Below, piece after piece: positions 1 through 64,000 of a stretch of 64,000 nucleotides of DNA (position 1 is the stretch's first letter; the number at the start of each line of letters is the position of its first letter). Origin of the DNA: Octopus sinensis (lineage: Eukaryota). The notes beneath the pieces were generated by a model. It ran no database searches. It was not told where the DNA came from and saw nothing but the letters and a program-made list of their open reading frames with translations. Location: NCBI RefSeq assembly GCF_006345805.1, contig NW_021832712.1:41422-105421 (forward strand), written 5' to 3'. Both the position numbers and the translations under genes were made by a program.

Positions 1-249
1 TAAACTTTATTAATAAAAAGTTATAGTTTTCACGCTAAAATATTTAAATAAAAAATAACAATAAATTATTAAAATAATTAAGAAAATCATTTTTTCCAAT
101 GAAATTAAATATAGGAAAAATATTATTATTATAAAATATGGCAGTAGGTGGGTTATCCAACCCAGTGGGCTATAAAACCGGTGACATAGTATAACGTAGT
201 TCATCCAGATGATAGGTTTGGTCACGTTTGTACGCATTTGAAATTTCGT

Positions 250-1100
250 TAAATTCTGCAAGAAAGAATTCAGCGTTGACTGATTTATCTGTTTTCATTT
301 CCACGTGTAATTTACGCATTCTGAATCCATATCTCTGAATTTATGCAAGAATCCATTAGAATTTTTAAAATAGCGTCCCTTTTCAATAAAAGATAATTTC
401 TTGTTTTTCTTGATATTCTCTTCTAGAAAATGCTTGAGATGTTTTGCTAGACGTCCTGGCTTAAACCTTTTTACTGCTGAGCCTCGAATGCCATTTGAAG
501 GCTAGAGTATGGTGAATTTGGTCTCTATGGAACGAGTTTAGATTAAGATTGTCCGTATCAGAAAGTACACATGTTCCGGCATTATAGAGGAAGATAGGTT
601 TCACCTGTGAATTGTATAAACGTATCCATGTTTGTGCACTGAGTCCTTTGCGTTTTAGCCAATTTTCCTTTAGGCTACATGTTTTTCGCATAATTACGTC
701 TTGTTCATCTCCCAATAAAAATCCAAGTTTTTTAGCTTTTGTCCAGTGATCGTCAAGCTTAGAAATTTATCTGTCAAGTTCAGTAAATTTTGTTTTCTCC
801 ATATTTACAATCAGGAATCCCTGCGCGAGTTTATTTGGCATCAACTCCAATAGGTTTTCTAAAGTATTCATGTCGAAGGAAATAAAATCCATGCCACCAC
901 ATTGATCTTTTCTTCATAGTATGGTTTTAGGTCTCTCAATGGAGTTTTAAAATATACAACAAGCAGCATTGAGAGAACAGATCCCCTTGAGGTGTTCCCG
1001 ATGTTGTTTCAATTGACTTAGAGCACTTGTTACGTACCCTGCCCGATAGTTAGGTTTCTGATAAAACTTATCTATATCAAACTGTCTTAATTACCAATTG
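250..1100 (-). mobile_element. Degenerate non-LTR retrotransposon (LINE) RT/C-terminal fragment
   Basis: ORF 461-715 (-) reads WIRLYNSQVKPIFLYNAGT...LNSFHRDQIHHTLAFKW, the typical post-RT region of RTE/CR1-like LINEs. Flanks are broken by stops; boundaries approximate. Confidence 0.6.
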
Positions 1101-1124
1101 TGTTATTTAGCACCAGTCGATCCC

Positions 1125-4100
1125 ATGTCATCACACGGGAATAATACAAATATTCTAAATTTTTACGTAATAGATTAATGTATTTAAATAATTATTTAAT
1201 TATCAAATTTAAAAAATAAATTTAGAGGTTGTGTTTGATACTCTTTCTTGTTACCAGTGAGTGCTGCTTCTATTAAAAAATTACGAATATTACTTAAATT
1301 TGTTGTATTATTGTTTTTCTAGTGTCTGACCTTCAAATTATTTTTCTCGTAAATCTCGCTGAAAACAACGAAAACAGAAAATTATGCGACAGAGCAAAAG
1401 TATTAAATTGTTTAATTATTAGTAGCAAATAGCCGATAAAGTTGTTCATATTGACGACTTTTCTAAATATAACCCTGTAGAAGGCGAAAAGCACTGTCTT
1501 GTAACATGGGACTTTGAGTCAGACGCTTTTATGACAATCCGAAACACTGCAAGGTCCATTATTAGCCCATCATATTTCTTAAAAATAACAGAGAATAAGA
1601 AAGTTTGTGTTAAAAATTAAATCTGTAGTTTTTCCCCTATCTTTTACGCCCTATATATAATGAAAAATTCAAAAATGTCGTAATCACTCTCAGTCCTGGA
1701 TTTGCTTACTGCGAAATAGTTTTGCAATTTTTTATTCAATTTAAATCAGGCGAAATACGTCGTTTTTCTTCACAGCATGTCAGCTGTGGTAAAACGAACT
1801 ACTACCGATGAAACTAAGATTGTAATTTCTAACAGAGCCGATTGGATTGAGGCAAATAGAGCAACAGCAATGGGAATCAAAGTCCTCACAAAGAATTGGA
1901 TAGTAGATTGCTGGAACAAGCGAGATGACGACTCGTTCGATCCTTTTCTGGATTCAATTCTTCACAAGTACAGGATGAAGTGTTTTTACGGACTGCACAT
2001 TTCATTTTACGGTTTTTCTGACGAGGATTATCACCTCCACGAAAAAACAGTCGTAAACGGAGGTAAGTTTATATAAATCATTTTCCCTAATTAAACAGAT
2101 GGATTTTCTGTTGATGTTGCCGATTTAGACTGCACTCATGTTGTCGTTCCTTACAATTTTGACGGAGACATTCGAATTCCAATACGAGAGGAGCTCGTTA
2201 TTGTAAGCTCTGAGGTTGTTTTAATTTGACAATCACTATTTATAGTGGTTTTGGAAATGTATTCAGGCAAATACTTATTTGAATGTTAAAGCTTATTTGA
2301 TTACATTAAATGTATTATTTCTCAATATTTTCTCTAGTCTGGACAATCATATGATCAAAACAATCAGCGTGTAACTTTGGCAGAACTTGTTGACGAAAAG
2401 CTAAAATCTCCGCTTTTTGTTAACGACTTGTCTTATAAATCTGAGATTTCTTACGAGGATCACGGCAGTCAACGAACTGCTACTTTAGAATCACCACTTT
2501 CGAGTCTGAAAATCCGAAATATTTATAAATTAGGTACTCTGAACCCTCCTTCTACAATTTCACGTGAAAATAAAGAAAAAGTTGTCAAGACAAAGAGGCA
2601 ATTCGCATTTGAAGAACTTTATAACACAGAAAGGAAATATTTTGCCATTCTCGAATTTATTGGAAAAGTATTTTGTATGGAATTAAATGGCAGACAATTC
2701 CTGACGAGCTGAATAGTTTAGCTGATAATGTAGAAGGAGAATTGATTTCCAAATTTGAAATTCGTTACATTTTTGGATCATTAAGTGAGTTGCACAGTGT
2801 TCATGCAAAAATTTTGTCTGAATTGACTAAAATCTCGTCGAATTGGAAAGGCAAGTTGTCGGTAGGAAAAATATATCTTGACTCGATTAATCAAATATTT
2901 TCTGCTTATAACAAGTTTACATCGAACTATAGTTCTTGTATTCAGCGAATAAAAATGCATATGAGTGATAGGCCTCGGTTTTTGGCTTTTTTGAAAGTTA
3001 TTATTTTGTAATAATTTCAGTTGAAAGAATCGCTTGAAATGAGTGGAAGGCAATTGTTACATGAGTTGTTTATTAAGCCGATTCAGCGACTACCACAGAC
3101 CATTTTACTTCTACAGGGTATGGATTAGTAAAATATTATTTTGTGATTATTAGCTAAGATATCATTTTTTTATAATGTAATAGCACATTTCTTAATTAAT
3201 TATCCCATGTTTAGAATTATTAAAATTCACGCCAGAAAAAATGGCTGATCACTCTCTTCTTATAGAAGCTATTTCTAAACTTAAGGATTCCTTATCGTAC
3301 TCATAGTGCTAAGTGGTTCCAGGAAGATCAATTCTCACTGTAAAGAGACTGAAAACACAGTGGCTATGCTTGCTCTCTTTAATGACATTTATGATTGTCC
3401 GGTAATATCTAGTATTGTATTTTAAGTCGGCTTTGATATCGTCAATCAGGAAGCTCATGATGAAAATTCGAGTCATTGAATTATCTAATCTGGTTTGCAG
3501 AGATGGTGATGAAATGCTATTGTGTGTATTTAACGACTGTATTGAGGTTTATATAAAATCACATTTATACTTAGCTGTGCAAATACAGGAAGAAGTTTAA
3601 TCTTTCTGTGAACAAATCGACCCAGTCACTAAAACATGTTGCCTTGTTTCCTTTATCGTGTGTAAGGAGAGTCGTTTCGGTTGTTGACAATGGTTCTTGT
3701 TGTATTTTTATTACTAGATAATGTGTTTGCATTGGTTTGGCAATCAATCATTAAAATGACCGATTTGATATGCGCATTTTCATTAATTCGCGATGAAATA
3801 ACTTTGTGTGATAATAAAAACAAAGTTCTCGCTGAGCTATGTCGTCATGCAGACAACGTCACTTGTAGTGGAAATGTATTTTTCATGTTATAATATTTAG
3901 CTTTTATATCACTGTGAACTGAGAAATCTTCCTGATGATCTGATAAAATCTAAACTTTCACGGTAAACTAATTCTTGTTATTATTCAAAGAATTACGACT
4001 GGACTTAGTCGAATGTTTTCTTTTAGAAGTTCAGAAAGAAAACATTCAAAGGACAACAATCTTTCACGTAGTCCGTTTACTCGGCAGGAACTTACTAATG

Positions 4101-4314
4101 TTGTGGCTGATGATGTGGAGACATCTTCACTTTATTCATACAATTCCTCTCTTTTTAAACGACTCTCTCGTAAAGTGAGTATAACTAATTCAATTGTATG
4201 TTGTGTATTTATCATGTATAGTGTTCTGCTGCAGCAAACATTGCGAAGGATGATAAAAAACCTAAAAGAGCTTCCATTTTTGGTCGAAGACGTTCTACTA
4301 AGAGGACTATTTAA
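1125..4314 (+). CDS. ECT2: ECT2 RhoGEF (BRCT repeats + DH-PH), multi-exon with micro-introns
   Basis: Spliced translation gives BRCT segments (NWIVDCWNKR; ISFYGFSDED; CTHVVV; WFWKCIQ), a DH domain (EELYNTERKY; IRYIFGSLSELHSVH; RPRFLAFLK; ELFIKPIQRLP) and a PH start (LLCVFNDCIE), in ECT2 order. The 5' start and last exon (...RASIFGRRRSTKRTI*) are inferred. Confidence 0.88.
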
Positions 4315-4431
4315 CTTTCTACTTATTTGTATATATTTGTTCTTTGACCCGCTTTTACCCTTTGGTATATAGATTAATTTAATAATTTATTCCGCACATT
4401 AATATTGTAATCTTTATTTAAAATTTATATA

Positions 4432-5358
4432 CAGTAAAACCTCTCGAATCCCTCGCTTCTCGAATCCGCTTGTTTTAGTCAAAAATTTTGAACCGCAAGG
4501 ATTAATATAATTTCGGATTAACTGACCAAGAAATTATACTAAATATGGATGTAACAGGTTTTTTTATTAAGTATTTCCTGCAAGAACGATTTTATTAAGC
4601 CAAAAAAGGGCGTAAAACAATCTAAAGTTTGAATAACTGTTGCTTTATGTTCTAATGCAAATGAATCAATTAAAATGACACCTTTTTTATTAGACACAGC
4701 AAGAAACCAAGGTGTTTCAAAGGATTCAATGTTGGAAAATACTGTCATTATTATGAAAATTAATATAAAAAAATTTATTTACTTCTTGATAACGTGCCAA
4801 GTCACATTTTGAAGAACAATTTTCCAAACATTAAAGTTATAAAGCTTCCAAAGAACTCAACTGCTCAATTTCAACCAATGGATACATGAATAATAAAAAA
4901 TCTAAAGAAAAAAGTTAGTGGTTGATTAAATGAACTCGCTTGATCAATCATTAGACTTTTTTGTTAATCTTAGACACGCAATATCGTTACTTCACGAAGA
5001 TTTGGCAAGTTTGAAACAAGAAACTATCAGTAATTGTTTCAAAAAAGTTGGAATTATTCAAGATCCTGATGAGTCTAATGCTGAATAAAAGTTGTCGCCA
5101 GATCCAATTATTGAGGCACACAATAATGAGCTAGACCAAATTATGATTGAAGAAGATATGCTTCAAACAGAAAAAGTCATTGCACTGTTTCAAGAAGAAT
5201 ACACTGTTGAAGATATCATACTTAATGCTGAAGATGGCCAGGTCGATGAGAGTTACAATATTAGCCCAACCACTTTATTTGATGCAATTCAAATTGTCAT
5301 TAAATCAAGTTCTTGTTCGAATTGCTTTTCTCAAAATATAACACTTTTAACACTTTAA
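4432..5358 (+). mobile_element. Degenerate pogo/Tigger-like DNA transposon relic
   Basis: Begins TA|CAGTAAAACCTC (Tigger-type terminus). Contains LLDNVPSH...IKLPKNSTAQFQPMD (DDE_1) with stops, and an acidic tail ORF at 5092-5358. No second TIR found. Confidence 0.6.
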
Positions 5359-5391
5359 CACTTTTAACACTTTTTATTGACCAAAGGACAA

Positions 5392-5707
5392 GGGTAAGCC
5401 AGTTAATTATAATCCCCCGTGATCCCCCGATTCATGCGAGGGAGATTCTTCTAAAAGGTTCGATCCTGCCCACAATGATCGGACTGAGACGACGATGTCC
5501 CAGGGTCAGAGTTCTAGAAGTCCATTTTCGGTAGGCATTAAGTGCCACCTGAGCGTTTCCATATCCGATTGGAAGTTCCAACTGACATGGTGGACCCCAT
5601 AACGCCACGCTAAGACCGGAAAGAAGGTAAGAGATCCTCATTTTCCAACTGTGTCGTGCCAGAAGTACTCGTTGCCTCACGGGCAGGGGAACGATAACGA
5701 GAATTGA
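5392..5707 (+). repeat. ~315-bp GC-rich dispersed repeat, copy 1 (SINE-like or structured RNA, unclassified)
   Basis: Highly similar to the reverse complement of 46059-46375; a 5'-only third copy lies at ~46826-46866. B-box-like GGTTCGATCC at 5457-5466. No reading frame is conserved between copies. Confidence 0.75.
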
Positions 5708-6158
5708 CAAACGATACTGTAAAAAATTTGAATATTACATTTAATAGTACATCATTAACTGAATATGTACAATGATTTTTAACAGAAAATCGAGATTTAG
5801 TTAAAAAACCATTAATTAATGTCGGCTTATTTGATAAGAGAAAGCCAAATTCTTTCATGACAGCTAAGCCAATAATGTACAAATTGAGCCTTTTAAGGAA
5901 GAGAATTTCTTCTCCCCACTTTGAAAGACTCTAAAAATAAGATCGCATATTTTCACTATGTTTATTATACTCTAATTACATAAAATTGGAAAATATACTC
6001 GTAAAAATTATTCCCGTGGGGATTATATATTTTCTTGAAACATTTGTGTTTATCATATTGAAAATGCATTGATGCTATTTGCACAAAATACTAATAACCC
6101 AGGCATAATATAATGTATGCTTTGACTGTCACGAGAATTTATTCTCGAAAGGTATATA

Positions 6159-7640
6159 CAGCGATACAAATAAAAAACGGAACACTCATTTTCTCGATTT
6201 TTTCCTATTGAATGATTGATTTATTTTAACAAAAATAGAATTTTTAGAAGACAAACATAACTTTAGCCCAAAAAAAAACTTTAGCCTTTAAAAAAAATTT
6301 AAAACAACTTATATTTCGGACCGTAATTAAATCCAGTTTTGTCCAAACAAAATAAAAAAGAGAACAAAATAAAATTCTCTATTTTTACAGAGTTTTTTAA
6401 ACCATTTTTTATTTTATTACACGTGTTGATTCTTGTTACATGGTTTTACAACTTACATTACAAGAAAAAGCAGAAATTATTACGTATTATAAAGTCGGAA
6501 AGTCATATCGGGAAATAAGAAATTTGACCGGAAGATATCTGAGTGCCATCTCGAGAGTCATTCGACACTTCACCATGAATGATTCCTTCCAGAGAAAAAA
6601 AGGCTCAGGACGAAGATTTAAACTTAACTCTGATGATCTCGGAATAATTCAACGTGAACAAAAAACTGACGTTGATTTCAATTCCGTAAAATGTTCGGAA
6701 ATTTTACGTTCTGAAACGGGAACTGCTGTCACATCACAGACAGTGAGGAACTATTTGAAAAGACTGAACAGCCTACGAAAAGGCCATATCTGTTGAAAAA
6801 ACACAAAAGGACTAGACTTTCTCAGTGCATTAAGTGGAACATGTTGCCGAATGTGTTCTGGAATCGAGTTATCTTTAGTGATGAATCGAAATTCAATCTA
6901 TTTAATCCCGATGGAAGAAAATTTGTCTGGAGAAAAAGGGGACAAAGGCTTTTAAGCGAAAATGTTACTACAACAGTCAAGTTTGGAAAAGGGAACTTAA
7001 TGGTTTGGGACGCATTTACATCGGAATGTTTTTCGGAACTTGTTTGGATAAAGGGAATTATGAATGGGAACTTATATGTAAGTATCTTGGCGGACTATTT
7101 GTTGCCTTTTTTGGAGAAAACCGGAATCCGGTCTCCAATTTATCAACAAGATAATGATCCAAAGCACACATGCAAGGTGGCTAAAGATTTTTTTAATGAA
7201 CACCGAATTGAGTTATTACAATGGCCTCCTCAAAGTCCCGATTTGTATCCAATCGAGCACGTGTGGGCCTTCATGAAACATAAAATAAAAGGGACTGAAT
7301 TTAAAAAAAAGAGTGACCTATTTGAGGAATTAAAAAATATTTGGAATGATCTTTCAATATAATATGCGACATCCCTTGTTGGAACAATGCGGAACAGAAT
7401 TTTAGACGTAATTAATGTTCAGGGGGGTCATACTAAATTTTGAACTACCATTGTTCTCTTTTTTATTTTGTTTGAAAAAAATTTGGTTTAAATACATATT
7501 AAAATCTTTGACGTTTGGATTTTTATAAAAGGCAAAAGTTAAGATTATAGCTTGAAATTCGATTTTTTATTAAAAGAAATTGAGCATTATATAGAAAGAA
7601 ATTGAGAAATTGGCTGTTCCGTTTTTTATTTGTATCGCTG
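6159..7640 (+). mobile_element. Tc1-family DD34E transposon, full length but disrupted
   Basis: TIRs CAGCGATACAAATAAAAAACGGAACA / TGTTCCGTTTTTTATTTGTATCGCTG with TA on both sides. HTH ORF 6440-6796 and catalytic ORF 6793-7362 (FSDES, QDND-34-PIE). One frameshift at ~6780 and a premature TAA at 7360 before ...GGHTKF*. Confidence 0.95.
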
Positions 7641-8220
7641 TAGCGTTCGAAAAAATACAATCGTATATTTTTCCTATCTTAATTATACTTGAATTACATA
7701 AAATTATAAAAAATACTCGTACAAATTATACCCGTAAGGTATCATATAATTTCTATTTATATTAAAAGCTATTACATAATCGTAGTTATCTAATAGTTAT
7801 TAAATCTTTTATTATTCCTTTTTTATTTTGTACTTTGTGAAACAGCAGTTTCAACTTACATAATCATTTTTAAAAAATTCTTCAACAGCAGGGTTCAATG
7901 GTTTGCTACCACTAAAAAATATTCAAGGAAATTAATTATTTACTCTTAAATTTCTATCTCAAATTTTTGACCTGTTGTATATTTTGATTGAAATATTAAT
8001 TCCAGGATTCAAGAAAATGGTCATGAAAATTGATAAAGATTTGGACGCCCCAAGAATTTACGATGGATTTTCTTTAAGGATTCCGAATCTCGTGTATAGC
8101 CAAGCTGTTTCCTGCGTTATTGATTTAGTATTAAAATATCTCCCACTATTTTGACTTTTTTTATTTAAAAGCTATATTTTTTTGTTGTTACGCAAATATG
8201 GGGAAATAATAACGGTAGTA

Positions 8221-8745
8221 CAGTACAACCTTGGTTTGGGGCAGACCTCAGGGGTGGTCCACTCTCGGTTTTTGGGGCACCCCTGCCTATTGGGACAGTT
8301 TTAAAAAACAATAAATTTTTCATTAAGTAATAAAAATATTATAATAATCAAAATAACAACCACAGGAAGTGAGCTGCCAAGCTCGATCTGCGAGCGCGAC
8401 GGGGCAGGAGTTAGAGCCCAGCCGAACGGATTGCTTGCGCGTTTCCGCGCACGATTGCGAGCAAGATCCTCTACCTTTGCCAAGAGGACTCGCGAGCATC
8501 CATTTTCTTCCGAGCAATGAGGATAGCCAGGTCTTTCATGAAGCATGAGGTGAGCGAACCGGAAGCGCCTGATGTCTCAAAAGCCAGAGGCACGAAGGAA
8601 TGCAAGTGGCAAGATTTTTGTACTTTTCGACTTTGCGGGCTTTCGCCAAAGCAGCGGTTGAGCCGGAAGAAGATGCAGATAAAAATAAAGCGGATTTTTC
8701 ATTATATTATTTATTTTTGATGACCCCGGTTTGGGGGACATACAA
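8221..8745. mobile_element. Non-autonomous pogo-type element related to the 51443-53174 transposon
   Basis: TA|CAGTACAACCTTGGTTTGGGGCAGACCTCAGGGGTGG...TTTTGGGGCACCCC resembles the reverse complement of the 53096-53174 TIR. The right end (~8720-8745) is degenerate. Confidence 0.5.
8340..8690 (-). mobile_element. CRE-like (RLE) non-LTR retrotransposon 3' fragment
   Basis: GC-rich island. The minus strand reads ALAKARKVEKYKNL / FVPLAFETSGASG...ARESSW..RI.LAIVRGNAQAIRS, matching the C-terminus of ORF 43727-44503. Confidence 0.75.
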
Positions 8746-9092
8746 TTTAATTACAAAATGTTATTTAATTTAGTAATTATTAAATGGTATTACAATTTAA
8801 AGTGTTTATTTTTATTCTTGCATGGTTCGTAAATGTGGCCATTGGTTTAAATCAAATAAGTAAGCCCCTCAAAAAGACAAAAAACTGCACAATTTTTATG
8901 AACATTGTTATCCGCAATTTTCTAATAACTGCCAAATTTTTGTCCCATTTTTGGCAGATATGTAAGACTTTACGTTATTTATTTTTACTAATAAAGAACA
9001 AACAATAAAATTAATTTTTATTTTGAAACGTTGTTAAAAAAAAGTCAAATGAATTCCCAAAAAACGAATTCGTAGGTAAATACTTAGAAAGA

Positions 9093-9571
9093 CTATTTCT
9101 GATATGTCTTATAAGCGTAGAACACGAAGAAAGCATTTAATACTCCAGCGATTGCGCAAAAAATCTTTAAATCATTAATAATAGATTACTGAAGTAGCAA
9201 TAATTGATGCTTGAGAGAAGCCATCATATGGAATATTTAAATTAGCAATTGCGATACTGAAAGAGATAAGATATAAAACTTGAGAAGCAAATCTTTGAAT
9301 CATGATATAAATTTTAATTTTTTTTTCATCAATTTTTGAATTTAATTTAAAGAAAAAAAGTGCAAAATAAAGGGAATTGGTTGCAAATAACAAAACACCT
9401 GTGAATTGAATAAACCCTCCGCCGTTTAATGAAAATTTCCAATTTAGTGAAGAACAGATTATTATTAAAATATCATTAATCTAAGTTAAAAAAATGAGAT
9501 TAATAAGATACAATTAATATAATTTGTGTAGCCCCTTTGGATGATCGCAAATAATCTACATCACATATCAT
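9093..9571 (-). CDS. MARVEL-domain tetraspan membrane protein (CMTM/plasmolipin-like), ~140 aa
   Basis: Removing GT-AG introns of 31 and 25 nt gives MICDVDYLRSSKGATQIILIINDILIIIC...FIQFTGVLLFATNSLYFALFFF...QVLYLISFSIAIA...SIIATSIFCAIAGVLNAFFVFYAYKTYQK*: four hydrophobic segments and a DYLRS.KG start typical of MARVEL proteins. The start codon is uncertain. Confidence 0.7.
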
Positions 9572-10036
9572 AGGAGTCCTTGCTTAAATTGTTCACGTAA
9601 AAATGAATTAATGTTGAATTAAATTTGGTATATTTATTTTTTAAAAAAACCATTTATATTTATTTAAATTAATTATTCAAATTACGGGAAAATAAAAAAA
9701 TACATCGCGACAACAGAGATTAAAAGAAACTTCATTAAGTCGTACTATTTGTTATCTTTCACAATTTCTTAATAATTTTGTTGCAAGTTTCTCAAAATCT
9801 TTTAAACAGATTTTTCAAATAAATCAATTTATAAAAATACAATTTAAAATCAAAAAAGACAGCGAATTTAAATATTCTAATCTTGAGAATGTGAATTTTA
9901 TGTTCATGAATATTTAAGTTTTAGTTAAGAAATTATTTCCAAGCTAAAACTAAGAAAAAATACACAAAAATTGCAATAAAGAATTAGTAACACAAAATAA
10001 ATTCAAAATTAAAAAAAGAAATTGAAAACAAAATAG

Positions 10037-11177
10037 TTATTCATCCATGTCGCTAGAATCTTTTTGCAATATTTTGCAAATAAGATTTTTATAGTACATG
10101 CTATTCACTTGAGTCAAATTCGGCTGTTCGCAGTGAAATGTAGAAAGATAACCATTCTGCACATTATAATCAAAATCTCTATGATAGTTAGATACCATCG
10201 ACGAAAAAATGTTACTAAAATATATAATACTTTGAATATACATATATCTATCTCTAACAAGACAATTATTTTTACAACTAGAAATAAAATATTTTTTCTT
10301 AGCTCGTAGATATAAGATAATTTCGTCAGCACGAGCAGATGGTTTCCAAATATAATAAAATCGTACTAAGTCATTTACAGTTCGATTAACGAACTAAAAA
10401 TTAATTAAAAACTCGCCTTATTTTCCTTGATTCGAAAGAAATTTTTACCAAAAAGTAACAGACCTTCCTCAAAAAGACGACACTCATCTTCAGACCAGGA
10501 ATTCAGAAACTCTATCAAAATAAAAGTCATTTTTACTTATCTCAGACGAACTTACTGATAGTGATTTAGCTTCATCAAATGCAGCAGTCATATTATAGCC
10601 ATGCTTTTTGATACACGCAAGAAGCTTTGATAAAATAAAAGAGATACCTGCTCATTATCGCTTATACCTCCATCCAATTGAACGATAGTGCCCGTGGAAT
10701 ACAAAAAGTCTGAAACTTCAGAAAGAGAGCACTTTGGACTCCACAATTCTTCTTCATCATAAACCCGAAGGTCAGAACTTTCGAAGTTTGGATTTCTGCT
10801 TGGAATTTATCTCCAATATCAATATCTCTCTTCCACTTCGTACTAGATTCAGATATCTGAAAACTTGAATCGTCGGAACTATCAGAAATCTCTGAATTTA
10901 TTTTAGTAAGTGCAACTACCCAATAGTAATTCACTATAAAATGTTTTTTCATCATGAGCTGAAGTAGGGCGATTGTAATTGTTATTTATAAGAACTTGTT
11001 CTAGAGGTGTGGTGGCATCCTTAAGAAATAAGTTGAAATATGAACTTCAAATAATTTTGTGAGATCTTCAGCCTGACACTCGTCGCCAGAAATTGAAGAA
11101 TTTGATATTGATACAACTATTTTTGTTTGATTAAATAAACTCAAACCTGGTGAATTGTTTAAAGATAAAGAACTCAT
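10037..11177 (-). CDS. MIER1: MIER-family ELM2-SANT corepressor
   Basis: ELM2 (KWKRDIDIGDKFQAEI...VYDEEELWSPK; DNEQ) and SANT (WSEDECRLFEEGLLLFGKNFFRIKENK|FVNRTVNDLVRFYYIWK) match the MIER family. One apparent 1-bp deletion at ~10790. The symbol is family-level. Confidence 0.82.
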
Positions 11178-11351
11178 TATAACTTTTCAGGTTTTATAAA
11201 TCAGTTATAACCTCACACAAATACAAAATTGTTTTCGTTACGTTATATTAAATTAATTTTTTTTAATTTTGAAAAATCTTATTAAATAATTTTTGGAAAT
11301 CAATTCTTAACAAAATAATTCATCATTTTGAATTTCCGGCACATAAGATGA

Positions 11352-12565
11352 CCTGGCTGTTTTCACGGGCGATTGCCAACGAGAGTCATTACATTAATAG
11401 ATAATAATAGGCATTAAATAGATAAAAATAGGGAGAGAGAGAAGCGCAGCAGAGAAGCACCAGGCAAAAAAGGAACACGCAAAAAAGAACGGGCAAATCT
11501 GTGAAGTTGAGCATAAACAGTTTTAATTAATTACCTTAGCTGAGCTTTCTTGTCTTCAGCTTCTTTTTACCTCCTTGGTTATCTATTGATAAAATATTTG
11601 AATAAAAAAGATTGGAAAAGAGCATACTAAAATACAAAATTTCATCTTAACGAAAAACTAATAAATAGTTAAGTCAATTTGTTATGATTTTGCTAATGTG
11701 AAAGTTTTTTAAATCTTTGGACTCCACATTCTTCTCATCAATAAACCCGAAGGTCAGAACTTTCGAAGTTTGGAATTTCTGCTTGGAATTTATCTCCAAT
11801 ATCAATATCTCTCTTCCACTTCGTACTAGATTCAGATATCTTATTGGGTCTAAATGCTATGGAAAACCTTAGAGTTTATTTAAATCAGTTTTATGAGAGG
11901 GACCTTAGGAACTTAGTTGGAAGGAATTACCACAAGAGAAGTATTGGCATATTGTTTGATAAAAATAGATATATGATTGGAGACTGATTTCTTGATGTAT
12001 AGGGTATTTTATTAAAATTATAGACAGGTTAATTAAACTATGGGGCTAAAATTGTAGAGTACTTAGGAAATGATTCGTAGGAAAAAAATTAGCTGTCTAA
12101 TAAAAAAATTATTTTTGAAAATTGTTCACTTTCAATAGAATCTATGCTTGGTCCAAATTTTAAAGACAAATCTGTTAATCTGTTAATTGCAGCCTATTCA
12201 AGGTCGTGTAATCTGTTAATTACACACTCTGTCAAGGTCAATTTGATAACACCTTTAATTCATTAATTTTGAGAATTTTAATGTTAAAAAAATTTTGATT
12301 CATAGTTGATAATTGATGGCATTTAATTTTAAAGAGAAAATCTGGAAGGTTTTAATCGACCTCATCATGCGTTTCGAGGATATTCACGTTGTTCATTTTA
12401 ACCAAAATGGAGAAAATTGTTTTTTTCGCGGGAAGTTTTTAAGGACTTTATCATGTGAGTCGACGAGATCTGGTTGTTCATTTTAACCAACATTCGGAAA
12501 ATATTTTTTTACGTTTTTGGCTGGAAGGTTTAAAGTACCGCATCATGTAAGTCAAGAACATCACC
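11352..12565 (-). mobile_element. Older inverted copy of the Helitron family at 15650-18740, with an internal insert
   Basis: Reverse-complement homology: 12350-12565 to the 94-bp repeat units, 12160-12350 to ~17690-17940, and 11520-11690 to ~18040-18340. A possible degenerate 3' end (...GCAATCGCCCGTGAAAACAGCCAG on the minus strand) lies near 11352. Confidence 0.65.
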
Positions 12566-12599
12566 CTACTGTCGAATGGCGTGGTGTGTTGTGCTATAA

Positions 12600-14300
12600 T
12601 CGTGATATTGCTTAAAACCTGTTTGGTTGCTCGTAGCGCATGGTTGCTCACAGTGCCCGTTACACTATGCAGCATGAAATCGATCAAGAAGGCACGAGTT
12701 TCTTTCCGACAGTCAGGAGAGTTTCTACTGAATTTCAAAGTCGAAAAAGATATAGAAAACTTTCGAAATGAATTACAGGAAAGCAACAATTTTGGGGAGG
12801 AAGGCCATTCTTTCAAAAATAAGAAATTCGGGTCAATGACAGTAATTCTAAAGAATGTCTCAACTTGATCGAAATTGAGGGACTCAAGACTGATCACGGA
12901 GCCTATCATTAAAATGGTAACTTCTGATCACGGAGAAGCGCAACCGTTCGAATGTGAAGGCAGATGGTACAGAAAACCGGAAGTTCAGTGCTATCAATGC
13001 AAAGGTTTTGGCTACATTGCACGCTTCTGTAAAAATCATTTTTTTCGGGCACACATGCTGGAACATTTTGCCAGGATTCTAACATGAAAAATTGTCAACT
13101 ACACTTCTCCAAGCCACTTGGGAAATTATCGGGGCTGTGAGAAAGCTAAAGAACCTTCAAAGCTGAAATTGGAGAATATTGGTGCAGAAACTGTTAAAAG
13201 AAACTTCGGAGAATGCCAAAATCAATCTAAAAAAATGCAGCATTGAAGCCATGGGCAGGATAGAACGTTCCAAGAGTTAGGAAAACAGCTCAAGTTTGAA
13301 TGCCGACAGAGGAAACGACTATATCTCACTCGGCTGTGCAGACTTTGTCGATTTAAGGAGCCGCGTCAATGACGGATCAACTTCGAGCTGATTTAACGAG
13401 ACGAACATAAAGAAGTCTGGAAGTATCCTTATTCCCGGATACAGCTCAATTGATATTCCTTGGCATCCTGGTGTTAACGCTGGCACAGGAACATCAATAT
13501 TTTACAAAAAGTCTATTGATATTCGGAATCTAATAATAATTGAACAAAATTCATGTGAAACAACATCCATTAATTTAAAACTTCTATTGGATGGATAACT
13601 GTTGAATGTATATACTCCAAAAGGTTGAAAGACTATTTCTGATTGTCAAAAATTTTGTGGAAGGAAATGAAAATCCAATTCTGTTGGAGTCTTAAATGGA
13701 AATTGTTTATTTGAGATTAAATTTTTTTTTATTTTAACATCTGAAGAGCTTAACCATTTTCAGCAGCAAAGTGTTGATCGATTAGGATTGTTTATTGTTG
13801 AAAATATCGTAAGTAATTTTTGTGACCGGTCTTATATTGTAAATGAAGTGGGGAGTGACTATTTTCTATAAAAGATGAAATTACAAACGGGAACAGTTCT
13901 CATTGGGAATGTATTTCTTGGTTATAATCTTAGCAACATTAATCCCAGGCATTTCTATTTTTATGTCTATAAAATGGACAAATACTTTTAAAATGGCAGA
14001 GAGATCAAACTTAAGTCCAGTGAAGGGAATTGATTTCAAGAGAAGAAGTAACTAAGAAGTTAAAAGAGCAGCTTGCTAGAATTCAAGAAGTGGATTTTTT
14101 TTGGTGATTTCACTGACTATACAAAATGATATGTGTATTTGTAAATCACTATTGTTTACGGAGGGATCGTTATGTGGAGTTATTTCTATGGATTGCAAAT
14201 CAATATCATGGAAAACAAATCATTGTCATATCGAAAAATTGCTTAATGGTATCCTTATCTTTTTAAAAAAAGTATTGTTTGCTGGATTGGCAGAATAGAA
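12600..14300 (+). mobile_element. Degenerate I/Jockey-like LINE 5' part (gag CCHC + APE endonuclease)
   Basis: CYQCKGFGYIARFC zinc knuckle in ORF 12875-13087, then APE-like LNET...IPGYSSI...GTGTSIFYKK with stops. 13860-14200 is homologous to 57640-58040 (inverted). Confidence 0.7.
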
Positions 14301-15672
14301 GGAAACCTGATCCTTGTGTTAACACTGGAGTTATTAAACCTCCTTTATTTTAGTAACGAGTTTGTTTTATCTTCTCGACTTTTTATCATTTTAGATACAC
14401 AAATTTGAAATCTGATCTGTAAAGCGCATTTTAGATCAAACATATAACCTAAGAACTTTTTTTTGAATATGTAAAGAATATAATTGGATCTTTTTGAAAA
14501 TATAATGGACTGGGTATCACAAATCTCGGAAATAGGGTTCATAAACCTGCGATTTTTGACATAATAGACTTGTTTTGCATAGTATTTTAATACTTAAAGG
14601 CTTTATAGAGTTTATATATTCAAACGAATACTAACTCGTATGAAACTAAAGAATATTTAAATATATAGTGATACATCTTAATCGCCTTTATAAATTAGCC
14701 TCTTTTAGAAATCTTATTTTATGGAAATTAGCACAAATAAGTCGTGTTCTTAACGTGATAGTGGAGGGGTATGCAAAATATTGACTTACATGGATGCTGA
14801 AAAAATTTTCTAGTTACATCATTGGGGTCTAAATTGCTTATGGAAACACCTTAGAGTTTATTTAAAATCAGTTTGATGAGAGGGACCTTTAGGAACTTAG
14901 TTTGGAAGGAAGTTACCACGAGAGAAGTATCCAATATTATTTGATAAAATTAGACAATGGGATTGGAGACTGATTTTCTTGATTATAGGGTATTCTATTT
15001 AATTTATAGTCAGGTTAATTAAAACTATGTGGCTAAATTTGAATGATAGAAACATTCAGATATAGAGTACTATTAGGAAATGATTCTAGGAAAAAAATTT
15101 AGCTGTCTACTAAAAAAATTATTTTTGAAAATTGTTCACTTTCAATAAAATATATGCTTGGAATTCAAATAAAGATCAAATATTTTTTGCTTGATAAAGA
15201 AAATTATAACAAAGTAGTGACTTTAAGGTAAGATGTCGTTACTGGTTTTTCTATATTTGTAGTGTCGTTTGGTAAAGAATTTTTTTCCATTAACATTTCA
15301 AGCTGAGCATCCAACTATATAGTTAATAAAAATACAGGCAACTTCTGCTTTAGAAAATGGATATGAATATTCAGGGTCTAAATCTTGATCAGAAAAAGAT
15401 GACTCTGAAAATGTTTTTTTCTTGCAACAAAGACAGTTACCCTGAGAATTAAAAATTAACAATCATCACCATAAAACTATCTAGCTACGCTGTGACAGAA
15501 ATTGTAAAATATTTTAATTCGTTATAATTTCGGAAATTATCCTAATTAGGAAACAATGAACAATCTCTCACAGTTTTTAATCTTTTTTATCATTAAATTA
15601 AACTGATTGTTTTTTGGTTATAGTTTTTAAACTATTTTACAGCTTCTTATCTTAATAATAAAATGGTATGGT

Positions 15673-15735
15673 GTGTGTCTGTCTGTCTGTCTGTCTGTGT
15701 GTCTGTCTGTGTGTCTGTCTGTCTGTCTGTGTGTG
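15673..15735 (+). repeat. Compound (GTCT)n/(GT)n microsatellite
   Basis: gtgtgtgtctgtctgtctgtctgtctgtgtgtctgtctgtgtgtctgtctgtctgtctgtgtgtg seen directly. Confidence 0.95.
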
Positions 15736-15757
15736 CACACCAACTTCAAATTGGCAA

Positions 15758-17601
15758 TACGATGTCCTCGACTTACATGATGAGGTCCTTAAAACCTTCC
15801 CCCCAAAAAAAATTAAAAAAAATTTTTCTGCGTTTTGGTCAAAATGAACAACTACGATGTCCTCGACTTACATGATGAGGTCCTTAAAACCTTCCCCCCC
15901 CAAAAAAAATTAAAAAAAAAATTTTCTGCATTTTGGTTAAAATGAACAACTACGATGTCCTCGACTTACATGATGAGGTCCTTAAAACCTTCCCCCCCAA
16001 AAAATTAAAAAAAAATTTTCTGCATTTTGGTTAAAATGAATAACTACGATGTCCTCGACTTACATGATGAGGTCCTTAAAACCTTCCCCCCAAAAAAAAT
16101 TAAAAAAAAATTTTCTGCATTTTGGTTAAAATGAACAACTACGATGTCCTCGACTTACATGATGAGGTCCTTAAAACCTTCCCCCCAAAAAAATTAAAAA
16201 AAATTTTCTGCATTTTGGTTAAAATGAACAACTACGATGTCCTCGACTTACATGATGAGGTCCTTAAAACCTTCCCCCCAAAAAAATTAAAAAAAAATTT
16301 TTCTGCATTTTGGTTAAAATGAACAACTACGATGTCCTCGACTTACATGATGAGGTCCTTAAAACTTCCCCCCCAAAAAAATTAAAAAAAAATTTTCTGC
16401 ATTTTGGTTAAAATGAACAACTACGATGTCCTCGACTTACATGATGAGGTCCTTAAAACCTTCCCCCCCAAAAAATTAAAAAAAAAATTTTCTGCATTTT
16501 GGTTAAAATGAACAACTACGATGTCCTCGACTTACATGATGAGGTCCTTAAAACCTTCCCCCCAAAAAAATTAAAAAAAAAATTTTCTGCATTTTGGTTA
16601 AAATGAATAACTACGATGTCCTCGACTTACATGATGAGGTCCTTAAAACCTTCCCCCCAAAAAAAATTAAAAAAAAATTTTCTGCATTTTGGTTAGAATG
16701 AACAACTACAATGTCCTCGACTTACATGATGAGGTCCTTAAAACCTTCCCCCCCCAAAAAAAATTAAAAAAAAATTTTCTGCATTTTGGTTAAATGAACA
16801 ACTACGATGTCCTCGACTTACATGATGAGGCCTTAAAACCTTCCCCCCAAAAAATTAAAAAAAAAAAATTTTCTGCATTTTGTTAGAATGAACAACTACA
16901 ATGTCCTCGACTTACTGATGAGGTCCTTAAAACCTTCCCCCCCAAAAAAATTTAAAAAAAAAATTTCTGCATTTTGGTTAAAATGAACAACTACGATGTC
17001 CTCGACTTACATGATGAGGTCCTTAAAACCTTCCCCCCCAAAAAAAATTAAAAAAAAATTTCTGCATTTTGGTTAAAATGAACAACTACAATGTCCTCGA
17101 CTTACATGATGAAGTCCTTAAAACCTTCCCCCCAAAAAAAAATTAAAAAAAAATTTTCTGCATTTTGGTTAAAATGAACAACTACGATGTCCTCGACTTA
17201 CATGATGAAGTCCTTAAAACCTTCCCCCCAAAAAAAAATAAAAAAAATTTTCTGCATTTTGGTTAAATGAACAACTACGATGTCCTCGACTTACATGATG
17301 AGGTCCTTAAAACCTTCCCCCCAAAAAAATTAAAAAAAAATTTTCTGCATTTTGGTTAAAATGAACAACTACAATGTCATCGACTTACATGATGAAGTCC
17401 TTAAAACCTTCCCCCCAAAAAAAATTTAAAAAAAATTTCTGCATTTTGGTTAAAATGAACAACTACGATGTCCTCGACTTACATGATGAAGTCCTTAAAA
17501 CCTTCCCCCCAAAAAAAATTTAAAAAAAAATTTCTGCATTTTGGTTAAAATGAACAACTACGATGTCCTCGACTTACATGATGAGGTCCATTAAAACCTT
17601 C
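15758..17601 (+). repeat. Homogeneous tandem array, ~20 units of ~93-97 bp
   Basis: Unit AACTACGATGTCCTCGACTTACATGATGAGGTCCTTAAAACCTT-Cn-An-TT-An-TTTTCTGCATTTTGGTTAAAATGAAC. Units differ almost only in homopolymer length. Confidence 0.97.
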
Positions 17602-18942
17602 GAGGCAAAAATCTCACGTATTAAGAATATCCTTGATGAAAACGACAGCGAGAATATTAACAATGATGAACTCCCAATTATTCGTAATAAAGAAATTCAA
17701 TTCATCCTATGATTTTCTCTTTAAATTAAATGCATATATCATTATCGACCATGAATCAAATTTAAAGCTATTATCATATTTGACTTTGACAGAATGTGCA
17801 ATCACAGATTGCACGACTTTGAATAGAGTGTGCAATTAACAGATTTTGAAAAACCACTTTGATAGTTGAAACCACATTAGCACAATCATTAACACAATTT
17901 ACCACAAATTGACGCACGACCTTGAATAGAGTGTGCAATTAACAGATTTTGAAAAACACTTTGATAGTTGAAACCACATTAGCACAATCATTAACACAAT
18001 TTACCACCAATTGACAGCGCAATCAGAAGAATTTGCGTAAAATATTAACTATTTAGTTAAGTTTTTCGTAAAGATAGAATTTATTTTCGGTATGCCTCTT
18101 TTCCTAAACTTTTTTATTATTCAAAAATAATTTTTTCAATAGATAACCGAAGGAGGGAAGACGACCTTAAGAAAAGAAGTTTTTCGTAAAGATAGAATTT
18201 ATTTTCTGTATGCCTCTTTTTTCCTAATATTTTTTATTATTCAAAAATAATTTTTTAAATAGATAACCGAAGGAGGAAAAACGAAGCTAAAGAAAAAACG
18301 GTCAGCTTAAGGTAATTAATTAAATCTTTTCTGTGTGTCGCTTTTTTGGCTGCTGCTACTCCGCCTGCCCCATTTCCGCCAGTGGTTTGTCTAATCAAGG
18401 TCACTAAGCTAAATCTCCGACTATAAAGGCTCTTAAGCTTATCTTACTTGGCTGTTAAAAAAATTAGACAGTTGTTGCCGTGGCGGCAGAGATTTTTTTT
18501 GTTTATACTTTTTACAAATTTTTAAAGTTTTTTTATTTTTTTGTTTTTAATTATTTATTTTTATTGTCATATATGCCAAGGAAGGACGGACGACAAACAT
18601 CGTTTATCAACACAGGCGATAGTATAGGGTTACATTAAACCAGGTAGTTTTATACATCTACATAAACTTATAGTTGTTTGATGAAACAGGCCCTCCGCAG
18701 GAGCTAGGTCGCGTGAGCGAAAAAACGACTGCCGAGCTAGTAAATGAATAAAACTGTTTTACAGCTTCTCAAGAGATTTACTTAAATGAATAAAACTGTT
18801 TTTTCTTTTGAAATAAACAAGATTCTGTTTTATAAGTAGATACAAAAATAAATTTTGATATCCTTATATTTACTTACATTAAATACAGTAATTATTGATG
18901 CGAAATATTTTATTATTAAACGTAGTATCCAAGTAACATTTA

Positions 18943-21900
18943 ATGAAGAACACAGAAGATAATTCAAATTCTCAGATAATTCATGAACTACAAAAAGGTA
19001 TAAAAAGTCCAAATTAATAAAAGACGCTCCTTTAACATTTCAAAATCCAAGTCATTCCGATTTACGATGCTTCGTAGAGTTCTTTAAATTATTTGTTTTA
19101 AGGAACAAAACATCCTATCAATTATTAAGCCTACCGAAGAATTTTATAATTCTTTAAAAGAGACTGGATCTTTATCAAGAAAGGCACTGGATAGCTTGTT
19201 GACCAATGATTCGACTTCTTTTTTGGCTGCCTATACCAATTATGCCGGACTTTTGATTTTGACTAACTCAATTCCTCCAAAAGAAGTCGAAACGTTTCGT
19301 TATTTCATTAAAGTTCTGATTCCTCTCAAATGTTATAGCGTAATTCGACAACCGAAGCGACTAAATTTCATCATTTTTTTCAATATGGCTCGATTAGCGG
19401 CGATAGATTCAAGGCTCTTCATAATGTAATGAGTCGTATTTTTGCTCCAAAAATATTCAAAAGTCCCGAATGGCCAGAAAGTTTTTTCGAATTTTGAATT
19501 GGTAGGTATTCGAGATGAATTCCTGGCCAGTCTGAGCAAATTTATGGCCACACTCACTGAATCGAGGTACAAGAGAGAAAATAAGACAATTCTATATGTT
19601 CCCACGGAAGAGTTAAACCAAGAAGTAAACGTGGCGGCTAAAAACAAACCACTTGTCCAAAGATTTGAGAGTAAAACATGAAAGCTAAATAATCAGTTGT
19701 CATGGTGCATTGGATTAAGCAAATAAAAGATGTTCTTAGTAAACAAGATTCTGCACAAGTGAACGACTTTCTCGGACCCCTAGAAGAAATTAATTTTTGG
19801 AAGAATAGGTTAGTAGCCCAAGATTGGGATATAATCAAGATGCAATGACTTGAGTGGGATTTCACAGCAATTGGAAAACAGCGGAGTAAAAAAAATAACA
19901 GAGATTCTCGCAAGTGCAAAGTCGTCGTATGTAGGTACATTCAAAAAGCTTGCGACATATATAAAAGTAAAAAATACTTGTTTATTGCAGGACGGGACCA
20001 ACGAGGCAGGAGACAATCTTAAATTTATGAATATTCTAAAAGAGCCATGCATTCTCCTGTCAGAGGCTAGTCCAGGAGAAATAAAAAATTGTTTGTCAAA
20101 AATAATCAATTTGATACGCATAATTTGGATTAATTCTTCGTTTTACAATACCAAGGAAAAGATCACTGGTCTTTTCAAAAGAGTAGCGACTAAAGTCTGA
20201 TGTCAATTTAGTTGAGTAATGAAATAATCAAGAGATGTGTCCAGTCTGTCAACGTCAACCAAATTTTATCAGGATTCTCAGATACGGGAATAATCTCAAT
20301 CGATGAGTGCATTAAATGTCTTGAAGAATGGAAAAAAATGTACGAAAAAGTAATTAATGAAATGTGACTAAATTAGGCTGTCGGTATCCATACTCTCTAC
20401 TCCCGAACAGAGTGGGTACTTGATCAAACAACTATTTTTGCCCAAGCCGACGCCTTTATTCAAAGATGCAATGATCTCAGAGAAGTCTGAACATAAATTT
20501 ACAAAATTAGATCTGCGTTGCTCAAAAACACTTTGGCCGTTGGATAGATGGACACAAAGAAGAGAGGCCTGTGTTCGGGGGACATTTAGGATTGGAAGTG
20601 AATAACAGTTTGGACGAAATAGAACATATTTTTGATCAAAAAATAAAAGAAATCCGTCAAGTCAATAAAATGATTTTGGACGTGAAAGCCACCAACTGGC
20701 ACGAACATTGCAATAAGTACTATTTTACATGAGAAATTCAGATTCAAAATGGCTGTAAAAGATATGGAAGTGATGATGCAAAATGTCATCAAAAAGGCAT
20801 TCCTGACAGTCACCACTGTCGAAGAAGGAATCGAAGTAATTGACATCTTTATGTACCTGTATAACCGAGAGGTTTTAAAAACATCAAGTGATTGTAAACA
20901 GATTATTAGGAGAATCATCGACAAAAAGACAGTTGATATTTTTGCATTTTTTTCTGATGAAATTGAGTTGGTTAAAAGTGAGTTATCCAAAAAACTCGTT
21001 TTTGGATCTTACGAAGCTCCAGAATTCAGTGGCGCTGCACTCTGGATTAGACAACTCAAATTACGTCTTGACATGATATATAATGTTCTAAAATTTTTAA
21101 ATATTTCAGAAATTGTCAAATGCGACCTTTTTACGTAAGATCGACAGTGCAGAAGAGTTTTATCAAAACTACGAAAATTTGATATTCGCGCTAAATGAGA
21201 ATTTAAATAAACTTTACAGCAACTGGTCAGAAACGATCGACTATGTAAAATTCCAAATAAATATTAACTAGAAACCCCACCGCTTCCTCAACCAAACAAT
21301 CATGTGCCACTGCAGTGAAAGATCCGATCTCCTCTCAGCCAATTTTAGCTCTTCGATGAGAAAAATATTTCAGGAATGTTGGTATTGGGAGCGCATGGGA
21401 ATGGAAATTCCCAATTTCTTGGCGGATCTGTATATTAAGAAAGATGAACTTTTAATGATACGAGAGAAAGTTTCATTGTCAGTACAGGAATACAATAGGT
21501 AAATTTAAATCAACTTAGACACAAGAATTGTTTTTGGTCTATCTAAGACAGAAAAAGGACTATTTTACGAAAAAGTGAGACAACTTCAAAAGAAGATCCG
21601 TCCAGGAATGCAAAAAATAGATTGGACTAAAATTTCGACAATCGAATACTTTTTGGATGATATTCGAATCCATGTTAAAAAAGTTTATTTACATGAAAAT
21701 TAAAAACATTATAGGTGCACAAGATGATTGACAATTTCAAATCTATGAACTTGGAGATTCTAAATTCAGCAAGTTTAATAAGTCAGTCACTTCTGTTCTC
21801 CGTCGAAGATACAAAAATCTATGAAATTGATGAATTTATCAAACATCAAGTATTAATCAAATAAGAATGTGGCTAGAAACACCATATTGCAAATACTGAG

Positions 21901-24900
21901 CTTACGATGCTGTCAAATTTTAAAAGGATTTTGTCAAGTCTGCAGAATGCGAAAACCACGTTAGTTGACGAAACAGTTAAAGTGCTTTGATTATATTTTA
22001 TTTTATAAAGGACTCTTGGGTTACATATATTGAAAAAATCGACGCGGTAGTAGAAGAAGCATTCAGACTTAACATTAGAGGATCACTCCAAGAACTTAAT
22101 AAACTTATAAACGGAAATGAAAAAACTGCAGCAAATCCACTATTCATCGTTAAAGTCGCTCTAGAAAAAGAAAAAGTAAAATTAAATATTCATCATTAGA
22201 TAATATTCGACCCTTCGTTGGAAAGACTTTCTGAGGTCGTGACCTCCATTAAGCCAAAAATCATCGACATTCTCAAACGATATAAAAGACTCAGTGTTCT
22301 TCTCAACTCGCATGATACCACAAAAATTGTTATTTCGCTAAAAAAGTCAAATTTAGTCGATAACTGAGCTTATCAGCGACGATAGTGAAATAAACGAAAT
22401 ACAAAAAATTATCATCGACGGTTCCAACAAAGGATTCAAAGAAATGCAGAGCTATTTATCAACGTGGGACAATTTTAGAGAAATTTGGGAAATAAATAAA
22501 CCAAAATTTATTACTCGATACAGAAAAGTAAAACCCGGAGTTGCAACTTTCGATTCTGATTTGGCAAGGTAATTTGTTGTCGACTAATGATCGAAACTAG
22601 ATATAGCGAAGTTGCAAATAACGTCCAAGGAATAGAGACGATAGTTAACGTCCAGTTTGTTTATTTGGACTGCGGTCCACTCAAATTTTCAATTCTTGGA
22701 CATTGCAACGAATGGCAGAATATGTTTACAGACCTCTTATTTGAACTTGCCGAAGGAAGTTTAGTGAGCCTACACAGTTATTTATCTGAAAATATTAAAA
22801 TGTATTTTTCAAGTTGAGTATACTAGAATTCAACAAATTCCAACAAGTCTGGACGCTTTGCAAGCCAATCTGGATCTATGGCATGACCTGAATGAAAAAG
22901 TAGAGGAAACTGAAAATAAAATTCCACTCCTGGACGATCAATTCAATACTCTCGACAAGTACGAAATTCCGATTCCAGAAGATGTAACAACTTTATAAAA
23001 TTTTACAAATAGTTGAGATACAAGCATAAATCTCTAAAAACTGTGTTCAATGAGTTCAAACAGTGTTTATCGTCTTCAAAGGATATGTTGAAAAAGGAAA
23101 AGGTCATCGATTTAATCTAAATATGAAATAGGAAATATTTAAAAAGAACTTGCTATCCAAAGCAGAAGAAATTCGAAAAGAGGTGATGGCTCTCTCAAAA
23201 AATATAAAACAAAATGGCCCCTACACATGTGACATGACTGCTGAACAAGCATTGTCGAAAATAGCAGAATTCCGAGAATCTCTGAATTTACTTTCTAATC
23301 AGGAAGAAGAAACAAGACAAGGACTTGCAATTTTTAAATTAAGTCAGCAGTCAAATAAAGAAATTATTAATATAAAAAATGTATAATATTTTTATTTTAA
23401 ATAAAGGAATTAAATCTAATCGAAAATATTTGGAACGTGTCTCAAAAATGGAATCATTTTTGGCAAAACATGCGATTTACAACCTTTCGCGATTTCGACG
23501 ATCATTCTATCGAGGACCAGACAAATACTATTTTTAGTGAAATAAATCGATTAGAAATTGAAATTAAGGTTAATTTAAACGAATAATAGTTTCTTAAGGA
23601 CAGAGAACATTCTGTGCTCAAGCACTTGACTGATATCACTAGACAATTTCAGAAAACGGTTCCTTTAATCACATCTCTCCAGAACGAATCAATTAAGGGA
23701 AGGCACTGGCAACAAATTGATGTAACCTTAAAAATTAATATTTCTTAGAATGAACTAGGAAGACAAATTGATCCCAAAAGCGATGACCTGACGCTAGAAA
23801 AAGTTGTTGAATACGAGTTTGACGAACACGCTGATTTTATAATGGAAGTTTTTGATTCTTCACTTAAAGAACTGCAGCTTGAACACGTTAAATATAATAA
23901 TATATTTTAAATAGGAAATTGCCAATATTTCTTCGGTATGGGAGAGCGTTTCTTTGAATTGGCCTCATATAAAGACAAAGGACATTTCAAACTAATGTAA
24001 TCACAGTAAGTATATTGAATTAAGAAATACGGATAACATATTCCAGTCACTGGACGAAGACCAAATGCGTTTATCCATGATAAAATCTTCTAAACATATG
24101 AAATGCTTTGAAACTGAAATAGAAATTTGGGAAAAGTCTCTCTCCCTGATATTAGAAGCGATGGAGAATATGCTAACGGTTCAGCAAAAGTGGTTGTATC
24201 TCGAGGTTAAATATTTTTATGAATCGTTAGAATATCTTTTTAGGTGAGGATATTAGAAAACAACTCCCTAATGAAACAAACACTTTTGAAGATGTCAATA
24301 GTCGATGGAAGAAAATAATGACTTGTGTAAACAAAGATAAAAATTGTTTGAGGGCTTCACACAAGCCAGGTTGTTGTTATTTCATTAGAAGTAGGAATGT
24401 TACAATCCTTGAATGACATGATCAAAATGCTCGAAACAGTTCAAAAATCTCTCGAGATGTATTTGGAAACGAAAAAACAAATCTTTCCTCGCTTTTATTT
24501 TATCTCAAATGAAAATCTTCTGGAAATACTTGGACAGAGTGTGAACCCTTGTAGTATTCAAAATCACTTGAATAAAATATTTTATAACATAAATTCGTTA
24601 AAAATACAAAAAGTTATTTATATTATTTTAACCATAGGTCGCTGTAAAACAAAAAACAGAGGCCACCGCAATGACGTCGTGCGACGGAGAAACGGTCGAC
24701 TTCAGTCACTCTGTTATGCTTGAAGGATTTGTCGAGGTAAGTTATTTTATTAAAATTACTCAAAGCTTTGGCTGAACGACCTGGAACGTGAGATGAGATT
24801 CACTTTAAAAGAGTTACTCAAAAATTGTCGAAGTGCTCTCAAGAAATATCAAGGAAAACGAGAAAAATGGATAAAGGAATGGCCGGGACAAGTGCAAATA

Positions 24901-27900
24901 GCTTGTCTATATTCATAGATTTGCATAACTGCAAGTCAAATTCAATGGACCTCCGATGTCACCAGAGCACTTATCAAATCAAGGGACACTGGCGAACGAA
25001 AGCCTTTAAAATCATTGAAGAAAAAGCAGGTATGCTGATCTTTTTTACGTAAATTAGCAACTAATTTTGAATCAATATTCCGATTTACTTCGATCAAATG
25101 TGAGTAAACTCCTGAGGCTTAAACTCACGGCAATCATTACAATTGAAATGCATTCAAGAGACATTATCGAACAATTAATCCGAAAAAATATAATGGACTC
25201 GACCTGCTTTGAATGGATGAGTCAACTGAGATTTTACTGGGATAGGGTATTTGGGAAACTTTTCACTATTTTCAGGAAATTGACGATTGTGCGATTAGAC
25301 AGACAAATGCTCAATTTATGTATGGATATGAATATTTAGGAAATAACAAAAAACTTGTCATTACTCCAGTAACCGATAGGCATTTAATTAATTATCATGA
25401 ACTAGATGTTATTTAACCTTCACTACTGCTCTGCATTTCCGTTTGGGGGGACTCCCGAAGGGGCCCGCAGGGACAGGAAAAACGGAAACAATTAAAGACT
25501 TTGGCGGAGCAATGGGCTATTATGTTATTGTAGTAAATTGTTCTGAAGGACTGGATTACAAGTCGATGGGAAAAATGTTTTCCGGTCTTGCCCAAGTATA
25601 TTAAAAGGATTTTAATGCTTAGACCGGAGCCTGGGGATGTTTTGATGAATTTAACAGAATTAATATTGAAGTACTTTCTGTGGTAGCTCAACAAATACTT
25701 TCTATTTTTTCTGCCCTAAGGATCCAAGTCAAGCGCTTTGTTTTTGAAGGTCGAGAAATACCTCTCCAAGGTTCTTGTGCTGTGTTCGTAACAATGAATC
25801 CAGGTAGTATGTACTGAAATTGTAATAAACGTTAGAGTACTCGAACAGAGTGACACTTCCAGATAACCTCAAGTCCATGTTTAGGCCGATTGCAATGATT
25901 GTTCCTGACTTTTTGCTTATTTCAGAAACCATATTATTTTTAGAAGGCTTCAACAATAATAAGGTTTGCCTGGAATTGATAACGCAAAGATATTGGCCAA
26001 GAAGGTCTATTCACTATATCAGAATGCAGTTCAGCAACTGTCTAACAAAGAGCATTACGATTTTGGTCTACGATCAATTGTTACTGTCCTCAAATATGCA
26101 GGACAACAGCGGATACAATACCCAAATTTAAGTGAAGAAGAAGTAGGCAACTTTGAAAAATCATTAGGTAATACTACTGTCGTTGAAAAATATGAATTCT
26201 GCAAAACTTGTGTCCGATGACCTGCCAATTTTCAACATGATTCTCCGCGATCTATTTCCTTCAATCGAGATTCCACATGTCAGTTATGAAACGGTTTTTA
26301 TTTTTACAATTTTACTACCAGTTTGAAAATTTAGTTAGAAAAGAGCTCGTCAAGCATAATCTGCAAGTGACAAAGTACAACGTTAGCAAAGTCGTCCAAC
26401 TTCATGAAACCAAAAAATCACGACATGCCACTATGCTCATTGGGGCTTCTCTCTCAGGCAAGTCGACGACATTAAAAATACTACGAGAAACCATAAATAC
26501 GTTAAATAAAGAAACAAATGAATCATATTCAAAAATTTTGGTACTATTATTTTTTAATGTCAGAAACACGTCATTAACCCAAAATCACTTACTCTTGATG
26601 AAATGTTTGGATATTTTGATCAAAACTCGAATCAATGGACAGATGGTATTCTATCATCTGTGATACGTAACGTTTGTTCTGGTTGTAGTAAAATTTTAAA
26701 ATTTACATACTAAAAGATGAAAAAAATTACGAAAAGTGGATCATATTTGATGGGCCGGTCGATAGTTCATGGATAGAAAGCTTAAATTCTTTAATGGATG
26801 ACAACAAAATCTTAACACTCATAAACGGAGAACGAATTTTGATGCCAGAAAATGTAAAACATTTAAAAACTGAGCTCATAGGTTTCTTTGATATTTGAAG
26901 TCGACTCATTAAAAGTAGCAACGCCATCGACTGTCTCGAGATGTGGAATGGTCTACCATGATACTGAAATGCTTGGATGGCGCCCATATCTTGACTCGTG
27001 GCTTGAAAAGAAAAATCACGCGGTTGTTTTTAAAGAAATAAAATTTGATAAAATTAGGAATTTAAAGCAGAATTTATTTCTCTTCATAATAGATTTATTC
27101 CAAAGCTTTTGAAACTCAAAAAACAATCATGCACCGGGGGATTCCATATAAGTGACTTCCACTCGATAATATCATTTTGCACGCTGTTTGATTCTTTTCT
27201 CACATCACTCTACGGAGTAAGATATTTGTTAATCTGTAATTTCAGAATGACATTGAAACCATTGCATCTGACAAAAAACAAATTGAAATGACATTCATAT
27301 TTTGTCTAATTTGGAGTATATGTGCTTCTGTTGGCGAAGACGGCCGAAAGAAAATTGACAACTTTATCAGAGAAATTGACACCTCCATTCCCACAAAAGA
27401 TACAATATATGAATATTACTTCAATCATAAAATAAATTCATGGGTTCACTGGAATGAAAAGCTGAGGTCTTCGTGGAAATATAATCATTCGTACCAATTT
27501 CTTAAACTTCATCTTAGAATACCATTTCATAAAATAGTAGTACCAACCATTGATTCAGTCCGCTATTCCTATGTAATTTCTGAATTGATAAATAATTCAA
27601 AACCGGTTATACTTACTGGGTCCTCTGGATGTGGGAAAACTACGATAATGAAAACTGTATGTGAAGGATTAGAATCATTAGATTTCACATTTTTCAGCAT
27701 CAATTTAGGAGCTCAGGCATTTTTATTTTTATGCCATTGTAGACCACGGCTTATGAACTGCAAAAAATAATTGAAAGTCAGGTTGAGAAACGTACTAAAG
27801 GAGTATACACACCATTTGGAATGAAAAAGATGTTGCTGTTCATTGACGATTTCAACATGCCTGAAAAAGATGGATCTGATTCACAACCTCCTTTGGAACT

Positions 27901-30900
27901 AATTCGACATTGGATTAATTACGGATTTTGGTATGATCAAAAAACTCAGGCAGAGTGCTACATCAAAGTTAATTATTTCCAAAATAAATATAAATTTAGA
28001 ATCTTATTCCATTAAGTGCTATGAGCCTTCCAAATGGAGAAACTACGACAATTTCGCCTCGGCTTCTCAGTCGTTATAATATTCTTAACTTAATTGAGCC
28101 AAATGTATGATTTAATAAATTTTATACAATAATAGGAAGCGCAGATAGAAAAAATATTCGAACCAATCATCAGTCATAAGCTATCATCTTTCAGTGAAGA
28201 CGTCAAGACAATTGGAGAAACAGTCATAAAGGCAACGATCGAGATGTATTCTGCAATTTCTGTAAAATTGTTGCCAACTCCGTCCAAAATGCATTACATG
28301 TTTAACTTGAGAGACATATCACTTGTAAAATTTATCATTAAATAGCAAAAAGGTTTTGCAAGGCGTATTTCGGATAAACAAGGATTCCCACAATAGTAAA
28401 CTCGCAATCACTCGATTGTGGATACACGAATGCTTCAGGTGTCTTGGATTAAAATGTAATTTAATAGAGTTTTTAGCGATCGCCTTGTCGACTCGGATGA
28501 CTACGACGAGTTTATTTCAATATTGTCTGACAAATTGGGAAGCTTGTTTGACATGACTTTTCACAATGTTTGTAACAATCGAAAATCCCCTATTTTTGGT
28601 AAAGAACCTAATTATAAATGTCAAAGTTGATTTTATGAACAAGGACAAAGTATATGAAGATGTTAGAGACATGGAATGTCTCAAGGAGAACTTGTACGAA
28701 CACTTGTCCGTATATAACTCAAAACCCAATGTGTTGAAACAAGATTTAGTTTTATTCGAAGATGCATTAGAACATGGTGATTTTTTATGATAACAATATA
28801 GTTTCCGCAATATCTAGAATTATAAGAGAAATCAATGGACACTGCCTTTTGATAGGTGCAGGGGGATCAGGTCGGAAGAGCCTTTCTAGACTTTCGTCTC
28901 ATATTCTCAATTTTGAAATATTTGAAATTAACTCAAAAGTCACGATAAATCGAAAAGATTTTCATGAAGGTATTTTTTCGATTTCAGATTTTAAGAATTG
29001 AAAAAACTGATAAATTTAGTTGGAATTGAAGATAAGGCGACAGTCTTTATAATCTCTGACACAGACATAGCTGAAGAACTGTTTTTAGAGGATATTAACA
29101 ATCTACTAAAAAGTGGAAATATTCCAACTCTTTATAAATCAGAGGAGCTTGAAGAAGTTTTTAATAAATAGGCGATTTTGTAGATTAGAAATATTATGGA
29201 AGAACCGCTAATTTCGTTAGGAAGAGAAAATAGCATTCAAAATGCATACAAGCTGTTGGTTGAAAGAGCACGAAATAACTTGCATCTCATCATCTGTCTT
29301 AACCCTTTAGATAACACGTTCAGGTATGTTCTTTCGTTCTACTTTTAAATAGACAAAGACTTCGAATGTATCCAAGTATTGTGAGTTGCTGCACCATCAA
29401 GTGGTTTAATGATTGGCCTACCGAAGCACTGAAAGAAATTGCAAATAGATACATCGAAAGCTCAGAAATGGAAAACTATTTAGATGTAGACATATAAAAA
29501 ATACTTAAGACGAAACTTTCAAGCAATATTGTGAACGTGTTTCCGTCTATTCACTGCACAGTCAAACACTACGCTAAAGAGATGATAGGCGACAAAAAAG
29601 GAATAGCATACTCTCCCTCTATTTATCTGGAATTGATAAAAGGATTTAATTCGTTCGAATATATTATACTTATACATCGAAGGCTATTTCATGACAAGTT
29701 GACGGATTTGAGTCGAGAAGCCAACAAGTTGAAGAATGGATTATATAAAATCGACGACACACGATCTAAAGTGTCCGTAATGTCAAAAGAACTTGAAGAA
29801 GCCAAGGAAAATGTTGCTTTATTCCAGAAGCAATGCGACGACTATTTGCTTGTTATTGTACACCAAAGGAGAGAAGCCGACGAACAACAAAAGGTTCTCT
29901 ATTCCAAAATTTAGATTGAACGTAGTTGGTGTCCACAAAAAGTGAAAAAATTCAGGAAGATGAGAAAAAATGTCAGCACATGGCGAATTTGGCACAAAAA
30001 GATTTGAATGAAGTGTTGCCTCTTTTCGAAGAGGCTATAAAAGTCGGCATTATTTACAAATCATAATTAGGCTCTGGATTCTTTAAGCAAAAAAGATATA
30101 ACTGAGATCCGATCGTATGGTAAACCTCCGCCACTTGTCGAGAAGGTTCTAGAGGCTGTGATGATTCTTCGAGGAAATGAAACTTCTTGGGCAGAAGCTA
30201 AAAGACAATTGAGTGCTAACTTTTTATATATCACCTAGGTGATTCAAATTTCATCACACAGCTAAAAAACTTTGATAAGGACAACATTAGTGACCGAGTA
30301 CTCAAAAAAATTGGTGGATATGTCCAGCAAGCGGATTTCCAGCCAGAAATTGTTGGACGTGTATCATTTGCAGCTAAGTCATTGTGTATGTGGGTAAGAT
30401 AGTGATGGAAACAATATTCCTTCAGGTAATAGCAATGGAGGTGTACGGAAAAGTCTATCGAGTCATTGAGCCAAAGAGACAACGATTAAAACTTGCACAA
30501 TCACAGTTAGAACAAAAACAAAATGAACTGGCCGAGGCCGAAGCCAAGCTCCATGAAGTTGAAATCAAAATTGCTGAACTAAAATTCCAATATGACGATA
30601 AACTGAAGCAAAAGGAGGAACTGAAACAAAAAGCTGAGCGACTGGAAACGATGCTTAGTAGAGCGGAAAAACTTGTCAATGGCTTGGCAAATGAAAGAGA
30701 GCGGTGGCAAGTGACAGTCAAGGTGTATTTTGCAATCACTAACTAAAAGGAACTGGACGAAAAAATTAAAAATCTTCCAGGAGATTGCGTCATTTCGAAG
30801 GCTTTCCTTACATATGCGGGACCTTTTTTGTCTCAATACAGAAACAAGATGATTTTCGACGAGTGGATTCCAATAGTAATAGCAATAAAAATATTTTTTA

Positions 30901-33900
30901 GTTAAAAGAAAATAATATCTGCTGCTCGGACAAATTTAGTTTTATTGATTTTATGGCAAATCCGAGTCTTGTCAAAAAATGGAGTTCGCAAAACCTGCCG
31001 AGTGGAGATTTCTCTGTGGAAAATGCCATTCTCATAACAAAAGGAACTAGATGGTCAATTATCATCGATCCGCAATCACAAGCAAATAATTGGATCAAGA
31101 CAATGGAGGAATCAAATGTCAGAATCATCAAATTATATATCTTTAGAATCTAGTCGTCGTTGATTTTCATTCAAAGGACTATATCAATAAAATTGAAAAT
31201 TCTGTTATTTATGGCCATCACGTACTTTTGGAAAACGTGGAAAACACAATCGATCCAATTCTTAACTCGCTATTGTCAAAAACGTATCTAGTAGAAGGTT
31301 AGGAAGTTGTGTGTCACTTAATTAAGGTGGAGTGATCAAAGTAAAAATCACAAAGAAATGTACAGTCAGTCCAAATTTCTTTATGTACGTGACCACAAAA
31401 CTTTCGAACCCTTGTTATTCTCTAGAATTGTTCTCAAAAATGTCATTAGTCAACTTTGGTGTCAAACAGCAGGGTAGTTGATTTTTATTTTCTTGTAGGT
31501 TTGGAGACACAACTACTCGCAATAGTCGTCAGAAAAGAACGACCTGAGTTAGAAGAACAAAAGAACGCCATTGTCCAAAACATAGCCAATGGAAAAAAGA
31601 AACTCCAAGAACTTGAAGATAAAATTTTGATGTTGCCCAAATAATATAAAAATAGGCTCCTAAATGAAACTGAAGGGTCTTTATTGGATGATGAAAACCT
31701 TGTGGAGACCCTTAATAGTTCAAAATCTATTGCATCAGAAGTGACTAACCAACTCAACGTAGCCCAACAGACCGAGGAAAAAATCGATGCAATCAGAGAG
31801 GTAAAGTTCCAGCTCTATACTTAGGGTTATCTACCGTGCGCCCAAAGAGCTTCAATTTTATTTTTTATTCTGAATCAACTGGGCGGGGTAGATCACATGT
31901 ATCAATATTCGCTGGAATCCTATATTTACCTTTTCAACTATTCTATAGAGAAAAGTTCCAGGTCCTCAAAGCTTGAGGAGCGAATTTCGAATCTGAACGA
32001 ATACCACACTTATCTTATTTACAAGTTTGTCGCTGTACCATATTCAGAACAACGTGCCGCGGACTATTCGAGCGACATAAACTACTTTTTTCCTTCCAGA
32101 TCTGCGTAAGAATAATGGAAGCAGCGGGGAAAATTAATATGGATGAATATAACTTTTTCTTACGAGGCGGCGAAGTAAAAATAGTTTATTCACCTTTACA
32201 GTCTATAAACCGTGAACAACAAATGGATAATCCATGTTCCCATTGGCTCCCGGAATCATCGTGGGATCACGCGACGGAATTAGACAAACTTACAAATTTC
32301 CACGGAATTATGTCCTCATTCGAACAATATGGGAAAGACTGGCATCTCTGGTATCAGAGCTCGGAACCAGAGAATCATCAACTTCCTGGTACTAAGGTAT
32401 TTTAAAAATCCAGGTGAGTGGGACAATGCCTGCAATGACTTACAGAAAATGCTGATTATACGGTCAATCCGTCCCGACCGCGTCCCAATATGTGTGGCGT
32501 CGTTCGTAACGAATAATCTTGGATCGAAGTACGTCGAGCCTCCTCCTCTTAACATGCAAGATGTGTTCATCGAATCTCATCCACAAACTCCTTTAATCTT
32601 CATACTGTCTCCCGGAGTTGTTAGTCGTGTTTGAATGAGTCCCTAAACTAGGACCCGACTCAGGCACTCTTACAGATCGCCATAAAATACAATATGGCAA
32701 AAAAATTTCACGCCCTTTCTCTAGGACAAGGACAGTCATCCATTGCCAACAGAATGATCAAAGAAGGCATTAGAGAAGTTAGGTAGATTATATAATTAAA
32801 GGGGCACTGGATATTCCTGGCTAATTGCCACTTATCACTTAGTTGGATGCCAGAACTTGACAAAATTGTGAATGAATTACAGAACACTGAAATACATCCC
32901 AAATTCCGGCTTTGGTTGAGTAGTGCATCTCATTCGTGCTTCCCTATTTCAATTCTACACTACGGGATTAAAATGACTACTGAGTCTCCAAAAGTTTTAT
33001 TGTTAAATCTCTCAACTAAAGGGTCTTAAAGCTAACCTGAAGCGGTTATATAATCTTGTTCGTGAGTCACAAATAAACCGTTGCTCCAAGCCAGAGAAAT
33101 ACCGAATATTGTTGTTTTCGCTCTGTTTCTTCCACGCAGTAATTACGGAACGTAAAAAATTCCTACAAATTGGTTGGAATGTGCCATACCAATTTAATGA
33201 TGCGGACTTTGAGGTATATGATTGATACTTATGAAAGGTTGCCAATGAAATACTAATTGTTCACCTTGAAGAATATTCTACTACACCTTGGGAAGCTCTT
33301 AGACATTTGATCGCGGGAATAACTTATGGTGGTCACGTCACAGACGATTCAGACAGAACCTTGCTAAATACGTACATAAATGAGTATTTCAACGACAACA
33401 TTCTGACTCAAACGAACTATAAGTTGTCTTCTTTGCCGACATACTACGTACCAAAAGACGGACCTCTTAAATCATATCACGAATATATCAACACTCTACC
33501 AAATAACGAACACCCAGAAGTGTTTGGACTACATCTAAATAGCGAAATTCAGTCAGAAATAACTGCTGCAAACCATTTATTTTCCACTCTCCTACTGACA
33601 GAGTCTAAACAATCAGGAGACCATGACGACACGGGAGAGAGCAGAGTCCTTGAAAATATCAACTCTATCAAAAAACAAATTCAAAATAATATTGACATTG
33701 AGGCTGCTCTGAGAATCCGTGAAAACGACAACTTTGTCATTGGTTCTGTGCTAGTTCAGCAGGTGAGGATCTTGGTTAATTTTATTAAGGTCATCGGCTA
33801 TAATAAATTGCTGGATGTTATTAGAACAACGGCACATAAAGTAGAAGAAGGCATTCTTGGTCTCATGTCAATGTCAACGGAATTGGAAGAGATTTTCCAG

Positions 33901-34569
33901 TCAATCTATCATGGAAGGGTCCCGAAATTGTGGGGAAAGGTAACCAAGTTTTTTATTTGATAATCACAGCTTTATCCGTCGAAAAAACCGCTCGCTTCCT
34001 GGATTCGAGATCTTAATGCTCGTGTTCATCACTTTAATACTTGGACAGTCACTTCAAGGACCCCTACAATATTTTTGATCTCGGCATTTATTCACCCTAT
34101 CAGTTTTTTGACCGCTGTCCAGCAATCAAGTGCCCATACGCTCAATGTAGATCATTTTCTTGATTATTAGGTTCCTTTTGACAATTTGATCTCTGAATTC
34201 AACGTCCTCACGATTAGCGACAATGATGTAACAGGATCTCCATCAGAAGGAGTGTTGATCAAGGGGATCCACTTGCAAGGAGCAGGTTGGGACATTAAAA
34301 ACGCAAGTCTGGTGGAACCAGAGCCAATGAAGCTAATTTATAATATGCCTTCTGTACATTTGAAGCACTTGGAAGCAAAGAAGAAAAATTTAAAAGGTTA
34401 TATTCGTGTTTCTTGACTAGTAATTACAGGAATATACCAATGTCCTGTCTATATGACGTCCGATCGTGCTGAAATGCGGGTGTTTGTAATGGACGTTAAA
34501 AGTGGAGATAAAGCAGCCGACCATTGGATTAAAAGGGGAGCAGCAATGATTCTTAATCTTGATGATTAA
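18943..34569 (+). CDS. DNAH2: Axonemal dynein heavy chain, DNAH2 (inner arm I1/f beta) type, full length
   Basis: N-terminal VHWIKQIK..L and P-loops GPAGTGKT (25460s), [25 protein letters not shown]. The stalk coiled coil and C-terminus [16 protein letters not shown] resemble DNAH2 rather than DNAH10. Dozens of 23-32 nt introns. The start ATG at 18943 is inferred by splicing into ORF 19196. Confidence 0.9.
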
Positions 34570-34869
34570 ATAACACAATTTCCTAATAAATTGTTAGTTT
34601 AGTAATTTGTGTAAATATATTTTTAAACAAGATTTGAGTATATTTTATTCTAAACTTATCTAGAACATGACGAGAGAATAGTTAGAGAATCAGATAGATT
34701 GTAATCATGAATTAGTTTTTTTCACAGTTTGCCCATTGTGAATTAAGAGTATTTTTGAGAGACGATGCATTGATCGGCCAGAGTAGTGATAATATGTCTT
34801 TTTTTCTGGAATAGAGATTTTGTGGCATGAAATGATAGATTTGTATTTCGTGAAAAATTTGGAGTCCTC

Positions 34870-36330
34870 TCATCACCAGGTGGTCTTCAACCGGAAGGAT
34901 ATAAGATTCCCAATGAAGTTGATCGATGAAGTGGGGCTAGAACACCAGTTATTATGCAGAGCCCGAGTTTTTGATTCATAGGAGTTTTTGGAGATTTGAT
35001 AGAGACAGGTTCCATAACCATGAGATTGACTGGACGAGGCGGGGTCCGCAAGGGTCCTTCTGGACTTCAAATTTGAATGATAATAGATTTTTTCCAGACC
35101 ATAGGTATTAAACCACAGTTTAGCGATGTTTTGAAAATATCAGTCAGATTTTTTCAGATGGTATATGCAAAGACCATCGGGCCCAATTTTTTTCTACTAT
35201 TTCCTTGTTGAAGCATGGTTTTTGCATTTGGTGGGAATCCTTTCAGCACATATCTTTTATCAGCAGCTAATAGTGTTGATGTGAAGAATTAGATAGCGGA
35301 TTCCAGTGAGTTATGTCCTGACAGAGAAGCCTTTGAAGGCAACTTCAATATCTTGACGATGGGGGAACCATTTCCGGTTGTAATTGATTTAGTTCTTCGA
35401 AAAATGTCCCGAGGTGATAGAGGTAATTTAAATAAAATTGGATTGTGGCCTGATAGGAAATCATGAATCACTCACCAATTTATGCTAAGGCGATTGATGG
35501 GGGGCAGAGGGAAAAATCCGTTGATTGTATTAATGTCGTTTAGACCTTAGATCCACCTTGTGGTGTAAGTGTGGTTGTTCAATATGACTAGATTTTTCAG
35601 TTACGACATTATTGTAGGGTTTGTATTCCTTGGCATTGATTTGAGAGCCATGCTGAATTTTTTTGGCATTTAGGTCACCGATATCAATATATTTTTGATA
35701 GACATGATAGCTTGAATACCCACACCGTTGGTGAGAGAAAATTATTATTATTTTTTAATGCCAAACAGAATCACACGTTTTAAACCATTAACTAACACGT
35801 TCAGGTGATTCCGACACTTCTCAACAGTCGAGCCATCTTTTCACGAGGTCCGACCGTGACCCACACACTTTCTGTATGTACGGTGAATGGTTTGTGGTCC
35901 ATTTTTCACGATCTCCCCATTTGCCTCTACGAGAGACTCCAGTGTTCTATGGACATTTTCCCTATCGGTATGGTCCTTCATAGGTTGATAAATCTTTCTT
36001 GAATTTTTTCGATTTTTAGCCGGTTCGTTGCCGCCAGTCTTATAGCCCCAAGCAGCACATGCATAGCCTATTGTTGGCTCGAATACTGCTTGTAAAGGTC
36101 TCTACCCCTGGCGATAAGTTCTCCACATTTAAAGGAAGGCTTTTACAAATTAATCTTCTTTATACAGGTTGATACGATCTATTCTACGTGAGGTGAAAAA
36201 CAGAGGAAAGTATCAAACGTTATCCAATATCTTCTGTGTTTTCTTTTGTGTATTGGAATTCCGTTCACGTGAACATCAATAGTTTTCGTCCCCCATCTCC
36301 TATTTTTCGTGAATAGTGACTGCGACTTTT
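34870..36330 (-). mobile_element. Degenerate APE-RT LINE fragments (copy 1)
   Basis: The minus strand gives PTIGYACAAWG...KIQERFINL (post-RT), then APE remnants (..HNPILFKL), then GPDG..HLKNLTDIFKTSLNCGLIPMVWKKSII (RT N-terminus), with many frameshifts. Confidence 0.75.
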
Positions 36331-36744
36331 CGGAACATGCATGTGTGTGTGTGAGAGAAAATGAATGTATATCATGGAAATTTGCTCTATCTCTGAAAAA
36401 ATTTATGATTAATTTATTAAGTCTAAAAAAATTCTAATACTTATTTATTTGTTTATCAAATAATGATATAAAAAAATTGATATATTAGTAATACAGTTTC
36501 TCGTTCATCATGTAGTAATATTGGATGATCCCACAAATTCTTAGAATAGCGGGGGTCGTATCCGAAAAACAGAGTTTAAAAACAATCAATAAGAGTAATT
36601 TTTACCAAAAATATAATTTTAAATATTTTTTAATTAAAATATACTTTAAAATGTTTAATTTTAATTTGTTTTTTATTTTTATTAAAAATATTAATTAATA
36701 AAATTGTCTACATTTGTTAGTTAAGTAGATCGTGTGATAATAAT

Positions 36745-36990
36745 ATGGATCCGCCAAGTTATGAGGAAAATATTAAGATACAGTCAGCACCAAAATTGGA
36801 ACAGTCGAATCAGATCATATACGTGGTTTAGACGTCGATTTTTTAATTTAAGGTTTCTCCAGATGCGCAAAGATATTCCTTAAGAATATCCCGGAAGCAA
36901 AAAATATTGTATTTTGTAATCTTCATTTTGGGGTTCATTTCAATTATGACAATTTACATCCTTCGATCTAAAGGTTATGGCCCTTATTAA
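36745..36990 (+). CDS. PPSY-motif single-TM microprotein, paralog A copy 1 (71 aa)
   Basis: Removing one 30-nt GT-AG intron (36823-36852, which holds an in-frame TAG) gives MDPPSYEENIKIQSAPKLEQSNQIIY|VSPDAQRYSLRISRKQKILYFVIFILGFISIMTIYILRSKGYGPY*. Not in the ORF track. Confidence 0.65.
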
Positions 36991-37204
36991 CAATTTTTTC
37001 AAAAAAATGTTTTTTATTTTTTTTCATACACATTTCTTTATATAATCATGGCATACTTCATTAAAAATAAGCTATTAACTAGTCAGTTTCATCTTTGATT
37101 AGTAAACTCGACGCTATCCATATGCTGATATTCATTTCTTCCTTCAGGCATTCAGTCCTATTGCTCTCCGCATGTTGTTTATACCTGAAATTATTAAAAT
37201 TCAC

Positions 37205-37455
37205 ATGGAATGGAACCCCAAGTTACCAAGAAGTAACAATTAGATCCTACAAAAAACAATCCGACTCGTACAGTAAATGAACCAGTTTTATGTGATTCAT
37301 ATTTGTTTTTTATTTAAGATCCAAAATGATGACCAAGATCGCCTCATTTCAATGTATCAAGTGATTCGTCGATTTCTAATTGCGCTTTTTCTTCGCTGGT
37401 TTAGCTATTTGTGTGCTTTTTTTCTCACCGGTCAGATCGCTAATTTTGGTTGAAT
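37205..37455 (+). pseudogene. PPSY-TM microprotein paralog B, frameshifted duplicate of 56714-56969
   Basis: Near-identical to 56714-56969 but with several 1-bp indels (e.g. ATGGAACCCCAAG vs ATGGAACCCCCAAG). Some may be sequencing error. Confidence 0.5.
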
Positions 37456-37549
37456 ATATTGTCTATTTAAAAATCTCCTGTGATATTTTGAGCTTTGTCT
37501 GCGATTTATGCTTTTATTTTGAGTGGCAAAAATTACGAAAATTACGTAA

Positions 37550-38666
37550 AAGATTGTCTTTAACAGACTCTCTGGTCATATAGAGTCACAAAATTTGCTT
37601 TTACCCGAACAATGAGGATTTCGTGGAGGAAGATCCACAGGGGACTGCCTCAGGGAGTTAGAGCACCAATTATCCCGTGCTGACAGAAATGAAGCATGGC
37701 TAACTGTGGTGTGTCTGGATCTGGCCAAAGCCTTCGATAGCGTGTGGCACCTGGGCCTACTCTCCAGAATCCATGACATCGGAGCCGGGATAAAGACCTA
37801 TCGATGGCTGGAGAGCTTCTTGTCAGGAAGACAATCATTTGTCCGCTGTGGAAACCGCCTATCGGGGTGGTGGAACTTAGAAGGGGAGTCCCGCAGGGAT
37901 CTATCTTGAGTCCACTTCTGTTCAACCTCTTCTTGGCGGACATTCCTCTGCCGTCGACACGTACTGGCAAGCTCGTTATCTATGCTGACGATATCCTGGT
38001 CATGGATACCTCGAAAAGGATATCGCAGTCTTGGAGACGACTGAAATCATACATTGCAACGCTAAAGATGTGGACTATAGAGAAGGGTTTTGACCCTAGC
38101 CCGGAGAAGAGCACCATTTCATGGTTGCGGAGAGGGAGTCGCTATGCGGAGTCGTGTGCATATGCGATGAGTAGCTATGTGATGGATCTCCCGAAAAGCA
38201 AAAATCTTTCTTACCTGGGAGCAACCATCAACTGTCGTGGCTCATACGTAGAGCATATAGCAAATCAGAGAAAGAGGAGTGTGAGGATCCTCAAAAGCTT
38301 AACCATGTTCCATCTGGATCCGGAAACGTACATCTACGTATACAAAACGTGTGTGCAGCCAGTCCTCACATATGGCTACGAGGGCTGGTACGGTACGGAG
38401 GAGAGTGACTACCTGATCGAACAGTTGGAAAAGACAAGACGTTTCGCTATGAAATTGGCTTACGGAGTACAACTTGACGGAAGGTTAAAAGACTCACAAG
38501 AATCCTCTGTGCCCACGATCCGGATGGTCTTGGAGAATTGTCGTCAAACATGACTAGTATTGGGGATACGCATGGAAAGAGACACTTCGGTGCCTTGTTT
38601 TTATCTCCCGCCGATGATTTCTTCTTTGTTTTTCTTTGCTCAATAACACTATTCTATTCTATTCTA
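37550..38666 (+). mobile_element. 5'-truncated LINE (RT) insertion with TSD
   Basis: LDLAKAFDSVWH, GVPQGSILSPLLFNLF and YADD motifs (frameshift at ~37870). (ATTCT)3 tail at 38651-38665. TSD AAAATTACGTAA at 37538-37549 and 38667-38678. The empty site is visible at ~57045. Confidence 0.92.
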
Positions 38667-39148
38667 AAAATTACGTAATTAGAATTAAAATGTGGTTATA
38701 TAACTTGATGGAGTAACAAAATTTTAAGTGGACTTTTTTCTTTTCATATTTAATTCTAAAATATGAAGTTTCAATAATTTTTGTGATCATTTCGAAGATT
38801 TCCTTTAGTTCATCACCTTAGACAATTGTTTTTTAGTACAAAATAACTGGTATGAATGTTATTGATTCATTTAACTAAGGAAAATCGATCGTACAGCGGA
38901 TAACGATGAAGTTTTTTTTTAGGATACTTACTGAGATCCCGTAGAACAGCCATATCGTCTCTTCCTACTAGCCTTCGTTTTGAAATCATAATTCCGATCT
39001 CTCCAGGAGTGCCTTTGCCTTCTCACCAATGACACTACTTCTCAAACGCAACTAGAATAAATTTCACATTGTTCAGGAGAAAAGCGTCGATGTTGAAATT
39101 CGACAATGATTATAGCTCTATGATAACGGAAATATAAACCAATGTCAT

Positions 39149-40605
39149 AATATTGTTGTTTTCGCTCTGTTTCTTCCAGCAGTAATTACGGAACGTAAAA
39201 AATTCCTACAAATTGTTGGAATGTGCCATACCAATTTATGATGCGGACTTTGAGGTATATGATTGATACTTATGAAAGGTTGCCAATGAAATACTAATTG
39301 TTCACCTTGAAGAATATTCTACTACACCTTGGGAAGCTCTTAGACATTTGATCGCGGGAATAACTTATGGTGGTCACGTCACAGACGATTCAGACAGAAC
39401 CTTGCTAAATACGTACATAAATGAGTATTTCAACGACAACATTCTGACTCAAACGAACTATAAGCTGTCTTCTTTGCCGACATACTACGTACCAAAAGAC
39501 GGACCTCTTAAATCATATCACGAATATATCAACACTCTACCAAATAACGAACACCCAGAAGTGTTTGGACTACATCTAAATAGCGAATTCAGTCAGAAAT
39601 AACTGCTGCAAAACCATTTATTCTCCACTCTCCTACTGACAGAGTCTAAACAATCAGGAGACCATGACGACACGGGAGAGAGCAGAGTCCTTGAAAATAT
39701 CAAACTTATCAAAAACAAATTCAAAATAATATGACATTGAGGCTGCTCTGAGAATCCGTGAAAACGACAACTTTGTCATTGGTTCTGTGCTAGTTCAGCA
39801 GGTGAGGATCTTGGTTAATTTTATAAGGTCATCGGCTATAATAAATTGCTGGATATTATAGAACAACGGCACATAAAGTAGAAGAAGGCATTCTTGGTCT
39901 CATGTCAATGTCAACGGAATTGGAAGAGATTTTCCAGTCATCTATCATGGAAGGGTCCCGAAATTGTGGGGAAAGGTAACCAAGTTTTTTATTTGATAAT
40001 CACAGCTTTATCCGTCGAAAAAACCGCTCGCTTCCTGGATACGAGATCTTAATGCTCGTGTTCATCACTTTAATACTTGGACAGTCACTTCAAGGACTCC
40101 TACAATATTTTTGATCTCAGCATTTATTCACCCTATCAGTTTTTTGACCGCTGTCCAGCAATCAAGTGCCCATACGCTCAATGTAGATCATTTTCTTGAT
40201 TATTAGGTTCCTTTTGACAATTTGATCTCTGAATTCAACGTCCTTACCATCAGCGACAATGATGTAACAGGATCTCCATCAGAAGGAGTGTTGATCAAGG
40301 GGATTCACTTGCAAGGAGCAGGTTGGGACATTAAAAACGCAAGTCTGGTGGAACCAGAGCCAATGAAGCTAATTTATAATATGCCTTCTGTACATTTGAA
40401 GCACTTGGAAGCAAAGAAGAAAAATTTAAAAGGTTATATTCGTGTTTCTTGACTAGTAATTACAGGAATATACCAATGTCCTGTCTATATGACGTCCGAT
40501 CGTGCTGAAATGCGGGTGTTTGTAATGGACGTTAAAAGTGGAGATAAAGCAGCCGACCATTGGATTAAAAGGGGAGCAGCAATGATTCTTAATCTTGATG
40601 ATTAA
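39149..40605 (+). pseudogene. Duplicated DNAH2 3' fragment (intron-retaining)
   Basis: Near-identical to 33105-34569 including introns and stop codon. No 5' part; multiple 1-bp deletions. Confidence 0.9.
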
Positions 40606-42253
40606 ATAACACAATTTCCTAATAAATTGTTAGTTTAGTAATTTGTGTAAATATATTTTTAAACAAGATTTGAGTATATTTTATTCTACACATATTTAGA
40701 ACATGACGAGAGAATAGTTAGTTAACTACCCCGGCTTCTCTAGCAATTAGGAATCAGATAAGATGTAATCATGAATTAGTTTTTTCACAGTTTGCCCATT
40801 GTGAATTAAGAGTATTTTTGAGAGACGATGCATTGATCGGCCAGAGTAGTGATAATATGTCTTTTGTTTTCTGGAATAGAGATTTTGTGGCATGAATATG
40901 ATAGATTTGCATTTCGTGAAAAAATTGGAGTCCTCTCATCACCAGGTGGTCTTCAACCGGAAGGATATAAGATTCCCAATGAAGATTGATCAATGGAAGT
41001 AAGGGCTAGAAAACCAGTTATTGTGCAGAGGCATGAGTTTTTGATTCATAGGAGTTTTTGGAGATTTGAAAGAGACAGGTTCCATAACCATGAGATTGGA
41101 CTGGACGAGGCGGGGTCGCAAGGGTCCTTCTTGGACTTCAAAATTGGAATGATAATAGATTTTTTCCAGACCATAGGTATTAGACCACAGTTTAGCGATG
41201 TTTTGGAAATATCAGTCAGATTTTTCAGATGGTATATGCATAGACCATCGGGCCCAATTTTTTCTACTATTTCCTTGTTGAAGCATGGTTTTGCATTTTT
41301 GTGGAATCCTTTCAGCACATATCTTTTATCAGCAGCTAATAGTGTTGATGTGAAGAATTAGATAGCGGATTCCAGTGAGTTATGTCCTCCTACAGAGAAG
41401 CCTTTGAAGGCAACTTCAATATCTTGACGATGGGGGACCAATTTTCCGGTTTTAATTGATGATAGTTCTTCGAAAAATGTCCCGAGGTGATAGAAGGTTA
41501 ATTGAAATAAAAATTGGATTGTGGCCTGATGGGAGATCATGAATCACTCACCAATTTATGCAAGAGGCGATTGATGGGGAGCAGAGGGAAAGATCCGTGG
41601 ATGTATTAATGTCGTTAGACCTTAGATCACACCTTGTGTGTAAGTGTGGGTCGTTCAATATGACTAGATTTTTCAGTTACGACATTAGTTGTAGGTTTTG
41701 CTAGTCTTGGCATTGATTTGAGAGCCAGGCTGAATTTTTTTGCATTTAGGTCACCGAAGATCAATATATTTTTGATAGACATGATAGCTTGAATTACCCA
41801 CACCGTTGGTGAGAGAAAATTATTATTATTATTTAAGCCAAACAGAATCACCGTCTTAACCATTAACTAACACGTTCAGGTGATTCCGACACTTCTCAAC
41901 AGTCGAGCCATCTTTTCACGATGTTCCGACCGTGACCCCACACACTTTCTGTATGTACGGTGAATGGTTTGTGGTCCATTTTCACGATCCTCCCCATTTG
42001 CCTCTACGAGAGACTCCAGTGTTCTATGGACAATTTCCCTATCGGTATGGTCCTTCAGTAGGTTGATAAATCTTTCTTGAATTTTTTCGATTTTTAGCCG
42101 GTTCGTTGCCGCCAGGTTATAGCCCCAAGCAGCACATGCATAGCCTATTGTTGGCTCGATATACTGCTTGTAAAGGGTCTCTACCCCTGGCGGATAAGTT
42201 CTGCCACAGTTCCAAAGGAAGGCTTTTACAAAATTAATCTTCTTTATACAGGT

Positions 42254-44819
42254 TGTCACAGTCCGTTAGTGAAACACGCCGTTAATGAAACGCCAACATC
42301 AAATTGATAAAATCCAATAAAATTCTGTCAATAAAACCAACATACCCTATAAATTTGCGCTAACGTAACCTTGTTAGACATTTTATTAAAATTAGGGCTA
42401 GCCATTAATTTTTAATATTGCAAATTTATTATTTTTTTAAATTTATTAAAAATTTAATTTAATTAATCAATTTTAGATAATCTGGAATGATGAACTCCCT
42501 CGATTATCTCCCCATCTTCACTTTGGATCTTATATATATTGTTTGCTTCCTCCAAAACTCTAAATTTTCTTATTTCGACGCCATCAAACAGAGGAAATTT
42601 TCTTATGTTTGCATCGTTATCTTGTCTTGAAATTAAATTAAGACAAATTCAACCTTAATAATACCTTGGCTCCAATTTCAATGGATCCCTCGTCAAATCT
42701 CCACTTTCTTCGTTGCACCATTTTTTCACCAGCATTTATTAAATTGACGTATGCTTGTTCCCGAGCCTCATTGAGGTCGTCATCATATGAAAGGAGGCTT
42801 TCCATTGTGTCATCTTCAATTTTCCCTGGATTTTCCATTCCCATGAAGAGATAAAAAGGAACTTTCTTCGTCGTCGAGTGGACTGTATTGTTGTAGTCGA
42901 AAACAATGTCCTTAATACATTCAACGTATCTTCCAAAAAATCCATTTGATGCGCTAGTAGATGAAATCCATCGCTTTATACTTTGGTTAAATCTAATTAA
43001 GAAAATAATTAAAATACAACCTCTCCACTTGACCTTGTATCCACGGAGCTCTTGGTCGACCTCGTACGTGTTTAATTTTATATTTTTCGCATAATTTTTC
43101 AACATAAAGGTTGCAAAATTCTGTTCCATTATCCGTATGTAAAATTATTGGTGGGCCGATGAAATAAAATACTTTTTGAAATAATTCCGAAATTTCTTTT
43201 GATGTTTTAGTCATGGCAAGTTCGACAACGACATATTTAGAAAAAGAATCAATTATAACCAAAATCTACACTAAAATGACATTAATACCCATTTAAAGGA
43301 ATCATTGATTTCTGAATAACGTCGAAAGTCAATCAGATCTGCAATGTATCTGTCTCGACTCCTTCTCGCAATTATCGGGGTTATCGTTGGTTTTGTATCT
43401 CTCGCCTTGTGACTCCATAAATCAATCTTCTCAGTTTTGAGAATAAGCGGTCTCGTCCAAAGTGATTAAGATTATGTTCCGCCTAATTTATATTATTATA
43501 TTTCGTAAATTATACTTCAATAAATTTAAGCTTCAGCTCCAGTTCATCCTCGCAAAAAAAACGCAATTTTAGACCAGTCCTATTGTAGAATGCAACTCCA
43601 TTTTCAAATGTAAAGGATTCAGATAGTTTTCTGATTCTGAACCTTTCGAGGCGGCTCATGCTATCTGGAAATCCAATTTCTGAACTTTCCTCTTTGATAT
43701 TTCGAATAATACTGAGAATTGACAGTTTATAAGGTAAAGAAATCACTAATTAAGAGGCGGAACCGCAGCCGAGAGGAGGATCGAGGAACAGTTCCCCTTA
43801 GAACTGCGAGAGAGATGCGCTCAAAAAGCCACATCAGTTCACGGGGGTCGTTCCTCGCCCTTCCCAATGACCTTCCGATCTTCGAGAGGAAACGGAGAGT
43901 AGACGGGCCAAGTACACCGGAAGTTTCCACTGACACCGGTTCGAAGATGAAACGGTCCATCAGGGAGGCGTACTTAGATGCCTTCTTCGTCTCCGCCCTC
44001 TTGGCTGCTGAGCCAGCCTCGACCGCCGACAAGGAAAGACATGATGATGCGAAAGTATCAGAGCATGTCGCATCCCAGACGATTGCTTTCCCGTTCTTGT
44101 AGGGAAAGAGTGAGATCCCCGTCAGGTCTCTTACCATCCTCCTTAGAAGGCCAGGAGGCTCCAGCTGACAGGGAAATCCGGCTGCTTCAAGTGCATGTTT
44201 TACTACGGAATTTAATTCAGAATGCCTGGGAATCCGGCCAGGGCTTTTGCGACAGGAAAGTGGATGGAGACCTTTCCGATCTACGACAGAACCACAGCGG
44301 CAAGTGTGTGGAAAGCAGATGTCCAGACCAAGTCTAAGAGAAATGCCAATCTGCACACTTTTTGGGTCCAGCAGGGTTCCCGTATTTCCGGAAGGGTATG
44401 CGTTGAGCCAAGCGCCACTCCATTCGGAGGATGCGGCCAAAAGACAAGCGCGCCGGTGTTGATCACAGGAGGATAATAGCGAATTGTATAACTGAAGAAA
44501 CATTGTTTCCGTCCACGCCTTTGTATAGCAGGGATAGCAAGGAATGTCGAAGCCACGGGAAGACCAAACTTCGATACCATGAGAAAGCTCTTGGTCCAGA
44601 ACGGATTCGGATACTGAGAATTTCTTTAGTTAGTCTCACTATCCGCATACTATCACGCTTCTTAATTTAAACCATAAAAATCGGATTTTATTAAAATTAA
44701 TAACTAAATTATCTTTTCCAATGACGATTTGTAATTATTTATCTTTTTTTTGATATGATATTTTGTCAATTTGATGTTGGCGTTTCATTAACGGCGTGTT
44801 TCTTTATGGGACTGTGACA
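42254..44819 (-). mobile_element. Ginger2/Tdd-like integrase DNA transposon
   Basis: ~60-bp imperfect TIRs TGTCACAG...CTGTGACA and a 5-bp TSD CAGGT (42249-53, 44820-24); empty site at ~36160-36170. rve integrase VIIDSFSKY...LHTDNGTEF...GQVER with three micro-introns. Confidence 0.88.
43721..44610 (-). mobile_element. 5'-truncated CRE-like RLE retrotransposon inserted in the Ginger2 ORF
   Basis: C-x-C...H-x3-C zinc motif, PRH and VWDAT...KKASKY...PVSVETSG...RISLAVLRG. 12-bp TSD ATACTGAGAATT at 43709-43720 and 44611-44622. Removing the insert restores MRIVRLTKEILSIIRNIKEE. Confidence 0.9.
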
Positions 44820-45394
44820 CAGGTTGATACGATCTATTCTACGTGAGGTGAAAAACAGAGGAAAGTATCAAACGTTACTCCCAATATCTTCTGTGTTTTC
44901 TTTTGTGGTATTGGAATTCCGTTCAACGTGACATCAATAGTTTTCGTCCCCATCTTCATATTTTTCGTGAATAGAGTGACTGCTGACTTTTGGAACATGC
45001 ATGTGTGTGGTGAGAGAAAGTGAATGTAATATCATTGAAATTTGCTCTATTCTCTAAAAAATATTTATGATTAATTTATTAAGTCTAAAAAATTCTAAAT
45101 ACTTATTTATAAGAAATTTGATATATTAGTTAATACAGTTTTCGGGTCATCATGTAGTAATAGCTGAATGGTCCCACAAATTCTTAGAAATAGTGGTGGG
45201 TCGTATCCAAAAAACAGATTTTAAAAACAATCAATAAGAGTAACTTTTACCAAAAATATAATATTTTAAATATTTTTTTAATTAAAACATACTTTAAAAT
45301 TATTAATTTTAATTTGTTTTTTTATTTTGTATTAAAAATATTAATTAATAAAATTGTCTGCATTTGTTAGTTAAGTAGATCGTGTGATAATAAT

Positions 45395-45640
45395 ATGGAT
45401 CCGCCAAGTTATGAGGAAAATATTAAGATACAGTCAGCACCAAAATTGGAACAGTCGAATCAGATCATATACGTGGTTTAGAGGTCGATTTTTTAATTTA
45501 AGGTTTCTCCAGATGCGCGAAGATATTCCTTAAGAATATCCCGGAAGCAAAAAATATTGTATTTTGTAATCTTCATTTTGGGGTTCATTTCAATTATGAC
45601 AATTTACATCCTTCGATCTAAAGGTTATGGCCCTTATTAA
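45395..45640 (+). CDS. PPSY-motif single-TM microprotein, paralog A copy 2
   Basis: Same structure and length as 36745-36990. I see one intronic change and one Q>R change; the frame is intact. Confidence 0.65.
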
Positions 45641-46058
45641 CAATTTTTTCAAAAAAATGTTTTTTATTTTTTTTCATACACATTTCTTTATATAATCATG
45701 GCATACTTCATTAAAAATAAGCTATTAACTAGTCAGTTTCATCTTTGACTAGTAAACTCGACGCTATCCATATGCTGATATTCATTTCTCCCTTCAGGCA
45801 TTCAGTCCCATTTATCCAGTTCATCGTGAAAGATTTCACGTAGGCAAGTCTGTATCCTTACTCTTGACTTATCAACTGCAAAGGAACAATCGTGTCAAAT
45901 ATAATCTATCCTACTATAATGTATTCTATTATCTAGCTCAATGTTCCTTTTCTATGGAACAATTTTGTTTCTAAAAATACACAATTTTACTTCCTAGTCT
46001 GTTTTTAATTATCAACGACTGACTCATTCACGTTTATTGATCTTCTTTCATACTGGAA

Positions 46059-46375
46059 TCAATTCTCGTTATCGTTCCCCTGCCCGTGAGGCAATGAGTA
46101 GTCCTGGCACGACACAGTTGAAAAATGGGGATCTCTCACCTTCCTTCCGGTCTTAGCGAGGCGTTATGGGGTCCACCATGTCAGTTGGAACTTCCAATCG
46201 GATATGGAAACGCTCAGGAGGCACTTAATGCCTACCGAAAAAAGGACTTCTAGAACTCTGACCTTGGGACATCGTCGTCTCAGGCCGTTCATGTGGGCAG
46301 GATCGAACCTTTCAGTAGGATCTCCCTCGCTTGAATCGGGGATCACGGGGATTATAATAATTAACTGGCTTACCC
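46059..46375 (-). repeat. ~315-bp GC-rich dispersed repeat, copy 2
   Basis: Reverse complement of 5392-5707 with scattered substitutions and small indels. Confidence 0.8.
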
Positions 46376-46993
46376 GTGTTTAGTCTTTAAATAAAATAAA
46401 ATCTTCTTTACTTCATATACTTTGCATGAGTGCATCAAAGTTAGTGAAATCGGGACAATGTTCACTTTTTCGTGGTATATCAGCTCCAATTTCTAAGATT
46501 GGAAATCCCATTTTCTAAGTTTTTCGATCTCCACTTGAAACAATTTCGGACAGATTTTATCCCAACTTAGATCTAAAATATCATATTTTTTTATCGAAGA
46601 CAAATAAATTCGGTTAGTAATGCTGCAGAATTATATCGTCTTAATTAGATTTAAATAAATCAAAGTTAATTATACTTGAGTCAACCAAGGATGTCTTATG
46701 AAGCTGAAGGATTCTTAAAAATGTACTGCTTCTATTATTTCGTTTAAAAGCTAAAAAATCCTCTGCACAAGGCCGACCACGACTAAACTGCATTATTTTT
46801 CCATTATTTATTAGACCAATAAAACGGGGTAGAACAGTTAATTATAATCCCAGTGATCCCCGATGCACTTTGCAAGCGACGGAGATCTTTAGTATCGTAA
46901 AAACAAAAGTTGCCCTTCATTTTTTAAAATTATTTTTGAGTTTATTAATATTAATTAAAAATTTATTAAATTCTTATTTTTGTTGTATAATTA

Positions 46994-47763
46994 ATGGTCG
47001 GTGCATGTTTATTAAAGAGTTTTGCTGTGAAATCTTCAGAATATTATTTAAAGAGTTATAATTCACACATAGAAATAAATATAGAAATGCTAGAAGGTAG
47101 GGAATATTATACTCGAAAAGATATAACCGTTTGGTCACATTCAACAAAATATTATACCTGCAAAATCAACATAATAACAGAAATTGACACGAATGAGCTA
47201 CAAAAATTAGAGGCGATAGTTTTATTCTTTGATGATAAAGTATTTGCTGTATCATTTACTTATTATGAATCTTTTGAAAATGCAAGTATATTTCTATCAG
47301 AATTAAATCCTTCTATTAAACTTATATGCAGTTGTCAGAAATTAGATTCTTTTGATGCGAAAACTCGTACTAATAATTATTTTAATAACTTAAGAAACGA
47401 AAATAAAAGATTTTTGTTTCAAATCTCAGTGCGAATTAGTCGAAATGATACCTCTGGGGAATGAAGAGAGTTATGGAATTTCAAGGATTATTGAATCACT
47501 GTCAGCTCACAGATGGCCATGCTTAGAAATGAAAAAGGAGAGAAACAACTATAAATCTGATTTATTGATGGATGACGAATTGTTCTCTGATTTACGAGGA
47601 ATGCGAGGTCACTATTTATGTTTTTTACGGCAGAAAAGGCGATGAGTTTAGGGTTGGAGGAAAGACGAGATTTAGCAGAACAAGTATGGGTTTTTCTTTA
47701 TTTTAGGTGACTCTAAAAATATTTGGTTCATTAAATTTTGAAGATTCGGATGTCGAAGATTAA
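46994..47763 (+). CDS. AAGAB: Alpha/gamma-adaptin-binding protein p34
   Basis: W...TKYYTCKINI, EAIVLFFD, ESYGISRIIESLSAHRWPCLEMK and ELFSDLRGMR..AMSLGLEERRDLAEQ match AAGAB motifs in order; ends ...FEDSDVED*. Confidence 0.8.
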
Positions 47764-48035
47764 TTTAATATTTGTCTGTCAAATGTGAAATTGTTTTTAA
47801 CAAATGTAGTTAAATTAATAGACAGCTTAAACTACAGACTTTTAATGGATTGGTTTCTTGTAGAGAAAACAAATTGCGTTTTTTAGTTGTATTTCAAGTA
47901 TTTTTGGTTAACGCGTACTCACTGGGAGTTTAATAAACCGTGGTTCGTCATTCGAGGTCAGGATCAAGATATAAATATCTGAATTCTCTTGAAACAACAT
48001 CAACATTTTTTTAGTCTTTCCCAATGCCTGTAGAG

Positions 48036-50069
<2,034 letters not shown>

Positions 50070-50070
<1 letters not shown>

Positions 50071-50540
50071 ACGGTCAAAAATTAAAAAATAAATATTATT
50101 GATTTGAAATTTGAAAAATAAACATGTGATTCAAATTTTTCAGCACACTTTCCATGCCGATTTAATTTTTTGGTGTAAAAAATGAGGCTCTTCCTTTTTA
50201 TGCCCGCAACCACTGAAGGTCGCTTTTATATTGGAGGGTCGCATTTAAATGCTTTTTGTGGTGATTTGGCAGTACTATCCATATGGCCATGCGGCCATTT
50301 ACTATTTACTATTAAATTACAAGTAAAAAGCTAATCAATCACAGTTTTAGTCTGCTACAATATTTTAATCAATTCCTTAATCATTAGTTAATACTAGCAA
50401 ATTCTGTTTCTCATTTTCCCATTCTCAGTGACGTTTGATTCTGCTCTGATATTAGAATAAACGTTTCTTATCTGTATTCTCCGTTTGTGACGCGTGCCTT
50501 CTATTGACGATCGACTGACCACTCAATTCATGCATAATGG
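50070..50540. repeat. Old non-coding dispersed repeat family (other copies ~53400-53970, ~54030-54160, ~60255-60705)
   Basis: Shared blocks GATTTGAAATTTGAAAAATAAA, GCAACCACTGAAGG, TATCCATATGGCCAT and AGCTAATCAAT.ACAGTTTT.GTCTGCT, all in the same orientation. Confidence 0.75.
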
Positions 50541-50546
50541 AACTGG

Positions 50547-51135
50547 CCAAAAGCAAAGTGGGTCTTACCAAAAGCATAAGGCTATAAGAACTCAATCTTG
50601 AAATTTTATTTCTAATGAATTCCTTTTCATTAACAATTTCTTCAATTCGTAAATGCCATGGATCATTGTCTACTACTAGCACTGCTAAAAAATTGTGAGA
50701 TTCCCTTGCTTTTCGTAGACAAATTCTCATACATTAATGGGCAGATTCCTTATTAAAGGATCCATGTTTCAATTCATAATGTAACAATCCAAGAGATCAA
50801 GTTCCCTTCAGTCACCAATTCTTTATAGGCCAACCCATTTGAGAATATTCAGTCAGTATTCAAAGCTGACAAAAAACACATTGCAACAGACATTAAAAAT
50901 ATTTTGAATGGTGTGAAAAAAGAAGCTTTGTTAACTACTGAGTTTCGACTTCAAAAGTTATAAGAAACTATGATTAACTCTTTATGTATAATCACTCCAT
51001 TTTTATGCAACAACGTATTTGCAAGAATTCAAAGGTTAGTCTCATCTGTCTTAAATAATGATATGGTTTATTAAATAATTTTATTGTTTCACTTTGCGTT
51101 TGGTAAGACCCACTTTGCTTTTGGTAAGTTCCACT
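50547..51135 (-). mobile_element. IS630/Tc1-like transposase relic bounded by inverted repeats
   Basis: 28/29-nt inverted repeat (50547-50575 vs 51096-51124). The internal minus strand reads GLLHYELKHGSFNKE...VLVVDNDPWH...RLSSYSLML, like the DN..H / L.PYSPML motifs. Confidence 0.55.
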
Positions 51136-51442
51136 TTAAATCTGAAATGGTATAGATAGGGTTATAATTCTGTTTTGCGTTAGGTTTAAGTTTGTATTTT
51201 ACGCTATGCCTAATCTGTAAAATAGGAATAAATATATTTTTTTTATAAAATCACATTATTTTTGAAATTATTAACACCTCGAAAGCTCTGCACTTAGTTA
51301 AAAAAATTACTTAGTTAATTAGTTTCTTTTTTATCAATAAAGATTCGTGATTAAATAAAAAATGATTTTGAATAAGTTCGCGATTAACAGATTTTAAAAA
51401 ACACGTTAAAAGTTATGTAATTTGTATGTGTAACAAACATTA

Positions 51443-53174
51443 CAGTCCGACCCCCAAATGGGGCACCAAGTGCCCCAAAATGCGGGGGTGCCCCAAAAAC
51501 AGGGGTTTGTTATTTTTTTAAAAATTAAACCATTAATAAACATCAAAAAACATTTTTACTAAAATATTCAGTTATTTTCTTTTTATTTGTAGAGTTTTGT
51601 CTGATATTGTTCGTCAATTTCAGCCGAAAATCAAAAAAATCTCGGAGCATACTTGGTGCAACATTAGAAATTTTTTCTTCTAAATTGTTAAGCAGATCTT
51701 TTGTTTTTGCTACGACATTTTCACTATTTTCAATTTCTGAATATGTATCATAAACATTATTGTTCATGTCTTCGCATTCTCCATCAATTGTTTCGTTAAC
51801 AACTTGATCTAAATGTTCATCTGTTAGACAGTTTTTTGTTGCATAAGAATCACGGTTCCTGTCGATTTTCTTCCAACAATTAACAATACTTTTAGCATCT
51901 ATTTTCTCCCATCCTTTTGAAATTAGCATCATAACCTGACGCAAATTTAATTTACCAATAGAATGTGTAAAATCGTTTTCGAAATCTTGAAAACATAAAA
52001 ATTCCATTAAGAAAGAGGAATAATAATCTTTAAAAATCTTGATTATTCCCATATCCAAAGGTTGTAAATAGGGCGTTGTATTTTTCGGCAAAAATAAAAA
52101 TTCGATGTTCGAACATTCGGCAGTTTTATGGCATCCCGCATTGTCAAGTATTAATAATATTTTTCTGTTGTTTTTGCAAAACGATTCATTTATAAGTGTA
52201 AGCCAACTCATAAAAGTCTTTCCAGTCATCCATGCATTTTGAGAAGATGAATACAATAACCCAAAATCTTGAACATCAAAATTTTTTAGACACCGAGGTT
52301 TTTTATATTTTCCAATAATCAATGGATTAAGTTTTTCCCCGAATGTTCGAAGAACAGTGAGTCTTTCTTTCCCTTGTTTATAACCAAAACACGGTTCGCC
52401 TTGTTCAACAAATGATTTTTGAGGAGTTCTTTTTATAAAAAGCGCAGTTTCATCACAATTAAATATATTTTCAGGTCCATATTTTAATACTTTCTGGTCA
52501 TATTTTTCAAAATAATTTTTCACATAAGATAAATCACATGAAGCTTTTTCACCACATATTGACTTGAATTGAAGTTCATGCCGCAATTTAAATCTATCAA
52601 GCCACCCATTGGAAGCTTTAAAAGAAGTAAATCCAATTTTTGAAGCTGTAACTAAGGCAATTTTTTTCAAAATAGGGCCTGAAATCGGAATTTTATCTAC
52701 GCGTAGTCTTTGAAATATTTCAAAGACTTGATCATCAAATTTATCTTATCGGCTTTAAATGTGTCATATTCCTCAGAAATAGTATTGCCGTGTTGCAAGA
52801 AAGGTACAATATTTCGTTTTATTCTTGATATTGTTCCTTTACTTGTGTTGTACTTTTTCATTAGTTGCCTCTCAGATAAATTTTTCTTCAAAATTTCTTT
52901 AGCAATCTTCAATTTAGTTTCGTAATCCATAACCACAACAATAAAAATATAAATTGAAAATAAAACAAAAAATAATTAATTTATTATAATTTTATTTTAT
53001 TTTTAATTCCTTATAAATGATTTTATGGTGCCCCAAAAATTCCATAATTTTTTATCGATTTTTTTTTTTTCTGCCAAAATGTACTTTTGGAATAAAGTGC
53101 CCCAAATTGCGGGGGTGCCCCAAAATCCGAGGGTGCCCCACCCCTGGGGTCTGCCCCATTTTGGGGTCGGACTG
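51443..53174 (-). mobile_element. pogo/Tigger (CENP-B-like HTH + DDE_1) transposon, near full length
   Basis: TA|CAGTCCGACCCC TIRs at both ends with internal GGGGTGCCCCAAA repeats. ORFs 52697-52936 and 51543-52670 (FKASNGWLDRF, NCDETALF, ILDNAGCH, LQPLDMG) are joined by a frameshift at ~52745. Confidence 0.93.
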
Positions 53175-53184
53175 TATTTGTGTT

Positions 53185-53188
<4 letters not shown>

Positions 53189-53215
<27 letters not shown>

Positions 53216-53395
53216 CAGTAAAAAAACATAATTAGAAAGAAAAAAGTAAGCAATTGGGTGGCTAAGGGAATTGTCGAGGGCCTGAGGGTCAGCTCAACGA
53301 TGCCGCGCTGCGTATTGAGTGGCAGTTTCCGCGGAGCACAGCAACCGAGATTCGCTGGAACAGCCAGCTCGTCTCCCTCCGGTCGTTTGTTTTTG
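53189..53395 (-). mobile_element. Very short CRE-like 3' end with poly(A) tail
   Basis: The minus strand reads TNDRRETSWLFQRISVAVLRGNCHSIRSAASLS*, then a short UTR and a ~28-nt A tail (T run at 53189-53216). Confidence 0.8.
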
Positions 53396-54711
53396 TGGAG
53401 CTTGAATAATTGATTTGAAGTTTGAAAAATAAACTTCCATGCAAATTGAATTTTTGGTGTTAAAAAAGAGGCGTTTCCTTTTTATACCCCATGCAACCAC
53501 TGAGGGTTGCATTTACACACCCCCCTCATTTGTTTCCTTTGTTTTATTACCCGACTTTTCTAGCCTGTAGCATTTTACAGTAGAATGAAAGCAGGTTTTA
53601 TAAATTCTTATCCATATGGCCATTTGGCCAAAAGTAATTTACTTTAAATTATAAGTAAACAAGCTAATCAATGACAGTTTTAGTCTGCTCCAATATTTTA
53701 ATTAATTTGTCAATCATTAGTCAATTCTACCAAATTCTCTTCAACTTTTTCCCATCTTCAGTGACGTTTGATTCTGCTCAGATATTTGAATTAAGGTTTC
53801 TTATCTATATTCCCTGTTTTTGACTGCATGCCTTCTATTCATGATCGACTGAGCACTCAAGTCATGCATAATCATACTAAAAAGAAAAAAGCACTTTGTT
53901 TTTTTATCATTGCCATCAAGGGACCCAGTACAATGAGGTTGAAGAGCCCAATATTCACGACTATGTCACCAAACTTTAACTGAGTTAGAAAATTGGTGAC
54001 ACCAGTGCACGAAAGTTAAAAAAACTTAAAATAATTAATTTTAAGTTTGAAAAATGAACGCATTATCAAATCGTTTCATTGCAAATCGATTCTTCTGGCA
54101 TCAAAATTATAGGCTTTCCCGTTTTATGCCATACAACCACTGAGGATTGCATTTATTGTCGTCAAAACCGAATCCCTTTCATGGCCCGCAGCATTTCACA
54201 GTAGCATGAAAGTTTACAATGACAACAATTGAAATAAGAATAAAAAAATTTTTCGACATGTAAAGTAAGGGAGGAGATGTCAAGAGAGCATAGGTCCCAT
54301 TTAACAGTTCGTTCTTGACAAAGTACAGTACGCACTAAGAGGAGAGTCTTGTCATTGACCCCATTGCCCACATTATGAATGTGCCTATTCAGTGCTTCCA
54401 GCTCAGCCTTTCTTGCGGCTATCTTAGTTTCAATGTTTTCCTTTCACTTACTTTTTGACATAGGCTTTTGGGTTATTTTTTCATAGGTTGACTGTGGCGA
54501 GTAGAAATAGAGAAAAATGGTCTAGGAATGTTATAATGAATAATATTGTTATTATTCTGATTTCTAGGTGGAGTACACATCGACATCTTAGCCCGTTGCA
54601 TTAAAAATTTGGCATCGCGAAAGTTCATAAATAAAATTTTTACGTTCAAATCAAAAAATATTTTGTATAAAATCAGATTAAATACATTTGCTCTTGAATT
54701 TTTCAGATCTT

Positions 54712-54888
54712 TAAAAATCAAAAGTATTTAAATGAGACAGTGATTTCCGTTATTTTATATGTAACTAATTTTGTAAAAAAAGCTTAGTGTTCTGATATTT
54801 TTATCGCGAAATTTTATTATATAGATCGGGGACAGAATGCTGACGGTGAACGAAAATCAGTGTCTCATTTAAATACTTTCGATTTTTA
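54712..54888. repeat. ~35-bp inverted repeat pair, candidate MITE
   Basis: TAAAAATCAAAAGTATTTAAATGAGACAGTGATTT vs AAATCAGTGTCTCATTTAAATACTTTCGATTTTTA (2 mismatches), ~107-bp spacer. Confidence 0.6.
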
Positions 54889-55025
54889 TAATGTTCGGAC
54901 TATTGACTATTACTAAATCTCACGTTTATTTTGTTCAATAAAACTATTACATTAAACATAGTACATCTTTGTTTTAGAATCTTAATTTCAAAAAAAGATT
55001 TAATGGAAAAGAGATAGGAGGACTT

Positions 55026-55432
55026 CTAAACACAGCGAATTGCAACGCAATTTCCGGACACAATTGCCAAAGAAGACGGTGAAACAGCCAGATCGACTCT
55101 TTGGAGTCTTAAGTTCTTTTTGAGATGATGGAACCCGCAAAAAAGAAAAGTCACAGGCTTTTGCTTCGAGGATACAGTTGGTGTCAAAAAGAAATCTTCA
55201 CTAACGGCCCGGTATTTTACGATTTCCGATTTCTCGGCAAACTCGGAGGCAATCCGGGAAATGCAGACAGAGTGAACTAGATTATATTTTCCGAATAAGT
55301 CTACAAAAGTGATATCCCAGACAAGAAAATTGCTTTTTCGAAAAGAAAGAAGCGTCATTCCGTTCCCGAAATCTATTAGAACCACAGGCTTTAGAATAGA
55401 ACAAAGGCTGCTGAGTCAAGGGTTCTCTTGAA
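55026..55432 (-). mobile_element. Older CRE-like RLE fragment
   Basis: KRTLDSA..., GMTLLSF..SNFLVWDITFVD, FAEKSEIVKY, SLAIVSGNCVAIR. Interrupted by a ~90-bp piece similar to 59930-60010 (inverted). Confidence 0.65.
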
Positions 55433-55643
55433 AATATCGCTTAACACTCTCTTTTGTTTTATAAGATCGCTTGTGTATACAAAAATATTCAAGTATGTTT
55501 TGTTCAATTATTAATTTGTTTTTTTATCTATTAATTTCCAGGTAGAAATTAAGTCGTTATTTGTTTAGTAATCGTATGTATAATATTCCCAAAGTCAATA
55601 ATGCATTTCTGCTACATTTTAATAACAAAAAATAAATTAAAAA

Positions 55644-56215
55644 TTAGAATAAGTTCCCTTTGTCTTCTGCTTTTGAAATTACAGAAATGAACTCTGTAAA
55701 TTATTGAAGAAATTTAACCTTCGTAGTCAATGAATCCATCTTCATCTTCGTCCGCCTCATTCATTATTTGTTTTACTTCGTCTTCTGTCAGATTGTTTTT
55801 CAGCATAAGCATTGCGTCTTTCAGTTCTTGGGAACTAATCTTTCCGTCTCCATTTTTGTCAAACAGTTTGAAAATATTTCTATTTTCATCGTCAAAATCT
55901 TTCACAAGTAATTTCTTTGACATAAAAGTCAAGAATTCTGGGAATTCAATTGTATTACTTTCTAAATCATTAATGCTGCACAAAAACTGTTTTCGTCATA
56001 TTCTTTGATAAATTCTTCAAGTTCATGTTCTTTAAAACTTAGATTAATAGAATGCACAGCGCTTTGGAATTCTTGGAGAGTTATTTTTCCATTTTTATCA
56101 GAATCAAAAAAATTGAAAACTTGATAGAATTCTAAAATTTTTTAAATTCTTCAACCTTCTACCTCCTCTTCGGTTAAATTTTCGATCTATTATTAATTGG
56201 AATATAAATAACCAT
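55644..56215 (-). CDS. Calmodulin-like four-EF-hand protein
   Basis: ATG followed directly by an intron (as in calmodulin genes). EF loops DSDKNGKITLQE, DENESNTIEFPE, DKNGDGKISSQE, DEDEDGFIDYEE. Too divergent to call true CaM. Confidence 0.85.
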
Positions 56216-56713
56216 AATTCAAATTAAAAATGCGTTTTATAAAAATTGAATTAATAAATTACTATTTTTTTCAATTAATAGATAAAATTAGATTTAACAA
56301 ATTTCTCCGTAAATATGTAATATTACATTTTATATTATATGTAATTCATTTTAAGTCGATTTTGTCCTTCTGCTCATAAATAATTTTTTGTTATTCATTT
56401 TGATGCAGCTGATAATGACAATGTTAAAAAATGATTGTTTCTGATTTTATTTTTTTATTTCTTATAAAACTTGAATCTTTTAGGATTATGAAAAAAAGCA
56501 ATTGTCTAGAATTTTCCAAAACATATGACTAAATCTTCCGTAACTTTGTAACTTGCTGATAAACAAGTAAGTATAAATTTAAAATTAAAAATCATTAAAA
56601 ATTACTTCAGAAATTTTATATTTAATTATATAACTTATTTAAATAAAAAATTGTGGTTTCATTTTTTGTAAACTTTCAATTTGTTGTTTATACCTGAAAT
56701 TATTAAAATTCAC

Positions 56714-56969
56714 ATGGAAATGGAACCCCCAAGTTACCAAGAAGTAATTCAATTAGATCCTACAAAAAACAATCCGACTCGTACAGTAAATGAACCAGTT
56801 TATGTGATTCATATTTTGTTTTTAATTTAAGATCCAAAATGATGACCAAAGATCGCCTCATTTCAAATGTAATCAAGTGATTCGTCGATTTCTAATTGCG
56901 CTTTTCTTCGCTGGTTTAGCTATTTGTGTGCTTTTTTTCTCACCGGTCAGATCGCTAATTTTTGTTTGA
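56714..56969 (+). CDS. PPSY-motif single-TM microprotein, paralog B (75 aa)
   Basis: Removing a 28-nt intron (56804-56831) gives MEMEPPSYQEVIQLDPTKNNPTRTVNEPVY|IQNDDQRSPHFKCNQVIRRFLIALFFAGLAICVLFFSPVRSLIFV*. An extra 3' exon cannot be excluded. Confidence 0.62.
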
Positions 56970-57639
56970 AAATATATTGTCTATTTAAAAATCTCCTGTG
57001 ATATTTTGAGCTTTGTCTGCGATTTATGCTTTTATTTTGAGTGGCAAAAATTACGTAATTAGAAATTAAAATGTGGTTATATAACTTGATGGAGTAACAA
57101 AATTTAAGTGGACTTTTTTCTTTTCATATTTAATTCTAAAATAATGAAGTTTCAATATTTTTTTGTGATCATTTTCGAAGATTTCCTTTAGTTCATCACC
57201 TTAGACAATTGTTTTTTAAGTACAAAATAACTGGTATGAATGTTATTGATTCATTTAACTAAGGAAAATCGATCGTACAGCGGATAACGATGAAGTTTTT
57301 TTTTAGGATACTTACTGAGATCCCGTAGAACAGCCATATCGTCTCTTCCTACTAGCCTTCGTTTTGAAATCATAATTCCGATCTCCTCCAGGAGTGCCTT
57401 TGCCTTCTCACCAATGACACTACTTCTCAAACGCAACTAGAACAAATTTCACATTGTTCAGGAGAAAAGCGTCGATGTTGAAATTCGACAATGATTATAG
57501 CTCTATGATAACGGAAATATAAAACCAATGTCATAAAGTATTAAAATTTTCTTTTAGAATACTCAAGTAAAAATTGACCACATTATTTGTGGTAAAGTGT
57601 GGTTAGTACATCCACAATAAAATACATCCGTGTATTGCT

Positions 57640-58330
57640 AACTTGATTTTTTCCATAGAAGTAGCTCCACATAATGATCCCTCTGTGAGCGACAGTAATT
57701 CCCAAATACACGTATCATTTTTTATAGTTTGTGAAATCATTGACAAAGGATCCACTTCTTAAATTTTAGCTACCTGCTCTTTTAATTTCTCAGGTAGTTC
57801 CTCTCTTGAAAGCAGATTGCCTTTACTGGACTTATCTCTCCACTTTTTTGAGTATTCGCCCATTTTATATACATAAAAATTGAAATGATTCCAATCAATG
57901 TTGTTGGAATTAAAACCAAGAAATACATCCTTAGTGAGAACTGTTCCCGTTCGTAATTTCATCGTTTGTGGAAGATGGTCACTCTTCATATCATTTTCAA
58001 CATAATGCCAGTCATACAAAGGCATTTGCAACAATAAATAATCCTAATCGATCACCACTTTGCTGCTGAAAGTGGTTAAGCTTTTTTAGGCGTTAAAGTT
58101 TGAAAATTTAAAGATTTTTTAGTTTCAAATAAACAATTTCCATCCTGATTTAACTTTTACACACTCATTTGCAGTATTTTTCGCATTTAAGTCTCCAAAA
58201 GGAATTGAATTTTTATTTCCATCCATATATCTAAAGGTACATAAAATGTTCAACATATAAAATACGATTGGAATAAAATTGCAAGCTTCCTTCCCTGTTG
58301 ACAAATTCCAAATTAGCGCGTACGCCTATA
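57640..58330 (-). mobile_element. LINE APE-region relic
   Basis: FGDLNAK and SDHLP motifs on the minus strand; homologous to 13860-14200. Confidence 0.65.
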
Positions 58331-58375
58331 AGGACATTCCTTGTTTATTTAAACAACTATAAGCGTAATTAAAAA

Positions 58376-59796
58376 ATGACTACTACATGTATACTTGATA
58401 TTGGAACTGGGTAAAACCCTGACATAACTACTCGATAGGAGAACTAAAATTGGATTTGCAGGGTCCATTAACCCACAATACATAATACCGTCCTACGTGG
58501 GAGTTAGAGAAAACGTGAAGGGAATAATTGGGAACAAAGTCCTCTCTGACCTAGATTACGCTATTGGAGACGAAATATACGCAAACTCTCATTTAACGCA
58601 AAAGGTACACCTCCTATTTTATAGGCAAACAGTCACCAATGAAAAGTGGTATTATTTCCGACTTCAATCTATACGAAAAACTGATGAATTGCGCCATCTA
58701 TTCGTATTTATCAGTAGACCCTTCCGAACATTCGTTCTTCTTAGTATTTGAGTGCTTACTATTTATAGACCGAATCTCCTCTAAACACTCCGGAAAACAG
58801 AGAATTCCTTGCTGAATTGATGTTTGAAAATTTCAGAGTGTGTGGAATGTACATTGGAATGCAGGCAGTGATGGCTCTGACTGCTTCGTGGGTTGGAAGA
58901 CATCCACAAGACCGACCAACTACGGGAATTGTTGTCGACTCAGGTCATGGACTCACCCACATTATCCCAGTCGTAAGTATAGATATCAATAAATGCTATC
59001 CTTCCAGGCTGAGTCGTATGCTGTTGGGACTGCCATGAAATATATGCCGATCTCTGGCACTGAAATGACTTCGTTCACTCAACAACTGATCAGAGAAAGA
59101 GAATCATCTCTCCCTTTGGATAATATCTACGATATTGCAAAGACAGTCAAAGTTTTTGACATTACTTTCAAAATTAGGAACAACATTGTTATTGTTGTAA
59201 TAACTTGGTTGCAGAGTTTTCAAAATTGGAATCCACACCAGAGCAAATCATTCGCAGATATAAAGGAATCAATAATATGACCAAAAAACCATTTGAATTT
59301 GACATGTCATATGAAAGATTCTTCGCCCCCGAGCTGCTCTTTACTCCGGATATTTATAATCCAGAACATGAAAAGTCATTAGACAGACTTATATTTGATT
59401 CCGTTTTTGACTGTCCTCTGGACGTGCGTCGGGGACTTCTAAGGTTTTTAAATCAATATTTTTTTAGAACGTCGTTTTGAGTGGAGGATCGACAATGTTC
59501 CCGAATTTGAGTCGTCGAATAGAGCAGGAATTAAAAAAGACTGTATCCATAAAAAGATCAAAGGTTGTTTAGAATGATTAGTTCTCAGGGTTCTCCGATA
59601 GAAGTGAATGTAGTGTCGCACAATAAACAGCAATACGCAGTATACTTTGGTTGTTCGATGATGGCGTCGATGGTAGCTCAATTTAACAAAATTGGTTTAG
59701 GAAGAATTTCATACCGTAATCCACACTAGAGAAGAGTACCAGGAGCATGGACCTTCTATTTGCCGACAAAACAAAATTTTTGGCTATTTGGCATAA
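58376..59796 (+). CDS. ACTR3: Actin-related protein 3 (divergent)
   Basis: CILDIGTG|[50 protein letters not shown] insert, [38 protein letters not shown] and GPSICRQN* follow Arp3 motif order. Confidence 0.87.
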
Positions 59797-61058
59797 ATTG
59801 GAAGAAATTAGATTTATTTATCGTTGAAAATAAAATTATTAAAAATCTTGTCGTGACAAAACAAAATTATCAATAAAAAAATCTAGTTCGAAAAAAAGAA
59901 TTGAAATAACAGATTCAGTTTGCAGCAGTATTCTTGAAGCAAAGGCATGTGATTTTTTTCTTTTGACGGTTCTATCATTTCAACAAAAATTGTGACTCCA
60001 AAGAGTCGTCTAGGTTGTCAACGCTTTTATTGTCATTAATTGAATGTATACTTTGTTTAGAAAATCTATTTAAGTTTTTCATGTAGGAGTTAAAAACTTT
60101 TTTTCACTACTCAACCAATGCCAAAATAATTGTGATTATAATAACCATTCTTTCTCTTCGGAAGGGTAGTAATGTCTTTGCTATGTCGAAAATGGAATGC
60201 GCTACATTTGTTGACAGAATTTAGATCTAAGAGCAGACAACATTCTAATCAACGAACGGTCAAAAATTTTAAAACTAAATATTATTGATTTAAAGTTTGA
60301 AAAATAAATTGATGCTTCAATTGTTTTAGCACACTTTTCATTTCAATTTAATTTTTTGCTATTAAAAATTGGACTTTTCCTTTTTATGCCCCGCAACCAC
60401 TGAAGATCGCTTTCAAAGGGCGTTTATATTTATGGATAACTATCCATACGGCCATGCGGCCATTTGACATTTACTATTAAATTATAAGTAAACAGCTAAT
60501 CAATGACAGTTTTTGTCTGCTACAATATTTAAATTTATTCGTCAATCATTAGTTAATTCTGGCAAATGAGCTGTTTTATTTCTAATTCAGATTTTTCGTA
60601 TTTTTTATATCTGTTCAAAATTTCCCCATACCTGTGTTTTTTATCAGTGCCATCAATGGACCCACTAAATGGAAGTTGAAAGACCAATGTTCACGATTAA
60701 GTTATAAATAATAATTATTTCATTTAAAATCAAAAACGATAGAGACAAAAGAACAAAATTACTTTAAGTACTGCACATGCGTATTTTTTATTTCTTATTA
60801 CAAACAATAATACATAATAACTGGTAAGCACCCATAGTCTGCGAAGTGGTTTTACCAAATTTTTTGTGACCGATCAAATCGACCAAAAAATTTTTTAAAT
60901 AATGAAAAATAGTGGCGATATTAAAAATTCGGCGATCAATAGAGGTTTCTTTAAAAATTTTCAATTTTTTGAAAAAATGTGGCGAGCAATAAAGGTTTGA
61001 CTTTATTAGTGAAACAAATAGTCGTGCTATTCCGTTTAGAGTTATATAAGTGATTTCC

Positions 61059-64000
61059 CAACCAAACAATCATGTGCCACTGCAGTGAAAGATCCGATCT
61101 CCTCTCAGCCAATTTTAGCTCTTCGAAGAAAAATATTTCAGGAATGTGGTATTGGGAGCGCATGGGAATGGAAATTCCCAATTTCTTGCGGATCTGTATA
61201 TTAAGAAAGATGAACTTTTAATGATACGAGAGAAAGTTTCATTGTCAGTACAGGAATACAATAGGTAAATTTAAATCAACTTAGACACAAGAATTGTTTT
61301 TGGTTTATCTAAAACAGAAAAAGGACTATTTTACGAAAAAGTGAGACAACTTCAAAAGAAGATCCGTCCAGGAATGCAAAAAATAGATTGGACTAAAATT
61401 TCGACAATCGAATACTTTTTGGATGATATTCGAATCCATGTTAAAAAGTTTATTTACATGAAAATTAAAAACATTATAGGTGCACAAGATGATTGACAAT
61501 TCAATCAAATCTATGAACTTGGAGATTCTAAATTCAGCAAGTTTAATAAGTCAGTCACTTCTGTTCTCCGTCGAAGATACAAAAATCTATGAAATTGATG
61601 AATTTATCAAACATCAAGTATTAATCAAATAAGAATGTGGCTAGAAACACCATATTGCAAATACTGAGCTTACGATGCTGTCAAATTTTAAAAGGATTTT
61701 GTCAAGTCTGCAGAATGCGAAAACCACGTTAGTTGACGAAACAGTTAAAGTGCTTTGATTATATTTTATTTTATAAAGGACTCTTGGGTTACATATATTG
61801 AAAAAATCGACGCGGTAGTAGAAGAAGCATTCAGACTTAACATTAGAGGATCACTCCAAGAACTTAATAAACTTATAAACGGAAATGAAAAAACTGCAGC
61901 AAATCCACTATTCATCGTTAAAGTCGCTCTAGAAAAAGAAAAAGTAAAATTAAATATTCATCATTAGATAATATTCGACCCTTCGTTGGAAAGACTTTCT
62001 GAGGTCGTGACCTCCATTAAGCCAAAAATCATCGACATTCTCAAACGATATAAAAGACTCAGTGTTCTTCTCAACTCGCATGATACCACAAAAATTGTTA
62101 TTTCGCTAAAAAAGTCAAATTTAGTCGATAACTGAGCTTATCAGCGACGATAGTGAAATAAACGAAATACAAAAATTATCATCGACGGTTCCAACAAAGG
62201 ATTCAAAGAAATGCAGAGCTATTTATCAACGTGGGACAATTTTAGAGAAATTTGGGAAATAAATAAACCAAAATTTATTACTAGATACAGAAAGTAAAAC
62301 CGGAGTTGCAACTTTCGATTCTGATTTGGCAAGGTAATTTGTTGTCGACTAATGATCGAAACTAGATATAGCGAAGTTGCAAATAACGTCCAAGGAATAG
62401 AGACAATAGTTAACGTTCAGTTTGTTTATTTGGACTGCGGTCCACTCAAATTTTCAATTCTTGGACATTGCAACGAATGGCAGAATATGTTTACAGACCT
62501 CTTATTTGAACTTGCCGAAGGAAGTTTAGTGAGCCTACACAGTTATTTATCTGAAAATATTAAAATGTATTTTTCAAGTTGAGTATACTAGAATTCAACA
62601 AATTCCAACAAGTCTGGACGCTTTGCAAGCCAATCTGGATCTATGGCATGACCTGAATGAAAAAGTAGAGGAAACTGAAAATAAAATTCCACTCCTGGAC
62701 GATCAATTCAATACTCTCGACAAGTACGAAATTCCGATTCCAGAAGATGTAACAACTTTATAAAATTTTACAAATAGTTGAGATACAAGCATAAATCTCT
62801 AAAAACTGTGTTCAATGAGTTCAAACAGTGTTTATCGTCTTCAAAGGATATGTTGAAAAAGGAAAAGGTCATCGATTTAATCTAAATATGAAATAGGAAA
62901 TATTTAAAAAGAACTTGCTATCCAAAGCAGAAGAAATTCGAAAAGAGGTGATGGCTCTCTCAAAAAATATAAAACAAAATGGCCCCTACACATGTGACAT
63001 GACTGCTGAACAAGCATTGTCGAAAATAGCAGAATTCCGAGAATCTCTGAATTTACTTTCTAATCAGGAAGAAGAAACAAGACAAGGACTTGCAATTTTT
63101 AAATTAAGTCAGCAGTCAAATAAAGAAATTATTAATATAAAAAATGTATAATATTTTTATTTTAAATAAAGGAATTAAATCTAATCGAAAATATTTGGAA
63201 CGTGTCTCAAAAATGGAATCATTTTTGGCAAAACATGCGATTTACAACCTTTCGCGATTTCGACGATCATTCTATCGAGGACCAGACAAATACTATTTTT
63301 AGTGAAATAAATCGATTAGAAATTGAAATTAAGGTTAATTTAAACGAATAATAGTTTCTTAAGGACAGAGAACATTCTGTGCTCAAGCACTTGACTGATA
63401 TCACTAGACAATTTCAGAAAACGGTTCCTTTAATCACATCTCTCCAGAACGAATCAATTAAGGGAAGGCACTGGCAACAAATTGATGTAACCTTAAAAAT
63501 TAATATTTCTTAGAATGAACTAGGAAGACAAATTGATCCCAAAAGCGATGACCTGACGCTAGAAAAAGTTGTTGAATACGAGTTTGACGAACACGCTGAT
63601 TTTATAATGGAAGTTTTTGATTCTTCACTTAAAGAACTGCAGCTTGAACACGTTAAATATAATAATATATTTTAAATAGGAAATTGCCAATATTTCTTCG
63701 GTATGGGAGAGCGTTTCTTTTGAATTGGCCTCATATAAAGACAAAGGACATTTCAAACTAATGTAATCACAGTAAGTATATTGAATTAAGAAATACGGAT
63801 AACATATTCCAGTCACTGGACGAAGACCAAATGCGTTTATCCATGATAAAATCTTCTAAACATATGAAATGCTTTGAAACTGAAATAGAAATTTGGGAAA
63901 AGTCTCTCTCCCTGATATTAGAAGCGATGGAGAATATGCTAACGGTTCAGCAAAAGTGGTTGTATCTCGAGGTTAAATATTTTTATGAATCGTTAGAATA
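61059..64000 (+). pseudogene. Second duplicated DNAH2 fragment (tail region), runs off the window end
   Basis: Near-identical to ~21289-24238 with introns retained. Abrupt 5' junction; several 1-bp indels. Confidence 0.88.

Follow-up and report, generated by a model that had tools for sequence, protein, structure and literature searches.

Two neighbouring loci that share a micro-intron and probably encode small PPSY-motif membrane proteins

Are short PPSY-containing sequences that recur next to a dynein gene small genes, and what might their products do? The question arose in a 64-kb stretch of DNA, here called the window, in which a sequence-only reading had described a family of single-pass membrane microproteins, with two paralogs (A and B) in four copies, hidden from the ORF track by a single micro-intron. 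We reproduced all of the coordinates and sequence features given for A and B (Table 1) and then evaluated their coding character, genomic setting, predicted topology and relationship to known proteins.

Gene models and relationship of the two paralogs

Removal of the 30-nt intron from either copy of paralog A, A1 or A2, yielded a 71-residue product. The intact copy of paralog B, B2, encoded 75 residues or, from a second ATG at 56720 that aligned with the A start codon, 73 residues. The intron of A is GTGGTTTAGA(C/G)GTCGATTTTTTAATTTAAG (30 nt) and that of B2 is GTGATTCATATTTTGTTTTTAATTTAAG (28 nt). Both introns lie directly 3′ of a Tyr codon and both carry in-frame stops, which is why a plain ORF list misses the full reading frames, as the sequence-only reading had proposed. 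Alternative in-frame donors occurred at 36826 in A, 3 nt downstream, which would give a 27-nt intron and a 72-residue product, and at 56798 and 56786 in B2. A1 and A2 differed by 2 nt, one of which was intronic while the other caused the substitution Q32R.

The predicted products have a common N-terminal block, M(D/E)PPSY(E/Q)E, which reads MDPPSYEE in A and MEPPSYQE in B and places PPSY at residues 3–6 of A1 and A2 and 5–8 of B2. For a WW ligand, a PY motif two residues from the N-terminus is unusually close to the end of the chain. Each product also has a basic juxtamembrane patch followed by a C-terminal hydrophobic stretch. A D.QR motif that had been ascribed to the whole set was present in A1 and B, but Q32R falls within it and A2 reads DARR. 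Overall, A and B are probably two neighbouring small genes, putatively transcribed and spliced, that encode candidate PPSY membrane microproteins of 71–75 residues.

Table 1. Positions of predicted genes, duplicated units and insertions in the window
Feature	Position	Strand	Description
Duplicated unit U1	33105..39150	.	Dynein 3′ end, intergenic DNA, A1, B1, LINE/RT insertion
A1 (paralog A, copy 1), exon 1	36745..36822	+	Encodes MDPPSYEENIKIQSAPKLEQSNQIIY
A1, micro-intron	36823..36852	+	30 nt, GT..AG, phase 0, in-frame TAG inside
A1, exon 2	36853..36990	+	VSPDAQRYSLRISRKQK, TM helix ILYFVIFILGFISIMTIYI, LRSKGYGPY, TAA
B1 (paralog B, damaged copy)	37205..37453	+	
LINE/RT insertion in U1	37545..38665		Target-site duplication about 10–12 nt, AAAAATTACG...
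Duplicated unit U2	39149..57536	.	Frameshifted partial dynein 3′ copy, TIR transposon, A2, 10.9-kb insertion, B2
TIR DNA transposon in U2	42256..44818		Target-site duplication CAGGTTG
A2 (paralog A, copy 2)	45395..45640	+	Exons 45395–45472 and 45503–45640; intron 45473–45502
10.9-kb insertion in U2	45813..56681		Ends 32 nt upstream of B2 ATG
B2 (paralog B, intact copy), exon 1	56714..56803	+	Encodes MEMEPPSYQEVIQLDPTKNNPTRTVNEPVY
B2, micro-intron	56804..56831	+	28 nt, GT..AG, phase 0
B2, exon 2	56832..56969	+	IQNDDQRSPHFKCNQVIRRF, TM helix LIALFFAGLAICVLFFSPV, RSLIFV, TGA

The A and B proteins shared 31% identity over 65 residues (BLASTP E 2e-5). Their local alignment score of 58 was matched in none of 5000 whole shuffles and in 6 of 5000 shuffles in which the hydrophobic block was held in place; the soluble N-terminal parts alone scored 55, which none of 5000 shuffles matched. 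In shifted frames, the score was only 20–34. These data indicate that the similarity belongs to this reading frame and not to the DNA alone. The PPSY block was the best-conserved protein segment. The start codon, the stop, the position and phase of the intron and a C-terminal helix with a Kyte-Doolittle (KD) value of at least 2.5 were all kept: the phase-0 intron noted previously after a Tyr in both paralogs occupies one shared column of the alignment (after Y26/Y30), and the last 13 nt of the A and B2 introns (TTTTTAATTTAAG), which contain a YTRAY-like TTAAT, were identical.

Differences between A and B were distributed over codon positions 1, 2 and 3 as 35/19/40 among 60 aligned codons, and a nucleotide alignment made without regard to frame gave identities of 59/73/50% by codon position (chi-square P = 0.027). 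Different codons were used at 6 of the 20 identical residues, including both P and Y of PPSY. The frame-specific similarity, the shared intron column and phase, the low divergence at position 2 and the tail-anchor layout described below are beyond chance. Together, these data demonstrate the gene structure, paralogy and frame-specific constraint of A and B, and support the view that A and B behave as protein-coding paralogs that have diverged but still have their micro-intron in common.

Two further measures were set aside. When codon usage was scored as log-odds, with 2330 codons of the dynein gene for training, A ranked at the 26th percentile and B at the 51st, counted from the top, among 127 intergenic control ORFs; this measure is uninformative for short hydrophobic proteins and did not separate A and B from intergenic ORFs. 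The near-identity of A1 and A2 was rejected as a sign of purifying selection: 172 nt of downstream non-coding DNA and a dead dynein fragment, the latter 98.5% identical, were equally conserved.

The duplicated block and its genomic setting

A and B are separated by 215 nt within one unit, and this unit is present twice. The previously described family of four copies is thus two paralogs, each found twice in one duplicated block, so that only two loci are independent. No further member was found in the 64-kb window by tblastn or motif scan. All of the evidence on A and B derives from these two independent loci.

Comparison of the two B copies revealed six exonic frameshifting indels, all of them in B1, in agreement with the earlier description of a damaged copy near 37205. 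The conserved 3′ block of the B1 intron also carried an A>T change and, with A as the outgroup, B1 had the derived state in all three changes that could be polarised (PP codons, CAAAGAT and intron TTAAT). B1 is a pseudogene, and the confinement of the frameshifts and derived changes to this copy is as expected if B2 is under constraint. Sequencing error is a less likely cause of the damage: many of the differences are 1-nt homopolymer indels, as such error would produce, but the U1 dynein exons are frame-intact and the two units carry different transposable-element insertions with target-site duplications. Assembly may also have placed two haplotypes in tandem as U1 and U2. Only 32 nt of the original upstream DNA still adjoin B2, and beyond them lies the 10.9-kb insertion. 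Paralog B therefore looks fragile, with one copy dead and the intact copy parted from most of its former upstream sequence.

Over the final 4.5 kb of the neighbouring DNAH2-type dynein gene, ∼18 junctions were bridged by GT..AG introns of 24–32 nt, the 5′ sites of which were degenerate and included GTG. Micro-introns are thus normal here, and the 30-nt intron of A1 lies within this range. Matching micro-introns have been reported in Dicyema (PMC13644364), and the source genome is most likely that of a dicyemid mesozoan. As a control, we collected ORFs that are opened by removing one GT..AG stretch of 22–35 nt. In 49 kb of strand, there were 39 such ATG-started ORFs of 70–120 codons (∼0.8 per kb per strand), so the combination of an ORF and a micro-intron is not in itself beyond chance. 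An Rfam scan of the 64-kb window returned no match. If A and B are real, they illustrate how easily a plain ORF list misses genes that combine ultra-short introns with small ORFs; if they are not, they serve as a caution for AT-rich genomes with 24–32-nt introns, in which paper ORFs arise at ∼0.8 per kb of strand.

Predicted topology and comparison with known proteins

The best 19-residue KD window scored 2.58 in A (residues 44–62, followed by a 9-residue tail) and 2.57 in B (residues 51–69, followed by a 6-residue tail). The N-terminal parts were hydrophilic, and basic residues flanking the helix were more numerous on its N-terminal side. AlphaFold predicted a helix at residues 40–65 (pLDDT about 87–91) preceded by an N-terminus of low pLDDT. 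Among the control ORFs, 1 of 39 had a 19-residue window with KD of at least 2.5 and 0 of 39 had a tail-anchor layout. Tail-anchored proteins are defined by one TM segment no more than about 30 residues from the C-terminus and by no signal peptide or other TM segment, and A and B both show this pattern in silico. These predictions establish the predicted topology and support a tail-anchored layout, with a putatively disordered N-terminus, a basic patch and a single C-terminal helix, as the sequence-only reading had anticipated.

Class-I WW ligands have an [LP]PxY core in a disordered, accessible segment, and in silico A and B both have one. The conserved PPSY block accordingly fits, as judged from sequence, a functional class-I WW-domain ligand that would be exposed to the cytosol. 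The link to ESCRT through a late-domain motif was not supported: A alone contains QSAP (in IQSAPK), where the leading Pro of P(S/T)AP is missing, and B reads LDPTKN at the aligned position.

We then searched for relatives. None of A1, A2 and B (from either start) had an identical entry in a collection of 15 billion proteins, and a word-indexed homologue search with A gave no candidate. Similarly, an A+B profile had no match at E ≤ 1e-3 among 1.84 billion representative proteins (hmmsearch), and no homologue was found in a clustered set of 5.8 billion proteins. A Pfam scan at E ≤ 10 returned only two sub-threshold matches, Fung_rhodopsin (E 0.005, below the cut-off) and RELT (E 0.63), each aligned to the hydrophobic helix, and a PDB profile search returned only the helices of KCNE1 and the AT2 receptor (E ≥ 0.17). 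Back-translated pattern scans gave 67 metagenome and 40 viral contig matches, none of which was confirmed. A word-indexed search with a 211-residue dynein ORF also found no match at E ≤ 1e-20, which indicates that the organism and its near relatives are not in the searched protein collection. The lack of homologues or annotation for A and B therefore carries little weight with respect to near relatives.

The closest analogues are tail-anchored PY proteins of herpesviruses (HSV UL56, VZV ORF0, HCMV UL42, HHV-6/7 U24 and MCMV m42), which have the same architecture as A and B. Their PPxY lies in a cytosolic N-terminal domain and their single TM segment at the extreme C-terminus; through the PY motif, they bind Itch and other NEDD4-family ligases, which are thereby relocalised or depleted (PMC5849660). 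Itch/NEDD4-binding tail-anchored PY-motif proteins are an established class (PMC5849660). They are viral and have one or more PPxY motifs, whereas each of A and B has one PY motif and the locus of the pair adjoins a cellular dynein gene with host-type micro-introns. Sequence kinship was not found: there was no herpesvirus family in the Pfam scan at E ≤ 10, no match among the 1.84 billion proteins and no relative among the viral contigs.

NDFIP1/2 and Bsd2 are cellular membrane proteins that use PY motifs on their cytosolic side to recruit NEDD4-family ligases to endomembranes and activate them there (cited in PMC5849660), the mode of action that we propose for A and B. These adaptors exceed 200 residues and carry three TM helices and two or three PY motifs, whereas each of A and B has a single helix and a single PY motif. 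Membership of this family was rejected on the basis of the single hydrophobic segment, the single PY motif and the lack of a Pfam match.

The N-terminal region of LITAF and CDIP1 contains PPSY(EE) and P(S/T)AP motifs. A membrane-embedded hydrophobic stretch follows this region, as predicted for A and B, but that of LITAF is a zinc-bound monotopic hairpin between CxxC knuckles. The zf-LITAF-like family (PF10601) is defined by two CxxC zinc knuckles around a hydrophobic region of ∼22 residues. A has no Cys, B has two, neither in a CxxC, and there was no Pfam match at E ≤ 10; LITAF membership was rejected. LITAF is described in one account as endosomal and formerly thought to be tail-anchored (PMC5095921). 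CYSTM1 (PF12734) resembles A and B in being small and tail-anchored; its N-terminus is rich in Pro and Tyr and bears PPxY-type motifs, and its invariant VYVVE..RR before the C-terminal helix has an equivalent, [IV]Y[VI]..D.QR, in A and B. The Cys-rich helix that defines CYSTM1 (CLTACWTALCCCCLWDMLT) is missing from A and B. Profile–profile comparison with 20 CYSTM1 sequences gave an hhalign probability of 0.5% and an E of 0.12 over 11 columns outside the helix, with no Pfam match at E ≤ 10, and CYSTM membership was rejected. CD225/dispanin, SMIM and other named small-TM families gave no significant profile match (Pfam scan, E ≤ 10). The earlier statement that A and B belong to no recognised family and have no LITAF Cys domain agrees with the Pfam, profile, PDB and CYSTM comparisons.

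Proposed function and alternative readings

The reading that we tentatively prefer, although it falls somewhat short of probable, is that A and B are tandem lineage-specific genes for tail-anchored PY-motif adaptors, each with one ultra-short spliceosomal intron, in what is likely a dicyemid. The C-terminal helix would be inserted post-translationally into the ER/endomembrane system, with 6–9 residues luminal and the disordered N-terminal 40–50 residues on the cytosolic side. There, the block at the extreme N-terminus would act as a class-I WW ligand and would most likely recruit a HECT ligase of the NEDD4 family or some other WW protein. The recruited ligase would either ubiquitinate neighbouring membrane cargo or be titrated. 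We infer the membrane insertion, the WW/NEDD4 binding and the downstream effects; adaptors of the NDFIP/Bsd2 type and the herpesviral UL56/ORF0/UL42/U24 act in this manner.

It is somewhat unlikely that A and B are not genes but intergenic, non-coding DNA that was duplicated locally long ago, in which the frames are open by chance once a GT..AG stretch is removed and the motifs are coincidences that caught the eye. The abundance of rescuable ORFs, codon usage that is not gene-like, the lack of homologues in protein, metagenome and viral searches, the broken B1, the lost upstream region of B2 and a level of A1/A2 conservation that does not exceed that in the non-coding flanks are consistent with such an origin. 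Arguing against it are the frame-specificity of the A–B similarity (58 versus 20–34), the bias of conservation to codon position 2, the occurrence of every frameshift in one B copy, and the retention in both paralogs of the start, intron position and phase, stop and a helix of a hydrophobicity seen in 1 of 39 controls. That A and B are instead decaying remnants of a once-functional pair, with intact-looking ORFs and lost expression, is improbable. The pair does sit amid nested duplications and transposable-element insertions in a rearranging region rich in repeats, B1 is a pseudogene, B2 is parted from its ancestral upstream sequence, and the derived Q32R of A2 affects a residue conserved between A1 and B. 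Nevertheless, A1, A2 and B2 have no disabling mutation, and all three of these open copies have an intact splice-signal block; only that of B1 is mutated.

A and B might also be real tail-anchored microproteins in which PPSY is not a NEDD4/WW ligand, perhaps regulin- or KCNE-like regulators of pumps or channels or CYSTM-like stress proteins, a reading that we consider unlikely. The conserved N-terminus would then be another partner's site or a stability signal. Tiny size and a single C-terminal helix are common to many unrelated micropeptide regulators, the PY motif is just two residues from the N-terminus, and there are resemblances to CYSTM1 before the helix and weak profile matches to KCNE1 (E 0.17). 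By contrast, PPSY and its acidic flanks form the most conserved A–B block and match the [LP]PxY consensus exactly, the CYSTM likeness spans only 11 columns at the negligible hhalign probability given above and lacks the Cys-rich helix, and the KCNE1 matches are not significant and are confined to the hydrophobic helix and its flanks.

A bolder form of the preferred adaptor reading, which we regard as unlikely, is that A and B are cellular animal counterparts of the herpesviral tail-anchored PY proteins and represent a new, dicyemid-born orphan class of ∼70-residue NEDD4-ligase adaptors or decoys. Dicyemids comprise about 30 cells and obtain their nutrition wholly by endocytosis. As such counterparts, A and B could tune the ubiquitin-dependent sorting of surface transporters or receptors. 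If real, they would constitute a minimal cellular PY adaptor, a WW ligand, linker and tail anchor within ∼70 residues, from an animal genome that ranks among the most reduced, and would provide a compact, tool-like module for studies of NEDD4 recruitment to membranes.

Gene models of A and B and their relationship

A and B are putative small genes with one micro-intron each, predicted to encode PPSY-motif membrane microproteins of 71 and 75 aa, respectively. Re-reading of the three stated places, followed by splicing as proposed, showed that the sequence-only reading describes the gene models and micro-introns accurately, and confirmed what it had observed. The introns, of 30 nt (A) and 28 nt (B), begin with GTG, end with TTTTTAATTTAAG and are in phase 0 after a Tyr codon. 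Both contain stops in frame, and an ORF list made without splicing therefore gives mere fragments of these genes, as that reading had stated.

By themselves, the A and B ORFs are not beyond chance: in 49 kb of control strand, removing one 22-35-nt GT..AG segment rescued 39 ATG-started ORFs of 70-120 codons. Nor did a codon-usage model built on the dynein gene distinguish A or B from intergenic ORFs. What exceeds chance is how A and B relate to each other. BLASTP aligned the two proteins over 65 aa with 31% identity (E 2e-5). Their local score of 58 was matched by none of 5000 shuffles, and by 6 of 5000 when the hydrophobic block stayed fixed; with only the N-terminal soluble parts, the score was 55 (0/5000), and translations in shifted frames scored 20-34. 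The introns occupy the same alignment column in the same phase. Among 60 aligned codons, differences numbered 35, 19 and 40 at positions 1, 2 and 3, and a frame-blind nucleotide alignment yielded identities of 59, 73 and 50% at these positions (P = 0.027). Finally, a segment with Kyte-Doolittle hydropathy ≥2.5 (19-aa window) occurred in one of the 39 controls and a tail-anchor layout in none. Together, the similarity, its frame specificity, the intron position, the codon pattern and the rare hydrophobic end indicate that A and B are probably two diverged protein-coding paralogs.

Features of the window
Feature	Positions	Strand	Details
Tc1/mariner-type ORF	6793-7362	+	identified by inspection of its translation
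Axonemal dynein heavy-chain gene	~19000-34566	+	long; best solved relative human DNAH2, E 9e-43
U1, first unit of the duplicated block	33105-39150		retroelement inserted at 37545-38665
A1, copy of A in U1	36745-36822 + 36853-36990	+	spliced product MDPPSYEENIKIQSAPKLEQSNQIIY / VSPDAQRYSLRISRKQKILYFVIFILGFISIMTIYILRSKGYGPY, stop (slash, exon junction)
Truncated non-LTR retroelement	37545-38665		U1 only; reverse-transcriptase ORF 37804-38553
U2, second unit	39149-57536		TIR transposon at 42256-44818; 10.9-kb insertion at 45813-56681
Partial second dynein 3' copy, in U2	39149-40602	+	98.5% identical to 33105-34566
TIR DNA transposon	42256-44818		U2 only; terminal inverted repeats TCACAGTCC...GGACTGTGA, target-site duplication CAGGTTG
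A2, copy of A in U2	45395-45472 + 45503-45640	+	spliced product as A1 save Q32R
Pogo/Tigger-type (DDE) transposase ORF	51543-52670	-	identified by inspection of its translation
B2, intact copy of B, in U2	56714-56803 + 56832-56969	+	spliced product MEMEPPSYQEVIQLDPTKNNPTRTVNEPVY / IQNDDQRSPHFKCNQVIRRFLIALFFAGLAICVLFFSPVRSLIFV, stop
Arp3 (actin-related protein 3) homologue exons	~58800-59730	+	E 9e-15 vs solved Arp3 chains

The duplicated block

Self-comparison of the window revealed one unit present twice, in tandem, comprising the 3' end of the dynein gene, intergenic DNA, A, B 215 nt later and a further ~0.5 kb. U1 and U2 are either a true duplication or two haplotypes laid in tandem by the assembler; in both cases, the independent loci are two, A and B. 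Accordingly, a family of four copies, as had been claimed, is not supported, and the window contained no members beyond A1, A2, B2 and the damaged copy B1. The U2 dynein copy has several frameshifts in its large exon (39276-39976) and is either a fragmentary pseudogene or insufficiently polished sequence. Between 33105-36171 and 39149-42255, we counted 52 indel events and 76 substitutions, an unusually high ratio; 46 of the 52 indels were of 1 nt and 32 lay in homopolymers. This excess suggests that slippage mutation is strong in this AT-rich genome or, alternatively, that some long-read errors persist.

Two bases separate A1 from A2. The 172 non-coding bases that follow, like the dead dynein fragment, are equally similar between the units, and we therefore rejected this near-identity as a sign of selection. 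The damaged copy of B reported near 37205 is indeed there (37205-37453), with six frameshifting indels, and is derived at all three sites that A can polarise (the PP codons, CAAAGAT and intron TTAAT). The retroelement, flanked by a target-site duplication of ~10-12 nt (AAAAATTACG...), was inserted ~90 nt beyond the stop codon of B1. B2 retains just 32 nt of ancestral upstream sequence. With one copy dead and the other so placed, B in particular is fragile. The pogo/Tigger-type ORF lies within the 10.9-kb insertion that parts A2 from B2. The TIR transposon carries minus-strand ORFs, one of them G+C-rich and 258 aa long (43727-44503).

Predicted products and their possible function

The basic patch and C-terminal hydrophobic helix described earlier are present in both proteins. 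The patch reads RYSLRISRKQK in A and KCNQVIRR in B, and just 6-9 residues follow the helix. AlphaFold, run with a three-sequence alignment, modelled residues 40-65 as a helix with confidence (pLDDT ~90), after a low-confidence N-terminus. This layout predicts a tail-anchored topology with a cytosolic N-terminus. The best-conserved block between the proteins is M(D/E)PPSY(E/Q)E at the extreme N-terminus, where the paralogs use different, synonymous codons for P and Y; PPSY matches the class-I WW ligand consensus, [LP]PxY. The D.QR motif is weaker than had been noted, A2 reading DARR.

As the sequence-only reading anticipated, no family was recognized: Pfam at E ≤ 10 returned only sub-threshold noise on the hydrophobic helix, none of 1.84 billion proteins matched in a profile search, the PDB gave no significant match, and metagenome and viral contigs contained no relatives. 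LITAF membership fails on the absence of CxxC knuckles, in agreement with the earlier remark that the LITAF Cys domain is missing. CYSTM1 is similarly small, with PPxY-type motifs and a VYVVE..RR stretch ahead of its tail anchor, but its defining Cys-rich helix is missing in A and B, and hhalign assigned a probability of 0.5% over 11 columns; membership was rejected. NDFIP/Bsd2 proteins differ in having three helices. In architecture and proposed mechanism, A and B come closest to the herpesvirus tail-anchored PY proteins UL56, ORF0, UL42 and U24, whose PY motifs bind Itch/NEDD4-family ligases (PMC5849660). The likeness is one of design, without detectable ancestry.

In the proposed mechanism, the helix would be inserted post-translationally into endomembranes, exposing the N-terminal PY motif to the cytosol, where it could recruit a WW-domain protein, a NEDD4-type ligase being the most plausible. 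Nearby membrane proteins might then be ubiquitinated, or the ligase sequestered. Each step beyond the predicted topology is one that we infer. The earlier interpretation is supported in part. Microproteins that are tail-anchored and carry a PY motif are plausible, but a link to ESCRT/TSG101 has no support, since the QSAP of A is without the leading proline of P(S/T)AP and B does not share it.

We tentatively favour the full reading, that A and B are coding, tail-anchored paralogs whose PY motif recruits a WW/NEDD4-type ligase, at somewhat less than even likelihood. That they are chance ORFs in duplicated non-coding DNA is consistent with the control ORFs and the codon usage; set against the frame-specific similarity of A and B, it is unlikely, yet to be taken seriously. 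Real tail-anchored microproteins with another function would share the predicted topology and leave the conserved, WW-consensus PPSY block to be explained otherwise; this too we consider unlikely, and marginally more so. A gene pair in decay would fit the state of B1 and the scant upstream sequence of B2, and less readily the open frames of A1, A2 and B2; it is improbable.

The surrounding genome, probably a dicyemid's

About 18 introns, all GT..AG and 24-32 nt long, interrupt the last 4.5 kb of the dynein gene; their 5' sites are very degenerate, and some of the introns begin with GTG and several end in AAG. The 28-30-nt introns proposed for A and B are ordinary in this genome. Animal introns of <30 bp are known only in myxobolid myxozoans and Dicyema (PMC13644364). 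The micro-introns, the axonemal dynein, a G+C content of 34% in the window and the high repeat content point to a dicyemid genome. To our knowledge, myxozoans are without cilia; the axonemal dynein therefore suggests a dicyemid rather than a myxozoan. Consistent with this probable identification, the D. japonicum genome has a G+C content of 36.7%, a repeat fraction of 49% and several copies each of dynein and actin genes (PMC6736024).

Inspection of translations identified metazoan transposon ORFs of Tc1/mariner-like, pogo-like, reverse-transcriptase and LINE-tail types. A 2.95-kb dynein stretch (21284-24234) recurs 39.8 kb downstream with 99.4% identity (61055-64000), beginning mid-gene and extending to the window end, and represents either a larger-scale duplication or assembly redundancy. 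The Arp3 exons lie between B2 and this second stretch. In a satellite array at 15758-17601, a 95-nt unit is repeated ~19 times (94% matches), and related inverted copies occur at 12344-12562.
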